This document shows, one piece after another, positions 1-64,000 of a stretch of DNA of 64,000 nt; positions within the stretch are counted from its first letter, which is position 1, and each line of letters opens with the position of its first letter. The position numbers and the translations under genes were made by a program. The notes beneath the pieces were generated by a model. That model ran no database searches and was not told the origin of the DNA. It saw only the letters and a program-made list of their open reading frames with translations. This stretch comes from Longimicrobiales bacterium (GTDB lineage Bacteria > Gemmatimonadota > Gemmatimonadetes > Longimicrobiales > Gaopeijiaceae), in the NCBI GenBank assembly GCA_965226375.1, contig CBDDCX010000008.1, forward strand, positions 2,080,001 to 2,144,000, given 5' to 3'.

Positions 1-331
1 GCGCGGCCGCCACGTCGAAGTCCGAGAGTGTGAGGTTACCGGTCAGCATGACGTCGTTGTGGCAGACCACGCAGTACTGCTTCACCACAGCCGTAAGCGA
101 GTCGGCGGGGATCTCTGGGCGGGAGCCCTCCGCCCGGACGGAGAAACTGCTCGGGGCCGGGCCCCGCACCGCCGGACTCGCATAAGCGGCCAGGTACTGT
201 TGGACCGCCGAGTCGAGGACGCCGCCCGATGAGACATCGCTCGACAGGACCTGCGACCGCACCGCGCCGGGGCAGACGATACCGACTGACGCGACGAGGA
301 TCAGAGCACCGAACACGCTGAGTCTCTTCAT
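1..331 (-). CDS. Exported c-type cytochrome domain protein, N-terminus only (DUF1592/planctomycete-cytochrome-like); runs off the left edge
   Basis: Translated by hand, not in the ORF track: ATG at 331 behind GGGAGG, MKRLSVFGALILV (signal-like) ... VVKQYCVVCHNDVMLTGNLTLSDFDVAAA with a CxxCH heme motif. Confidence 0.75.
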   Translation of the reverse strand, partial: MKRLSVFGALILVASVGIVCPGAVRSQVLSSDVSSGGVLDSAVQQYLAAYASPAVRGPAPSSFSVRAEGSRPEIPADSLTAVVKQYCVVCHNDVMLTGNLTLSDFDVAAA

Positions 332-434
332 TTCTCGGCCTCCCGACAGGCACCGGAGGCGACCTGCTTCCCCCGAGACCTCTCGAACCCTTGCGACCAC
401 GACCATCACGCGGACTGGATCGGTGATATGGCTT

Positions 435-1337
435 CTAATTCCCCGATCCGTGCATGGCCGCGTGAATGGCGTTCACCGTGACGTTTGTCCGGAACTCCAT
501 CAATTTACGGCCCACCTCCAGCGCCTGATTGATCGGAGCGATGCTGAGGCCGTTGATCGTGGCCTCGCCCGCCGCCACACGCTGATGGTACCGAACCGCC
601 TCCGGCGACGTCACCATCATCAATGACGTGATATAGAAATCATCGTGGTGCCCGTCATTTACGGTCTCCACGTAGCCCAGCTCCTCCTCCATGTACTTCC
701 CGACGTCGTTGTAGTTGTAGTACTCGGGAATGAAGTAGGCCGTGGCTCCGTTACCGCCCCAACTCTTGTTCAACGCCTTGGCAGCAGCCTCCATTCCGCG
801 CTGGTTCCCACCGCTGTCTCCGATCAGGATGACGTCGGTGAAGCCTTGACTCTTCAGGCTGTTTCCGACGTCCTCGAGCACCATGCGGAAGGTCTCTTGC
901 CGCAGGCTCAGGGTGCCCGGATACGAGATATTCTCCGGGTCTCCTTCGGGAACCAGCTTGAGAACCGGGGTGCAGAGGGCGTTGCCCAGCCTCCTGGCAA
1001 TCTGGTCGCAGGCGCCCTGGAGCACATAGTTGTGCTTGCCGTTGGCCAGATAGGGCCCGTTCTGCTCGACGCCTCCCGTCGGGATGATCGCGGTCGTCTT
1101 TCCCGAGGCGATCTCGTCACGGACCTCGATCCAAGTCAACTCGTCGATCCACACAGAGTTGAGAGCCTCGATCGGGTTCGGCATCTGCATCATTTCCTGA
1201 CGTGCGCGCTCACGCTCCGCCTGACGACGAGCCTGCTGCTCGGGACTCAGTTCACCCCTGGTCTGGACCGCAGCGGCCGGAGCCGAGAATCCAATGGCCA
1301 AAACGACCGCCACGACGGTGGTAAGTGCCTGCTTCAT
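435..1337 (-). CDS. Creatininase-family protein with signal peptide and divergent metal-ligand motifs
   Basis: ELTWIEVRD..IIPTGGVEQNGPYL, YPGTLSL, GDSGGN; start MKQALTT follows a purine-rich RBS. Confidence 0.8.
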   Translation of the reverse strand: MKQALTTVVAVVLAIGFSAPAAAVQTRGELSPEQQARRQAERERARQEMMQMPNPIEALNSVWIDELTWIEVRDEIASGKTTAIIPTGGVEQNGPYLANGKHNYVLQGACDQIARRLGNALCTPVLKLVPEGDPENISYPGTLSLRQETFRMVLEDVGNSLKSQGFTDVILIGDSGGNQRGMEAAAKALNKSWGGNGATAYFIPEYYNYNDVGKYMEEELGYVETVNDGHHDDFYITSLMMVTSPEAVRYHQRVAAGEATINGLSIAPINQALEVGRKLMEFRTNVTVNAIHAAMHGSGN

Positions 1338-1678
1338 GCTGCCCCCTCTTGTCCCAAAAGAACGAACGACGGGTCCACACGCCGGGAACCGGGGCCCACG
1401 ACACAACGTGACCACCGACGCTCGACGTTTCAGTCTGACAAATTAGCGATCGAGAACCGCCACCGCTAACAGTTCTTGTTATTCTCGACAGACGGCCTTG
1501 GATGCCCCTTGGGAGATACGGCTTGGACGCCCATCCCATGATGCGTGAGACAAGACCGAACCGCCGGCTCTCGGCTGGCGCCCCGAGAAGGCGGCACCCA
1601 TGATCGGGGGGCTGCGAAACAGGCTCGGGAACAAGGGCCTCGCGGTCGTATTGGAACGCACACCGTTGGAGGCAAGCG

Positions 1679-3172
1679 ATGAGATCGCTCGGCAGACTAC
1701 ACCGCTGGATCCCGGTTAGCGGCCTATGGGCGGTCTCGTGCGTGGCAGGAGGCGGCTGTGCGGCTCCGGACCGCACCGAATCGTCCGACAGCCCGATCAC
1801 TGGGCAGGCAGAAGCAGCCACGCCGGCCGCCACTCTCGGCGACTACTTCGATGCCGCCGAGTATGCCCAGCGTCGGACCCGTTTGGCCGCAGAGACCGAC
1901 GCCGGTGTCGTGCTGCTCTTCGGGTCCAAAGATCCTATGGACGCTTGGGATGAGCGCCGGTTCGATCCGTACTTCCGCCTACGAGAGTTCAAGCAGACCG
2001 AATCCGTCATCTATCTGACGGGAGTCGAAGAGGCCAGCGCAGTAGTGCTGCTCGAGGGGGATGGAGGCGTCTCGGTGCTCCTCCCGGACGAGGCCGACAG
2101 CGAGGAGGTTCGGGAGCGCCTCTTGGAGCTCGGGATCGATGACGTGCAACCACTCTCGAGCCTGGAGGACAGGCTGACGAGCGCGGTCGAGGGCGGTCTG
2201 CCGCTCTTCATGATGCAGCGAGAGCGCTCCGAGGGCGGGGTCGGGTTCGGCACCGGGGAGAACTTCTCCGACCTGCTGCCCAGCCTGGCCGCCGGGACAA
2301 TGCCCGAAGATCTGGTGGCGGACCGTATCCGGGCCCGCTTCCGCGGCACGGAAGTGCTCAACCTGTTGCCCGCCCTACGCCGCACCTGGAAGGCCAAGTC
2401 TCCGGCCGAGATGCGACTCATGCGCGATGTCGCCCAGATCTCGGTGGGCGGCCTCATTGAAGGCCTGCGCCACGTCCGCCCGGGGGTAGCCGATCGAGAA
2501 GTAGCCGGCCGCATCGAGGGCGAGATGCGGCGGCGTGGCGCCCAGCGACTGGCTTACGCCGCGAACATCCAGTCGGGTCCGAACCTCCAGAAAAGCTTCG
2601 TGGCCCTGTTTCGCGACTACGATGGAGGCAACCGGATCATGCAGGCCGGTGAAATCGTGCTCGTGGATCACTCGGCCGAGTTCAACTACCACATCTCGGA
2701 CATCGCGCGGACGGTGCCGGTCAGTGGCACGTTCTCGCCCGAGTATCGTGCGCTCTACGAACTGTATCTCGTGGCGTACTGGGCGGCCCTGGACGCCATT
2801 CGTCCCGGCAACACCTGGATCGAGGTCGGGAACGCCGCCTCGGCCGCGGTCGCCGATCAGCTCGACGCGATAGAGGACGAGTGGCTCCGAGATGCGGCAA
2901 ACACCTTCGTGCGCCGATACGGTGCGGACAGCGGCGGGCCCGGACACTTCCTAGGCACGAACATCTCGATCCACAACGATCGCACATCTCCGCTGGTCCC
3001 CGGTCAGATCATGGCATTCGAGATGGTGTTATCGGCTCCGGAACGGGGCCTGCGTGTGACTCTGGAGGATGTGGTCGCCGTCACTGCGGACGGCCATGAT
3101 GTCCTGTCCGCGGGATTGCCTACCACGGTGGCAGAGGTAGAGGCCACGGTGGGTGCAGCGTATAGAGACTGA
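1679..3172 (+). CDS. M24 family aminopeptidase P-like, probably exported or lipoprotein
   Basis: EYAQRR, YLTG, KSPAEM, SDIART, GHFLG, LEDVV motifs. Confidence 0.85.
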   Translation: MRSLGRLHRWIPVSGLWAVSCVAGGGCAAPDRTESSDSPITGQAEAATPAATLGDYFDAAEYAQRRTRLAAETDAGVVLLFGSKDPMDAWDERRFDPYFRLREFKQTESVIYLTGVEEASAVVLLEGDGGVSVLLPDEADSEEVRERLLELGIDDVQPLSSLEDRLTSAVEGGLPLFMMQRERSEGGVGFGTGENFSDLLPSLAAGTMPEDLVADRIRARFRGTEVLNLLPALRRTWKAKSPAEMRLMRDVAQISVGGLIEGLRHVRPGVADREVAGRIEGEMRRRGAQRLAYAANIQSGPNLQKSFVALFRDYDGGNRIMQAGEIVLVDHSAEFNYHISDIARTVPVSGTFSPEYRALYELYLVAYWAALDAIRPGNTWIEVGNAASAAVADQLDAIEDEWLRDAANTFVRRYGADSGGPGHFLGTNISIHNDRTSPLVPGQIMAFEMVLSAPERGLRVTLEDVVAVTADGHDVLSAGLPTTVAEVEATVGAAYRD

Positions 3173-3382
3173 GCGCCGGCGTCGACGCGGTCCGTCCGCG
3201 CCAGCGGCCGCTGCGCTCTCCCTCGGGTTGACCGGGTTGGGGACGGGAGAACGTCGAGCTTGCCCAGTGGGCCGCCACGCGCCCATCATGCACTCGATTG
3301 CGCCAACATCCTCCGGAACGGATACCCGGAGAATCAGCCCTCGGCTGTGTGGCTAGGGGTCAACAAAATTTTGGGGTACGTG

Positions 3383-4942
3383 ATGCACAACGACGGATCG
3401 CACGAGCGATTTAATCCTTCCAATCTGACCAGACGCCAGGTTTTGCAACGGTTTGGCATGGTCGGCACTTCGTCCCTCATGATGGGCGCCATGGGCGCTT
3501 GGGACCTGATGGGGCAGCCCGCGGGTCCACGCCCGCGCCTCGCCCGGACGGACGCGGATGCGAAGGTCATCGTGCTCGGTGGTGGGCTGGCCGGATTGGT
3601 GGTCGGTTACGAGCTTGGCAAGCTGGGTTACGACATCCGCATCCTCGAAGCACGCGACCGCGTCGGCGGCTTGATCTGGAGTATCAAGCGGGGTTATGGC
3701 CATACCGAACTCGACGGTGGGGAGACCCAGGAGTGCCAATTCGACGAGGGGCAGTACATCAACGGAGGTGCCTGGCGCATTCCCAATGCCCACGAGGGAG
3801 TCCTCGGGTACTGCCGTGAACTGAACGTCCCTGTCGAAGTCTTCTTGAATACCAGCGACGCCAACTACATGTGGGAGGAAGACCGGGAGCGCGGTGCTCT
3901 CGCCGGCAAGAAGGTTCGCCTGCGTGAGGTCAAAGCCGACCTGTGGGGGTCCACGAACGAGTTGCTCGCCAAGGCATTGGACCAGGGTGAGATCGACGTC
4001 GCCCTCTCGGACGAGGACAAGGAGAAGCTGATCGAGTTCCTGGTGAACTCCGGGTATCTCGACTCAGCGGACTACGTCTACAAGCCGCCCGCACAGCGCG
4101 GCAACGAAGAACGCTACGACCTGAGTGCTCTGCTGCAATCCGGATTCGGAAACCAGGTGCGGTCGCTCGTCCGATCGACCGGTGGAGGCGCGCCGGTCTT
4201 CCAGGCGGTCGGCGGTATGCAGGAGATCCCGGATGCCTTGGCGCGCGCTGTGGGTGACACCCTCAGCATGGGCTCAGCCGTGCAGAGCGTGACCCAAACT
4301 GAAGATGGCGTTCGTGTGGTTTACAAGGATACCCGCACCGGCGAGGAGCGGGAGGAATCAGGCGACTACTGCGTCTGCTGTCTGCCGATGTCCATCCTTC
4401 AGAGGATCGAGGTGAACCTTTCGCCTGAAACGGCAGCCATCGTGGGGGACATCTCCCACAGTGGCAGCGCCAAGGTGGGGCTCCAGATGGCGCGGCGGTT
4501 CTGGGAGGAGGACGACGGGATCTACGGCGGACACATTTACGGCCGCAGTCTCCAGCTCGGCGAGTTCTCGTACCCGTCCAACGGATACTTCACCCAGAAG
4601 GGCGTCCTTCTCGGCTTCTACGGCAACGGGAATACAGGGGACATGGACATGAAGCCTCTGGCCGGGCGGATCGAACACGTCCTGACTCAGTCCAGTAAGA
4701 TCCATCCTCAGATGCGGGAAGAACTCGAGCACGCATACTGCATCTGGTGGGACAAGATCGAGTACAGCCGTGGCGCCTACGGCCGACGCGCGGAGGAGGA
4801 GGACATGGCCCAACTCCACAAGGGTGATGGCCGAATCTACTTCGGATCCGCTGGCGCCGGAGATCAACCGGCCTGGATGGAGGGCGCGATCGAGTCCGCG
4901 TGGCGCTGCGTCGAGAGCGTGCACGCGAGGGCGTCGGCTTAG
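3383..4942 (+). CDS. Flavin monoamine oxidase / L-amino-acid oxidase family, Tat-like signal
   Basis: LTRRQVL twin-arginine motif, GGGLAG, EARDRVGG, GAWRI, WMEGAIES; start codon uncertain. Confidence 0.85.
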   Translation: MHNDGSHERFNPSNLTRRQVLQRFGMVGTSSLMMGAMGAWDLMGQPAGPRPRLARTDADAKVIVLGGGLAGLVVGYELGKLGYDIRILEARDRVGGLIWSIKRGYGHTELDGGETQECQFDEGQYINGGAWRIPNAHEGVLGYCRELNVPVEVFLNTSDANYMWEEDRERGALAGKKVRLREVKADLWGSTNELLAKALDQGEIDVALSDEDKEKLIEFLVNSGYLDSADYVYKPPAQRGNEERYDLSALLQSGFGNQVRSLVRSTGGGAPVFQAVGGMQEIPDALARAVGDTLSMGSAVQSVTQTEDGVRVVYKDTRTGEEREESGDYCVCCLPMSILQRIEVNLSPETAAIVGDISHSGSAKVGLQMARRFWEEDDGIYGGHIYGRSLQLGEFSYPSNGYFTQKGVLLGFYGNGNTGDMDMKPLAGRIEHVLTQSSKIHPQMREELEHAYCIWWDKIEYSRGAYGRRAEEEDMAQLHKGDGRIYFGSAGAGDQPAWMEGAIESAWRCVESVHARASA

Positions 4943-4976
4943 GATCGCAGCAGAGACACTCAGGACGGATAACATT

Positions 4977-5010
4977 AGGGGGACGCCTCGACGGGGGGGC
5001 GTCCCTTCCT
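4977..5010 (+). terminator. GC-rich hairpin, possible terminator or attenuator after the oxidase
   Basis: GGGACGCC(4980-4987)/GGCGTCCC(4998-5005) stem followed by TTCCT. Confidence 0.5.
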
Positions 5011-5077
5011 CACATTCACGGAGCGGTTCGCCGGAACGCCCGGGTCCGCCTCTGAACGACTGAGAGAGTAGCGACGC

Positions 5078-6715
5078 ATGAAGCACGTTCTTCTTGTCCT
5101 GGCCCTTCTGACCACCTCGGGCGCCGGTCCCGGACCGACCGACACCTACCCCAAGAACCCGAACATCGACGCGCTCAACTACGCGTTCCGGCTCACATTG
5201 AGTGACGCCACCGATGAGATCGTAGGGGAAGCGACGATCGACATCCGCTTTCTGGCGGCGGGACTCACGCGGGTGCGATTGGATCTGATCAGTCAGGGAA
5301 GCGACGGGCGGGGAATGGCCGTGAGCGAGGTCACCTCGAGCGACGGCGACGTGACCTTCACCCACGAGAACGACGTGCTGTTCATCACGCTACCGGAGGC
5401 CACACGGGCGAACCAACGCAGCCGGTACACGGTCCACTACCGGGGCATTCCGGCCAGTGGACTCGAGATCGGGCCCAACAAACACGGGGACCGGACCTTC
5501 TTCAGCGACGACTGGCCCAACAAGGCCCGCAACTGGCTACCCACGATCGATCACCCTTACGACAAGGCGACCAGCGAGATGATCGTCACGGCCCCCGACC
5601 ACTACCAGGTGGTCTCCAACGGGCTGAAGATCGAGGAGACCGCACTGCCCGACGGCATGCTCCTCACGCACTGGAAACAGTCGGTACCGATCGCTACGTG
5701 GCTGTACAACCTCGGAGTGGCACGCTTCGCCGTACAGCACGTCGACGACTACATGGGCAAAGCCATTCAGACCTGGGTCTATTATCAGGATCGGGACGCG
5801 GGCTTCTACGACTTCGCCGTCCCCACCAAGCAGGTACTGGAGTTCTACGGAGACTGGGTGGGTCCGTATTCCTACGAGAAACTCGCCAACATCCAGTCGA
5901 ACAGCGTGGGCGGAGGAATGGAGGCGGCGAGCTCGATCTTCTACGGAGACAGGTCGGTCACGGGCGAACGCACGACCCGCTGGCAGAACGTCATCATCCA
6001 CGAGATCGCGCATCAGTGGTTCGGCAACGCGGTTACAGAGTATGACTGGGACGACGTCTGGCTCAGCGAAGGCTTCGCGACCTACTTCACACTCCTGTTT
6101 CGGGAGCACCAGTACGGACGAGACGACTTCGTGGAAGGGTTGAAGGCGAGCCGTGATCGAGTGCGGGCCTACTACGAGGAGAACCCCGACTATCGGATCG
6201 TCCATGACAACCTGGACGACATGAGCAGAGTCACCAGCTCCCAGACCTACCAGAAGGGCGGCTGGACGCTGCACATGCTGCGGGGGATCATCGGGGAGGA
6301 GGCCTTCTGGAGCGGCATCCGCGCCTACTACCGCACGTACCGGGACAAGAACGCCTCGACTGATGACTTCCGCCGAGCCATGGAAGAGGCCTCCGGAAGA
6401 GACCTATCCGGTTTCTTCCACCAGTGGCTCTACCAGGGAGGCGCGCTCGAGTACGAGGGGAGTTGGACGTACGACTCCGGGTCAGGCACCATCGAGGTAG
6501 AGCTGACTCAGGTCCAGGATGACGGCTACTCCTTCAAGATGCCCGTCTCGTTGGGCATCTACGCTCCCGATGGGAGTGAGGTCGGAACAGAGCTGCTCCA
6601 GGTGAACGAAAGGACCAACCGATTCACGATCTCCGTGGACGGGGAACCCGGGTCGGTCGTGCTCGACCCCGACACATGGGTGTTGATGGACGCTGACTTC
6701 GTGCGGAGGAACTGA
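5078..6715 (+). CDS. M1 family zinc aminopeptidase with signal peptide
   Basis: GGME, HEIAHQWFG..WLSEG, YQKG. Confidence 0.92.
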   Translation: MKHVLLVLALLTTSGAGPGPTDTYPKNPNIDALNYAFRLTLSDATDEIVGEATIDIRFLAAGLTRVRLDLISQGSDGRGMAVSEVTSSDGDVTFTHENDVLFITLPEATRANQRSRYTVHYRGIPASGLEIGPNKHGDRTFFSDDWPNKARNWLPTIDHPYDKATSEMIVTAPDHYQVVSNGLKIEETALPDGMLLTHWKQSVPIATWLYNLGVARFAVQHVDDYMGKAIQTWVYYQDRDAGFYDFAVPTKQVLEFYGDWVGPYSYEKLANIQSNSVGGGMEAASSIFYGDRSVTGERTTRWQNVIIHEIAHQWFGNAVTEYDWDDVWLSEGFATYFTLLFREHQYGRDDFVEGLKASRDRVRAYYEENPDYRIVHDNLDDMSRVTSSQTYQKGGWTLHMLRGIIGEEAFWSGIRAYYRTYRDKNASTDDFRRAMEEASGRDLSGFFHQWLYQGGALEYEGSWTYDSGSGTIEVELTQVQDDGYSFKMPVSLGIYAPDGSEVGTELLQVNERTNRFTISVDGEPGSVVLDPDTWVLMDADFVRRN

Positions 6716-6717
6716 TC

Positions 6718-8094
6718 ATGAGACAGACCCTACTACTTCTCGCGGCAGCGCTCGCGATCGCATCGCCTCTCCAGGGCCAACGTGCCTTCGAGCCGCCGGA
6801 CAAGGCGCTCCACAGCCAGCGTCGTGCCAACTTCCGCGACGCGATGGACGGTGGAATCGCCCTCGTCGTCGCGGCCATCGAGAACCAGAATAAGATCTAC
6901 GAAGGCTTCGTGGATCACTCTGATCTGCATGACTTCATCTACCTAACGGGGCTCGAAGCGGACGACGCCTTTGGATCGGCGCTCGTCCTCGCACCCGACG
7001 CTGAGACCTACCGGGAGATCCTCTACACCTCCCAGGACCTAGAGGGGATGGCGGACCTGACCGGCATCGAGCACGTCTACCCGTACGAGCTGTTGACCGA
7101 GCATCTCTCCGATGCCATCACGGATTTCTCGCTCCTTAGGACCCACCAGCGAGGCAGCAAGGATCTCGCAAGCGATCTCTCACGGTCCCTCGGAGACGAC
7201 AAGAACATCTACTTCAACTACCAACGATTCCTGAACCTGGACGAAACGCCGCCCGAGCGACTCGACCTGGCCAATCGGCTTCGTTACTTCTCGCCCGAGG
7301 TCCAGATGAAGGACGCATCGGACATCCTCAACCGCCTTCGCATGATCCACGACGAGGCCTCGATCGCGATGCTCCGCAAGGCGTCCGATATCACGGTCCA
7401 GGCGTTCATGGAGTCGGCCAAGTCCGTCCGCGAGGAGATGACCACCCAGCAGATCGGAGCCATCGTAAACTTCACGTTCGAGTATGAACACGCGGCCCCG
7501 TCCTTCCGCACGGGCGTCTCGCCGTCCGGCCCGGGCGTCGTTCCGAGAAGCGGCGGCCGTGACTGGCCGATCGGAGTTCGCCGCAGACTCGGCCCGTGGC
7601 ACGTGAGTGACGGTCAAATGCTCAGCTACGACATCGGTGCCGAGTACGCACACTTCACGGCGGACTTCGGGCGCACCATCCCGGTCAGCGGCACGTACAC
7701 ACCGGAACAGCGGCGCATCGCCGAGGTCGTGACACGCGTACAAAAACAATTGATCGCTGCCGTGAAACCCGGGGGGACGTTCGCCGGCAGCCAGGCCCTC
7801 AAGGACCGGCTCATGTCAGAGGTCGGACTCCGTGACGTAACCAACACCTACGGCATCAGTCACTTCGTCGGTATGGAGATCCACGACGTCGGCTTCTATG
7901 ACATCCCTTGGGAACCGGGCATGTGCTTCGTCATCGAGTGGAGCGTAAGCCACGAGGATTGGTCGATTCGCTTCGAGGACGTGATCCTGGTTACTGAGGA
8001 CGGGCACGAGTGGCTAACGGGGCACTCACCCATCGAGCCCGACGAGATTGAGGCTCTCATGGCCCAGCAGGGTGTTTGGGAGGGTGGGCGGTAG
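6718..8094 (+). CDS. M24 Xaa-Pro aminopeptidase family with signal peptide
   Basis: YDIGAE, ADFGRT, SHFVGMEIHD, IE, FEDVIL. Confidence 0.88.
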   Translation: MRQTLLLLAAALAIASPLQGQRAFEPPDKALHSQRRANFRDAMDGGIALVVAAIENQNKIYEGFVDHSDLHDFIYLTGLEADDAFGSALVLAPDAETYREILYTSQDLEGMADLTGIEHVYPYELLTEHLSDAITDFSLLRTHQRGSKDLASDLSRSLGDDKNIYFNYQRFLNLDETPPERLDLANRLRYFSPEVQMKDASDILNRLRMIHDEASIAMLRKASDITVQAFMESAKSVREEMTTQQIGAIVNFTFEYEHAAPSFRTGVSPSGPGVVPRSGGRDWPIGVRRRLGPWHVSDGQMLSYDIGAEYAHFTADFGRTIPVSGTYTPEQRRIAEVVTRVQKQLIAAVKPGGTFAGSQALKDRLMSEVGLRDVTNTYGISHFVGMEIHDVGFYDIPWEPGMCFVIEWSVSHEDWSIRFEDVILVTEDGHEWLTGHSPIEPDEIEALMAQQGVWEGGR

Positions 8095-8127
8095 AACCGC
8101 TACTCGGGAGACGTGCGGGCCTTCCGA

Positions 8128-8451
8128 CTACGGGGAGTACGAGGCGTACGACTGCGCCCAATTCGCTACCACTAGTACCAAAGTCGTCAGGCAGCCGACC
8201 GCCCACAGCGAGAAGCGACCGAGTCGGGTCAACCGTCCACTCCGCATGAAGAGACGCGGAAGAGCGATCGAGAAACAACCTACATAGGTTCCCATCGCGT
8301 GCGCGCCGAACGGCAATCGCCTGGTCCCTTCAGTCGACTTCAGCCATGTGTACATCAGGTCGCCGAAGGCCGGCTCGAAGATCCGTTCGCGTATCTCGCG
8401 CGGTAGCAGGCGGCCGAGTAGGCGCCATCGCTCCACACCACCTTCACGCAC
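8128..8451 (-). CDS. Small PadR-associated membrane protein
   Basis: GTG start overlaps the PadR 3' end; RLLGRLLPREIRERIF..GDL helix plus hydrophobic C-terminal segments. Confidence 0.6.
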   Translation of the reverse strand: MREGGVERWRLLGRLLPREIRERIFEPAFGDLMYTWLKSTEGTRRLPFGAHAMGTYVGCFSIALPRLFMRSGRLTRLGRFSLWAVGCLTTLVLVVANWAQSYASYSP

Positions 8452-8773
8452 TGGCCAGCCCCTTCCGCCCGTCGAAGCCCCGGATAGCCTCCAGGTAGAA
8501 ATCCCGGCTCCCTTCCCACGCGCGCGTGCCATCCGCAGTGATCTTGTAGTGACGCTCGCGGATGATCTGGCTGTCGACGATCTCCTGATGGTAGGTGCCG
8601 GCGACCAGTCCCGAGTCCTCGAGCCGCGACATGAGCTGATAAAAGGCGGGGCCGCTCTTCTTTACCCCGAAGCCATTCAGCCGTCCTCGGATCTCCCGCC
8701 CCGGCACGCTCTGCCTCCTCAGAATCCCGACGACGAGAAACTGCAGGTGCGAAAGCCTTGGAACACCGGCCAT
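8444..8773 (-). CDS. PadR family transcriptional regulator
   Basis: GREI..GPAFYQLMSRLEDSGLV..RHYKITADG winged-helix pattern. Confidence 0.85.
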   Translation of the reverse strand: MAGVPRLSHLQFLVVGILRRQSVPGREIRGRLNGFGVKKSGPAFYQLMSRLEDSGLVAGTYHQEIVDSQIIRERHYKITADGTRAWEGSRDFYLEAIRGFDGRKGLASA

Positions 8774-8803
8774 GTTGACTGGTCCAGTAAAGTAATGTAC
8801 CGT

Positions 8804-8824
8804 TATGTTACTCGATGTGACATA
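8804..8824. promoter_or_regulatory. Inverted repeat, putative PadR operator between divergent genes
   Basis: TATGTTAC-N5-GTGACATA (one mismatch) in an AT-rich intergenic region. Confidence 0.55.
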
Positions 8825-8870
8825 TCTAAGATGGAGGGATGTCGGGATGGCGTCAACGGAGCGAAGGCGA

Positions 8871-9254
8871 ATGCAAAAGGCCTTAGCCATCGGCGTGTGG
8901 GCTCTGATCGTGTTCGAACTACAGATCGGCCTCACCGGAGTAGCCAAGTTCGGCGATGGGCCGTGGCGGGCGTGGTTCGAGGGATGGGGGTACCCGCCCT
9001 GGTTCCTTCTCGCGATCGGCATAGCAGAGCTCGGAGGGGCAGTGACCCTTATCATGAAGAAATTCGCCAGCTATGCCGCCATGCTGCTCATCGGCATCAT
9101 GATGGGCGCACTGTGGACCGTAACGATCAAGGAGTCACAACTCGGGCCCGACGGTCCGATCATCCACATCGTGATCCTCAGCCTCATCCTCTGGGGACGA
9201 TGGAAGCACCGGTGGCGGCCGGGGAGCATCCATGGAGCGCAGCCGGTCGTGTGA
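8871..9254 (+). CDS. DoxX family membrane protein
   Basis: GVAKF..FEGWGYPPWF..IGIAELGGA..MMGA. Confidence 0.75.
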   Translation: MQKALAIGVWALIVFELQIGLTGVAKFGDGPWRAWFEGWGYPPWFLLAIGIAELGGAVTLIMKKFASYAAMLLIGIMMGALWTVTIKESQLGPDGPIIHIVILSLILWGRWKHRWRPGSIHGAQPVV

Positions 9255-9373
9255 CGAACGAGCGCGCTCCTGCTTCAAGCTTGGGGAACCCACTTCTGGG
9301 GTCCGCGCGTTCGGGTGGGCGAGACACGAAACCAACGCCCGAACGGGCTTCCCGATAGATGGAGTTCTTCGAA

Positions 9374-9814
9374 ATGACGACGCCTGCTTTCACTCTGCCT
9401 CGCACCTTCAAGATGGTCACCCTCATTCTCGCCAGCGCCGCGCTTGTGGCCTGCGACGACGACGCCACCGGAATCGATCGCAACCAAGGCTCGGCCGACG
9501 CCGCCGTCGGTAGTGTCCAGGGACTCGTTACCGCGAACGGCCAGGGGGTCTCCGGCATCGCCGCTCGGTTCAGCCGGGACGGTGTCCCTATCTTGTTGGT
9601 CGAAACCGACGCTGACGGGCGGTTCTTTCTCGACGCGCTTCCGGTGGGCGAGTACGAGGTCGAGTTGCAGACGCTGGGCCGCTTCGAGCTTCCCGCGGAC
9701 GCCGACACCCGTCGCGCGATCACCACTCAATCGGTGTTCATCTTCGGTGGCATCACGGTCAATGTGGATTTCGATCTGTTCGAAAAGGCCGAGGACCTCC
9801 AAAACGGTGGCTGA
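9374..9814 (+). CDS. Lipoprotein with carboxypeptidase-regulatory-like beta domain
   Basis: LVAC lipobox; GSVQGLVT, TDADGRFFL..LPVGEYEV; start uncertain (9359/9374/9413). Confidence 0.65.
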   Translation: MTTPAFTLPRTFKMVTLILASAALVACDDDATGIDRNQGSADAAVGSVQGLVTANGQGVSGIAARFSRDGVPILLVETDADGRFFLDALPVGEYEVELQTLGRFELPADADTRRAITTQSVFIFGGITVNVDFDLFEKAEDLQNGG

Positions 9815-9878
9815 GGAACGAGACGCCACGCCGGGCCGTGTAGCGTAAGCGGTCGGCGAGACAAGTCCAGGTCCCACG

Positions 9879-9917
9879 AGGGGTCGGGCGCCTTAGGCGT
9901 CCGGCCCCTTGTTCGTT
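9879..9917 (+). terminator. Probable intrinsic terminator
   Basis: AGGGGTCGGGCGCC-TTA-GGCGTCCGGCCCCT hairpin with G-U pairs, followed by TGTTCGTT. Confidence 0.55.
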
Positions 9918-10039
9918 GCGAGCGCTCTCCTCCCGTGCTCACACGACCGATGATAGGCCAGTGATACCCCCACGCTACTGTCCGTGACGCTTGCAGCCCC
10001 CCCAGGGCAGCGCACGGATTCCCAGCACCAGGAGAACCG

Positions 10040-10222
10040 ATGAAGACCTTGACGCCAGAACGAATGAGGGACCTGCACGGGATGTGGATCGACGAAGGGG
10101 CCGTGTGCGGTTTCATGGTCGGCGCCGTACTCGGCGCCATCAGCCGCGGCTGGCTCGTACCCGCGGCGTACACCTTCATGTTCACACCCCTGATCTGCGC
10201 CCTCGACTACGGATTGCGGTAA
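10040..10222 (+). CDS. Bacteriocin-like precursor peptide A (60 aa)
   Basis: AGGAG RBS; leader MKTLTPERMRDLHG-M; hydrophobic core with GxxxG motifs and C23/C53; C39 transporter downstream. Confidence 0.75.
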   Translation: MKTLTPERMRDLHGMWIDEGAVCGFMVGAVLGAISRGWLVPAAYTFMFTPLICALDYGLR

Positions 10223-10268
10223 TCAGCCGGGCCATACCCCAAGACTCATCCCCAGAAAAGAGACTCAC

Positions 10269-10445
10269 ATGACCGAACTCACCACCACCCAGATGGCCGA
10301 CATCCACGGTATGAAATTCTGGCAAGGATTTCTCTGCGGCATCGGCCTCATCGCCTCAATCGGAATATCGGGCACCCCCGATCCGGTCGTGAGATGGGCC
10401 ATCTACAACGGCACGATCGGTGCCTGCGGTGTGGCATTCTCGTAG
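10269..10445 (+). CDS. Bacteriocin-like precursor peptide B (58 aa, not in ORF track)
   Basis: MTELTTTQMADIHGMKFWQGFLCGIGLIASIGISGTPDPVVRWAIYNGTIGACGVAFS*; leader and Cys positions are colinear with peptide A. Confidence 0.75.
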   Translation: MTELTTTQMADIHGMKFWQGFLCGIGLIASIGISGTPDPVVRWAIYNGTIGACGVAFS

Positions 10446-10451
10446 GTATTC

Positions 10452-10480
10452 GGGCTGGGCGCCCCCAGGGCGCCCAGCCC
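10452..10480 (+). other. Perfect 13-bp stem-loop directly after the precursor genes
   Basis: GGGCTGGGCGCCC-CCA-GGGCGCCCAGCCC, no U-tract. Confidence 0.7.
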
Positions 10481-10505
10481 CCCACCCTCTGCTCCGGTTT
10501 ATCGC

Positions 10506-12132
10506 ATGAACGGGGAGTCCAACCACCTCCGTCTAGTCACGCAATACAAGCTGCGCATAGCCCGCCGCCGCCTCGCCGACACGGTGCGCAACACCTTCGA
10601 GGGGAAGGTGGCCCTGATCTTCGTGCTGGCCGCTCCATTCTTGATGAAGGGCATGCTCGTCAAGTCCTCCCTACGGGCCGCGAGCACGAGCCGCGATCTA
10701 GCCCTCGTGATGCTAGTGTGGGCCCACGCCGCGGCCCTGGTCGCGCTCGTACTCGGCGTGATCGGGCACACGGCGCGCGAGCTGACCGTCGAGGACAAGA
10801 AAGAGCCGCTGGCTCTCTATCCAGGTGGGAGGCACGGTCTCGCCGCCTATCACGTCGGGGGATTGGTATCGCGCGCCTGCCTCGGCCTCCTCTTCTTCTT
10901 CTATCTCTTCTTTGGCGCCTTGATTCACGGCTTGACCCCTCGGCCGTTCCTCGTCGTGCCGATGCACCTCATCGCCCACGTGCTGGTGTTCGGCGCCTGC
11001 GGAGTACTGGCCTACCGTGCGACCCTTCGCTGGCTCGAGAGAAGACCCTCCAGAGGCCGAGCTCTGGACGTCGGAGCCGGTATCGGCTCCATCCTCGCGT
11101 TCCTGGCCATGGCAGGATCGGGCATACTCCTGGAAGGACTCGAGCCCACCACGCTGGCACGACTCGGGGTGTGGTTCGACACGGTGGCTGTCTTCTACCC
11201 CCCCCTCGCCCCGCTCGCCCAGCCGTCCGAGCGTCTCCTCGGCCCCACGGTCTGGGTCACCGCAATGGTGGTGACTCCAGTCATCGCCCTGTCGGTGGCC
11301 GGCCGACTAGTGCGAGACCCTAGTCCCCTCCTCTTGGGAGAGGTCGAAAGCCCCGGCGGGACGCAGCTTCGCCGGCAGTTTCCGGACATATGGGCGGTCC
11401 GCCGCCTGTGGCATGGCAGGCGTGCGCCTCTTCTTCGTGAAGGACATCCTCCTTCCCGCCACCCGAAACCCGCACCCCTCTTTCGCCCGACTTTGGTTCT
11501 TGTTGGCCCTCGCAACCATGACGCCTCTGGCAATATGGCAGCTCCGGCGTGAGGGGCGTGTCAGCGAAATCACCGCAGAGGCGGTACTGTGGGGATTGGT
11601 GATGGCGCTGCCGTCGATCACGGCCTACCTGCACGGACTCGGATCGCTCGGCCGGGAGGGTCCGGTACTGGCGCTGATACGTCCGACGCTCCGCCCAGCA
11701 ACGCTCTTCGGCTACAAGTTTGTTCCCGTGTTGGCTGCCATCCTGTTCACCGGCTTGCTCTATGGAACCGTCACGGGGGCCGTCGCCGGCGGGCTAACCC
11801 TTGCCCTCGGACCTCTGCAGGCAGCGAGCCTCGCTGGTCTCTCCGCTGGCGTCGCCAGCGCAAGCGCGGTCGCCGTCGGGTTCCTCTTTCCCGACTTTCG
11901 ATGCCGGAGTTCGCTCGCGAGGGGCTCATCATGGGCGGGGCGACGCCTGTTCGAGGGCCTGGCCGTCTACGGTATAGGGACGGGCGTGGCCTTGCGGGTG
12001 ATGACCCGCACGGGGGTGTTACCGGCCGACCTACTCGTCCGGACCCTGATCATCACGGCCGGCTTTGGTGTGACACTCGCTGTCGTCGTCGCGTTCTTCG
12101 CCCTTCGTCGATTCGCCCATCTGGAGACGTGA
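10506..12132 (+). pseudogene. Multi-TM ABC-exporter permease split by a frameshift near 11360 (real or sequencing error)
   Basis: Hydrophobic ORF 10506 becomes non-hydrophobic after EVESPGG; the overlapping frame continues FFVKDILLPATRNP and more TM helices to 12132. Confidence 0.65.
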
Positions 12133-12133
12133 G

Positions 12134-12900
12134 ATGATGGACGCACCGTCGATAAGAATCGAAAGCCTCACCAAGAGCTTCGGCCCGATCCAGGCCGTCT
12201 CCGAGCTGAGCATGACCGTCGACGCCGGTGAAATTTTCTGCTTTCTCGGCCCGAATGGTGCGGGCAAGACAACGACCCTCGACACGATCATGGGTTTCAA
12301 GAGACCCACCTCGGGGGACGTGTTCGTCAACGGCGTGAGTCTTCAAGCACTGAACGTCGAGTCGGCTCGACGTCGGATCGGCTATATGCCCGAGCAACCG
12401 GTGTTGTACGACCATCTCACCGGCCGAGAGTTCGTCCAGTTCATCGGCCAGCTCTACCAAGCGGACCGGGCGTCGAACAGCTGGCTGGACGAACAGTTGG
12501 CTGCCCTGCAGATGAGCCAGGATGCGGACCGCCTGATCAAGGGTGATTCGGCGGGCATGAAGAAGAAGATTTCCTTTCTCGCGGCCCTGGTCCATGAGCC
12601 CGACCTCCTGATCTTCGATGAACCCACCGGAGCGCTGGACGCACCAAGCGCCCGCCTCGTGAAAGATGAGCTCATCGCAGCCCGAGACAGAGGCTCGTTG
12701 GTGTTCTTCACGACCCATATTATGGAGCTCGCGGAACGCCTCGCGGATCGGATCGCCATTATCGATCACGGTCACCTCGTCGCCTCGGGGACGCTTCCGA
12801 ACTCCGGATCGAGCACGGCCGCGAGACCGGCGAGTCACTCGAGAACCTCTTCCTCCGCCTGGTGGGTCGGACGGGGTCGCGGACGGATGAGGGGTCATGA
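12134..12900 (+). CDS. ABC transporter ATP-binding protein with a 1-bp frameshift near 12797
   Basis: GPNGAGKTT, SAGMKKK, IFDEPT, H-loop; the shifted frame gives ELR..ESLENLFLRLV..TGA at 12898-12900, overlapping the next ATG (ATGA). Confidence 0.85.
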
Positions 12901-14144
12901 AGACCTCGGTTCTCCCACGCCTGGTCCGGCGCCTTGTAGGAGCCGTCAACCCGCAGCCCGTCGTGCGGCAGTACGATCGCGTCGATTGCGGCCCGGCCTG
13001 CTTGCTCTCGGTGCTGCGGTTCCACGGTGGCGACACCGGCCTTCCCAGCGTCCGATCCTGGGGTGGTACCGACGCGAACGGCACTAGCCTACTCGGACTC
13101 CACCGAGCCGCAACAGCTCTCGGTTTCGAGGCCCGCGGCGCCACGGGTGATTACCAAGACCTGCTCAAAGAAGAGTTGCCGTGCATCGCCCACGTGGTGC
13201 ATGAGGGAGCTCAACACTATGTCGTCGTCTACGAGGTGCACGACAGTCGGGTGAAGGTGGGCGATCCCGCCCTGGGACTGCGGTGGCTCTCGCGGGCCGA
13301 GTGCGAGCGCTTGTGGAGCCAGCGAGCGATCCTGATCCTGCATCCAGGCCCCAATCTCCGGTCAGAGCCTCCACCTCACTGGTTCGCATGGGTTGTGGGC
13401 CGTATCCGACACGTTCACGGATGGCTGGTACAGTCTGTGTTCCTCGGGGTCATCTACACGGTGTTGGGTCTCGCCACCGCGGTCGTGGTGCAACGGCTGA
13501 TCGACGACTTCATCGGGGAGCGAGACGTGTCAAGGATCCTGTGGGCGGGTGGGTTTCTTCTCGCCTTACATGCGGCTAGAGGGCTCGCCGGATACCTGCG
13601 TCAGCGGTTCTTGGTCGGGCTCGGTAAGCGTGCCTCAAACGCGATCGCGGCGGAACTCCTCGAACACCTGTTTCGGCTTCCCGCCAGCTATTTCGACACC
13701 CGAAGGCGTGGTGACATCATCGCGCGCCTTCAGGACGCCTCACGGATTCAGGCCGCCGTCCTGGAGATTCTGGGGAGCACGACCATCGACCTGCTGATCG
13801 CGACAATGTCCATGGCCGCAGTCTTTTACTTCTCGCCACCGCTGGGCCTGACCGCACTGCTCCTCCTGCTTCCGTGCGCTTTCTTCGCAGGCACCACGAT
13901 GGGACAGATCCATCGGGAGCAGGACGCCGCACTCGGCGCCTACGGGCTGCTGCAAGCCTCGTATGTCGACGCCGTCGACGGTATCGACTCGATCCGTGGG
14001 CTCGGCGTCGGCCGGATCTTCGCCCGAATGAACCTGTCACTCTTTGGTCACTTCCAGACCCGGGTGGAACGGCTGGGGCTGACACGCGCGGCGATCGGAT
14101 TTCAGGTGGAAAACGTAAACGGCGCCATGTTGGCCACCAGCTGA
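12897..14144 (+). pseudogene. C39 peptidase-containing ABC transporter (PCAT), truncated before the nucleotide-binding domain
   Basis: QYDRVDCGPACL, HYVV, GDP catalytic residues; TMD with LPASYFDTRRRGDIIARL; ends at 415 aa with no Walker motifs. Confidence 0.85.
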
Positions 14145-14194
14145 TCTCGATGCTGATGGCACACGTCCTGATCTCGATGCTGATGGCACACGTC
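14141..14194. repeat. 27-bp exact tandem duplication
   Basis: CTGATCTCGATGCTGATGGCACACGTC x2 at the PCAT truncation point. Confidence 0.95.
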
Positions 14195-14238
14195 CTGCCT
14201 TATCGTCTTTCCGTGCGGCGCTTGGAGGATTCGTAGCC

Positions 14239-14559
14239 GTGGCCTACGGCACCTTGGTGCGGATGCTGAGGCTCGATCTACTTCCACCGAACGCCCTGAC
14301 GCAGGAAGAGTTGGCCGTGGTTCCCGACTCCCTGGCGGTCGTATTCTCAGGCGCTTGGGCGGACGTCTCCGTCCTCTCCGCATCCTTGAGCGTACTGAGC
14401 CTACACGATGCGTTCTGGCTCGTAATCGTCACTTTTTACCTGGCTGGATTGACGGGTTTCGGGCGCCGACGGGCCTTCACGATCGCTCTGGGCGCATGGT
14501 GCGCCACGGCGCTGGCCAGAGTGGGGGCTGAGGTCTTCGTGACCGGGATGCTCAGCTAG
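14239..14559 (+). pseudogene. Probable C-terminal fragment of a membrane protein (possibly YIP1-like)
   Basis: Frame open from 14119; SLSVLSLHDAFW..LAGLTGFGRRRAFTIALGAW; no convincing start. Confidence 0.4.
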
Positions 14560-14650
14560 CCGTCGACCTCCTTGCCCACACCGCGGTCCACCTCTACCGT
14601 GCCCTTCCGCACCAGAAGGTCCGTCACACCTATTGCCCGAGAAACGCGCT

Positions 14651-15103
14651 ATGAGCATCCGAAACGTCACAGCCGTCGCCCTCCTCGCGCTGGCTACTGC
14701 AGCAGCCTCCAGTCTTTCCGCGCAGGACCGGACCTACTACGGCGGGCGATCCCCAGCCGACGGGGACAGCGTGACCCCCTTCAGCGGCGCCGTGCAGGTA
14801 GGCAACACGCTCTATCTCTCCGGAATGCTTGGACTCGAGGGGGGGCAGGTACCGGCCACCGCCGAGGCCGAGGCCAGGAACGTCCTCAACGGCATGCGGA
14901 GTGCTCTGGAAGCAGCGGGAATGACCATGAACGATCTGGTGATGGTGCAGATCTACAGCTCCGATGTCTCGGACTACGGCGCGTTCAACGGCGTATACCG
15001 CACGTACTTCACGACCGAGTTTCCGGCTCGGGCCTTTATCGGTGCCGGTACGCTGCTCTTCGGAGCCCGCTTCGAGGTGCTCGGGGTCGCGGTAAAGCGG
15101 TAA
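14651..15103 (+). CDS. RidA/YjgF family protein with signal peptide
   Basis: PFSGAVQVGNTLYLSG, FNGVY..FPAR, FEV; N-terminal AVALLALATAAASSLSA|Q. Confidence 0.9.
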   Translation: MSIRNVTAVALLALATAAASSLSAQDRTYYGGRSPADGDSVTPFSGAVQVGNTLYLSGMLGLEGGQVPATAEAEARNVLNGMRSALEAAGMTMNDLVMVQIYSSDVSDYGAFNGVYRTYFTTEFPARAFIGAGTLLFGARFEVLGVAVKR

Positions 15104-15263
15104 GACAGCTCATCCCGAGTCTGGGTGCGCCAGGGCTGAACGCTCGACATCCCGCGACACCGACTGCACATTTAGTGGCGCAGGGGAGCGACGTCGGGCC
15201 CGTGGGGGCTCGACACATGGTCCGGGGGATTTCGCACCAGGCCCCTCGCCCAAGGGGCATTGG

Positions 15264-16907
15264 ATGTCGAATCTACAGACACGGTCTAGCGTACGTATCG
15301 GCTCATGGAGTGGACCGAAGGACCACCTTCTCACTACTCCTGAGGAATTGGCCCGAGGCCTGGCTCGTGTAGGCTCCCCCCTCTACGCCGTCGATCACGC
15401 GGAGACCTTCGCGCTCTCCCATGTGGGCCGCGTCGAACTAGGCGGCGACCCTCAGGTGGAGGGTCTGCCTCTTCTGGCGTTGGCTCCTGCCTGCAAGCCT
15501 CAGAGCCTGGGATCGGCCGGTTTCGCCCGGGACCACGGTGTGCGCTTCTGTTATCTCGCTGGCGCCATGGCGAACGGCATCGCCTCGGTAGAGTTCGTGG
15601 AGGCCATGGGCCGGGCAGGTATGCTCTCCTTTTTCGGCGCCGCCGGCCTCGGACCGGGTCCGGTGGAGGACGCCATCGACCACATCTCTACGCGCCTCGG
15701 TGACCTTCCCTGGGGCTTCAATCTGATTCACAGCCCCTACGAGCCCCGATTAGAAGAGGCCGTGGCCGACCTCTATGTGCGCCGCGGCGTGAGCCGTGTG
15801 TCCGCCTCGGCCTATATGGATCTCACCCTGCCCCTGGTGCGTTATCGACTCCACGGAATTCATTCGGACTCGTCGGGTCGGGTGGTGACACCGCACCGGG
15901 TGGTTGCCAAGGTCTCGCGCGTCGAGGTGGCTCGACGGTTCTGCGCGCCGGCGCCGACCAAAATGCTGGCCGAACTCGTTGCCCGCGGAGATCTTACCGA
16001 AGATCAGGCTCGCATGGCGGAATCCGTTCCGGTCGCCCAGGACCTGACCGTGGAGGCCGACTCGGGCGGACACACCGACAATCGGCCCGCGATCGCCCTT
16101 GTCCCGACCATGCTGGCCCTTCGTGATCGGCTTCAGGTGGAGCACGACTACGCGGTACCGTTGCGTGTGGGTTCCGCTGGCGGCATCTCGACGCCACATT
16201 CCGTGGCCGCGGCGTTCGCGATGGGGGCCGACTACGTGATGACCGGCTCCGTCAATCAGGCGTGTAGAGAGGCCGGAACGTCCGATACGGTGCGGCAAAT
16301 GCTGGCTCAGGCGGAGCAGGCCGACGTGACCATGGCGCCCGCCGCAGACATGTTCGAGATGGGCGTCAGGTTGCAGGTCCTCAAGCGTGGAACGATGTTT
16401 CCAATGAGGGCTCACCGCCTCTTTGATCTCTATAGAGCGCATGCGGGGCTCGAAGATATTCCCGACGACGAACGGCAGAATCTCGAACGTACGATTTTCC
16501 GTACGACATTGGACGAGATCTGGAACGAGACACGTGGCTTCTGGGAAGCCCGTGACCCGGATCAGGTCGCCAGAGCCGAGCGCGATCCGAAACATCGGAT
16601 GGCGCTGGTCTTTCGGTGGTATTTGGGGATGTCGTCCCGTTGGGCGAACCGCGGGGAGCCGGGTCGAGAGATGGACTACCAGGTGTGGTGCGGCCCGGCG
16701 ATGGGTGCTTTCAACGAGTGGGTCCGGGGCAGCGTGCTGGAGCCCTGGGAAAATCGTCGCGCAGTAAGCGTGGCTCACAACATGTTGCATGGTGCTGCGG
16801 TCATTACACGGGCGAACGCTCTGCGCAGCCAGGGAGTGGAGTTGCCGGCCGCCTGTGTCGACGTCCTCCCCCGAGAAACAGACGAACTCGAGGAATTGCT
16901 GTCTTGA
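15264..16907 (+). CDS. pfaD: PUFA-synthase enoyl reductase (PfaD/Pfa1)
   Basis: AGAMANGIAS, AKVSRVEVA, EADSGGHTDNRP, APAADMFEMGV, DYQVWCGPAMGAFN. Confidence 0.95.
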   Translation: MSNLQTRSSVRIGSWSGPKDHLLTTPEELARGLARVGSPLYAVDHAETFALSHVGRVELGGDPQVEGLPLLALAPACKPQSLGSAGFARDHGVRFCYLAGAMANGIASVEFVEAMGRAGMLSFFGAAGLGPGPVEDAIDHISTRLGDLPWGFNLIHSPYEPRLEEAVADLYVRRGVSRVSASAYMDLTLPLVRYRLHGIHSDSSGRVVTPHRVVAKVSRVEVARRFCAPAPTKMLAELVARGDLTEDQARMAESVPVAQDLTVEADSGGHTDNRPAIALVPTMLALRDRLQVEHDYAVPLRVGSAGGISTPHSVAAAFAMGADYVMTGSVNQACREAGTSDTVRQMLAQAEQADVTMAPAADMFEMGVRLQVLKRGTMFPMRAHRLFDLYRAHAGLEDIPDDERQNLERTIFRTTLDEIWNETRGFWEARDPDQVARAERDPKHRMALVFRWYLGMSSRWANRGEPGREMDYQVWCGPAMGAFNEWVRGSVLEPWENRRAVSVAHNMLHGAAVITRANALRSQGVELPAACVDVLPRETDELEELLS

Positions 16908-19900
16908 GCGATCGGAACGAAAGTCGGGCCGCGGCCCAGTCACCCATAGCCATCGTCGGCATCGCCTGTGTATTCCCGAAGGCAGGGGGTCTGCAGGACT
17001 ACTGGGCGAATATCCGGAACGGCGTCGACGCGATCACCGAGATCCCGGAGGCCTACTGGAAGACGTCGGACTATTACGACGCCGACCCCAAACAGCCCGA
17101 CATGACCTATGGTCGCCGCGGCGGCTTCATCGATCCCATCGACTTCGAGCCCATGGCCTTCGGCATTTCGCCGCGGGACCTCGAAGCCACGGACAGCACC
17201 CAACTGATCGGGTTGCATGTAGCCAGTCAGGCCCTCCAGGACGCCGGCTACGGCCCGGAGGGTCGAGAGTTCGATCGGGAAAAAACGAGCGTCATTCTCG
17301 GGGTGAGCGGGACACTGCCGCTGGTGATTCCCCTGGGCGCCCGTCTCGGACACCCCATCTGGCGCAAGGCGCTGGAAGACGCGGGGGTGGACCCGGAGAC
17401 GACCGAAGACGTTATCGAGCGCATCGGAGATGGCTACGTCCCATGGCAGGAGAACTCCTTCCCGGGACTCTTGGCCAACGTCGTCGCCGGCCGCATTGCC
17501 AATCGCCTCGACCTTCACGGCACCAACTGCATCGTCGACGCGGCCTGCGCGTCATCGCTCAGCGCTGTCCATCTCGCGGCCCTCGAGCTCGAGGCGGGCC
17601 GGGCCGACATGGTTCTGAGCGGCGGGCTGGACACGTTCAACGACATCTTCATGTATATGTGCTTCTCCAAGACACCGGCCCTGTCGGCCACGGGGAATGC
17701 ACGCCCATTCAACGATGAGGCCGACGGCACCATTCTGGGTGAGGGTGTCGGGATGCTGGTACTGAAGCGGCTCGGGGATGCCGAGCGAGACGGCGACCGC
17801 ATCTATGCGGTGATCAAGGGCATCGGGTCGTCTTCCGACGGAAAAGGACAGGCCGTGTATGCCCCGGCCCCCGAGGGGCAGGCGAGAGCGTTGCGCGCGG
17901 CATACGACAGCGCGGGCATTCAGCCGGACACGGTCGAGCTCGTAGAAGGTCATGGAACCGGCACCCGGGTGGGTGACGCGACCGAGGCGAAAGGCCTGAC
18001 CACCGTCTACCGGGAGGCCAGCCCAGAAGGAACCTGGTGTGCCCTCGGGTCCGTAAAGTCGATGATCGGCCACACGAAGGCCGCGGCAGGAGCAGCGGGC
18101 CTGATCAAGACGGCCATGGCACTTCACCACAAGACTCTTCCCCCGACCATCAAGGTGGAGAGCCCCAACGAAGCCGTGGCTACCGGGGAGACTCCGTTCT
18201 ATGTGAACACAGAGAAGCGGCCCTGGATGCCCAAGAGCGGCCATCCACGCCGCGCCGGCGTAAGCGCCTTCGGGTTCGGAGGGAGCAATTTCCACTGTGT
18301 GGTGGAGGAGTACGAGTCAAAGGCCACCGAGGTCGACTGGGACGGACGCGATCAGTTGATCGCCTTCTCAGCCGCAGATCGTGAGGCCCTCGCCGCACAA
18401 CTCCAGGAATTCGAGGGGTCGGGCGAGTGGGCCGACATCCGGGGGAGGGCCGCCGAAAGTCGCGCCCGCTTCGACGTGTCCCACCAGGTCAGACTTCTTC
18501 TGGTAGCCGACCGGGACGGAACACCGGTCAGCGATCTCATCACAATGGCGCTCTCACAGCTGAAGGACGAGCGCACGTCCTGGGCGATGCCTCAGGGCAT
18601 CTACTTCGGATCCGGTGCCGCAAAGGGTAAATGGGCGGCATGTTTCCCGGGACAGGGTGCTCAGTACGTCGGCATGCTCCGAGAGCTGGCGTGCCGCTTC
18701 CCCGCGGCAGCCGACGCGTTGGCCGCCTCCGCCGAAGTGACACCTTATGTGGTCGACCGGGTGTATCCCCATCCGGCGTTCGACGACGCTTCCCGATCGC
18801 GGCAGGAGGACGAACTCCGAGCCACCGACACGGCCCAGCCGGCCATCGGCGCCGTAAGCCTGGCCGCTCTCCGGGTGCTCGAACAGTTCGGTCTCACGCC
18901 CGACGCCACGTGCGGCCACAGCTACGGCGAGCTCGTAGCGCTTTGCGCCGCGGGTCGCCTCCGGCCCATGGAGCTGTACCAACTCTCCCGTCGCCGGGGC
19001 GAACTCATGGCGATGGGCGATGGAGATCATGGATCGATGTTGGCGGTGGCCGCCGAACTGGAGTGGGTGAAACAGTTCCTGCGGACCCACGATCTCGACC
19101 TGGTCGTGGCAAACCACAACGCCCCCGAACAGGCCGTACTGTCCGGCGTGACCTACGAGATCGAGCGTGCCCAGGATCTCCTGTCGCGAGAAGGCGTGCG
19201 GGTGAAACGCCTTCCCGTGGCCGCTGCATTCCATAGCAGTCTTGTGGCCCAGGCCGGCGCACCGTTCGCCGAGAGCCTGACGAGCATCGAGCTCACGGGG
19301 AGCGACGTGACCGTGTACGCCAACGCCACCGGCGATGCGTATCCGGCACGGTCAACCGACGCACGTGAGTTGCTGGCCAGTCAGTTGACCTCACCGGTTG
19401 AGTTCGTGGCGTGTGTCAAGTCGATGTTCGACGACGGTGTGCGAACCTTCGTGGAGGTAGGTCCGGGGCGTCGCCTCTCAGCCCTCATCGACGAGATCCT
19501 GGCGGGCGAGGACATTACGACGGTGGCCGTCGATGCCTCCTCGGGCCGCCGAGCCGGACTCGTCGACTTGGCCCGAACGCTCGCCCAGGTAGCCGCCGAC
19601 GGGCATGCTGTCGCGCTGGATCGCTGGGACGACGGAGCGCTCGATGCTTGGCAACGTAGGATCGCCCGCGGCAAGCCCACGATGACCGTTCCGATTTCCG
19701 GTGTGAACCACGTGGATCCGCGGCCGACGCGGCCGCCCAGAGTGGCCACCCCTGCTCTGCCGGCAACGTCTCCGGCGGTAAGACCGACCCCAATCGTCCA
19801 TCAAGTTGGTCCGACATCCGAGGCTGCGGAGTCCACCTCGGATCCCCAGTTGTTGGCCGAGGCCATGCGCGCGAGCCAGGCCAGCCTCCAGGCGCTGGTC

Positions 19901-22900
19901 CGGCTGCAGGAGCAGACTGCGGACGTGCACCGCCGGTTCCTCGAGTCGCAGGAGCGGACCATCCAGGCCATCGCAGGACAGCAAGGGCTGCTGCCGGCCG
20001 TGCCTGCCGCGAACCCGGCCCCTTCCAGGGTGCCCGAGCCCGCTCTGGCTCAGGAGGCCCTCGCCCTGACACCGGAGCCCACTCCAGAGCCCGCCCCGAC
20101 AGTGGCACCCGCACCGACCGTCGAGCCCGAGGTAGCCGCACCGGGCGTCGCGGCAGCACTACTCTCGGTCGTGTCGGAGAAGACCGGATACCCGGAGGAG
20201 ATGCTGGAATTGTCAATGGGGCTAGATGCGGATCTGGGCATCGACTCCATCAAGCGGGTCGAGATTCTGTCCGCGCTCCAGGAGCGGCTCCCCGACGCAC
20301 CGGTGATCACTCCCGAGCACCTGGGTGAGATCCAGACGCTCGGACAGATCGTCGAGTTCCTCGGCGGCTCCGCCTCCGAGTCGGAGGCACCTTCGGTCAC
20401 AGGCGAGGCGACCACCCTTGTGGATGCCGCCGAGACGACCGGACCAACGACGTCTGCTACAGCGGGTATCGCCGAGATGCCGGCCAACGATGCCGCAGAC
20501 GCGGCGGCCAACGGAAGCGCAGACGCGGTAGGCAACCCAAGCGTCGACAGTGCACGCATCTCCGAGGTCCTGCTGAGCGTAGTCGCCGACAAGACGGGAT
20601 ATCCCGTCGACATGCTCGACGTATCGATGAATCTGGATGCCGACCTGGGCATCGACTCCATCAAGCGGGTCGAAATCCTGGCGGCGTTGCAGGAAGCGCT
20701 CCCAGAGGCCCCGGTCGTGGCTCCGGACCAACTCGGTGAGCTCCGGACCCTGAGCCAAATCGTGGACGTGCTCGCCCAAGGAGCCGAATCCGAGCCGGCG
20801 CCCCCGCCCTCGCTGCCTGTCCCGGACCAACCCGCTCGGTCCGTGCCAAAGGGCGTCGAGCGCCTGGTCCCGACACTGCGGCCCCTCGATTCGATCGGAG
20901 AGCCGATCGGGCTTCCCGCCGGGTCCAAGATCTGGGTAGCCAAGAGCGGCAACGTGCTCTCGGGCCAGATCGTCGAAGAGCTCAGCGCACAGGGTTACTC
21001 CGCCGAAGAGGTGGAACTTGCCGACCAGGTGCACAACCCGCCCGACGACGTCGCCGGCTTGATTGTGGTCGTACCTCCTCGTGTCACCGACGAGGACATC
21101 CTGTTCGGATTCGGACGCGTTCGAGCCATGGCCCCCGTCCTTCGCCGCGCGGCGCTGCAGGGCGGTGCCCTCCTGTGCAGCGTGACCTGCCTAGGTGGCG
21201 GCTTCGCTCTCGAGGCGGCTCCCCCCGAGGATGTGGATGCCACGGGCGGGGCCTGGGGCGGCCTGACCAAGACGGCCGCCGCAGAGTGGACGGAGGTCGA
21301 CTGCAAGTGCATCGACGTTGATCCGAACCGAATTGATCTGGCGTCGGACGTAGTGAAGTACGCTCTCTCGGAGGGGCCGGTGGAAATCGGCCTGGGGAGC
21401 GATGGGCCCGTTACGGTGGTTCTCGAGCCACAGCCTGTCGAGCCTGCGGCGCACGCGGCCCTGGGATCCGACGATGTCGTACTGATCACCGGTGGCGCCC
21501 GGGGCGTAACGGCCGAGGTTGCCGTAGCGATGGCCCAAGCAGGACAACCTGGGCTGATCCTTATGGGCCGCAGTCCGGAGCCGAGCAGTGAGCCCGACCG
21601 GCTCATCGGTCTGGACGGGGAGGCCGACGTCAAGCGTGCCATCGTGGCCCACGCGGGCCCGGGCGTCAGCCCCCAGGAGGTGCAGGCCGAATACAACCGT
21701 ATCCAGGCCAGCCGCGAGATCCTACGCAACCTCGCTCGAATCTCGGCGGCGGGCTCGGAGGTCGTCTACACCTCCGTCGATGTGCGTGACCCTGACGCCG
21801 TACGGACCAGCCTCGAGCCACTGATCGAGGAGTTCGGGCCCATCACGGGGCTCGTGCACGGAGCCGGGGTCCTGGCGGACCGCAACATCGAGGACAAGAG
21901 CGACGAGGACTTCGCTTTCGTCTACAACACCAAGGTGGGTGGGCTACGCTCCGTGCTTGCTGCCCTGGACGACGCACCCCTGAAAACCATGGTGATGTTC
22001 TCCTCCTCGACGGCCCGCTTCGGACGCCGCGGACAGGCGGACTACGCTGCCGCAAACGAGGTGCTGAACAAGGTGGCGCAGGTCGAAGCGGCCCGCAGAG
22101 AAGGCTGCCGGGTAGTCTCGGTGAACTGGGGACCCTGGGATGGCGGCATGGTGACGCCGGCACTCAAGGGCATATTCTCTGCCGAGGGTATCGAGGTGAT
22201 CGGTATGGAGAGCGGCGCGGCCTACCTCCTCGACGAGATCGCGTGTGACGGGCCGGCGGAAGTGCTCGTCCTCGGAGCGGGGTCGCATGTTCCCAGCGAG
22301 GCGCCCACATCGACCGTGGCGACGAACGGGGCGGTACAGGATGAGTTGCCCGTGGTCTTCGAACGGACCATCAGCACCGACACACACGAGTTCATGGCGT
22401 CCCACGTCTTGGACGGACGCGCCGTGCTGCCGGCCGCGATGACCCTGGAGTGGCTGGCCCACAGCGCGCTTCACGGGAATCCGGGACTGCGTTTTGTCGG
22501 GGTCGACGACTTCCGTGTGTTCAAGGGAGTCCTCGTTCAGGCACAGGAGTCCTTCCGGGTACGCGTGTGTGCCGACGAGGCGCGGCGCCGTGGTGATGAA
22601 TTCGTGGTGACGGCGGAGCTCTGTAGCGGCGGGAGCAACGGCAGGCGGGTGCTACACGCCCGAGCCGAGATCGTCTTGGCCGCACGTCAGCCTGAGGCGG
22701 CTACACCCCACGCATCCCAAGACCTGCCGGCGCTCGAACAGTCCATCGAGAGTATCTACTCCGAAACGCTCTTCCATGGCCCGGCGATGCGCGGCCTGGT
22801 GGACGTCGAGAGTTGTGGAGATGCGGGCCTCGTGGCTCGCTGCCGGGTGGCACCGCCGCCCAAGGACTGGATGCAAGAGCCCGTGCGTAATCGGTGGATT

Positions 22901-23215
22901 GCGGATCCCCTCGTGCTCGACAGTGGACTTCAGGCCATGATCGTCTGGACCTCCGACCGGGTGGGAGAGGCTTCGCTCCCGTCACGCCTGACGCGCTATC
23001 GCCAGTTCGTCCCCGCGTTCCCCGAGAGTGGTGCGCGCATCGTCATCAACGTGCGCGACCGAACGGACGCTCGCGTGGTGTCGGACATCGACTGGGTCGG
23101 AGACGACGGGCGACTGCTCGCCCGACTCGAAGGATACGAGTCGGTTGTGGACCCGTCGCTGAGCAAAGCGTTCCGCCAAAACAGACTCGACACGAGCGCG
23201 TCGTCCAAGGCGTAA
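16904..23215 (+). CDS. pfaA: PUFA-synthase PfaA/Pfa2: KS-AT-ACP-ACP-KR-DH
   Basis: DAACASS, HGTGT, GHTK; GHSYG; two DLGIDSIKRVEI; GGARGV/YAAAN; HVLDGRAVLP; TTG start overlaps the pfaD stop. Confidence 0.93.
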   Translation: MSDRNESRAAAQSPIAIVGIACVFPKAGGLQDYWANIRNGVDAITEIPEAYWKTSDYYDADPKQPDMTYGRRGGFIDPIDFEPMAFGISPRDLEATDSTQLIGLHVASQALQDAGYGPEGREFDREKTSVILGVSGTLPLVIPLGARLGHPIWRKALEDAGVDPETTEDVIERIGDGYVPWQENSFPGLLANVVAGRIANRLDLHGTNCIVDAACASSLSAVHLAALELEAGRADMVLSGGLDTFNDIFMYMCFSKTPALSATGNARPFNDEADGTILGEGVGMLVLKRLGDAERDGDRIYAVIKGIGSSSDGKGQAVYAPAPEGQARALRAAYDSAGIQPDTVELVEGHGTGTRVGDATEAKGLTTVYREASPEGTWCALGSVKSMIGHTKAAAGAAGLIKTAMALHHKTLPPTIKVESPNEAVATGETPFYVNTEKRPWMPKSGHPRRAGVSAFGFGGSNFHCVVEEYESKATEVDWDGRDQLIAFSAADREALAAQLQEFEGSGEWADIRGRAAESRARFDVSHQVRLLLVADRDGTPVSDLITMALSQLKDERTSWAMPQGIYFGSGAAKGKWAACFPGQGAQYVGMLRELACRFPAAADALAASAEVTPYVVDRVYPHPAFDDASRSRQEDELRATDTAQPAIGAVSLAALRVLEQFGLTPDATCGHSYGELVALCAAGRLRPMELYQLSRRRGELMAMGDGDHGSMLAVAAELEWVKQFLRTHDLDLVVANHNAPEQAVLSGVTYEIERAQDLLSREGVRVKRLPVAAAFHSSLVAQAGAPFAESLTSIELTGSDVTVYANATGDAYPARSTDARELLASQLTSPVEFVACVKSMFDDGVRTFVEVGPGRRLSALIDEILAGEDITTVAVDASSGRRAGLVDLARTLAQVAADGHAVALDRWDDGALDAWQRRIARGKPTMTVPISGVNHVDPRPTRPPRVATPALPATSPAVRPTPIVHQVGPTSEAAESTSDPQLLAEAMRASQASLQALVRLQEQTADVHRRFLESQERTIQAIAGQQGLLPAVPAANPAPSRVPEPALAQEALALTPEPTPEPAPTVAPAPTVEPEVAAPGVAAALLSVVSEKTGYPEEMLELSMGLDADLGIDSIKRVEILSALQERLPDAPVITPEHLGEIQTLGQIVEFLGGSASESEAPSVTGEATTLVDAAETTGPTTSATAGIAEMPANDAADAAANGSADAVGNPSVDSARISEVLLSVVADKTGYPVDMLDVSMNLDADLGIDSIKRVEILAALQEALPEAPVVAPDQLGELRTLSQIVDVLAQGAESEPAPPPSLPVPDQPARSVPKGVERLVPTLRPLDSIGEPIGLPAGSKIWVAKSGNVLSGQIVEELSAQGYSAEEVELADQVHNPPDDVAGLIVVVPPRVTDEDILFGFGRVRAMAPVLRRAALQGGALLCSVTCLGGGFALEAAPPEDVDATGGAWGGLTKTAAAEWTEVDCKCIDVDPNRIDLASDVVKYALSEGPVEIGLGSDGPVTVVLEPQPVEPAAHAALGSDDVVLITGGARGVTAEVAVAMAQAGQPGLILMGRSPEPSSEPDRLIGLDGEADVKRAIVAHAGPGVSPQEVQAEYNRIQASREILRNLARISAAGSEVVYTSVDVRDPDAVRTSLEPLIEEFGPITGLVHGAGVLADRNIEDKSDEDFAFVYNTKVGGLRSVLAALDDAPLKTMVMFSSSTARFGRRGQADYAAANEVLNKVAQVEAARREGCRVVSVNWGPWDGGMVTPALKGIFSAEGIEVIGMESGAAYLLDEIACDGPAEVLVLGAGSHVPSEAPTSTVATNGAVQDELPVVFERTISTDTHEFMASHVLDGRAVLPAAMTLEWLAHSALHGNPGLRFVGVDDFRVFKGVLVQAQESFRVRVCADEARRRGDEFVVTAELCSGGSNGRRVLHARAEIVLAARQPEAATPHASQDLPALEQSIESIYSETLFHGPAMRGLVDVESCGDAGLVARCRVAPPPKDWMQEPVRNRWIADPLVLDSGLQAMIVWTSDRVGEASLPSRLTRYRQFVPAFPESGARIVINVRDRTDARVVSDIDWVGDDGRLLARLEGYESVVDPSLSKAFRQNRLDTSASSKA

Positions 23216-23220
23216 CCTCT

Positions 23221-26200
23221 ATGTCCATATCCGAGCCGATCGCCATCGTCGGCCTCGGCGGGATTCTCCCCGGCGCCGCTACCCTCGATGACTTCTGGAA
23301 TGTCGTCAAGGCCGGTGTCGACACCGCCTCCGAGCCGCCCTCGGGCCGTTGGCTCCTCGACCTGGAACAGGCGTACGATCCCGAACGGGCTCGAGCCGAC
23401 CATGTCTACTCCCGGCGGGCTTGCTTTGTCAGGGACTTCCAGCTCGAGCGCACGGGCCTGAATCTGCCGCCGGAGCTGCTCGACGCTCTCGATCCGATGG
23501 TCCACCTGGCGCTTCACGCGGGGCGGCAGGCGTGGCGGGATGCCGTCACCGACCCGGTTGATCCCAAGCGCGTGGGGGTCATGCTGGGCAACATCGTCCT
23601 ACCGACCATGTCCGCCTCGGCGATGGCCGACTGGATTCTTGGGAGACGCTTCGAGCGAGAGGTGTTCCGAGCGGCAGGGATACCGATGCCCCCCGAGGAC
23701 CGCGCCCCGGTCGGGGCAGTCAATCGCTGGGTGGCAGGCCTTCCGGCCGCTGTGCTCGCTCGGGCGCTGGGACTCGGCGGAGATCGTTTCTGCCTGGACG
23801 CGGCGTGCGCATCGTCTCTGTTTGCGGTCGAATTGGCCGTCGACGCACTCCGCGACGGCCGACTCGACGCCGTGCTTGCCGGCGGACTTTCACGGCCCGA
23901 CTCCCTCTACACACAGATGGGCTTCTCCCAACTCCTGGCCGTGTCACCCACGGGCCGCTGCTCGCCGTTCGATCACAAGAGCGATGGTCTGGTGGTCGGT
24001 GAGGGCGCCGGAGTCCTGGTTTTGAAGCGCCTGTCGGACGCGATCGAGCACGGCGATCGGGTGCGAGCCGTGGTCAAGAGCGTCGGCCTCTCCAACGACG
24101 TGGAAGGCAGCCTGCTGGCCCCCAGCCAAGAGGGGCAATTGCGGGCCATGCGAGGTGCCTACCAAGCCGCGGGGTGGCAGCCGAGTGAAGTGGATCTGGT
24201 CGAGTGCCACGCTACCGGTACACCCGTGGGCGACGCCGTGGAGTTCGCGAGCCTTCAGGCGCTGTGGGCCGAGGAGGATGCCCCCGCAACGCGCTGCGTT
24301 ATCGGTTCGGCCAAGTCCAATACAGGCCACCTGCTGACGGGGGCAGGAGCCGTGGGCCTACTCAAGACCATCCTGGCCATGGAGCATAAGACCCTGCCGC
24401 CTACCGCCAACTTCGAAGAGGCCGGGGACAGCGTCGACTTGGCCCAGAGCCCGTTCCGGGTGCTGCAGGAAGCGCAGCCGTGGCAGGCCCCGAAGAGTCA
24501 CGCACGTCGGGCTGCGGTAAGCGGGTTCGGCTTCGGCGGGACGAACGCTCATGTTCTTCTCGAAGAAGCTACGGAGCCCGCTGCTGGACGAGCCGCCGTC
24601 ACCGTGCCGGCGCTACCTCGGTCGGCCGAGCCGAAGCCGGAGTCCCCCGAGTCACCCACCGAGTCTCCCACCGAGTCCCTCACGTACGGGCCGGAGGGAC
24701 GGGACTCGCCCTCTACGGCGATCGCCATCGTCGGAATGGGCGCTCGCATCGGGCCATGGAAGGATCTGGCCGCCGTCCAGCAACGGATCCTCGGGCGCGG
24801 GGACGACCATCCGGTCCTCCCCAAGGAGAACCACTGGGGAGTCCCGGATCCGCCCTTGGGGTGGTTCATCGAGGAACTCGAAATTCCGTTCGGCCTCTTC
24901 AAGATTCCACCCAAAGAGATCGAGGAGGCGCTGCCCCAGCAGATGCTCATGCTCCAGGTGGCTGAACGCGCCCTCGCAGACGCCGCTCTCGACGACCTCG
25001 ACCGTCTTCGCACGGGGGTGTTCGTGGGGGTGGAGATCGACCTCAACACGACCAACTACCACCTACGGTGGGCCGTCCGATCTCGGGCCGCGGATTGGGC
25101 CAGGCGAATGGCACGCCCGATCGAGGAAGCCGAGTTCGAGAGCTGGGTCGAAGAGCTCTGTGACTCCCTCACACCCGCGCTCAATGCCAACCGCACCATC
25201 GGCGGTCTCGGCTCCATCGTGGCGAGTCGGGTGGCGCGGGAGTTCGGACTCGGCGGCCCGAGCTACGTGCTCGCCAGTGAGGAGACGTCTGGGATGTCGG
25301 CCCTTCAGGCCGCGCTTCGATCCCTCCAGACCGGCCGCCTCGACTGCGCCGTGGTGGGGGCCGTCGACCTGTCCGGCGATGTCCGCGCCCTGCTCTCTCT
25401 AGCGAGTACGGACGGTGTGGCGGCGGACGGCATCCCCCGCCCCTTCCACGGCGAATCCCAGGGCGTGGTTCCCAGCGACGGCGCGGTCGCCTTGGTACTG
25501 AAGCGGGAAAAGGAGGCCCGACAGGACGGTGATCGCATCTACGCCATCGTGCGAGGAGTGGGAAGCGTCGGCGGGGACCTGACGGATGCGAGCACAGAAG
25601 CGGCGCTCCGTAGCTGCCGGGACGCCTCGGTCGCACCCGAGGCTATCCCATACGTGGAAGGCCACGGAGGTGGCGCACCGCGAGAGGACCGTGCAGAAGC
25701 ACGGGCTCTGGCGGAAGTCCACGGAGCCGACACCATTCTCGGATGCACCAAGGCACGCGTCGGCCACACGGGAGCCGCGGCAGGCCTGGTCTCGGTCCTG
25801 GGGGCCAGCCTGGCCCTCTACCAGCAGGTGCTCCCCGCCGCCGGTAGCGACTGGACCGGCCGAGGCAACGGTACGAGGGGTGGCCCCGCGCGCGAGCCCG
25901 AGTCACGGCAGGGATTGATCCCGCTGGCCGACTCCAGGCCATGGGTCTGCGATCGCGCCGAGGGCCCACGGCGTGCGGGGGTTCTGGCGGTTTCCCGTGG
26001 AGGATCCTGTTCGCACGTGGTCCTGGAGGAGTCAGGTGCGACGGTGCGGGAGGAAGAGAGGGCGACTCCCCTGGGCGCGCTACCCGAGGGACTGTTCCTG
26101 GTCGAGGGGGACGACGACAAGGCGGTGGTCGCGGGCCTGAGACAGCTAGCGGAGTTCGTCACGGGGGCAGGGCAACCTATCACCGACGCCGAGCAGAATT

Positions 26201-29200
26201 CTGGCTCGGACGGGACTGGGGTGTCCGACCTGGCGCAGCTCTGGTGGATGGAGGAGCCCTTACAGCCGGAAGTCGCCCGGGCCATCGCTCTGGTGGCCAG
26301 AGACGCCTACGAGATCGAGAGCCTTGCCCGAACCGCTGCCGACCAGATCGAGGCCGGCGGCGATCCGTCCGATCGTAGCGCAGGCCGGGTCTTCTTCACA
26401 CGTGAGCCGCTCGGACGTGAGGGCCGACTCGCCTTCGTGTATCCAGGCTCGGGGAGTCAGTTCGCCGGCATGGGTCGGGAGCTCTGTCTCCAGTGGCCCG
26501 AGATCCTCAGAGATCAGGAAGGGAGCAGCGAAATGCTGAGCTCCCAGCTGAGGGCATCGGAAATCTGGCGGGCCGGTCCAACCCCGACCGATGCGCGCAC
26601 CGTCATCCTATCTCAAGTGGCATTGGGTACGCTCGCTACGGACCTCATGGCCCGATTCGCGGTGAAGCCGGACGCGGTGATCGGGTACTCGCTTGGAGAA
26701 ACGGCGGGGTTGTTCTCCACGGGGGCGTGGCACGAGCGCGATGAGATGCTGCGCAGAACCACCGAGAGCGATCTGTTCGAGACTCAACTCACGGGTCCCT
26801 GCACGGCCGCTCGCGCCGCATGGAGCCTCGACGAAGACGCCGTGCTGGAGTGGAGGGTCGGCGTGGTGGACCGCTCCGCCGAGGAGGTGAGAGCGGTCCT
26901 CGATGGGCGCGAACGTGTCTACTTGCTCATCGTGAATACGCCGGACGAGTGTGTTATCGGTGGCGACGCGGAAGCGGTACATCAGGCCGTCGAGGCTCTC
27001 GGATCGGCGTTCCACGAGCTGCGGGGTGTCACGACGGTGCACTGCGAGGTCGCCCAGGAAGTTGCGGACGATTACCGGGATCTTCATCTGCTCGACACCC
27101 GCCCACCGGAGGGAGTCCGTTTCTACAGCGGGGCCTCGGGAGTGTCCTACGATGTCGATCGAGAAAGCGCCGCCGACTCCCTGCTCGCCCAAGCGCTCCA
27201 CGGCGTGGACTTTCCGAAGACCGTTCGACAAGCCTACGAAGATGGCGCTCGGATCTTCCTCGAGATGGGGCCGGGAGCCTCCTGTACCCGCATGATCTCC
27301 AAGATTCTGGACGGTTCAGCATTCAGGGCGCGTTCGATCTCGTCTCCGACGCAGGACGAGCCATCCGCGGTCCTCAGGGCCCTGGCCATGCTGTTGGTCG
27401 AACGTGTGGAGGTAGACCTCGGACTGCTCTATCCGGGTGCCCCGAAACCCGCAGGTGAGTCGAAGCCGGCCATCCGGGTCCCCATAGGTCAGGTCGGCTT
27501 TGGGGCGATTCCCGTGGGACCTTCGGTCGCAGACGCCGCCGTGACCGCCGAGACGTCCGCTACCGAAACCATGTCGGCCGAAGATCCGTCGGTGGCGCCC
27601 GTGACATCCGACTCGCGCTCGGCACACCTGGCGGCCCAGGGCCTCACGGCGGCGACGGCCAGTGAGCCCCTCATGTCACTGGCTACCGAGTCCTCACCGG
27701 ATCTGGCGGCCGCAGTCCGGGCTGCCGAGACCACCTTGGAGGTCCATGAGGCCTTCCTGCGCTCCGCCGAGCACACCCGCCAGTTGGCGGCGGCACAGTT
27801 GGCGCACCAGCACAACCTCTTGCATGCGCTGGCCCGAGGAGAGGCGGCACCGCTGGTCGCTGATCTGAGCGCCGCCGGGACAACGATGGGCACCCCCGCC
27901 CTTGCCTCGACACCTCCGCCGCCATCTCCCGAAGCGATGCGAGAGGTTGCGACTCTGCCGCGATCCGTCGCCCTGGACCGGGATCAACTGATGGAGTTCG
28001 CCGTCGGCTCCATCGGCAAGGCACTCGGAGAGCGCTTCGCCCACGTGGACAGCCATCCCACCCGGGTGCGACTGCCCGATGAGCCGCTCATGCTGGTGGA
28101 CCGGGTCTTGACCATAGAGGCCGAGCCCCAGTCCATGACGTCGGGTCGGATCGTGACGGAGCACGATGTGCTTGAGGGCGCGTGGTATCTGGACGGGGGG
28201 CTCATTCCCACCTGCGTAGCCGTCGAGGCGGGGCAAGCGGACCTGCTTCTGTCCGGCTATATGGGAATCGACTCGGAGACGCAGGGCCTGGCGGTGTACC
28301 GGCTCCTGGACGCCGTGGTCACGTTTCAGGGCGAGCTGCCTCGTCCCGGCCAGGTCATCGTGTACGACATCCGCATCATCCACTTCTTCCGACAGGGGGA
28401 CACCTGGCTCTTCCGCTTCCAGTTCGACGCCACGGTCGACGGTCGTCCGCTCATGACCATGCGCGAAGGCTCAGCCGGGTTCTTCTCGCAGGGAGAGCTG
28501 GACGCGGGTAAGGGGATCGTGTTGAGTGCCCTCGAGCGACGGGAGATCGCGGGTCAACGACCCGCCGACTGGCGTGAACTGGTCCCCATGTGCAAGGAGT
28601 CCTTCGACGAGGGACAGATCGAAGCGCTCCGGCAAGGGGACTTGGCAGGTGCGTTCGGCGAACAGTTCGACGGGCTCGGCCTGATCCGACCTCTCACGAT
28701 TCCCGGTGATCGTATGCGGCTGGTCCATCGGGTCACGGAACTGGACCCCGAGGGCGGGCGCTACGGCATCGGAAGCATCGTTGCGGAGGCCGACATCCAC
28801 CCGGACGACTGGTTCCTGACTTGCCACTTCGTCGACGACCAGGTCATGCCGGGCACACTGATGTACGAGTGCTGCCTTCACACGCTTCGGATCTTCCTCC
28901 TCCGTATGGGCTGGATGGCCGCGGAGGGATCCTCGACCTGGCAGCCGATCAAGGGGGTGAAGAGCCGGCTGAGGTGTCGTGGTCAGGTCTTGGCCTCTAC
29001 CGCGATGGTGACGTACGAGATCAACGTGCGAGAGATGGGCTACGGTCCCGAGCCCTACGCGATCGTGGATGCGATGATGTACGCCGATGGCAAGCCGATC
29101 GTGGACATCCGCGAGATGTCGGTGCAGCTGACCGGCGCCGACCGCGAACAGCTGGAAGATCTGTGGTTGGCCCGGAACCTCGGTACGCTCCGCCCCGCGG

Positions 29201-30456
29201 GAGGAGGCGCCGAGCCCGTGAGCGAGGCGCCGGTGAAGGCCACCGCTGGCGAGCCGGAACCGGTCGGCGCCACCTCCGAGCAGTCCGTGCCCGACCGTGG
29301 CACCCCTTCCGAAATGACCATTGTGGACTCGCCCGGTGCCACGCCACGAGTGGTGTCCCTCCGGAGAGACTCCTCGGTCCCGTACGACAAAGCCAGCATC
29401 CTGGCCTTCAGCAGCGGTAAGCCGTCACACGCGTTCGGCGAGATCTACAGCGCCTTCGACCGTGGCCCTGGCCGCATCGCCAGACTCCCACGTCCGCCTT
29501 ACCAGTTCATGGATCGGGTCACGTCCGTGGAGGGTGAGCCGTTCGCCATGAAAGCCGGAGCCAAGGCGACCGCCCAGTTCGACGTCACGGCCGACCACTG
29601 GTACTTCGCGAGCAACCGCCAGCAAGAGATGCCCTTTGCGGTCCTCCTCGAAGTGGCACTCCAACCCTGCGGATGGCTCGCGGGGTATGTGGGCTCTGCC
29701 CTGGCCGCGGAAACGGATGTACGCTTCCGCAATCTAGGCGGCGACGCCGTCCAACTGGCCAGACCGGCCGCCGGTCCGGACGTGATCACCACCGAAGTGG
29801 AGCTCACCAGCGTCTCCATGTCGGGAGGGATGATCATTCAGCACTATTCCATGGCGCTGGCCAGCGATCGTCTGGGCCCCTTGTACGAGGGTACCACCTA
29901 TTTCGGCTTCTTCTCGGAGCGGGCCCTGGCCGATCAAGTAGGGATACGCGACGCCACCATCTATGCTCCCTCCTCCGCCGAGCGACAGCGGGGGCTGAGC
30001 TTCCCGATCTCCGCCGAGCGACCACTCCCCGACCGTGACTTCCGCATGGTGGATCAGATCGATCTCCTGGTGCCCGACGGTGGTCCTCAGGGTCTCGGAT
30101 GGATCCACGGATCCATCGACGTCGATCCCGGCAAGTGGTTCTTCGAGGCACACTTCTATCAGGATCCGGTGTGGCCGGGCTCTCTCGGCCTGGAGGCGTT
30201 TGTACAGCTCCTCAAGACCTACGCGGTTGAGCGCTGGGAGCTCGGCGAGACCGCTGAGTTCCAGACGGTCCCGAGCGCAACACCGCACCGTTGGGGATAT
30301 CGAGGACAGATCGTGCAGGGTTGCCAGCGGGTAGAGGTGTACGCCAGCATCACTACGGTGGACGACGAGCGGCAAACTCTCATGGCCGACGGATTCCTGT
30401 CGGTGGACGGCCGAACGATCTACTCGATGAACGATTTCAGCCTGGGAGCACGATAG
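23221..30456 (+). CDS. pfaC: Fused PfaB/C (Pfa3-like): KS-CLF-AT-DH'-DH-DH'-DH
   Basis: DAACASS/HATGT/GHLL; second KS-like domain has E in place of Cys (SEETSG); AT GYSLG; FabA-like CHFVDDQVMPG and AHFYQDPVWPG. Confidence 0.9.
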   Translation: MSISEPIAIVGLGGILPGAATLDDFWNVVKAGVDTASEPPSGRWLLDLEQAYDPERARADHVYSRRACFVRDFQLERTGLNLPPELLDALDPMVHLALHAGRQAWRDAVTDPVDPKRVGVMLGNIVLPTMSASAMADWILGRRFEREVFRAAGIPMPPEDRAPVGAVNRWVAGLPAAVLARALGLGGDRFCLDAACASSLFAVELAVDALRDGRLDAVLAGGLSRPDSLYTQMGFSQLLAVSPTGRCSPFDHKSDGLVVGEGAGVLVLKRLSDAIEHGDRVRAVVKSVGLSNDVEGSLLAPSQEGQLRAMRGAYQAAGWQPSEVDLVECHATGTPVGDAVEFASLQALWAEEDAPATRCVIGSAKSNTGHLLTGAGAVGLLKTILAMEHKTLPPTANFEEAGDSVDLAQSPFRVLQEAQPWQAPKSHARRAAVSGFGFGGTNAHVLLEEATEPAAGRAAVTVPALPRSAEPKPESPESPTESPTESLTYGPEGRDSPSTAIAIVGMGARIGPWKDLAAVQQRILGRGDDHPVLPKENHWGVPDPPLGWFIEELEIPFGLFKIPPKEIEEALPQQMLMLQVAERALADAALDDLDRLRTGVFVGVEIDLNTTNYHLRWAVRSRAADWARRMARPIEEAEFESWVEELCDSLTPALNANRTIGGLGSIVASRVAREFGLGGPSYVLASEETSGMSALQAALRSLQTGRLDCAVVGAVDLSGDVRALLSLASTDGVAADGIPRPFHGESQGVVPSDGAVALVLKREKEARQDGDRIYAIVRGVGSVGGDLTDASTEAALRSCRDASVAPEAIPYVEGHGGGAPREDRAEARALAEVHGADTILGCTKARVGHTGAAAGLVSVLGASLALYQQVLPAAGSDWTGRGNGTRGGPAREPESRQGLIPLADSRPWVCDRAEGPRRAGVLAVSRGGSCSHVVLEESGATVREEERATPLGALPEGLFLVEGDDDKAVVAGLRQLAEFVTGAGQPITDAEQNSGSDGTGVSDLAQLWWMEEPLQPEVARAIALVARDAYEIESLARTAADQIEAGGDPSDRSAGRVFFTREPLGREGRLAFVYPGSGSQFAGMGRELCLQWPEILRDQEGSSEMLSSQLRASEIWRAGPTPTDARTVILSQVALGTLATDLMARFAVKPDAVIGYSLGETAGLFSTGAWHERDEMLRRTTESDLFETQLTGPCTAARAAWSLDEDAVLEWRVGVVDRSAEEVRAVLDGRERVYLLIVNTPDECVIGGDAEAVHQAVEALGSAFHELRGVTTVHCEVAQEVADDYRDLHLLDTRPPEGVRFYSGASGVSYDVDRESAADSLLAQALHGVDFPKTVRQAYEDGARIFLEMGPGASCTRMISKILDGSAFRARSISSPTQDEPSAVLRALAMLLVERVEVDLGLLYPGAPKPAGESKPAIRVPIGQVGFGAIPVGPSVADAAVTAETSATETMSAEDPSVAPVTSDSRSAHLAAQGLTAATASEPLMSLATESSPDLAAAVRAAETTLEVHEAFLRSAEHTRQLAAAQLAHQHNLLHALARGEAAPLVADLSAAGTTMGTPALASTPPPPSPEAMREVATLPRSVALDRDQLMEFAVGSIGKALGERFAHVDSHPTRVRLPDEPLMLVDRVLTIEAEPQSMTSGRIVTEHDVLEGAWYLDGGLIPTCVAVEAGQADLLLSGYMGIDSETQGLAVYRLLDAVVTFQGELPRPGQVIVYDIRIIHFFRQGDTWLFRFQFDATVDGRPLMTMREGSAGFFSQGELDAGKGIVLSALERREIAGQRPADWRELVPMCKESFDEGQIEALRQGDLAGAFGEQFDGLGLIRPLTIPGDRMRLVHRVTELDPEGGRYGIGSIVAEADIHPDDWFLTCHFVDDQVMPGTLMYECCLHTLRIFLLRMGWMAAEGSSTWQPIKGVKSRLRCRGQVLASTAMVTYEINVREMGYGPEPYAIVDAMMYADGKPIVDIREMSVQLTGADREQLEDLWLARNLGTLRPAGGGAEPVSEAPVKATAGEPEPVGATSEQSVPDRGTPSEMTIVDSPGATPRVVSLRRDSSVPYDKASILAFSSGKPSHAFGEIYSAFDRGPGRIARLPRPPYQFMDRVTSVEGEPFAMKAGAKATAQFDVTADHWYFASNRQQEMPFAVLLEVALQPCGWLAGYVGSALAAETDVRFRNLGGDAVQLARPAAGPDVITTEVELTSVSMSGGMIIQHYSMALASDRLGPLYEGTTYFGFFSERALADQVGIRDATIYAPSSAERQRGLSFPISAERPLPDRDFRMVDQIDLLVPDGGPQGLGWIHGSIDVDPGKWFFEAHFYQDPVWPGSLGLEAFVQLLKTYAVERWELGETAEFQTVPSATPHRWGYRGQIVQGCQRVEVYASITTVDDERQTLMADGFLSVDGRTIYSMNDFSLGAR

Positions 30457-30497
30457 TGTACCGCTGCCGAAGTGTCCGGAGGACATAGAGGGCGCCC

Positions 30498-31577
30498 ATG
30501 AGATATTCGCGCGTGATCATCGAGCGCTTTGGATACGAGTTGGCGCCTTGTGTCGTAACCTCGGACGAGCTCGAACAGCGTCTATCCTCGGTCTACGAGA
30601 AACTGCACATCCAGCCGGGGCAACTGCAGCTCATGACTGGAATTCAGGAACGTAGGTACTGGGACCCGGGATACACGGTAACCCAAGGAGCCACCGCGGC
30701 TGCCCTGAAGGCGCTCCACAATTCTCCCGTCCCCGCGAACGCCCTCGACATGCTCATCTACGCTGGAGTGTGCCGCGAGCACTTCGAGCCTGCAACGGCT
30801 TGCCACGTAGGCGCCGGGCTGCAGGCGGCCGGCCACACCATTCGACCCTCTGCGCACGTCTACGACGTGAGCAACGCGTGCCTCGGCGTGCTGAATGGGA
30901 TTCTCGATGTCGCCAACCGTATCGAGCTCGGTCAGATCCGCGCCGGCATGGTGGTGAGCTGCGAGACGGCCCGGGACATCGTCGATACGACCATCGCCCG
31001 CCTGAACGGCAATCCAGACATGGAAGAGTTCAAGACAGCGATCGCCACGCTCACGGGGGGGTCGGCCGCAGTGGCGGTGATCCTCAGCGACGGCTCCTTC
31101 GGCGAATCGGACCGCCGGCGCCTGCGAGGCGCCGTGGTCGAGACTGCTCCCGAACATCACATGCTGTGCCGCTGGGGCGTAGAGGCCCACCCGGCGGGAC
31201 AGGCGATGGGTGCGGAGGCCAGCTTGCGAGAGTTCGCGAGCACCGATGCAACCGCCGTTCTCGAGCATGGGGTCGCCTTGGGCGCTCGAACCTGGGACGC
31301 CTTCCTGGCGGAGATGGAGTGGCCGGTCGAACAAATCGATCGCACCGTGTGCCATCAAGTGGGATCGGCCCATCGCGATACCATGCTTCGCACGATGGGC
31401 CTGTCTTCCGAGCACGACTTCGTGACCTACGAGTATCTGGGCAATACCGGGACGGCGGCGCTCCCCGTGGCCGCGGCACTGGCCCAGGAACGGGGCTTCA
31501 TCGAGCCCGGACACAAGGTCGGCCTTCTCGGCATCGGCAGTGGCCTGAACTGCATGATGTTGGGAGTGGATTGGTGA
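30498..31577 (+). CDS. oleA: OleA thiolase/FabH-like head-to-head condensing enzyme
   Basis: EPATA, DVSNACLG, HQVG, GNTG, LLGIGSGLN. Confidence 0.92.
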   Translation: MRYSRVIIERFGYELAPCVVTSDELEQRLSSVYEKLHIQPGQLQLMTGIQERRYWDPGYTVTQGATAAALKALHNSPVPANALDMLIYAGVCREHFEPATACHVGAGLQAAGHTIRPSAHVYDVSNACLGVLNGILDVANRIELGQIRAGMVVSCETARDIVDTTIARLNGNPDMEEFKTAIATLTGGSAAVAVILSDGSFGESDRRRLRGAVVETAPEHHMLCRWGVEAHPAGQAMGAEASLREFASTDATAVLEHGVALGARTWDAFLAEMEWPVEQIDRTVCHQVGSAHRDTMLRTMGLSSEHDFVTYEYLGNTGTAALPVAAALAQERGFIEPGHKVGLLGIGSGLNCMMLGVDW

Positions 31578-32461
31578 GTACACTCTATCCATTCACACCG
31601 CACTACCACGACTCCGCCGGACACCGGCTCCACTACGTGGACGAAGGCTCGGGCGAAGCCGTGCTCATGATTCACGGTAACCCGAGTTGGTCTTTTTTCT
31701 ACAGGGATCTCATCCAGGCGCTGAGTGGGGACCACCGCACGGTCGCGCCCGATCACATCGGGTGTGGCCGTTCCGACAAGCCCGATGACAGGGGGTACGA
31801 CTACACGCTGGACTCACGGGTTGCGGACCTGAACTCGCTGGTAGAGAAACTGGACCTGCGGGAGATCACTCTGGTCGTACACGACTGGGGCGGAATGATC
31901 GGCCTGGCCTGGGCCGTTCAGAACGTCGATCGCCTCTCACGTCTGGTCGTCATGAACACGGCGGCCTTTCCATTGCCGGACCGCAACCGCATCCCCGCTT
32001 CCCTCAGGTTGGCACGAACCCCGGGCCTCGGAGCCCTCTTGGTGCGAGGTGCCAATGCCTTCGCTCGGGGAGCGGTCCGTACCTGCGTGACACGCGCACC
32101 CATGTCGAAGGATGTAGCAGCCGGCTATCTGGAACCCTACGACTCCTGGGCCCACCGTATCGCGGTCCATCGCTTCGTGCAGGACATCCCGCTCCAGAAA
32201 GGCGACCGCGCCTGGGCAACGGTGCGCGACACCGCGGATTCGCTTCATCGACTGACCGACCTACCGATGCTCCTTTGCTGGGGCATGAGGGACTTCGTGT
32301 TCGACGAAGAGTTCCTGGACGAGTGGACCGCTCGTTTCCCGGCGGCTGAAGTCCACCGCTTCCCTGACTGTGGACACTACGTTCTCGAGGACGCCTCGCG
32401 GGAGATCGTACCCCTGGTGCGGGGTTTTATCGAGGCGCATCCGCTCCACTCCCCGGTATGA
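31574..32461 (+). CDS. oleB: OleB alpha/beta hydrolase (beta-lactone decarboxylase)
   Basis: LYPF, HGNPSW, PDHIGCGRSDKP, HDWGG, GHYVLED; GTGA overlap with oleA. Confidence 0.9.
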   Translation: MSTLYPFTPHYHDSAGHRLHYVDEGSGEAVLMIHGNPSWSFFYRDLIQALSGDHRTVAPDHIGCGRSDKPDDRGYDYTLDSRVADLNSLVEKLDLREITLVVHDWGGMIGLAWAVQNVDRLSRLVVMNTAAFPLPDRNRIPASLRLARTPGLGALLVRGANAFARGAVRTCVTRAPMSKDVAAGYLEPYDSWAHRIAVHRFVQDIPLQKGDRAWATVRDTADSLHRLTDLPMLLCWGMRDFVFDEEFLDEWTARFPAAEVHRFPDCGHYVLEDASREIVPLVRGFIEAHPLHSPV

Positions 32462-34143
32462 CCGACGAGGCTCCCCCCTCGCCGGCTCCTGCCGCCGGAC
32501 ACGTGAACGTCGGAGCATACCTCCCGGAAATGGCGCTTACGCAGCCCGACGCGCTGGCCGTCGCGGTGGCCGCGGGCAGGAATCCGGATGGTACGGGACG
32601 TTACGCCGAGCTGACGGCAGCCGAGCTCAATCGGCGCTCCGATCGCATCGCCCACGCCCTGGTGGACATCGGCATCGGCGAAGGAGTTCGCACGGTACTC
32701 ATGGTCAAGCCCAGTCTCGAGTTCTTCGCCCTCACCTTCGCCATGCTAAAGATCGGGGCCATTCCCGTCATGGTCGATCCGGGGATGGGCACCAAGAACC
32801 TGGGACGATGCCTCGCGGACGCGGAGCCAGAGGCCTTCATCGGTATCCCGAAGGCTCACGCCGCGCGCGTGGTGCTCGGCTGGGCCAAACGGACGCTCAA
32901 GATCAAAGTCACGGTAGGTCGCCGCCTATTCTGGGGCGGACACTCCCTTGCAGCCCTGGAGGCCCAAGCGCCGGCGCACTCTTTTCCGACCCTGGATCCC
33001 GATCCGGAACAGACCGCAGCGATTCTATTCACCAGCGGAAGCACAGGGGTTCCCAAAGGCGTAGTGACACCCTTCCGGGTGTTCTCCGCCCAGGTCGACG
33101 CACTTCGCGACGTGTACGGAATCGAGCCCGGCGAGCGCGATCTCGCGACCTTGCCACTCTTCGCCCTCTTCGGCCCCGCGCTGGGAATGGCCTCCGTGGT
33201 ACCCGACATGGACGCCAGCCGACCGGGAGCGTCAGACCCGGCGCTACTCTTCCAGGCGTTCCGTGACTTCGAGTGCACCAACCTCTTCGCCTCGCCGGCG
33301 CTCATCGACAAGCTGGGTTCGTACTGTGACGATCAGGGTCTCGAGCTGACCTCTCTGCGCCGTGCGATCTCTGCGGGCGCCCCGGCGTCGAATCCAGCCT
33401 TGGAAACGTTCCAACGGTGCCTTCCGGAAGGCGCCGAGGTTCTCACGTCGTACGGAGCCACGGAGTCGTTGCCTGTATCGTACCTCGGGAGCCAGACCAT
33501 CCTCCGAGAGACTCGGCACCTCACGGACCGGGGTGCGGGCGTCTGCGTCGGCATGCCGGTGCCCGGCATCGAGGTGCGGATCCTGCCCATCCACGAGGAA
33601 CCCATCGAGCGCTGGTCGAACGACCTCGTTCTTCCCACCGGCGAGATCGGTGAGATCGCCGTACGTGGCCCCGTGGTGACGCCGTCGTACTTCAACCAGC
33701 CTGAGGCCACCAGACTCGCGAAGATCACTTCGCCCGACGGAGGCGTGTGGCACCGAATGGGTGACGTGGGCTACTTCGACGGCAGTGGCCGCCTGTGGAT
33801 GTGCGGCCGAAAGGGCCATCGGGTGGAGACGGTCAACGGCACCCTCTTCACCATCCCGTGTGAGGCTGTCTTCAACGTCCATCCTTCGGTGCGCCGGAGC
33901 GCACTGGTGGGTGTGCCACAGGAAGGCGCCACTGCGCCCGTCCTATGTGTGGAGAGAGAGCCCGCCACAGCCCACGACCAAGATCTCCTCACCGAGGAAC
34001 TCCTCGCCATCGCTCAGCAACATGAGCACACCCGCCAGATCGAACTCGTGCTCTTCCACGCTTCCTTCCCGATGGACGTGCGCCACAACGCGAAGATTTT
34101 CCGGGAGAAACTGGCGGAGTGGGCCAAGGAGAAGCTGGCGTGA
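32458..34143 (+). CDS. oleC: OleC AMP-forming beta-lactone synthetase
   Basis: FTSGSTGVPKG, YGATE, WHRMGDVG, DVRHNAKIFRE; ATGA overlap. Confidence 0.9.
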   Translation: MTDEAPPSPAPAAGHVNVGAYLPEMALTQPDALAVAVAAGRNPDGTGRYAELTAAELNRRSDRIAHALVDIGIGEGVRTVLMVKPSLEFFALTFAMLKIGAIPVMVDPGMGTKNLGRCLADAEPEAFIGIPKAHAARVVLGWAKRTLKIKVTVGRRLFWGGHSLAALEAQAPAHSFPTLDPDPEQTAAILFTSGSTGVPKGVVTPFRVFSAQVDALRDVYGIEPGERDLATLPLFALFGPALGMASVVPDMDASRPGASDPALLFQAFRDFECTNLFASPALIDKLGSYCDDQGLELTSLRRAISAGAPASNPALETFQRCLPEGAEVLTSYGATESLPVSYLGSQTILRETRHLTDRGAGVCVGMPVPGIEVRILPIHEEPIERWSNDLVLPTGEIGEIAVRGPVVTPSYFNQPEATRLAKITSPDGGVWHRMGDVGYFDGSGRLWMCGRKGHRVETVNGTLFTIPCEAVFNVHPSVRRSALVGVPQEGATAPVLCVEREPATAHDQDLLTEELLAIAQQHEHTRQIELVLFHASFPMDVRHNAKIFREKLAEWAKEKLA

Positions 34144-34210
34144 CGTCACAAAGATGCTCGTGCACGACCCGTCGAGATGCTCCGCCGACAGGACGCGCGG
34201 GGGTGCTGAA

Positions 34211-35230
34211 GTGAGGGCGTTGGTCACCGGTGCGGGCGGCTTCCTCGGGGGCGCGATCGCACGGACGTTGAGGGAGCGGGGTGACCATGTCCGCGGCTTC
34301 TCGCGGGGTATTCATCCCGAGCTGGCGGCGCACGGCGTCGAGCAGCTGAGAGGCAACGTGGCCGATCCGGACGCCGTGATCGAGGCCACTCGGGGTGTGG
34401 ATATCGTCTTCCACGTCGCCGCAAAGGTGGCTGCGGGTGGGGCTCGCAAAGACTTCTACGACACCAACGTGACGGGGACGGAGAACGCCATCGCCGCCTG
34501 CCGGGAATGCGGGGTGGGCGCCCTGGTCTACACGTCGACCCCGAGTGTCACGTTCGGGAAGACGGACCTCGAAGGAGTGGACGAATCGATCGGATACGCC
34601 AACCACTTCGAGGCCTTGTACGGTGAGACCAAAGCGGAAGCAGAGCGTCGTGTCCTCGCCGCCGCCTCGGTCAGCTTCCGAACCATCGCTCTGAGACCTC
34701 ATCTGATCTGGGGCCCAGGTGATACGTCCGTCCTACCTCGCATCGTGGAGCGGGCACTCAAGGGTCAACTCCGCCGCATCGACGGCCCGCCCAAGCGCTC
34801 GGACCATGTATACGTCGACGACGCGGTCCGGGCGCATTTGCTCGCCGCCGACCGGCTCCTCGCCGGCGGGGCGGCGGCCTCACGGATCAGTGGGCAGCCC
34901 TACTTCATCACCGCGGGCGAGCCAGTCGAGATCTGGACCTTCTTGAACGGCCTCCTTCACGCCGCGGGTGTGCCTCCTGTAGAGAAGCGCGTTTCGTATC
35001 GGGCCGCCATGGCCGCAGGATGGGTGTTCGAGAAGCTGCACGCTCTGTCCGGGAGCAAGGGCGACCCGCGCATGAGTCGGTGGATCGTCAGGGAACTCAC
35101 CACATCGCACTGGTTCGATATCAGCGCGGCCCGCCGAGACCTCGGCTACGAGCCGCAGGTGCTCATGGAGGAGGGGATGAGGCACCTCGCGGCCTGGGTG
35201 GAAGATCATGGCGGAGTGCCGGGTGTCTGA
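34211..35230 (+). CDS. oleD: OleD 3-beta-HSD-like NAD(P)H-dependent reductase
   Basis: VTGAGGFLG, HVAAK, TSTPSV, YGETK, LRPHLIWGPGD; start may be 34154. Confidence 0.9.
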   Translation: MRALVTGAGGFLGGAIARTLRERGDHVRGFSRGIHPELAAHGVEQLRGNVADPDAVIEATRGVDIVFHVAAKVAAGGARKDFYDTNVTGTENAIAACRECGVGALVYTSTPSVTFGKTDLEGVDESIGYANHFEALYGETKAEAERRVLAAASVSFRTIALRPHLIWGPGDTSVLPRIVERALKGQLRRIDGPPKRSDHVYVDDAVRAHLLAADRLLAGGAAASRISGQPYFITAGEPVEIWTFLNGLLHAAGVPPVEKRVSYRAAMAAGWVFEKLHALSGSKGDPRMSRWIVRELTTSHWFDISAARRDLGYEPQVLMEEGMRHLAAWVEDHGGVPGV

Positions 35231-35954
35231 GGAGGGAGCGCGGGCCCAAGATTGGAGACCCGCTTCGGAATGGACACCACCCGTCGGAGACGTCATCGAC
35301 GTGTGGCGTTTGGATCTGAGCGTTACGGACGAGGACTGGGCCCTTCTGAGCCCGGACGAGTCGGAGCGCGCCAACCGCATCGTCGTGGAGGTCAAGCGGG
35401 ATCAGAAGGCATCCGGTAGAGCGCACTTGAGGCGCATCCTGTCGCTCTACGTCGATATCGGTGCTAGCGACCTGCGCTTCGAGTACGGCGAACACGGTAA
35501 ACCCGGCCTACCCGAGCACACCGATCTGAGCTTCAACCTCTCCCACTCGGAGAAGGTCGGCCTGGTCGCAGTGACCTATGGAACGCGCATCGGGGTCGAC
35601 GTCGAGCATGCGCGTGAAGGACGGGACTTCGTGGGCCTGGCACGCCGCTTCTTCTCCACGGTGGAGAGCGACGCCTTGATGGAGCTTACCGAACCGGAGC
35701 GGCTGGCAGCTTTCTACCGCGCGTGGACCCACAAGGAAGCCTACCTCAAGGCACTGGGGACGGGTCTGAGCTTCCCGTCGAACGGCTTCACCATCGACCA
35801 TACCGCTAAGGGTGGAGGACGCGTGGTGAGCACCGACATGCCCGGGGACGACCCCGGGGCCTGGCGCTTCACCCACGTTGAGCTCAGCTCCGCTTTCGCG
35901 GGGGCAGTCTGCTTCGACGGACGAAATCGACTCATTCGGTGGTGGGGGGGCTGA
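35208..35954 (+). CDS. Sfp-type 4'-phosphopantetheinyl transferase (PfaE-like)
   Basis: GKP, FNLSHS, IGVDVE, WTHKEAYLKA. Confidence 0.92.
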   Translation: MAECRVSEEGARAQDWRPASEWTPPVGDVIDVWRLDLSVTDEDWALLSPDESERANRIVVEVKRDQKASGRAHLRRILSLYVDIGASDLRFEYGEHGKPGLPEHTDLSFNLSHSEKVGLVAVTYGTRIGVDVEHAREGRDFVGLARRFFSTVESDALMELTEPERLAAFYRAWTHKEAYLKALGTGLSFPSNGFTIDHTAKGGGRVVSTDMPGDDPGAWRFTHVELSSAFAGAVCFDGRNRLIRWWGG

Positions 35955-35967
35955 GCGGCACCGGCCC

Positions 35968-36600
35968 TTAGTCCCCCTTCAACGCCACCATCGGATCCAC
36001 GCGGCTCGCCCTGAGCGCCGGCACCACCGCAGCCAAGAGTGCGGTCGCCCCGATAACGCCGCCCACCGCAATAAGAGTGAGCGGGTCCGACCCGTTCACT
36101 CCGAACAGCAGGCCCCCCATGGCACGGGTGGTCAGCACGCCCAGTCCGATTCCCACTCCCCCGCCCACGAGCGCCAAGACGGCGCTCTCGCTCACGACGC
36201 CCCGCAGAACCTCCTCGGAGCTCGCGCCCAGCGCTTTGCGCAGACCGATCTCCGGCACGCGCTGACTCACCGAAATGGAGAGCACGCCGTATACGCCCAC
36301 GCACGCCAGACAAATCGCGATGATCCCGAAGATCTGGAGCAACGCCCGTGCGAAGCGCTCGGTAGCGAGGGACGTCGCCACGATCGATTCCATGGTCTTC
36401 ACCCGTGACATCGGCACCGTCGGATCCATCTCACTCAGGACTCGGCGGGCTACGGGCATGGCGTCGAGCGGATCTCCCCCCTCGGTGAGCATCGCGATAT
36501 ACATCCCCCCCGGAGTCGAGTAGGCAGACGTCAGCGACTGCTTGTACGGCATGTACATCCGGGGCACAGGCTCAGCCGCGATCCGCTGTTCCTTCACGTC
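35968..36600 (-). pseudogene. C-terminal fragment of an ADOP/MacB-FtsX ABC permease
   Basis: DVKEQRI..MYMP..SQRVPEIGLRKALGA..PALRASRVDPMVALKGD; sequence upstream of ~36600 is not permease-like. Confidence 0.8.
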
Positions 36601-36720
36601 GGGGATAGGTAAGTTGCACAAGGTTGGAAGGATGTGTTTGCGTGCACCGGCGCGGCACAGACCGACCCTGTGGAGGTGTTCCGGACGAACTAGCCGCAAG
36701 GAAGCCGCCACGAGTTACAG

Positions 36721-36757
36721 GCAAAGAAGAAGCCCCCGGGCGTGACAGCCGGGGGCT
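36721..36757 (-). terminator. Intrinsic terminator of the minus-strand lipoprotein gene
   Basis: AGCCCCCGG/CCGGGGGCT stem followed on the minus strand by TCTTCTTTG. Confidence 0.75.
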
Positions 36758-36807
36758 CTCCTAAGCCTGCCGGTGCGATCGGCGCCGGCCTGATCTCCGG
36801 GGAGGGC

Positions 36808-37707
36808 CTAGTCGGCCAGCGGCTGCATGTTCCCGACCTCCCAATGGATCTGCCAGCTTCCGTCTTCGGCCTGTTTGCAGAGAAGCAGGAACGACCCGAC
36901 CGCGAGCGGATCACCGCCCTCGGACGCGTCCACCTGGAACCACCCTCCATCCAGGGCCCACCCCTCTGCGAGGGGAATCGTAGCGACGTCATGGATCGTG
37001 AGGTGAGCGCCGGGGCTCTCGGCCAGGAACTCCTCCAAATAAGCGGTAACCGCCTCGCGGCCTACCGTGATCGGACTGTCACCGCTGGACGTGATGGCGT
37101 CGTCGGTATAGTAGCCCGCCGCCACTGAGGCGTGGCCCATGTTGAAGTGAGTTGCCAACCCACCCAACATGTCCGTCATCGTGCCCTCGTCTTCAGGGGC
37201 ATCCTCTCCGTCCCCCACCACATAGGCCCAGCCCTCGGGGCGAGGAGAGTCATAGTTGGTAACCACCAGGTTGATCTTCCAATCACCCGACTCCTTGGTG
37301 AACGAGGTCAGATACGCGCCCGTGATGGTCATGGGATCCGCACCCTCGGGGGTGGTCTCGACCGAGTAGGAACCCAGGGCGACCGCCAGGCCGTCGAAGA
37401 CCATCATCTCCTCCCCGGTGAGCGATATGTTCGGGGACCCGGCCATCTGAGTCTCGAGAGAGGCCGTGTTGTCCTCCCGCCCCATGACGACTGCGCCGTC
37501 GGCATTTAGCGTGACAACCTCGTCCGTGTAGTAACCGGCCACTACCGACGCATGATGCATGTTGTAGTGTTGCGCCCAGCCCTCGCGAAGCTCGACGAGC
37601 TGTTCCTCGTCCGTCATTTCGGCTGCGGCAGGCGCCTCTTCAGCGTCGCCACCACACGAGATGAAGAGCATGGCCGTGAGCGCGGTCATGAGAGTGCGGG
37701 TCTTCAT
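36808..37707 (-). CDS. Lipoprotein with two tandem NTF2-like (DUF4440/SnoaL) domains
   Basis: GGAGG RBS, FISC lipobox; internal repeat HYNMHHASVVAGYYTDE / HFNMGHASVAAGYYTDD; GDWKI / GSWQI. Confidence 0.85.
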   Translation of the reverse strand: MKTRTLMTALTAMLFISCGGDAEEAPAAAEMTDEEQLVELREGWAQHYNMHHASVVAGYYTDEVVTLNADGAVVMGREDNTASLETQMAGSPNISLTGEEMMVFDGLAVALGSYSVETTPEGADPMTITGAYLTSFTKESGDWKINLVVTNYDSPRPEGWAYVVGDGEDAPEDEGTMTDMLGGLATHFNMGHASVAAGYYTDDAITSSGDSPITVGREAVTAYLEEFLAESPGAHLTIHDVATIPLAEGWALDGGWFQVDASEGGDPLAVGSFLLLCKQAEDGSWQIHWEVGNMQPLAD

Positions 37708-37885
37708 GGTGTACCTCCGACGGATGGTGCGGGATGCAGGTATGCCGCGGGCACGTAGAGTGGGGGCTTTACAAGGGTCCGTCAAATGCCGAGTGACGCT
37801 ATCACCACCGGCTTTCGACCGCGCGGAGTCCCCGACTCACACGGAGCCACCCCACCGGGTCAAAGCCACCTGCCGAAACACCGCT

Positions 37886-40615
37886 CTACTCCTGCTTGAG
37901 CGCCCGGATCGGGTCCACCGAAGCGGCACGCCGTCCGGGCACGAGGGCGGCCAATATCGTGCTGGTCAATACCACCACCGCCACCGTGCCGAAGGTCACC
38001 GGATCGGTGCGGGATACTCCGAACAGAAGGCTCTCGAGGACCCGTGAGGATCCAGCGGCCACCCCCAGTCCGATGCCCACGCCGATGACGCCCAGAACGA
38101 CCGCCTGCAGCACCGTCTTCCGGAGCACCTCACCCGGCCTCGCCCCGAGGGCGATGCGCAGACCGATCTCCCGTGTCCGCCGTGAGACCATATACGACGT
38201 CGATCCGTATACGCCGATCGCACCTAGCAGCAGGGCCGGGAGCGCGAACGTCATGAGAAGTGACGAGAGAAAACGCTCGCCCGCCATGGATGCGTCGACC
38301 TGGTCCGTCATCGAGCGCACCGAGCCCACGGGGATCTCGGGATCCAGACCGGCGAGAGCCCCCTGCACCGCCGCACGTATCTCCTCGGCGGGGATAGAGG
38401 TTCGTATGGTCATCGCCATGGACGGCACGGGGCCAAACGGCACGTCGACCATGGGGAAATAGGACTGAGCGCGGGGTGGTGAGCCCAGACCCCTGGCCTT
38501 CACGTCCCGGACCACTCCCACGACCTCCCGCCACACGGGCTCCGAGAAGTCGATGTTGACACGCTGACCGATCGCCTCCTCGCCGGGCCAGAGCCTCTCT
38601 GCCGCCGTCTCGCTGAGGATCACTACTCCCTCTGGTCGTTCGAGGTCGGATGGCTCGAACAGGCGTCCCGCCACCAGCTCCATATCCAGCGTTTCGATGT
38701 ATCCGGCGCTCACCCAGTTGGGGTCGGCGGCGTGCCAATCGGCATCCTCTACGTTGTCGGGGAGCAAAGGCCAATCGCTCATCCCGCTCTGCATCGGTGT
38801 CTGCCACGACACGCCTGCCGAGATCACTCCGGGCACGGCCTCAATCTCCGACAGCAGGGCCCGATACAGGCGGCGCACCGATTCCAGATCCGGGTACGCG
38901 GCCCTGCTGCCATTGATCTGCACCATGAGCAGATCCGACGAGTCGAACCCCGGATCCACCGCTCGGAGATTGGCGATGCTGCGAACTAGGAGCAGGGCGC
39001 CCGAGATCAATACGACGGCCGCCGAAATCTGCCCTACCACCAGCGCACGCCTCAGTGTGTGGCGAGTGGGTATGGCCCCCGTACGAGACTCGCCCTTGAT
39101 CGTGCGCTGGAGGTCACCTAGAGAGGCGTGTAAGCCGGGCACCAGGCCCGCGAGCAGTCCAGCTAGAATGGTCACGCCGGCACTGAAGAGCAGGACGGTT
39201 CCGTCGAGCCCGACCTCGAAAGGCATGAGGCCGGCCGGAGCCAGCGAGACGAGCATCCCCCGGGCCAGGAAGGCGAGGAGTAGCCCTACGAGACCGCCAC
39301 CGAGGCTCAGAACGACACCCTCCACAATGACGTGGAGGAGCACCCGCCGCTGGCTCGCACCCAATGCGGCACGGACCGCGATCTCGGATGCACGCTCCTC
39401 GCTTCGGGCCAAGAGCAGATTCGTCACGTTGGCGCACGCCACGAGGAGCACGAGCCCCACCGTCGCCAGCAGTATCATGAGTGTGGGACGCGCGTCGCCC
39501 GCGATGTGCTCCCGAAGGGGTACCACCTGCACGTCGCGAGAACCGGCGTTGCCGATCTCGGGGTATAGACTCTCCAGTCTATGCACCGCCCGGACGAACG
39601 CTCGCTCTGCTACCAGCTCGTCCCTCCCAGCCGCCAACCGCCCAACGACGGACAGGTTGTGGAACTCCACCATGCGCGTGTCGAACGCTTGCGGATCGAT
39701 TCGGAGCGGCGTCCAGAAGCTCACAGTCTGACCCGAGGCCACGTATTCACTGAGTGAACGGTGGTCGGGCGGCATGACGCCCACCACCGAGAGACTTTGA
39801 CCGTCCAGCTCCACGGTCCGGTCAAGAATGTTCGGATCCGCTCCGAACGCGGACTGCCAAATACCGTGGCTGAGAACGATCACCGGTGTCGAGCCGGGCT
39901 GTGCCTCTTCAGGGAGAAATCCTCGGCCCATGGACGGACCGACGCCCAGAACCTCGAAGTAGCTCGGCGAGACGCTGAGTCCCCGCAGCCGAAGGGGTGC
40001 ATCGCCACCCGTGAGATTCGCCGCCCGACCCGAGATGGCCGCGATGCTGGCCAGTGCGCCATCCTCCTGGCGAAACTCCCAGAACTCCGGAGCCGACACC
40101 GCACCCGTCTGTCCCGAAGGTAGGTAGCGGTTCTGGACCCAGACCAGCTGCTCACCGGCCGGGTATGGGAACGGTCTCAAGAGCACAGCATTCACCACGC
40201 TGAAGATTGCCGTGTTCGCACCGATTCCCACGGCCAAGGTCAGTACGGCCACCACAGTGAGCGCCGGCTTGCGTCTTAACGAGCGTACGGACTGGCACAC
40301 TTCATTCCATAGGATCTCCATCACGTCCCCCCCTCCCAATCGTTTCAGTTCCCGCGGTCGATCCACTTGCCCTGCCCGCCGTCCCGCCTGCGGCCTCGAC
40401 GTGAGCCATGCTCGGACCGCCGTGCCCAAAAAGTCCCGGAGCAGCCAGACGACGAGTCCCAATTGGGATCCGGGCCCGTTGCTAGGGGTGCGGATCACGT
40501 CCCGGTACGCCTGGATTACGTCGTCCCCTTGCCGCCTCCGGAAGTCGGGCGGATAACACCAGAGGGCCATTCGGAGCAGGCGCTCCAGCCATCCAGGAAG
40601 CGTAGTCCGTGCCAT
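37886..40615 (-). CDS. ADOP-type duplicated ABC permease (MacB/FtsX)
   Basis: LAVGIGANTAIFSVVNAVLLRP, ACANVTNLLLAR, RRTREIGLRIALGA, DPIRALKQE. Confidence 0.92.
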   Translation of the reverse strand: MARTTLPGWLERLLRMALWCYPPDFRRRQGDDVIQAYRDVIRTPSNGPGSQLGLVVWLLRDFLGTAVRAWLTSRPQAGRRAGQVDRPRELKRLGGGDVMEILWNEVCQSVRSLRRKPALTVVAVLTLAVGIGANTAIFSVVNAVLLRPFPYPAGEQLVWVQNRYLPSGQTGAVSAPEFWEFRQEDGALASIAAISGRAANLTGGDAPLRLRGLSVSPSYFEVLGVGPSMGRGFLPEEAQPGSTPVIVLSHGIWQSAFGADPNILDRTVELDGQSLSVVGVMPPDHRSLSEYVASGQTVSFWTPLRIDPQAFDTRMVEFHNLSVVGRLAAGRDELVAERAFVRAVHRLESLYPEIGNAGSRDVQVVPLREHIAGDARPTLMILLATVGLVLLVACANVTNLLLARSEERASEIAVRAALGASQRRVLLHVIVEGVVLSLGGGLVGLLLAFLARGMLVSLAPAGLMPFEVGLDGTVLLFSAGVTILAGLLAGLVPGLHASLGDLQRTIKGESRTGAIPTRHTLRRALVVGQISAAVVLISGALLLVRSIANLRAVDPGFDSSDLLMVQINGSRAAYPDLESVRRLYRALLSEIEAVPGVISAGVSWQTPMQSGMSDWPLLPDNVEDADWHAADPNWVSAGYIETLDMELVAGRLFEPSDLERPEGVVILSETAAERLWPGEEAIGQRVNIDFSEPVWREVVGVVRDVKARGLGSPPRAQSYFPMVDVPFGPVPSMAMTIRTSIPAEEIRAAVQGALAGLDPEIPVGSVRSMTDQVDASMAGERFLSSLLMTFALPALLLGAIGVYGSTSYMVSRRTREIGLRIALGARPGEVLRKTVLQAVVLGVIGVGIGLGVAAGSSRVLESLLFGVSRTDPVTFGTVAVVVLTSTILAALVPGRRAASVDPIRALKQE

Positions 40616-40619
40616 GGGT

Positions 40620-40988
40620 TCAGGCCGACTTCGTGTCGCTGATCAAGTCCTTGGACCGCGCCACGGCCACGATGTCCGCTAACGTCGCGAGCTCCGACGC
40701 AAGCACATCCTTTCCGTATTCCGTGAGCCGGTAGTACTTCCGTCGAGAGTCGTCCAGATCCGGGTCCGGACGCTGATCCGACTCCTCGATCATGCCTGAC
40801 TCCGTGAGGCGATTGATGGTGAAGTAGAGCGATCCGGGTCCCAGTTTCACGCTCCCCCGACTGCGCTCCGCAACCTCCTGCATAATTCGGTAGCCGTGGG
40901 TTTCCCCATCCGCCACCGCCAAGAGCACGTGAAAAACGGCGGGAGTCATCTTGAACGGTGCCTTCACCGGCGCCTCATTGTTACCCAT
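40620..40988 (-). CDS. PadR family regulator
   Basis: HGYRIMQEV..LGPGSLY..RRKYYRLTEYG. Confidence 0.92.
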   Translation of the reverse strand: MGNNEAPVKAPFKMTPAVFHVLLAVADGETHGYRIMQEVAERSRGSVKLGPGSLYFTINRLTESGMIEESDQRPDPDLDDSRRKYYRLTEYGKDVLASELATLADIVAVARSKDLISDTKSA

Positions 40989-41016
40989 CGGGGCTGTCCT
41001 GTCTCTGGCGATTCAC

Positions 41017-41040
41017 TCAGTAACTGATATATCAGTAACT
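41017..41040. promoter_or_regulatory. Operator-like palindrome upstream of the minus-strand PadR
   Basis: Perfect ACTGATATATCAGT (41023-41036) overlapping TCAGTAACT direct repeats. Confidence 0.65.
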
Positions 41041-41105
41041 AGACTAATCGATCAGGACCGGACTGTGAAGGGCGGGATGCTCTGGGAGTTGCCCTCCGAA
41101 CACGC

Positions 41106-41141
41106 CCTATATAGTTTCCTAGATACCTATATAGTATACTA
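41106..41141. promoter_or_regulatory. Operator-like repeats upstream of the plus-strand PadR
   Basis: CCTATATAGT x2 at 20-bp period (core CTATATAG is palindromic) plus TAGTATACTA. Confidence 0.6.
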
Positions 41142-41165
41142 GTTATTAGTGCACCGGGAGCGCCC

Positions 41166-41489
41166 ATGGGCAAGCTGAAACTGACATATACGACCGCCAT
41201 GGTGCTCCACGCCGTCAGTGAAGGATACCGGTACGGATTCGACATCATGGAAGGTTCCGGCCTCCCAGACGGCACCGTATATCCTGTGCTCCGACGGCTC
41301 GAAGCCTCGGGCCATGTCTGTTCCGAGTGGGAAGACGAGTCGAAAGCCACGGCCGACAAGCGGCCGCAACGTCGGTACTACGAGTTGACGCCGATGGGTG
41401 AGGGTCTACTCCGGGACGCCCGCGATCGCTTTCCGGGATTGCGCGGGTCCTTGGGGTCAAACCCCGTGCGCGGGGTCGGGCCCGCTTGA
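41166..41489 (+). CDS. PadR family regulator
   Basis: YGFDIMEGSGLPDGTVYPVLRRLE..WE..RPQRRYYELT. Confidence 0.92.
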   Translation: MGKLKLTYTTAMVLHAVSEGYRYGFDIMEGSGLPDGTVYPVLRRLEASGHVCSEWEDESKATADKRPQRRYYELTPMGEGLLRDARDRFPGLRGSLGSNPVRGVGPA

Positions 41490-42896
41490 CGACAATGAAC
41501 AGCCAACCGACTCTGCCCCGCCTCTCGCGGGCCATCCTGCGCTCCCTCGGCAAGCTTATCCCGCTCGATCTACGAGACCGCTGGCTCCGAGAATGGACCG
41601 CCGAGTTCGTCCATTGGTGGAACCGATTGCAGCCTAGCCAACGCCGCGGGATTCTCGGTATCCTGCGCCAACTGTATCGAACAGCTCTCGCCGCGATGGA
41701 CGCCCTGCACGTTCGGAGGCTGGAGTCGGCCAACCACCCTGGCGGCCTGATCCGGGATCTGCTCCAGGACGGTGGGTTCGCCCTGCGGTCTCTGGCGCGA
41801 CAGCCGGGCTTCACCCTCGTAGCCATACTGACCATGGGACTTGGGATCGGGGTCTCGACCACGATCTTCAGTCTTGTGAACGGGATCCTCCTCAACCCTC
41901 TGTCCTACCCCGAGCCCGACCGGGTCGTGTCCGTCTGGCCGGAGCGTTGGTTCTCGCCTTCGTTCTTCGAATACCTGGAAGAAGAGACGACTTCCTATGC
42001 CTCCATGGCGGGATGGACGTGGAAGGCTCACGTGGATATCGGATCCGACGGAGCCTCGAGGTTGTGGGGTCCCATGGTCACGGACGGTTTCTTCGATGTC
42101 CTCGATCCCGACCCGATCCTGGGACGCACGTTCGCCAACGGTGAGGACCGAGCCGGTAGCGACAACGTGGCCGTGCTTTCATACAACTTCTGGCAACGCC
42201 GTTTCGAGGGGGACCCCGGCGTCCTCGGCAAGAGCATCGAACTCCGCGGCACGCAACGCGTCATTATCGGGGTTATGCACCCGGGGTTCGACTTTCTTCA
42301 TGCCGGCACCGACGTGGTGCTACCCGTCTCCATTGACCCCGATGCGGTCGGATATGGTGACTCGAGCTACAAGGTCGTGGCCAGGCTGAAGGAAGGCGTC
42401 TCCCGAGAGCAGGCCCATGCCGAGCTCCAGACGCTCGCGTCGCGGATTCGCGAGGAGAACGAGCTTCCACCCGAGTGGGGACTGGATGCCGGGGTCGTGC
42501 CGTTGCGGGAGAGCATGGTCGGTGACATCCGGCCGACGCTTCTGCTCCTCTTCGGGGCGGTCGGGCTCCTCCTGCTCATCGCCACGGCCAACGTGGCGAA
42601 TCTCCTCCTGGCCCGAGCCCTGACCCGTCAACGGGAAGTATCACTCCGGCTGGCCCTGGGAGCCGAGAGAGGTCGGCTCGTACGCCAGTTGTTAACCGAG
42701 AGTACCGTCCTGGGCCTTCTGGGCGTGATCCCCGGGATCGCCGGTGCATGGCTCGGGCTCCGAGCCGTGCTCTCCCTGCTGCCCGCCGATACTCCACGCC
42801 TGTCCGAAGTCAGCGTGGACCTTCCGGTTCTCGTCTTCTCGATGGCCCTGGCGTTGATCACCGGCTGGGGTGGTAGCGGTCGAGGTGGCACTGGCC
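41486..42896 (+). pseudogene. N-terminal half of an ADOP ABC permease, truncated
   Basis: GIGVSTTIFS, ANVANLLLARA, EVSLRLALGA; similarity ends at LITG (~42865), followed by an out-of-frame remnant VVAVEVALA (42870-42896). Confidence 0.85.
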
Positions 42897-43409
42897 GACC
42901 AGACCGATACGCGGACCGGCGGCCCCTATCCGAGCCTCGACAGCCGCCAACTTACGGTAGAGGGGATCCCACTTGGCGCCCACGAGGCCGGTCACCACGG
43001 CACCGACGATGGCCAGAAGGGGAATCGAGGCGCCACCCTGGCCCAGAGAAGCCAGCATCCTGCGGGCCTCGGCCCACCCCGCGTCCGGACCACCCCGCAC
43101 GGGCATGTCGAAGATCAGGGACGAGATCATCAGCCCGAACAGGCCGGCCAACACGGACGTGAGCAGATACCAGCCGACCACCGATCCAGCCAGACGCCCC
43201 GCACGTCCTCTCCGCATGAGCCCGGCGATGGCCGGGCTGAGGGCCGCGAAGATCAGGACCGGGACGAGGCGGATGACCCACCGGATCAGGACGATGATCG
43301 CACCGGAAACCGGTGCCAACGGATCCGGGAACAGACCCCCGAGTGCGATGCCCGTGATCAACACCACGAGCATCCATACGTAGCCGGGCACTGCCGACAG
43401 CTTGCTCAA
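42897..43409 (-). pseudogene. N-terminal fragment of a dicarboxylate/amino-acid:cation symporter-like protein
   Basis: VWMLVVLITGIALG..IRLVPVLIFAALSPAI..GRLAG..WYLLTS; ends after ~170 aa against the permease remnant. Confidence 0.6.
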
Positions 43410-43427
43410 GACGCTGCGGGCCAGGAT

Positions 43428-43871
43428 CTACCTCCGTTCAATGGCATTATCCATGTCCGCAGCGATGAGCCAACGGCCTCGAGCGTCCCGCCGAAGTGCT
43501 AGGAGGAACTTCCCCTGATCCAGCGCCTCGCCGTAGGCGTAGAGCCCCACGATGTAGCCCACGTCGCTTCCGGCCCCATAGGCCAGAGCCTTCAGGACCA
43601 GATCCCCACTCGGGTCATCATAGCGCCCACGGATGGCCGCACGCCCGCGCGCCGGACGTCGCTGGTTCGAGAGGACGAAGCCATCCTCGGTAAAGAGGTC
43701 CGCGAGTCCGTCTCCGTTCCCTGCCTCCCAGCGCTCCTCGTAGTCCCGAAGGACACGGTCGAGCTCGGCCGGGAGCGTTACGTACGGAATGGCCTCTCCC
43801 AACTCGCCGTCCTGGGCCGTCACCCCGCCCGGCAGAACCGTTACCAGCAAGAGCAGAATCAACAGTTTCAT
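43428..43871 (-). CDS. Exported NTF2-like (YybH/DUF4440) protein
   Basis: Signal peptide; LADLFTEDG, GRAAI, GKFLLALRR..GRWLIAADMDN. Confidence 0.8.
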   Translation of the reverse strand: MKLLILLLLVTVLPGGVTAQDGELGEAIPYVTLPAELDRVLRDYEERWEAGNGDGLADLFTEDGFVLSNQRRPARGRAAIRGRYDDPSGDLVLKALAYGAGSDVGYIVGLYAYGEALDQGKFLLALRRDARGRWLIAADMDNAIERR

Positions 43872-43986
43872 TCTCCCATCCCCGTTCGAAGTCGAGAACT
43901 CCGCGAACGGCCACCGCCGCCGCCACACATCCTGACAGAATAGTAACAGTCCGTAACCTGGGTCCACGCCAGACGGCGACAGCCCA

Positions 43987-45243
43987 CTAGTTCACCAACC
44001 GATTGTATTTCCGAAGCACCTCACGAAGCCGGTCGTGGGGTAACGCGAACACCGTGACATCGTTCGCTCCCGTCATGGTCTCGGCCGCCACAAGGGCGTT
44101 GATCACTGCCTCCTCCGTCGCCTGCACCGTAGCTGCGAAGAGCCCGTTCAGATCACGGTTCGTCAGCATCTCGAGTCCGATCGGGCTCTCGAGCTCCGAA
44201 GCTGAATCCCGGTTAGCCGTGGAGAACGCGATGAAAATGTCGCCGGAACCGTTTCCCGATGTGCTCCCGTTCCGGGCCAGACCCAGGGAGATGCGCCTCG
44301 CCACCCGCTTCAGTTGATGGGGTAGGATCGGAGCGTCGGTCGCGACAATGACGATGATGGAGCCTTCACGGTCCGAGGCGTCCGCACCATCCTCGAGTGC
44401 ACCCTGCTCAGCGTCGGGACGCGCGGGCAGCAGGTCCGGGATTTCCACGCCAACGGGTACACCGGCGACCCGGAAGGGCGGGCGGCCTCCGTAGTTGCAC
44501 TGCACTAGGACGCCCAATGTGTAGGTCGCCCCGTCGTAGTCGACCATCCGGGACGAGGTACCGATCCCCCCCTTGAAGCGGTGGCAGATCATGCCGGTAC
44601 CACCCCCGACCGCACCTTCCTCGACCGGTCCTGTGGAGGCGTTGTCGATGGCCGCAAGCGCGTCGTCCACGGTTACGTGCTGTCCGTACACGTCGTTCAG
44701 AGTGCCATCCCAAGTCTCCGCGACCACGGGGAGCGAGGCCAACCACCGGCCTGGTCCCCCTTCACCGCCGAACACCTTGTCGACCCCCCACTGGATCACG
44801 GCGTGATGGACGATCCCGACACTCAACGTGTTGGTGATCATCACCGGTCCCTCCAGGATCCCCGAGTCCTGTACCCAGGTGGTCCCCGTCATCTCGCCGT
44901 CGCCGTTCAGCGAGAACCAGGCGGCAAAAACCGGATCGGGGACATCGGTGCCGCGCGGGAAGACGGCCGTGACTCCCGTGCGGACGGGACCCTCGCCTAT
45001 GACCCTCGGGCCACTCCCACGGATGATGGTCGAATGACCCACCTCGACGCCGGCCACATCGGTGATGGCATTGAGTGATCCGGGCGTGCCCTCGAACGGG
45101 ATGCCGAGGTCACGGGCTCGAGGCTTCTGCGCGGAGGCCGGCGCGGCGAAAGCGATCAGGACTGTGACGGACACGGCCTGCAAAAAGCGGGTGGGATGCC
45201 ACATCGCTCGTTGGCGGATAGGCAGGTGGTTCGGACTCGGCAT
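43987..45243 (-). CDS. P1/S58 DmpA-like aminopeptidase with signal peptide
   Basis: RARDLGIPF, NAITDVAGVEVGH, PVVAETWD, FKGGIG, GNGSGD autoprocessing site. Confidence 0.92.
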   Translation of the reverse strand: MPSPNHLPIRQRAMWHPTRFLQAVSVTVLIAFAAPASAQKPRARDLGIPFEGTPGSLNAITDVAGVEVGHSTIIRGSGPRVIGEGPVRTGVTAVFPRGTDVPDPVFAAWFSLNGDGEMTGTTWVQDSGILEGPVMITNTLSVGIVHHAVIQWGVDKVFGGEGGPGRWLASLPVVAETWDGTLNDVYGQHVTVDDALAAIDNASTGPVEEGAVGGGTGMICHRFKGGIGTSSRMVDYDGATYTLGVLVQCNYGGRPPFRVAGVPVGVEIPDLLPARPDAEQGALEDGADASDREGSIIVIVATDAPILPHQLKRVARRISLGLARNGSTSGNGSGDIFIAFSTANRDSASELESPIGLEMLTNRDLNGLFAATVQATEEAVINALVAAETMTGANDVTVFALPHDRLREVLRKYNRLVN

Positions 45244-45332
45244 GATCGATCCTCCGGCATGATTCGGGAGCGGCGGCGGAGCACCGAAATGAGCGGTCGA
45301 GCCGTCCCGTTGCAAGGCGACCCCCGTGGGCC

Positions 45333-46447
45333 CTACCGCCCCCCTCCCGCCATGGTGGCACCCGCCGCCTCCACCAGCTCGATGGCCAATCGATCGAGAT
45401 CTTCGATCATGAACGCCCGGATGTCACCGAAGGGATGCGGCTCCTCGAGAATGGTCACACGGTCTCGGCGTAGCCGCTCGAACCACGCGTCCAGGTCGTC
45501 GACCGTGAACGCCACGTGGTCGAACACCTGACCTCGCGACGGGACCAGCGGCTGATCGGTACCGCAACGCCCCTCGACACACTGGCGGGGATACCACGAC
45601 ATGCTGCCGTTCGCGAACCGCACACCGCCTCGCGGACCACGGATCGTCCCGACGGACTCCAGAGACGGCCAGCTCGCCTCCGCCGTGCCCACTTCGCAGG
45701 GATCGTAGAGCGGCCGACGGGACTCGGTTCCCGAGTCGTCTCGCATGGGCGGAAGCTCCATACCCAGATGCTCCACGTACCAGTTTGCTGCACACAGTGG
45801 CTGCTCGTGATAGAAGTGCACGTGAGCGAACGAGTCCCTCGTGTTCGGGCCCCCGACGATCTCGAACAGGGCCCCATCGGGGCCCAGCACGTAGCGGAAG
45901 CCGCCATCCTGCGGGTCGGTCGCTTCGGCCTCAGCGATCAGGGCCGCGGTCCGGATACCCGCGTAGGGCGATAGACCCGAGCGCCATACCCCCTCGGTGT
46001 CCGCGGAGGAGGTAAAAAGGGGCAGGTGGTCCACACCGATCGTGGCGAGCCGGTCCCGAACGTCGGTCGTGTTGGTGTTGGCACCGATGTGCCAGAAGGC
46101 GCTCTGGGCGTCGGCCCGGCCCAGGTCCTCCCGATACGCCCCCGAAGGTGGTGAGTCCACCTCATTGAGAGGACGAACATGTCCCCCTCCACGGCAGAGT
46201 GCCCAGCGACCTCAGTCCTCGACGCCGAGGGCCAGACCCTCAGATACCACTCGATGGCCGCATCCGTGTCGACCGAATTGAGCATGACGTGGTGAAGACT
46301 GGGGGCCGACACTTCGGTCCCCCGGGCCTCGGCACCTCCATCCGGATCGTCGCCGGCGGCACACGCCCCCAAGAGAAGCACCAATCCCCCCACTACGGAT
46401 AGGGCCGGAATAGCGCCCCGGACTCCGAGTCGAACGTACTTCATCAT
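45333..46447 (-). pseudogene. VOC/glyoxalase-family lipoprotein with a 1-bp frameshift near 46168
   Basis: LGAC lipobox, LHHVMLNSVD; CTC TCA ATG AGG restores to LFNEVDSPP with one added T; WHIG, AHVHFY, DHVAFTVDDL, IELVE. Confidence 0.75.
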
Positions 46448-46634
46448 CCCATCCCCGTCAGAAAGGAACGTCCATGATCTCACCAGGTCCAGCGACCGTC
46501 AAACCCGGTCCCCTCCTTGCGGGTGCCGGGTCTCCTCTCACCGCGGCGACCGCGTGTCCCGTCCTTGCGGCGCCGCGTGTCCGGCCGTACCGATCGATGA
46601 CCCTATTCCCGTTTCCCAAGCCGGATCGTCGGTG

Positions 46635-47738
46635 ATGAAGAACACGTTGCGCGGCTCACAGTCCGGTCTTGGCCTACTCGTCCTTCTTGTATGCACGGTG
46701 ACGACGTATTGGACTCCCCGGCGGATCACGGCTCAGCAGGCTCCCTCCAACGATCTTCCTACGGTCGTCGTGCTGTCGACCGGCGGAACCATCGCCAGCG
46801 TCTACGACCCCGAGAGAGGCGGATACGCACCGGCCCTCAGCGGAGAGGACCTGATCTCCGCCGTTCCCGGAATCACCGATCTCGCACGCCTAGAGGTCGA
46901 ACAGGTCTCCAATATCGCGAGCACCGACATGACACCCGCGCTCTGGCTCGAGATTTCGAGACGAAGCAACACGCTCCTGTCACGACCCGACGTAGCGGGA
47001 ATCATCGTGACCCACGGAACCGACACTCTGGAAGAAACCGCGTTCTTCCTCGACCTCACGGTGACCAGCGACAAGCCGGTGATCCTGGTGGGGGCCCAGC
47101 GAGCTGCCTCGGAACCGGACAGTGATGGGCCGAGAAACCTGGGCGACGCGGTCCGCGTGGCCGTGTCCGAAGCGGCGCTTGGAATGGGGACGCTGGTGGT
47201 GATGAACGGGGAGATCAACGCGGCCAGGGAAGTGACCAAGACCCACACCATGCGGGTGGAGACCTTTCAGTCGCTCGAGTACGGCCGCCTCGGCACCGTG
47301 GACCCGGACGGGGTGCGGTTCTACCGAGCCCCCCTGAGACGGCAGTCCATTCCGCTCCCTTCCGACAGCGAGTTGGGCCGCGTCGAGATCGTGTCGACCT
47401 ACGCCGGAGCCGACGGTCGCCTGGTACGTGGCCTCATGGCCCTGGGGGGACTCGACGGGCTGGTCGTGGAGGCCGCCGGGGTAGGCAATCTGGCGGGAGC
47501 TCTCTTCGACGCGCTCGTCGAGGTGCGCGACGCGGGCATCCCCGTGGTGGTGAGCACCCGGGTCAATACGGGACGGACGCTGCCGCTCTACGCCGGTAAG
47601 GGGAGCGGCGTGAGCCTCAGCGAGATCGGATGTATCTTCGCGGACAACCTGAGTCCGCAAAAAGCCCGGGTCATGCTGCTGGCGGCCATTGCCGCCGCAG
47701 ACGACCCTGGGGAAATCGAGGCGTACTTCTCCCGCTAA
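46635..47738 (+). CDS. L-asparaginase, type II-like, exported
   Basis: STGGTIA, HGTDTLEET, SDGPRNL, LSPQKAR. Confidence 0.92.
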   Translation: MKNTLRGSQSGLGLLVLLVCTVTTYWTPRRITAQQAPSNDLPTVVVLSTGGTIASVYDPERGGYAPALSGEDLISAVPGITDLARLEVEQVSNIASTDMTPALWLEISRRSNTLLSRPDVAGIIVTHGTDTLEETAFFLDLTVTSDKPVILVGAQRAASEPDSDGPRNLGDAVRVAVSEAALGMGTLVVMNGEINAAREVTKTHTMRVETFQSLEYGRLGTVDPDGVRFYRAPLRRQSIPLPSDSELGRVEIVSTYAGADGRLVRGLMALGGLDGLVVEAAGVGNLAGALFDALVEVRDAGIPVVVSTRVNTGRTLPLYAGKGSGVSLSEIGCIFADNLSPQKARVMLLAAIAAADDPGEIEAYFSR

Positions 47739-48892
47739 ACCGTGGCGACGTCGGCCGCGGGCCTCCCGACAATCCGTTCATAGGACTCGGCATCGGTGGC
47801 TCCCTCGGTCAGGATCACGAGGACACGGGCGTCTTCTCCCAACCGCAGCGCGGCCCTCAGCGACGTCTCTCCTGAAGCTCGTTCAAGTCCCGCCAGACCG
47901 GCCACTCCTGATTCCCCCGCCACCACGGCAACGTCACCGCCCCGGCCTTCGGCGAGCCTTCTCATGAGCGGCTCCACACGCTCATCCTCCGCGGTCATGA
48001 ACGCATCTACCCCAGGGTCCAGGATGGTCCAAGCCAAGGGCGAAATCTCCCCGCAAGAAAGGCCGCCCATGATCGTGTGCAGCGAGCCACGCGCGCGCGA
48101 AGGCTCGCCGGCGATTGCGCTCTGAAGAAGACAGTCGGCCTCCTCGGGTTCGACGATCGTCATGATAGGACGCGCCGCACCGTCCAGCTCCCAGAGGTGG
48201 CCGCACACGGTCGCTGCCAACCCGCCAACGCCGCCCTGGAGAAAGATGTGGGTGGGTCGCACTCCGCTCGGCATCTGTGCTAGTAGCTCGTCTACCATCA
48301 CGCTATACCCCTGCATCACCCAGCGCGGGACATCCTGGTACCCCTCGTAGGAGGTGTCCGATACGACGTGCCATCCGTTGCGCCGGGCGTCTGCGTCGGC
48401 CAGGGCCACCGCCTCGTCGTACGTCCCGGAGACTCGCACCGTGCGCGCGCCGAAAGCCGCGATCTCAGCCACACGCCGGTCCGTCACGTGCTCGGGAAGG
48501 TAGATGACGGATCTACAGCCATGAGTTCGGGCTCCCCAGGCTACCGAACGGCCATGATTACCGTCTGTCGCGGTGGTCACGGTCACCGTGTGGCTATGAG
48601 CATGACGAGCGTCGCCAAGCTCGCGCTCCAGGACACGCAAGACTCCATATGCCCCGCCCAGTGCCTTGAAGCTTCCGAGACCGAACCGCCCTGACTCGTC
48701 TTTTACCCAGACCTCGCCGACCCCCAGCCCGCGAGCCAGGGCGGGGAGAGAGTGCAGCGGGGTTGGAGCGTAGCCTGGCCAGGCCCGGATTTCTGCCGCC
48801 GCCCGCTCGTACTCCGCCAGGCTGATGACGGCCCGCTCAGCATCTCCGTAGAGACGCCCACGGTCGAGATTCGGATTGAGAAGATGAGTCAT
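47735..48892 (-). CDS. Diaminopropionate ammonia-lyase (PLP)
   Basis: YAPTPL, KDESGRFGLGSFKALGG, TDGNHG, SDTS, MQGY, GESG. Confidence 0.9.
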   Translation of the reverse strand: MTHLLNPNLDRGRLYGDAERAVISLAEYERAAAEIRAWPGYAPTPLHSLPALARGLGVGEVWVKDESGRFGLGSFKALGGAYGVLRVLERELGDARHAHSHTVTVTTATDGNHGRSVAWGARTHGCRSVIYLPEHVTDRRVAEIAAFGARTVRVSGTYDEAVALADADARRNGWHVVSDTSYEGYQDVPRWVMQGYSVMVDELLAQMPSGVRPTHIFLQGGVGGLAATVCGHLWELDGAARPIMTIVEPEEADCLLQSAIAGEPSRARGSLHTIMGGLSCGEISPLAWTILDPGVDAFMTAEDERVEPLMRRLAEGRGGDVAVVAGESGVAGLAGLERASGETSLRAALRLGEDARVLVILTEGATDAESYERIVGRPAADVATV

Positions 48893-49042
48893 TCCGGCAG
48901 ACTAGGCGTACCGGGTCACTCTGGCCACTCGTCGATCAAGTGCGGGGTCGCTTCCGACGCCGCTCCGTGGTATAGCTGATAATCGGAGTCGGCCCCAAAT
49001 CGCTGAGCGGCCTCCCGGTCCTGATCCCGTCGAACGGAGCGC

Positions 49043-50203
49043 TTGAGCACCGACATGGCCCACCGTCCTCTCGTCTCACCCCACGATCAGAGCGCGACCT
49101 TCGTGGAGCTCTTCTTCGATTTGGTGTTCGTGTTCGGGATCACGCAGGTCGCAGCGCTACTCCATCACGGCCTGAATTGGACCTCGGCCGCGCAGGGAAT
49201 TGTCGTGTTCTGGATGATCTGGTGGGGCTGGACGCAGTTCACCTGGTCGTTCAACGCCGCCGACACCACACATCCGTTCGTCGAGTTCAGCGCCCTAATC
49301 GCCACGGCCATCGCGTTCTTCATGGCCGTGGCCGTACCCGACGCGTTTGCGGGCGGGGCGCTCTGGTTTGCGGGGCCGTACGTCGCGCTTCGCCTCTTGG
49401 GGTTGGGACTCTACACGACCGTCATGTGGCAAAGCGAGATGGGACGCAGGGCCGTCGGTCTCTTCGCGACGTCTTCTCTGGGCGGTTTCACCGCCGTGGT
49501 CCTGGGAGCGTTCTCGACCGAAAACCAGGCACTGTTTTGGGGCCTGGCCATCTTGCTCGACGTAGTCGCCGCTCTGATCGCAGGGCGCCAACAGGGGTGG
49601 GACCTCCACCCCGAACACTTTGCAGAACGCCACGGACTGATCGTGATCATCGCCTTGGGCGAATCGTTGATCGTGGCGGCAGGAGGGCTCGCGGGCGAGC
49701 CACGTACCGTGGAACTGATGGTCGTCGGCTTGCTCGCCGTCGCCATCACATGCGGCCTGTGGTGGACTTACTTCCCGGTGGCGAAGCCTGAACTCGAGCG
49801 CGCTCTCGAGACCGCCGACGAGAAGGAGCTGGTAAAGCTCGCGCGTGACCCGTTCAGCCTCGGGCACTTTCCGATGTTGTGCGGGATCATTGCGTTCGTA
49901 GTGGCGATCGAAGAAGCAGTGGCGCACCCGGGCGATCCCCTATCGGGCGGCGCACGCTTCGCGCTTTCACTGGGACTCTTCGCCTTCGTGGGGGGCCTTG
50001 CGTTCGCCCTTTGGCGCGCGAGCTGTCGCGTCAGGATCGGGCGTATCATCGTGACCGTAATCACGTCGTGCGCCGTCTACCTGCTAACGGACGTGGCGGC
50101 CGTGGTCAGCCTGGCGGTGGCCTTCGCTGGAGTGGCTACGGTAGCCCTCCTAGAGGAGAAGACCGCGGAGCGGCTCCGGGACCACCCAGCCGCGTCTAGC
50201 TAG
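49043..50203 (+). CDS. Low temperature requirement protein A (LtrA) family
   Basis: ELFFDLVFVF, WW.W, HFAERHGLIVIIALGES. Confidence 0.9.
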   Translation: MSTDMAHRPLVSPHDQSATFVELFFDLVFVFGITQVAALLHHGLNWTSAAQGIVVFWMIWWGWTQFTWSFNAADTTHPFVEFSALIATAIAFFMAVAVPDAFAGGALWFAGPYVALRLLGLGLYTTVMWQSEMGRRAVGLFATSSLGGFTAVVLGAFSTENQALFWGLAILLDVVAALIAGRQQGWDLHPEHFAERHGLIVIIALGESLIVAAGGLAGEPRTVELMVVGLLAVAITCGLWWTYFPVAKPELERALETADEKELVKLARDPFSLGHFPMLCGIIAFVVAIEEAVAHPGDPLSGGARFALSLGLFAFVGGLAFALWRASCRVRIGRIIVTVITSCAVYLLTDVAAVVSLAVAFAGVATVALLEEKTAERLRDHPAASS

Positions 50204-50261
50204 TGTGGTTCGACACGAAACCCGCGACCGCCTCGCGGTGCGATGTCTGCGACGGTTCAAT

Positions 50262-50681
50262 CTACAGGTGCTGACCCAGCCGTTCCTGTAGAACCTTGCG
50301 ATACTTGCGAGAGAGCGGGAGCTGCTCGCCGTCCGTCAGGATCACCATCAACTCTCCCTTGAACCAGGGCTGGATCTCCTTGATGCGATCCAGATTCACG
50401 ATGGTAGAACGGTGGATGCGCACGAACTGCCCCGAGTCGAGACGGCGTTCGAGAGCCGTCATGGTGTCACGGACCAGATGATCGTCTTCTCCCACATGCA
50501 GCCGGGCGTAATTCCCATCGGCCCCGATCCAGTCGATCTCCGACACCTTAAGTAGGTGAACCCGGCCCCTGGACTTCACCACAAGCCGGTCCAACGGAGT
50601 CGAGCGCTGCCCCGCCAGGTCCTCGATCAACCCGACCATCCGCTTCCGGAGGTCACCGAGGCCGTCGCCCGTGGTCGGCAC
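50262..50681 (-). pseudogene. LytTR DNA-binding domain, receiver domain apparently lost
   Basis: IDWIGADGNY, FVRIHRSTIVN, LSRKYR; no start or RBS, abuts a permease tail. Confidence 0.75.
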
Positions 50682-50682
50682 A

Positions 50683-50751
50683 CTAGGTGCCTATCTGCCG
50701 GCCCGCCGCGTGCTCCGAGTCGATCCGGTGGACGCTTTGAAGGAGGAGTGA
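50683..50751 (+). pseudogene. Last ~22 codons of an ADOP permease
   Basis: LGAYLPARRVLRVDPVDALKEE* matches the paralogue ending AAYLPAARATRVDPVVSLRAD*. Confidence 0.8.
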
Positions 50752-50790
50752 GCGCCCGACCTTTGGCGCTCCGACGGTGTTAGAAGCTGC

Positions 50791-51708
50791 ATGATCGACC
50801 ACGAGACGAGGTCCGCACCCCGAGGCCGCAGGCTGCGGGTAGCGTTCTTGGCCATTGGACTCACGGCCTGCGGCAGCTCCACAGATACGCCTCCTGGCCC
50901 ACAGATCTTTGCGCCGGGTGCAGTGTCCACCGAGCTGCTCGAGTTCGCGGTCACCTTCACACCCGATGCGACGACAGCCTACTTCAACCGCACCACCGCC
51001 GACCGGAGCAGCCTCGCGATCATGGTCTCCCGGTGGGACGGGCAATCCTGGTCCGGAGCGGAGGCGGCCCCCTTCTCGGGCGAGCACTTCGACGTCGATC
51101 CCTTTGTAACACCCGACGGCTCACGCCTCTATTTCAGCTCCACTCGACCCACTGCCCCGGGCGATACCCTCCCCGACTTCAACACTTGGTATGTGGACAT
51201 CGATACGGAAGGAGCCGCGGATCCCCAACTTCTTCCAGAGCCGTTCAACACGGACGCGAGCGAAATCTTCGTCTCGGCGACCGACGAAGGCGTGCTCTAT
51301 TTCGGCTCAGACCGGGACGGAACCTCCCGCACCTACCGCGCGGTTCCAGCAAATCGGGGTGGTACCATCGAGGTCGTGGATATCGACATGAATCTGTCCG
51401 ACGGGGTCGGTAATCCACTCGTGTCACCGGACGAGCGCTTCCTGCTGTTCGCCGCCAGCGCCACCACTGGCGCCGGGGAATCCGACATCTACGTGAGTTA
51501 CCGAACGGCGGACGGATGGACACCGGCGGAGATGGTGGGTGGTGATGTGAATTCGGCCTTCACGGATTTCGCCCCCGCTCTGGGTCCGGACGGTGAGTAC
51601 CTCTACTTCACGTCGGAGCGTCCGTGGATCGCCCAGCCCGTCGAGCCGGGCGTGCGCCCGCCGGGCGATGTCTATCGCATCTCTTTGGAGAGCGCTGGAA
51701 TCCGCTGA
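50791..51708 (+). CDS. PD40/TolB-like beta-propeller lipoprotein
   Basis: LTAC lipobox; TPDGSRLYFSS, SPDERFLLF, GPDGEYLYFTS repeats. Confidence 0.85.
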   Translation: MIDHETRSAPRGRRLRVAFLAIGLTACGSSTDTPPGPQIFAPGAVSTELLEFAVTFTPDATTAYFNRTTADRSSLAIMVSRWDGQSWSGAEAAPFSGEHFDVDPFVTPDGSRLYFSSTRPTAPGDTLPDFNTWYVDIDTEGAADPQLLPEPFNTDASEIFVSATDEGVLYFGSDRDGTSRTYRAVPANRGGTIEVVDIDMNLSDGVGNPLVSPDERFLLFAASATTGAGESDIYVSYRTADGWTPAEMVGGDVNSAFTDFAPALGPDGEYLYFTSERPWIAQPVEPGVRPPGDVYRISLESAGIR

Positions 51709-51828
51709 CGAGCCAGCCCAGTCCGGGGGTGGGGCACTCCGTACATCTCGTCACCGAACCGAACCAGCGCCAAGAGCACACCCGACCGAGCGCCCCAACT
51801 CGTTCCAACCTTCTGCGGTTGTAGCCCG

Positions 51829-51870
51829 TCTAGTATTGTAGACCATCTACTATTGTAGACGCTCTACAAT
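51829..51870. promoter_or_regulatory. Tandem operator-like array upstream of PadR
   Basis: TCTA(G/C)TATTGTAGA at 17-bp period plus perfect ATTGTAGA-CGC-TCTACAAT. Confidence 0.7.
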
Positions 51871-51906
51871 CGACGAGAGACTGCTTCGCAGAGAATCGAC
51901 TGACCC

Positions 51907-52239
51907 ATGACAGACTCCAAGAGGGAACTCCTGCAAGGCACGCTGGACCTGTTGATCCTCAAGACACTCGCCACCGAGTCCCTGCACGGGTGGGGTGTGG
52001 CGAGACGGATCCAGCAGGCCTCCGGCGACGTGCTGCGCATCAACCAAGGATCCCTCTACCCGGCTCTCTACCGACTGCAGGACAAGGGGCTCATCCGGCC
52101 CCGTTGGGGGGAGTCGTCCGATGGGCGTCGAGTGAAGCTTTACTCACTCACCGCCGCGGGCAAGAAGCGATTCCAGGCGGCCAGCCAGGACTGGCAATCC
52201 GTCTCTGCAGCAGTGAACGATGTACTGGCGATGACCTGA
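51907..52239 (+). CDS. PadR regulator, acidobacterial (TIGR03433-like) type
   Basis: LLQGTLDLLILKTL..HGWGVARRI..QGSLYPALYRL. Confidence 0.93.
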   Translation: MTDSKRELLQGTLDLLILKTLATESLHGWGVARRIQQASGDVLRINQGSLYPALYRLQDKGLIRPRWGESSDGRRVKLYSLTAAGKKRFQAASQDWQSVSAAVNDVLAMT

Positions 52240-52250
52240 GGGAGGCGATC

Positions 52251-54932
52251 GTGGATTGGATGTGGACGTGGATGACAAGGGTGAGGAATCTGATCTTTCG
52301 CCGCCGCTGGGATCGGGAGGCCGAGCAGGAGATGGCCTTCCACGTGGAGATGGACACCAAAGAGCGCATCCGACGCGGTGTGGACCCGGACGAAGCACGC
52401 CGCGCGGCGCTCGTCGCTTTCGGCGGCACGGAGCGATTCCGACAGCAGGCCCGGGAGGGCCGCTGGGGAAGCACCGTGGACACGCTGCTCCAGGACGTTC
52501 GTTACGCGGTCCGCGGTCTGATCAAGAATCCCGGATTCTCGCTCGCCGCGATCGTCACGCTGGCCCTCGGCATCGGCGCCAACACGGCCATGTTCAGCGT
52601 GGTGAACACGGTCCTTCTACAGCCCCTTCCCTACGCGGACGCAGATCAGGTCGTGCGCATCCAGAACAGTTGGGTGGGTTCTCCCCAGGGCGCCATTTCG
52701 CCGGCCGAGTTCCTGGACTTCGAGCAGCGCCTCGAGGGCTTCTCAGCCATGGGCGTGTACTCGTTCGGCGCGGTGGGCGTCACCGGCGACGGGGAGCCCA
52801 TCCGGGTGTCGGCGGCGTTCCTGTCGTCGGGCGTCTTCCCTGCTCTCGGATCCACGGCAGCCATGGGCCGGGTCTTCAACTACGACGAAGATTTCGCGGA
52901 CGCCTCCGTACTGATGATCAGCGACGGGTTCTGGAGAGACCGGTTCGCGGCCTCCAGAGACGTGATCGGACGCACACTCAACTGGAACGGACACGACTAC
53001 GAGATCATCGGAGTGATGCGCCCGGATTTCCGCATGCCTGAACTCCTCACGTCCACGTCGCCGGTCCAACTCTACGTTCCGGCCGGAATCACCCCGGCCA
53101 GCGTGATGAACCGCGGAAGCCACTATCTGTTCGGCGTGGCCCGGCGGGCAGACGGTGTGAGCCAAGAGCGGGGCGCACGCATGGTGCAGGAGTTGGCGGC
53201 CGCGATGGTGCGTGAGCACCCCGACGGGTATCCGCAGGACATGCGCTTCACCTCTACGGCCGTTCCGCTCGCTGAGGACGTGACGGGAGACGTCCGCCCA
53301 CTTCTCTGGATCCTCTTCGGATCCGTGGGCTTCGTGCTTCTGATCGTTGGAGCCAACGTCGCCAACCTTCTCATCGCGCGAGCCGACGGGAGAGCGCGGG
53401 AGTTTTCACTTCGCACGGCACTGGGAGCGGGCCGTGGTCGGATTACGGCGCAGTTGGCGGTCGAGAGCCTCGTCCTCGCCACGATCGGCGGCCTGCTCGG
53501 GATCGTTCTCGCCATGGTCTCGATGGATCTTCTGGCGTCCCTCGAGGCCACCAACCTGCCTCGCCTGGCCGAGGTCCACCTGGACCGGCGGGTACTGGGC
53601 TTCGGCATCACGGTATCTCTCGCCACGGGGCTCCTCTTCGGGCTTCTCCCAGGTCTTCAGGTCTCTCCATCACGCTTGGCCGAGTCCCTTCGCGAAGGAG
53701 GGCGTTCCGCAACCAGCTCGCGCCGGAGCCAGCGACTGCGTCAACTCCTGATCTCGGGCGAGATCGCCTTCGCCTTCATCCTACTCTCGGGAGCCGGCCT
53801 GCTCACTCGCAGTTTCGTGAAGCTCCTGAGCGTCGATCCCGGGTACCGGAGCGATCAGGTGCTCACCACACGGGTCACGCTTCCCTCCGGCCGATACGGG
53901 AGTGACGACGAGCGACGCTTGTTCTTCCGGGAGTTCGTGACCCGCCTAGCGGATGTCTCCGGCGTCGATGCCGCCGCCGGGGTCTCGAACCTCCCGCTCG
54001 CCAGTGGTAGACTGGGCGACCTCAACTTCAGGATCGAGAATCGCCCAATCCCCGAGGGTGCGGTCTCGCCCCGAGGAGACTGGCAGGTGATCACCGCCGG
54101 GTATTTCGATGTGATGGGAATGACGCTTCTCGAGGGCCGGGGGATCGAAGCGCAGGACGACGCGACGGCTCCCGGAGCCATCGTCGTCAGTGAGTCATTG
54201 GCGCAGCTCCACTGGCCCGACGGTGACGCCTTGGGCAAGCGGTTCACCCTGGGAGGTGAGGCCGGTCCGGGCATGGTCACCATCGTCGGCATCGTGCGCG
54301 ATGTTCGCCACAGCGGTCTGGACACATCTCCGACGCCCCAGATGTACCTGGCCCACGAGCAGTTCACCTTCTGGAACGGCGGAAGCACCATGGCGGGCCT
54401 CTCCATCGTGGTCCGGTCAGGCATACCGACCGCCGAGCTACGGACGGCAATCCAGGGCATCGCGCGCGCCATGGATCCGCAGCTTCCACTCTCGTCGTTC
54501 CGCACCATGGACGAAGTCCGGTCCGCCTCGGTGGCCCAGCCCCGCTTGCTCATGTTCCTGCTTGGCGGCTTCTCGGTTCTCGCACTGGTATTGTCTGCGG
54601 TGGGAACCTACGGAGTAATCGCGTATATGGCAGGCAGGCGCACCGCAGAGTTCGGCGTCCGCCTGGCGTTGGGTGCACGCCCAGCCCAGGTCTCGAGTCT
54701 GGTACTGCGTGAGGCGATCCGTCTCGGAGCCGCCGGGATCGGAGTGGGAATCGTGGCCACCGTGATCCTCACCCGGGTCCTGGAAGGCCTCCTGTACGGG
54801 GTGAGTGCCAGAGATCCGATGACGCTGGTTGCTGCGGCATCGATCCTGGGCGCGACTGGTCTCATGGCGGCTTACTTGCCGGCGGCGAGAGCCACGCGGG
54901 TGGATCCGGTGGTGTCGCTACGAGCCGACTGA
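52251..54932 (+). CDS. ADOP-type duplicated ABC permease
   Basis: GGGAGG RBS; EMAFHVEM..EARRAALVAFGG prefix; ALGIGANTAMFS; two FtsX repeats; DPVVSLRAD. Confidence 0.93.
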   Translation: MDWMWTWMTRVRNLIFRRRWDREAEQEMAFHVEMDTKERIRRGVDPDEARRAALVAFGGTERFRQQAREGRWGSTVDTLLQDVRYAVRGLIKNPGFSLAAIVTLALGIGANTAMFSVVNTVLLQPLPYADADQVVRIQNSWVGSPQGAISPAEFLDFEQRLEGFSAMGVYSFGAVGVTGDGEPIRVSAAFLSSGVFPALGSTAAMGRVFNYDEDFADASVLMISDGFWRDRFAASRDVIGRTLNWNGHDYEIIGVMRPDFRMPELLTSTSPVQLYVPAGITPASVMNRGSHYLFGVARRADGVSQERGARMVQELAAAMVREHPDGYPQDMRFTSTAVPLAEDVTGDVRPLLWILFGSVGFVLLIVGANVANLLIARADGRAREFSLRTALGAGRGRITAQLAVESLVLATIGGLLGIVLAMVSMDLLASLEATNLPRLAEVHLDRRVLGFGITVSLATGLLFGLLPGLQVSPSRLAESLREGGRSATSSRRSQRLRQLLISGEIAFAFILLSGAGLLTRSFVKLLSVDPGYRSDQVLTTRVTLPSGRYGSDDERRLFFREFVTRLADVSGVDAAAGVSNLPLASGRLGDLNFRIENRPIPEGAVSPRGDWQVITAGYFDVMGMTLLEGRGIEAQDDATAPGAIVVSESLAQLHWPDGDALGKRFTLGGEAGPGMVTIVGIVRDVRHSGLDTSPTPQMYLAHEQFTFWNGGSTMAGLSIVVRSGIPTAELRTAIQGIARAMDPQLPLSSFRTMDEVRSASVAQPRLLMFLLGGFSVLALVLSAVGTYGVIAYMAGRRTAEFGVRLALGARPAQVSSLVLREAIRLGAAGIGVGIVATVILTRVLEGLLYGVSARDPMTLVAAASILGATGLMAAYLPAARATRVDPVVSLRAD

Positions 54933-54972
54933 GGGAGTTGGCGCACCGAGTGGCGTAGCCTATCCTGACGTC

Positions 54973-55662
54973 ATGAAGAACCTCACCGCCTACCGACTCC
55001 GACCCGCACGCGTCGCCGTCACACTTAGCGTCATCGCCGCGGTGCTCGCCATTATCCACGTCGTCGCGATGCAGATCATCTTCAATGACGAGTGGGCCTT
55101 GAGCGAGAAATGGGGCGTGCAGTACTGGCACCTCTCGATCTTCGATCTGGATGAAGAGGCGAGCTTCGGTACCTGGTTCAGCGCGGTGATCCTGCTGATC
55201 GCTGGACGTCTTCTCTTAGTCCAGGCGAGACGCCTCCGAGCAGATGCCGATGCCTGGCACGTGTGGTGGCTGACGTTGGGCATCGGGTTTCACGTCCTGT
55301 CGATCGACGAGGTCGTGGGTACACACGAGCTGTTGAACACCGTCATGGAGGACAAGCCATGGACGGTCGTAGGCTTCTGGATCGTCGCGGTCGTGGGTCT
55401 CGCTTATCTCCCCTTCCTGTGGCGATACCGATGGCGGGCGGCGGGCCTGTTTCTCCTGGCTGGGGCCCTCTATGCAGGAGGAGCGGTCGGGGTTGAGCAC
55501 TGGACCGGCGCCGAGGTGAACTCCCTCCACTACAACATGTGGACCACGCTGGAAGAGGGAATGGAGATGGCAGGCGTGATCGTGTTCATTTACGCGCTGC
55601 TTGATTTCATCCCGGCCAAAGGTGACGGAGGCCTCCGCCTCGACTTGACGTCCGAAGCCTAG
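54973..55662 (+). CDS. Conserved-looking multi-TM hypothetical protein
   Basis: FDLDEEASFGTWFS, LSIDE..HE, EEGMEMAG. Confidence 0.7.
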   Translation: MKNLTAYRLRPARVAVTLSVIAAVLAIIHVVAMQIIFNDEWALSEKWGVQYWHLSIFDLDEEASFGTWFSAVILLIAGRLLLVQARRLRADADAWHVWWLTLGIGFHVLSIDEVVGTHELLNTVMEDKPWTVVGFWIVAVVGLAYLPFLWRYRWRAAGLFLLAGALYAGGAVGVEHWTGAEVNSLHYNMWTTLEEGMEMAGVIVFIYALLDFIPAKGDGGLRLDLTSEA

Positions 55663-55755
55663 TCACTCCGCGCCGCGACTATCGGGTCGACCCTGCTCGC
55701 CCGACGGCCGGGCAGGTATGACCCCACCACGGCGATGACCGTCGACACCACCGAG

Positions 55756-56766
55756 TCATAGCTCCAGCTCCCAGGTCTCTTCCACCATGTCCACGCCGAA
55801 ACTCGAGTGGGACGCCTGCTGCACCAAGACGAAGCCGAGATCGGTGTAGATGCGTCGGGCAGCGCTCAACACGTCGTAGGTCCATAGAGTCATCCGGCGA
55901 TACCCGGATTGACGGGCGAAGTCCACGCACTCCTCGGCGAGCCGTCGGCCGATGCCCAACCCCCGGGCCTCGGGTCCCACCAGAAGCATGCGCAGCCGGG
56001 CCACCTCTTCGGACTCCTTGATACAGAAGACCGAGCCCACGTTCTCTCCGTCCTTCTCCGCAATCCAGCACTGCTCCCGTTCGGGGTCCAGATTCTGGAC
56101 AAACCGTGCAACGACATCGGCCGTCACTCCCTCGAACCATTGGTTCCAGCCGAACTCGTCCACATAGAGGATGCCGTGCTGACGGATCACCCATCCCATG
56201 TCTCCTGGGCGAGGCGGGCGGATCCGATACGCGGGTACGTCAGTGGCGCCCCCGGCATGGCCTGCGTGCACAGCATCACCGGCGTCCCCACCATCCACTA
56301 CATCCGCGGTGCCCCCGGCCTCCCTGACGCCGCCACCGAGGAGAATCTCGATGGTGTCCATCGCACTCATGAGACGCTCCTGGTCCTGGCCTGAAAGGGT
56401 GGCGAGGACGTCGGTCACCGCAGCACCGGCCAATTCATCCAACTCTGCTCGGGCTTCCCTCCCCCGTGAGGTGAGTGTCAGAAGGGTACGACGACGGTCC
56501 TCTTCGGAGGGTGTCTTCTCGACCAGTCCGTCGCCATGGAGGCGGGCTAGAATCCGACTCATATAACCTGCCGCGACACCGAGTTGCTTCCCGACGGCCG
56601 TCGCCGAGGTCGGCTCCCGGAGCCCCAACTCCAGGATCACTCGGGCTTCCGTCTCCGAGAATCGGCCGCCCATCGTGCCTTCCTCCAACGCCCGCATGCG
56701 AGATCCATAGAATCGATGGAACCGTCGCACAGCATCGATGGTCTGGGTCAGGTCGGCCTCAGCCAT
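55756..56766 (-). CDS. Bifunctional MarR HTH / GNAT N-acetyltransferase
   Basis: VRRFHRFY, GYMSRIL, DRRRTLL.LT; PGDMGWV..HG.LY, LRMLLV.PEARGLGIG. Confidence 0.92.
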   Translation of the reverse strand: MAEADLTQTIDAVRRFHRFYGSRMRALEEGTMGGRFSETEARVILELGLREPTSATAVGKQLGVAAGYMSRILARLHGDGLVEKTPSEEDRRRTLLTLTSRGREARAELDELAGAAVTDVLATLSGQDQERLMSAMDTIEILLGGGVREAGGTADVVDGGDAGDAVHAGHAGGATDVPAYRIRPPRPGDMGWVIRQHGILYVDEFGWNQWFEGVTADVVARFVQNLDPEREQCWIAEKDGENVGSVFCIKESEEVARLRMLLVGPEARGLGIGRRLAEECVDFARQSGYRRMTLWTYDVLSAARRIYTDLGFVLVQQASHSSFGVDMVEETWELEL

Positions 56767-56819
56767 GTTCGAACTCCGGAGATCTCTAGGGCCTAGGTCA
56801 CTCCGGGGATGATAGGAAG

Positions 56820-56861
56820 ATAGTTGCCTCAGTCAACTATTTGCTTGTGTTTGGCAACTAT
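56820..56861. promoter_or_regulatory. Inverted repeats, putative MarR autoregulatory operator
   Basis: ATAGTTG-N7-CAACTAT (56820-56840) and a second half-site GGCAACTAT. Confidence 0.6.
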
Positions 56862-57071
56862 TCACCGGTCCCAGACCTCCGCCTTCGAAGTTTTCCACAT
56901 TTTTGGCGCACAGGTCTGTGACTGCGCACAAAATATCCCGCACGGTACACAAGGTTCTCCTTGGGGCCGCACCATCGCAAATCGCGCGAATTAACTGCAA
57001 TATGCGATGGTAATCGTAACCATATGTCGTACAACCTCTTACGACATCAGGGTCGCTTCCACGGTCGGTTC

Positions 57072-57087
57072 GGGCACGCCGGTTGCA
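57072..57087 (+). promoter_or_regulatory. Sigma54 (-24/-12) promoter candidate for the Tad locus
   Basis: GGGCACG-CCGG-TTGCA versus consensus TGGCACG-N4-TTGCW. Confidence 0.6.
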
Positions 57088-57168
57088 CACCGTCCCGTCT
57101 CGTGGCATCGCGATTCAGTGCGCCGATTCAGGCCGTTCTGTGAGGTGCCCACAGTACTCCAATCCCAT

Positions 57169-57375
57169 GGGAACGACAAAGGCGGCGGCAACGGGAACGA
57201 CAAAGGCGGCGGCAATGGGAACGACAAAGGCGGCGGCAACGGAAACGACAAGGGCGGCGGCAACGGGAACGACAAAGGCGGCGGCAACGGGAACGACAAA
57301 GGCGGCGGCAACGGGAACGACAAGGGCGGCGGCAACGGCAACGACAAAGGTGGTGGCAACGGCAACGACAAGGGC
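57169..57375 (+). repeat. 24-bp coding tandem repeat, 8 full copies plus 1 partial (GNDKGGGN)
   Basis: GGGAACGACAAAGGCGGCGGCAAC units differing only at synonymous positions in this frame. Confidence 0.95.
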
Positions 57376-57869
57376 AAGGGTGGCGGAAACGGTAAAGGCG
57401 GCGGCAACGGCGATAAGGGGACCGGGGGCGGCGCTCCTGGTTCTGGAAAGGGAGGAGCCGCGTACCGTCTGAACATCTGCAGTTGCAACACGTCCGTCAT
57501 CGACCTCGAGACCGAGTACCTCATCGAGCCCGGCAACATGGTCGGCCCCACCCATCAGGGTGTGGAGTCCCTGATCGCCCAGGATCCGGAAGCCTACTGG
57601 GACGAGCGAGAAAACCGGGTGGTAAGCGACTTCGGAGAGGACAGCCCAAGGGTCATCACGGTAGCCCTATTCGATCCCTCCGAAATCCGGACGGGGGTCG
57701 ACAGTCCATACAGTTCAACAACTTCGCTCGCTTCTTCATCGAGAGGCAGGCCTCGCCGCAGGACCCGGTGGTCGGCCGCTTCCTCTTCTACGTCAAAGGA
57801 GCTGGCTCAAATTCCCGCGGCGGGACCCGTACCGGGTCACTAATCAAGCAACTGAGGCTCATTCGATGA
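57169..57869 (+). pseudogene. C-terminal part of a TadG-like protein; N-terminus missing; frameshift in a G-run near 57695
   Basis: EPGNMVGPT.QG..LIAQDP.A.W..SPRVITVALFDP, continued in the other frame QFNNFARFFIE..LRLIR*; ATGA overlap with cpaE. Confidence 0.6.
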
Positions 57870-59167
57870 CAGGGCATGAGCAAGCGACAGAAATGACCAT
57901 TCGGCGTGACGGGAAGCCGGAGCCTGTGAGGGCTGCATTGATTTCTGGCGACCAGAGCTTCCGGGCAGCGGTAAACGAGATCGTCGCCGCCACGGAGGGT
58001 CGGGTCGAGATAGGGCTCGAGACCAGTGCCGCCCCCGACACACTCCTTCGTGATCCGGACACGCCTCTCATTGACTACGATCCACACCTTCTGTTCCTGG
58101 AGTTGGGACCGGAGCCGGAGGATGGCCTTCGCTTGGCGGGGGTTCTTTCGAGAGCTCACCCGCACATGGGAATCTTGCTGAGTGGACCGGAGCTGTCTCA
58201 GGGGCAACTCCTCGAGGCGATGCGCGCCGGCGTATCTGAGGTTGTGGACCGAACGGCGGAGGGCACCGAGCTGGCCGAGTCTCTGGACCGGATGATGAGA
58301 AGGCTGGGATGGGTCGAGGAGCACGGAGCAGGCTCCACCGACGGGCGGATTCTGACCTTTTTCAGTCCCAAGGGCGGAACGGGCTGCACCACCGTCGCTA
58401 CGAACGTCGGGGTCGAACTGCACCGCGTCACGGGAAAGAAGACTCTCTTGGTCGACCTTGATCTGGAGCTGGGAGAGATCGCCTCCTTCATGGGGGTGAA
58501 GCCCAAGTTCCACCTGGTAGACCTTCTGAAGAACTTCCACCGGATGGATGACGACCTTCTGCTCTCCTATATCGAGCGTCACGAATCCGGTGTGCACGTC
58601 CTCTCGGCACCCTTCGAGCCGGAAGTGGGTCAGGCGGTCACTGCGGAGGATATCTCGGCCATCCTGACCTACCTCCGGAAGCGATACGACTACGTGATCG
58701 TGGACACGTCGAAGTCGATAGCGCCCCCCGCCTTGGCGGCCCTTCGTCCCGCAGACGAGATCTTCCTCATCACCAACCTGGACCTCTGCTCCCTCCGGAA
58801 CTTCCAGCGGACGCTCCCCATCCTGAGAGACATCGTGGGATCTGAGGGCCAGCGTCTTCGTGTGATCGTAAACCGTTATGTGAAGAACGGGCTCCTCTCT
58901 CTGAAGGACCTCGAGTCGACCGTAGGTCTCCCGGTGCATCAGACCCTTTCCAACGACTACCAATCGGTCATCGAGTCCCTCACCACGGGTAAGCTCTTGG
59001 TCCTGAACAGCAGCTGTCAGTACGCCCGGGAACTGAAGGAACTCGCGGCGCGCATCGCCGGGAAGAGAGAAAAGGCGGGTGTAGGATCGCAGCCCATGTT
59101 GAAGCGGCTTCTCGGAGGTGCGGGCCGGTCCGTGGCCAAATCACGGGAGGCGTTGAGCCATGTCTAA
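57866..59167 (+). CDS. cpaE: CpaE/TadZ pilus assembly ATPase (receiver-like + MinD/ParA)
   Basis: EAMRAGVSE, SPKGGTGCTTVATN, LVDLDL, YDYVIVDT. Confidence 0.88.
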   Translation: MTGHEQATEMTIRRDGKPEPVRAALISGDQSFRAAVNEIVAATEGRVEIGLETSAAPDTLLRDPDTPLIDYDPHLLFLELGPEPEDGLRLAGVLSRAHPHMGILLSGPELSQGQLLEAMRAGVSEVVDRTAEGTELAESLDRMMRRLGWVEEHGAGSTDGRILTFFSPKGGTGCTTVATNVGVELHRVTGKKTLLVDLDLELGEIASFMGVKPKFHLVDLLKNFHRMDDDLLLSYIERHESGVHVLSAPFEPEVGQAVTAEDISAILTYLRKRYDYVIVDTSKSIAPPALAALRPADEIFLITNLDLCSLRNFQRTLPILRDIVGSEGQRLRVIVNRYVKNGLLSLKDLESTVGLPVHQTLSNDYQSVIESLTTGKLLVLNSSCQYARELKELAARIAGKREKAGVGSQPMLKRLLGGAGRSVAKSREALSHV

Positions 59168-60557
59168 TTGGCAAGTGAAAGTGCCCCTGCACGATCAGGG
59201 CACACCCGGGAACGGTGGAGCCTCGCTGGCCACGCAGTCGAACGGCCAGGCCGCGTCCGAGGCGGAGGTCGCTGCCACAACGACGGATCTCCACCAGTTG
59301 AGAGCGAACATACATCGTCAACTCCTGGAGCGGTTGAACCTCTCGAATCTGGACAAGATGGATCGCGTGGAAGTGAACAGGGTCATCGCCGACGTGGTCC
59401 GAGACCTACTAGAGGAAGAAGGGATCCCACTGAACGTGGAGGAGAGGGACAACCTCACTTCTCAGGTTCTGGATGAGATCTTCGGCCTCGGACCCCTCCA
59501 GCCCCTCATGGAGGACCCCACCATATCCGACATCCTGGTGGACACGCATGCCCGTGTCCTCGTGGAGCGCGACGGGAAGCTCTTCGACACTGATGTCCGG
59601 TTTCAGGATGATCGACACCTGCTGAAGGTCATCGACCGAATCGTTTCGGGGGTAGGCCGTCGTATCGACGATTCTTCGCCCATGGTGGACGCCCGGCTCA
59701 TGGACGGATCCCGCATCAACGCCGTGATCCCTCCCTTGGCCGTGGACGGTCCGCACCTGTCCATCCGGAAGTTCAAGACCGACGTCTTTTCGGCTGCGGA
59801 CCTGGTCCGCATGGGGACCTTGACCGAGCCCCTCGTCGAGCTGTTGGAGGGTGTCGTGAAGGCCCGTTTGAACGTTCTCATCTCCGGCGGAACGGGCGCC
59901 GGGAAGACCACCTTCTTGAATGTTCTCTCCTCGTTCATTCCGCCTACCGAACGGATCGTTACGGTGGAAGACTCGGCGGAACTCCAGCTTCGGCAACCGC
60001 GGGTCGTTCGTCTGGAAACCCGGCCGGCGAATTTGGAGGGACAGGGCGCGGTGGACCAGCGTGCGCTGGTGATCAACGCCCTGAGGATGCGTCCAGACCG
60101 AATCGTGGTGGGGGAGGTCCGAAGCTCTGAGGCCATCGACATGCTCCAGGCGATGAACACCGGACATGACGGCTCTCTGACCACGCTCCACTCGAACGCT
60201 CCACGAGATGCCCTGAACAGGCTGGAGACGATGGTGGCCATGGCCAAGCTGAGTCTTCCGGCGAAGGCCGTGCGCCAACAGATCGCGAGCGCCATCCACG
60301 TGGTCGTCCAGTTGGCCCGGTTCTCTGACGGGAAGCGGCGGCTCACCTACCTCTCGGAAATCGTGGGGATGGAGGGAGACGTCATCACCATGCAGGATAT
60401 CTTCCGGTTCGAGCAGGTCGGTGTGGACGCGTCCGGCCAAGTGCTGGGTCAACTCCTCCCCACGGGAATCCGACCGAAGTTCGGGGACCGGCTCCGGGCC
60501 AACGGCATGAACCTCCCGGCCAGCATGTTCACCGACGTACGCCCGGCCTCGGTCTAG
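59160..60557 (+). CDS. tadA: CpaF/TadA secretion ATPase
   Basis: GLGPL, SGGTGAGKTT, LRMRPDRIVVGEVR, AMNTGHDG. Confidence 0.95.
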   Translation: MSNWQVKVPLHDQGTPGNGGASLATQSNGQAASEAEVAATTTDLHQLRANIHRQLLERLNLSNLDKMDRVEVNRVIADVVRDLLEEEGIPLNVEERDNLTSQVLDEIFGLGPLQPLMEDPTISDILVDTHARVLVERDGKLFDTDVRFQDDRHLLKVIDRIVSGVGRRIDDSSPMVDARLMDGSRINAVIPPLAVDGPHLSIRKFKTDVFSAADLVRMGTLTEPLVELLEGVVKARLNVLISGGTGAGKTTFLNVLSSFIPPTERIVTVEDSAELQLRQPRVVRLETRPANLEGQGAVDQRALVINALRMRPDRIVVGEVRSSEAIDMLQAMNTGHDGSLTTLHSNAPRDALNRLETMVAMAKLSLPAKAVRQQIASAIHVVVQLARFSDGKRRLTYLSEIVGMEGDVITMQDIFRFEQVGVDASGQVLGQLLPTGIRPKFGDRLRANGMNLPASMFTDVRPASV

Positions 60558-60566
60558 TTCCTCGTC

Positions 60567-61541
60567 ATGGTCCAAGACCCGCGACTCGTCGTCGTCTTCG
60601 CTGCCCTGGCGGCCATGTTGGCGATTCTCTCCTGCGCGGCCGGCGTGGGGGTCTTCAGGGACTGGCGTCGGCGGCGTTCTGTACGGGATGCCCTCTCGGA
60701 GCTCGAGTCCATTCGGGTCGACACCGCATCCGGTACTGCCGTTCTGCAATCGGAGGGAGGGGACTCGGCCCTCCACCGCCTCGTGGCCCGCGTGCCGTGG
60801 GCGGGAGAGCTCGAGGATCTGCTTGTCAGGTCAGGTCTTCACTGGTCTGTGGAAAGATTGCTGCTACTGACTGGGCTCTGGGCGATCCTGCTCGGCATGC
60901 CCGTCTGGTTTGCCACCAAGATCGCCTGGGTGGCTCTGGTGGCACTGGTCGTCGGCGCTTGGCTACCGAAACTCTACGTGAACTTCAAGGCGATGCGCCG
61001 TATTCGGGCGCTCGAGGCTCAGCTTCCGGGGGCCATTGATCACCTCACACGAGCCGTCCGGGCGGGGCACCCCTTGTCGGCGGGATTCAAGATGCTCGCG
61101 GAGGAGTCGGAGGAACCCTTGGTCAGTGAGTTCAGGGCCGTGTTCGAGGAGCAAAGATTCGGCCTGCCCTTCGAAGAGGCACTGATGGGCTTCGCAGACC
61201 GGGTGGATCTCACCGACGTGAGAATTCTGATCACCGCCATTCTGGTCCAGCGGGAAGTGGGCGGCAACCTGGCGGAGATCCTCGAAAAGGTGGCCGACAC
61301 CATGCGGGTCAGATTCTCCGTCCGGAGGCAGGTGAGGGTCTACACGGTGCAGGGGCGCATGAGCGGGTACATCCTCGCCGCCCTCCCGATGGTCGTGGGT
61401 CTCTTCATCTTCCTGATCAATCGCGAGTACATGGGGCTGCTCTTCACCCACCCTACAGGGGAGGCACTACTGACTCTGGCCGCCACCCTGCAGTTGGTCG
61501 GGTTCTTGTGGATTCGGAAAATCGTAAACGTCGAGTACTAG
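60567..61541 (+). CDS. tadB: TadB (T2SS-F family)
   Basis: QLPGAID..RAGH, QREVGGNLAEIL, QGRMSG..L.ALP. Confidence 0.9.
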   Translation: MVQDPRLVVVFAALAAMLAILSCAAGVGVFRDWRRRRSVRDALSELESIRVDTASGTAVLQSEGGDSALHRLVARVPWAGELEDLLVRSGLHWSVERLLLLTGLWAILLGMPVWFATKIAWVALVALVVGAWLPKLYVNFKAMRRIRALEAQLPGAIDHLTRAVRAGHPLSAGFKMLAEESEEPLVSEFRAVFEEQRFGLPFEEALMGFADRVDLTDVRILITAILVQREVGGNLAEILEKVADTMRVRFSVRRQVRVYTVQGRMSGYILAALPMVVGLFIFLINREYMGLLFTHPTGEALLTLAATLQLVGFLWIRKIVNVEY

Positions 61542-61552
61542 AGGAGTCTTGC

Positions 61553-62452
61553 GTGCCTTTACTCGTCAGCATCCTGGCTGGTCTCTCCGTCACCCTGGTC
61601 ATGACCGGCGCCTCACAACTCGTATTCGGGCCGGCTCGGAGCGTGAGACGAGAGGTGGCCAGACTGCAGCGGACCGGTCCCGACCCCTTCGGCGTCCGGG
61701 CGAGGAGAGGAAGACGGGAGCGACGGCTCCGTCTGCGGAAGGCCTTCCGAGACCTCGGAGAGCGGATCGAGGACCGACAAGTGGAGATGGAGGGTGTCCG
61801 GCTGCGACTGATCCAGGCTGGGTACTGGGACTCCGACGCGGTCCGTTACTACTTGGCAGCCCGTGTGGTCCTGCCGGCCGGTTTGGTCGGCACAACCCTT
61901 CTGGTCGGAGGCATCCTGGGGGTGCGGATCGGCTCTCTGGGTTGGATCGCCCCTCAGTGGTACATCACGCGGCGGAGATCCCGGCGGTGGCGTGAGGTAC
62001 ACCTCGCTCTTCCAGACGCCCTGGACCTTCTGGTGGCCTGCGTGGAAGCGGGCATGGGTCTGAATCAGGCATTGAGCCGAGTCGCGGAAGAGGTCCGGCG
62101 TATCAGCTCCGTGATGAGCGAGGAACTGGTCATGGTGAACCTGGAGATTCGGGCCGGCACGCCTCGAGCGCAGGCGCTCACGAACCTGGGGATCAGGAGT
62201 GACCTGGTTGACCTCAAGGCCCTGGTGAGCATGCTCGCCCAGTCCGACCGGTTCGGTACGTCCATCGCTCAGTCCCTGCGTGTGCACGTGGATTCCTTGC
62301 GAACCAAGCGACGGCAGGCGGCGGCGGAAGCGGCAGCAAAGACCACCATCAAGCTGGTGTTCCCTTTGGTCTTCTGCATCTTCCCGGCCCTCTTCGTTGT
62401 CATTCTCACACCGGCGGTCATTCAGGTCGTCGAGCAGTTGTTGGCGCTGTGA
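61553..62452 (+). CDS. tadC: TadC (T2SS-F family)
   Basis: GAGGAG RBS + GTG; LPDALDLL..CVEAG.GL, Q.DRFGTSI, KLVFPLVFCIFPA. Confidence 0.9.
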   Translation: MPLLVSILAGLSVTLVMTGASQLVFGPARSVRREVARLQRTGPDPFGVRARRGRRERRLRLRKAFRDLGERIEDRQVEMEGVRLRLIQAGYWDSDAVRYYLAARVVLPAGLVGTTLLVGGILGVRIGSLGWIAPQWYITRRRSRRWREVHLALPDALDLLVACVEAGMGLNQALSRVAEEVRRISSVMSEELVMVNLEIRAGTPRAQALTNLGIRSDLVDLKALVSMLAQSDRFGTSIAQSLRVHVDSLRTKRRQAAAEAAAKTTIKLVFPLVFCIFPALFVVILTPAVIQVVEQLLAL

Positions 62453-62814
62453 TGCGCTTCTTTCAGATACAGAACGAGCGTTCCGGGGCCCTTCTGGGTC
62501 AGCGGATCGAGCTTGCGGAGGGCTGGTGGAGCAGAGCCGTCGGCCTTCTCGGCCGATCCGAACTCCTTCGTGGACATGGGATCTTGCTCATTCCGTGTAC
62601 CTCCATTCACACGGTGGGCATGCGTTTTACGGTGGACATCGCGTTTCTGGACGTAGGATGCAGAGTCACGAAGACGCGGGCGAATCTGCCACCGGGGCGG
62701 TTCGCGAGGGGAGGGGGAGATGTACAAGCCACCCTCGAGCTACCGGTAGGAACGCTCGCCGCTACGGACACCCGAGAAGGAGATGTCTTGACCTTTGAGG
62801 AGACGGTCCGATGA
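62449..62814 (+). CDS. DUF192 domain protein
   Basis: R.VGLLGR, PCTSIHTVGMRFTVDIAFLD, TLELP.G. Confidence 0.85.
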   Translation: MMRFFQIQNERSGALLGQRIELAEGWWSRAVGLLGRSELLRGHGILLIPCTSIHTVGMRFTVDIAFLDVGCRVTKTRANLPPGRFARGGGDVQATLELPVGTLAATDTREGDVLTFEETVR

Positions 62815-64000
62815 GTATCGTTTCGGAAAGGCCCGATATGACCTCCGCGCAACCAGCTCTTCATGGATCCCCGGAGGAGCCCTCGGACCCGATGAAGGCA
62901 AGGTGGCCGGCCCCGCCCGCTACGGTGGAGGAGACCGGGCTGTCTCGTGATCTCGTGAGCGGGCTTCTGGTCAAATCCCTGCATCAGAAGGGTGGTCTCT
63001 CGGGGTTCGGCGTATCAGATGCTCTGGCCCTTCCCTTCGGTCTGGTAGACGACCTGCTAATGGAGCTTCAGGGCGCAGGGCTCATCGAGGTGAAACGAGC
63101 CGAAGGGCCTACCCGGAGTTCCTTCTGGTTCGCCCTTACCAGAAACGGGGGGGAGCGAGCTAGCGAAGAGATGGCCGCCAGCCGGTATGTGGGGCCGGCC
63201 CCAGTGACTTTTCAGAAGTATGTGGACTGGATCCATCGACAATCGGTGGGGGCCGTCCGGATACCCCGTGAACGCCTGGAAGACGGGCTTTCGGAGATGG
63301 TCCTTCCTGAGGGGTTCATCGACCTGCTCGGGCCCGCCGTGCACTCGGGCAAGTCTCTCTTCCTGTACGGGGACCCAGGCAACGGAAAGACCCGCATCGC
63401 CGAGGCGGTTGCAGGCTTGTTCCGTGAGAGCTTCTACGTTCCTCACGCCGTGGATCTGGACGGCCACATCATGGTCCTCTACGACCCCGTGTTCCACGAA
63501 GCGCTCGAGGCCGAGGCTCCGACTCGCGGTGCTGGCCCTGCGCTCTTGAGGGATCTCGCCGAGCACGACCGCCGTTTCGTGAGGGTCAGGCGTCCTGTGG
63601 CCGTGGCCGGGGCCGAGCTGGAGTTGTCACAGCTGGACCTGGGATACGACCTGTTCAGCCGAACCTACCAAGCCCCCATCCAACTCAAGGCGAATGGCGG
63701 CGTGCTTGTCATCGATGACCTGGGCCGGCAAAGGGTTCGGCCCCGTGATCTCCTGAACCGATGGATTGTGCCTCTGGAGCACAGGGTGGACTACCTGAGC
63801 CTGAAGAGCGGGAGGAAGATCGCAGTACCGTTCGATTGCCTCGTGGTCTTCTCCACGAACATCGAGCCTCGGGATCTGGCGGAGGAAGCTTTTCTCCGAC
63901 GAATTCACTACAAGATTCGCGTCCCGGATCCGGATCCAGAGGTGTACGACGAGATCTTCTCGCGGTGCTGTGAAAGTCACGGGATCCCCTTCAGTCCGCA
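62811..64000 (+). CDS. AAA+/P-loop ATPase, partial (runs off the right edge; not in ORF track)
   Basis: ATG at 62811 overlaps the DUF192 stop; YVGPAPV, YGDPGNGKT, LKANGGVLVIDDLGRQ, FSTN, EAFLRRI. Confidence 0.85.
   Translation, partial: MSIVSERPDMTSAQPALHGSPEEPSDPMKARWPAPPATVEETGLSRDLVSGLLVKSLHQKGGLSGFGVSDALALPFGLVDDLLMELQGAGLIEVKRAEGPTRSSFWFALTRNGGERASEEMAASRYVGPAPVTFQKYVDWIHRQSVGAVRIPRERLEDGLSEMVLPEGFIDLLGPAVHSGKSLFLYGDPGNGKTRIAEAVAGLFRESFYVPHAVDLDGHIMVLYDPVFHEALEAEAPTRGAGPALLRDLAEHDRRFVRVRRPVAVAGAELELSQLDLGYDLFSRTYQAPIQLKANGGVLVIDDLGRQRVRPRDLLNRWIVPLEHRVDYLSLKSGRKIAVPFDCLVVFSTNIEPRDLAEEAFLRRIHYKIRVPDPDPEVYDEIFSRCCESHGIPFSP

Follow-up and report, generated by a model that had tools for sequence, protein, structure and literature searches.

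Gallocin A (GllA1/GllA2), brochocin-C and thermophilin 13, along with ABP-118, have been proposed as a disulfide-hairpin subgroup of the class IIb bacteriocins. The gallocin A cores (42 and 60 aa) carry little charge and fold as hairpins, each with a single disulfide, and a thioredoxin gene is present (PMC10100652). Bacteroidetocins, a proposed class IIf, are single class IIa-related peptides of diderm producers (four Cys in bacteroidetocins A and B) with a 15-aa leader and a core of ~42 aa; their locus is described as containing a C39-peptidase ABC exporter (PCAT), a thiol oxidoreductase and a five-helix membrane protein, while neither an adaptor nor an immunity gene is listed (PMC6671954). 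Class II microcins of the microcin V type are unmodified double-glycine peptides of Gram-negative bacteria which are cut by a PCAT, require a membrane fusion protein and TolC in addition, and act singly (PMC12219008). In clusters for circular and leaderless bacteriocins a Yip1 protein, an ABC ATPase and a large permease occur together (PMC11580447).

A stretch of 64,000 nucleotides from a Longimicrobiales bacterium (the window; coordinates are its positions) contains a cassette that resembles these systems in part. As in the gallocin A subgroup, two tandem precursors, here with predicted leaders of double-glycine type, have long, weakly charged hydrophobic cores with two Cys that would sit towards the two ends of a helical hairpin, and are accompanied by a C39 ABC exporter and, in many loci, a gene for a thioredoxin-domain helper. 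Unlike gallocin A, the host is a diderm, there is no significant sequence or Pfam match, the leader has 15 rather than 23 aa, many members have a residue other than Gly at position -1, and there is an extra permease/ATPase pair with a Yip1-like protein; the GIP-like immunity peptide and BlpHR/GSP quorum system of gallocin A were not seen in the cassettes. Bacteroidetocins share, by locus description, the diderm producer, leader length and approximate core length, but here two peptides, each with two Cys, are obligately paired, and the cassette has a second ABC system. Like class II microcins, the peptides are probably unmodified, have predicted double-glycine-type leaders and would be cut by a PCAT in a Gram-negative host, although no fusion-protein gene is found here. 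The combination of Yip1-like protein, ABC ATPase and large permease recalls the circular and leaderless clusters, from which the cassette differs in its predicted cleavable double-glycine-type leader and PCAT and in giving no DUF95/SpoIIM hit. Judged from sequence, A and B are encoded in a conserved cassette and probably constitute a class IIb bacteriocin that is unmodified and belongs to the disulfide-hairpin type of gallocin A and brochocin-C (probability about 0.65). The features of the window copy are as follows.

10030..10034, + strand: Shine-Dalgarno-like AGGAG 5' of peptide A, read from the sequence
10040..10222, + strand: precursor A, 60 aa, with a predicted 15-aa double-glycine-type leader and a 45-aa hydrophobic core
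10269..10445, + strand: precursor B, 58 aa, with a predicted 15-aa leader and a 43-aa core
10452..10480, + strand: 13-bp GC hairpin without a U-tract (z -3.8 in the window)
10506..12132, + strand: ABC-type permease, ~11-12 predicted helices, no Pfam family, with a +1 frameshift near 11347
12134..12900, + strand: ABC ATPase (PF00005), with a -1 frameshift near 12796 that replaces the last ~35 residues
12897..14144, + strand: C39-peptidase ABC exporter (PCAT), truncated, 415 of ~715 aa
14141..14194, + strand: deletion joint and perfect 27-nt tandem duplication, about 1.15 kb lost relative to G001
14168..14559, + strand: 3' remnant of the gene for a Yip1-like membrane protein; 4 nt more are lost near 14206

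Peptide genes, leaders and cores

The two tandem small ORFs of the original prediction, A and B, were confirmed at 10040-10222 and 10269-10445. Aligned without gaps, they are identical at 16 of 58 positions, a value reached in none of 100,000 shuffles; over positions 15-58 only, 9 of 44 are identical (p ~0.004). GGAG or GGAGG occupies the position equivalent to the AGGAG of peptide A in G001, G002 and L030, and dN/dS was 0.04-0.28 for A and 0.15-0.33 for B (three relatives compared). By their identity, ribosome-binding sites and purifying selection, both are judged to be real, selected genes. Neither carries a substitution among four runs, which is uninformative with 16 listed sites in 4.9 kb. 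No sigma-70-like promoter was found in 9200-10600. The residues that A and B had been said to share are all present, and A29 and V40 are also common to both, but D11, H13 and T49 proved to be lineage-specific coincidences; what the family as a whole conserves is only the leader pattern, G14, C23-G24 and C53.

The leader of peptide A has L-12, M-7, L-4, G-2 and M-1, and both leaders fit the -12/-7/-4 hydrophobic pattern of LahT (PMC6363468). G14-M15 of the window ('HG-M') aligns with the canonical GG, and also with GA and GS, in relatives. Across loci, residues -2/-1 are GG (29), GM (3) or GA (1) in A-type peptides and GG (16), GE (9) or GM (4) in B-type peptides. Bulky Met, Glu and Arg occur at the predicted position -1 in the family (Met in the window), all three being excluded by the GG/GA/GS rule (PMC10885120). 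Met15 was rejected as an alternative start, relatives having G, A, S or E there.

The cores are hydrophobic (GRAVY 1.01 in A and 0.83 in B), with net charges of -1 and +1. Each peptide has exactly two Cys, at positions 23 and 53, as originally reported. The core of A has three GxxxG and that of B the motif FWxGFxCG...PDP...C. Both Cys are invariant or nearly so across the family, and FxxGxxC...C is kept in 49 of 59 library representatives. Their spacing is 29-30 in A-type and mostly 30-33 in B-type peptides, falling in four B-type peptides to 21-25, which counts against the disulfide-closed bacteriocin reading. Peptide B is predicted to fold as a helical hairpin (helices 16-33 and 39-57, mean pLDDT 77), and from this structure prediction, which covers B only, the two Cys of each peptide would lie near the hairpin ends. 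A fold search of the B model against the PDB gave no match at E 0.001. The predicted A+B complex scored 0.02 against a mark of 0.32, which speaks neither for nor against a complex.

In searches with the peptides no bacteriocin family matched significantly, everything lying below the Pfam/NCBIfam curated cut-offs, which counts against the class IIb reading. PF10439 (best E 0.025, under cut-off) matched in 3 of 34 members, TIGR03949 (E 0.03, under its curated cut-off) in 1 of 10 and PF17508 (class II microcins) weakly in 2 of 34 B members. A PDB sequence search returned the leader region of carnobacteriocin B2 only (E 0.11). In the Atlas the peptides lie nearest to clusters of class II/IIb bacteriocins (0.87-0.90), which is no more than a lead.

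The cassette in relatives

Linkage of leader and Cys pattern to C39 transporters was borne out by paired two-Cys peptides beside PCAT genes in Gemmatimonadota relatives. The cassette runs in the order peptide A, peptide B, hairpin, permease, ABC ATPase, PCAT and Yip1-like protein, to which an upstream CxHC thioredoxin gene is often added. All six genes are present in G001, G002, L030, G177, G252 and G105, some with lesions, and the PCAT is full-length in G001, G002, G177, G105, L068 and L080. The intact cassettes of G001 and G002 comprise only six genes between those for an M24 peptidase and RidA, with no modifying enzymes. Of the metagenome loci, all five that extend at least 3.2 kb downstream contain a C39 gene, 13 of the 18 that reach 400 bp or more downstream give a permease match, and 6 of the 15 with upstream DNA have a CxHC thioredoxin there. 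The thioredoxin is also found in G105, is broken in G177 and is absent from the window's own lineage. A bacteroidetocin-like gene set (PCAT, thiol oxidoreductase and five-helix protein) stands beside a 15-aa-leader peptide in G105, L068, L080 and L081; the oxidoreductase is absent in the window's lineage.

The permease is a single ORF of 541-567 aa in G001, G002 and L030, and a search in which 8000 candidates were scored gave close relatives only, with no family or informative name. The intact Yip1-like protein (~210 aa, about five helices) has no Pfam hit (PF04893 included) and its best fold-search match (Z 6.8) is uninformative; its nearest ESM Atlas clusters are Yip1-domain (score 0.93), with that annotation on 54% and 17% of members in the top two. 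In the window, G001, G002, G177 and G252, no small dedicated immunity gene separates the peptide genes from the permease, a point against the bacteriocin reading. Plasmid searches gave nothing meaningful, and a single viral hit was not a peptide gene. In G123 a Yip1-like sequence was matched in part, next to an ATPase and permease, but the locus has neither PCAT nor peptides and was rejected, as was the PCAT of G040, which is part of another system.

The hairpin between peptide and transport genes is likely to stabilise or limit the transcript. Its z is -1.8 to -2.1 in three relatives; L063, L071 and L075 have hairpins of unrelated sequence there (z -3.7 to -3.9), and in L068 and L029 it is weak or missing. 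No two-sided compensatory change was seen among four sequences and Rfam gave no match.

In intact copies this hairpin would allow higher expression of the peptide genes than of the transport genes. The PCAT would bind the leaders via the -12/-7/-4 hydrophobic residues, cut after residue 15 (Gly-Met in the window, Gly-Gly or Gly-Glu elsewhere) and carry the cores through the inner membrane. Cys23 would be joined to Cys53 by a CxHC thioredoxin anchored in the membrane, or by an oxidase of the host if the thioredoxin gene is absent, and this disulfide would lock each core as a helical hairpin. A and B could then pack through their GxxxG faces in the target membrane, causing it to leak. The permease/ATPase pair may clear peptide from the producer's own membrane, so that the self-protection by an ABC exporter put forward originally is kept as a supposition, and the Yip1-like protein may assist production or release. 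Of the earlier proposal, the core, an unmodified two-peptide, PCAT-processed and disulfide-bearing bacteriocin-like system, is strongly supported by comparison of loci through the pairing, the Cys pairs, the C39 linkage and the thioredoxin. The signalling option is little supported.

No HlyD or TolC gene was found in any cassette inspected, which counts against release of a bacteriocin from a diderm cell; HlyD_3 matched none of the 31 proteins scanned from cassettes and their flanks (out of 104 ORFs listed), and its nearest matches in five genomes were >80 kb off or on other contigs. Such cassettes would also suit an unlikely alternative, in which the peptides reach the periplasm or inner membrane only and act on the producer (envelope or growth control, or a suicide module), or are processed further by the membrane proteins, for example by head-to-tail cyclisation. 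Clusters for circular and leaderless bacteriocins are noted to contain Yip1 proteins (PMC11580447), and bacteroidetocins are lethal to the cells that make them, whose lysis may be needed for release (PMC6671954). Damaged transport genes in several lineages (the window, L030, G177 and G252) would fit action on the producer. With cores of 43-45 aa and a predicted, cleavable leader of double-glycine type, the peptides are unlike circular bacteriocins, which counts against cyclisation, as does the absence of a DUF95/SpoIIM Pfam hit on cassette proteins. Bacteroidetocin loci, moreover, list no adaptor yet yield extracellular toxin, even in E. coli (PMC6671954).

One A-type and one B-type peptide were found in every locus examined, in either order, with cores <30% identical. 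An A-type two-Cys peptide is adjacent in 22 of 22 metagenome loci retrieved by the B-type pattern (21 intact at 25-92 bp from B, one with an ambiguous leader base), a count that overstates independence because the loci were chosen by that pattern and many are kin. In 401 genomes of the phylum, four match A and the same four hold B; four further weak B hits were rejected as unrelated proteins without a second Cys. The 27 distinct A+B pairs form 11 groups at 40% distance, and the Mantel r is 0.84, a value that shared descent alone could give. The constant pairing, with no A-only genome among the 401, makes it quite unlikely that A and B are two independent single-peptide bacteriocins (class IId or microcin-like) sharing one exporter, even though the two cores are distantly paralogous (hhalign probability 40%, E 3e-4) and L028, L068, L070, L073 and L076 have a third, A-derived peptide, as in bacteriocin arrays.

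That one or both peptides are signalling pheromones similar to ComC or BlpC is very unlikely. The BlpC match (B residues 3-28, E 0.015; cut-off 70 bits) is weak and mostly leader, and the cores are long and hydrophobic. A large STAND-type regulator lies upstream in L080, but neither a sensor kinase nor a response regulator could be recognised beside the cassettes inspected, whose flanking genes vary between lineages.

Decay of the window copy

The window holds a decaying copy of the cassette, its transport genes frameshifted or truncated. The permease is split into ORFs 10506-11552 and 11413-12132, and the original-frame stop of the ATPase overlaps the PCAT start (ATGA). The PCAT ends at residue 415 compared with 713-716 in G001 and G002, the last helices and nucleotide-binding domain being gone. 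The original prediction of a permease/ATPase and a C39 transporter downstream on the same strand is correct, the intact Q-C-H-D residues (Q25, C31, H107 and D123) included, but overlooked the decay. Nor was a modification enzyme deleted at ~14140, as had been suspected: by comparison with G001, the ~1.15 kb deletion took the 3' third of the PCAT gene and the 5' part of the Yip1-like gene. Since this PCAT, which lacks its ATPase domain, is the only C39 gene found in the window's genome, export has very probably been lost in the strain.

The permease frameshift is present in runs X3, X4 and X11 and absent in X9, and the ATPase frameshift region is covered gap-free in X3, X4 and X9. In X4 (another study, 7 substitutions) a single contig runs across both frameshifts as well as the deletion joint; neither the 27-nt duplication nor the loss of 4 nt near 14206 was seen there, and these two may be strain-private or assembly errors. 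Despite these two differences and the X9 permease, assembly errors in a working cluster can be dismissed almost entirely, given the X4 contig and the confinement to the cassette, among the coding regions compared, of frame-changing indels shared against all three relatives, and chance ORFs are refuted by purifying selection and ribosome-binding sites.

Novelty and significance of the family

The claim of novelty holds for the sequence family, which has no significant match to a known family, and fails for the disulfide-hairpin class IIb chemistry, which is already published. New, besides the family, are the diderm host, a cassette without an HlyD/TolC gene, and the bulky Met, Glu or Arg where cleavage is predicted. 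It is possible, though doubtful, that these are Gram-positive-style two-peptide disulfide pore-formers native to a Gram-negative phylum and used without a type I adaptor, in which a PCAT accepting Met, Glu or Arg would deliver to the periplasm, a CxHC oxidase would close the peptides, and the permease/ATPase and Yip1-like module would be an undescribed route of release or self-protection.

The family offers at least 27 natural A+B pairs of short, synthesisable peptides, below Pfam/NCBIfam cut-offs, from a little-studied phylum, and the strain series records the stepwise decay of a cassette. It makes testable how far a C39 peptidase tolerates bulky residues at the cleavage position, and how adaptor-less PCAT systems pass peptides over the outer membrane, a question left open for bacteroidetocins. 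The pairs would extend to diderms the gallocin-type subgroup, for which the published descriptions compared concern Gram-positive producers only.

A paired family of two-cysteine peptides

Two tandem small ORFs, named in the original prediction as the precursors of a two-peptide system, were confirmed in the window:

10040-10222, forward strand, peptide A (60 aa)
10269-10445, forward strand, peptide B (58 aa)

Aligned without gaps, A and B are identical at 16 of 58 positions, a level reached in none of 100,000 shuffles, and each has cysteines at positions 23 and 53 and nowhere else. Shine-Dalgarno-like sites precede both genes in relatives. Purifying selection was evident in all six pairwise comparisons between the window, two genomes of the same genus (G001 and G002) and a third relative (locus L030), with dN/dS of 0.04 to 0.28 for A and 0.15 to 0.33 for B. 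Scanning metagenome contigs for the B-type pattern gave 302 matches and 22 confirmed loci, every one with an adjacent A-type two-Cys peptide (21 intact at 25 to 92 bp, one with an ambiguous leader base), in the order A-B or B-A. Many of these loci are kin; when the genome loci are counted as well, there are 27 distinct pairs, which cluster into 11 groups at 40% distance. The A/B family is real and paired.

If residue 15 is position -1, then L4, M9, L/I12 and G14 occupy double-glycine consensus positions -12, -7, -4 and -2, the leader pattern that LahT reads according to the available text of PMC6363468. Columns 14-15 are GG, GA or GS in relatives, the pairs named in the double-glycine rule (available portion of PMC10885120). 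Residue 15 is more variable than this rule permits: among 47 representatives with Gly14 it is G in 26, E in 10, R in six, A in two, and Q, T and S in one each. A cut after Gly14 is the alternative; we place the cut after residue 15 with a probability of about 0.7.

The cores of A and B, counted from residue 16, are distantly related paralogues. The main cores are 38 to 46 aa long, with a GRAVY of about 0.8 to 1.6, a net charge of -3 to +2 and one to five GxxxG motifs each. An AlphaFold2 model of B, based on 34 B sequences (mean pLDDT 77, pTM 0.48), has a leader helix followed by a hairpin. Because the predicted hairpin helices span residues 16-33 and 39-57, with a Pro-Asp-Pro turn between them, each arm would carry one Cys. 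In one lineage a third two-Cys peptide, derived from A but shorter and more cationic, lies 5' of A (L028 9903-10055, reverse strand; L068 7341; L070 744; L073 777; L076 85).

No member of the family reached Pfam or NCBIfam cut-offs; the nearest ESM Atlas clusters contain bacteriocins of classes II and IIb, and their scores of 0.87 to 0.90 serve as a lead only. A B profile from seven sequences, searched against 1.84 billion proteins, yielded 59 representatives, 49 of which retain FxxGxxC and then a second Cys; the ten whose annotation was looked up are all called just 'hypothetical protein'. In P0039, P0043, P0053, P0060 and P0035 (81 to 97 aa) a B-type core follows a longer N-terminal region resembling a Sec signal peptide plus leader remnant, which suggests a Sec-routed branch.

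The cassette and its distribution

In G001 and G002 the cassette is intact, comprising A, B, a 564- to 567-aa permease, an ATPase, a C39-peptidase ABC exporter (PCAT, 713 to 716 aa) and a membrane protein of ~208 aa, flanked by M24 peptidase and RidA genes. The six genes recur in L030, which is syntenic with the window locus, and in the phylum genomes G177 and G252, and occur in another order in G105. Among 41 genomes, the window's own (G000) included, a close PCAT was found only in G000, G001 and G002. Broadened profiles, built partly from the four genomes that they matched, detected A in 4 of 401 phylum genomes (G000, G105, G177 and G252) and B in the same four; the cassette is therefore rare and patchy among the genomes searched. 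Four further weak B matches were unrelated proteins.

Linkage of the peptides to C39 transporters was seen in each of the five metagenome loci that extend 3.2 kb or more downstream. A permease profile match was found in 13 of 18 loci with at least 400 bp downstream, and a Yip1-like gene in both loci with at least 5.2 kb. Directly upstream, a membrane-anchored thioredoxin-like protein (CPHC, CGHC, CIHC or CDHC) is encoded in six of the 15 metagenome loci whose upstream DNA is long enough, and in G105; the gene is broken in G177 and was not found at the loci of G000, G001, G002, L030 and G252. CxHC is a mark of DsbA/PDI-type oxidases.

In a variant cassette (L080 4214-9765, also L081 and L078) the order is thioredoxin, B, A, an ATPase whose C-terminal domain is of the DrrA type, a short permease, PCAT and a Yip1-like gene, and the cores are acidic (net -3); in L080 a 1130-aa STAND-type protein is encoded upstream. 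In L079 (1613-6253) the A/B pair has a DUF5686/CarboxypepD_reg-like gene and a diverged permease nearby, a hint that the host may not belong to Gemmatimonadota. The B-then-A loci L029, L061 and L075 share an upstream neighbourhood with signal peptidase II and what, by eye, we take to be OsmC-like and Mla-type ABC genes.

A hairpin 3' of the last peptide gene, likely to tune expression, occurs at most of the nine loci examined (z < -3.6 in four, -1.8 to -2.1 in three, weak or none in two). Upstream of A in the window, a very stable 17-bp hairpin (9876-9912, z -7.6) is probably the preceding gene's terminator. The ~1.7 kb at 8094-9822, missing from the same place in G001 and G002, encodes a PadR-like regulator, a small membrane protein, a DoxX protein and a lipoprotein-like product that has a carboxypeptidase-regulatory-like domain. 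Further on (15264-30456) lie large genes for iterative PKSs that contain tandem acyl-carrier-like repeats, together with a PfaD-like gene; the group resembles a pfa-type fatty-acid synthase cluster, and its start is syntenic in G001, G002 and L030.

Decay of the window's copy

The original prediction was right about the peptides; on the transport genes, which carry frameshifts and a ~1.15 kb loss, it was wrong or incomplete. Relative to all three relatives, the reading frame shifts by +1 near 11347 and by -1 near 12796, ~1.15 kb is lost at 14140 and 4 nt are lost near 14206. The larger loss takes away the last helices and ATPase domain of PCAT together with the first third of the Yip1-like gene. 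Lesions were compared in 4 of the 20 sequencing runs that contain the sequence, all as contigs. Run X4 (seven substitutions) has one contig across the whole stretch with both frameshifts and the deletion joint, and lacks the window's 27-nt duplication and the 4-nt loss. In X9 the ATPase shift is present and the permease shift is not, and the joint is left unbridged. As these independent runs share some lesions and differ in others, the lesions are real and were built up stepwise. X3, which shows no difference from the window across 9800-14139, may come from the same strain; coverage in X11 was fragmentary.

The truncated PCAT is the only C39 match in the window's 90%-complete genome, and therefore peptide export has most likely been lost in this strain; its cassette copy is a relic. 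In assembled sequence (not reads), PCAT is also frameshifted in L030 and G252, as is the permease in G177.

Relation to known bacteriocins

The host belongs to Gemmatimonadota, a diderm phylum. By analogy, we file the A/B system as one that would work like a class IIb bacteriocin of the gallocin type (gallocin A consists of two hairpin peptides, each with one disulfide), not as a member by sequence. From the lack of a small immunity gene we infer that the permease/ATPase pair gives self-protection. Cassette logistics resemble those of bacteroidetocin loci. In the available text of PMC6671954 such loci comprise a five-helix protein, the peptide, a thiol oxidoreductase and PCAT; its authors identified no immunity and left open how the peptide passes the outer membrane. 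Unlike class II microcins, which require a fusion protein and TolC (available text of PMC12219008), the cassettes inspected have neither gene.

Searches for Gemmatimonadota bacteriocins (double-glycine, C39/class II, microcin and two-peptide, sponge-related included) found no paper in a literature covering few subscription journals. The available text of a marine Gemmatimonadota survey reports Nif11-type bacteriocins and 'microcin' genes in 20 MAGs and does not describe this family (PMC11316326). According to the IIBacFinder survey, 34 of 56 phyla have predicted class II bacteriocins; Gemmatimonadota are unnamed in the available main text, and its supplements could list these peptides (PMC12648112). 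The A/B family is apparently undescribed, and the likely chemistry of its peptides has published precedent.
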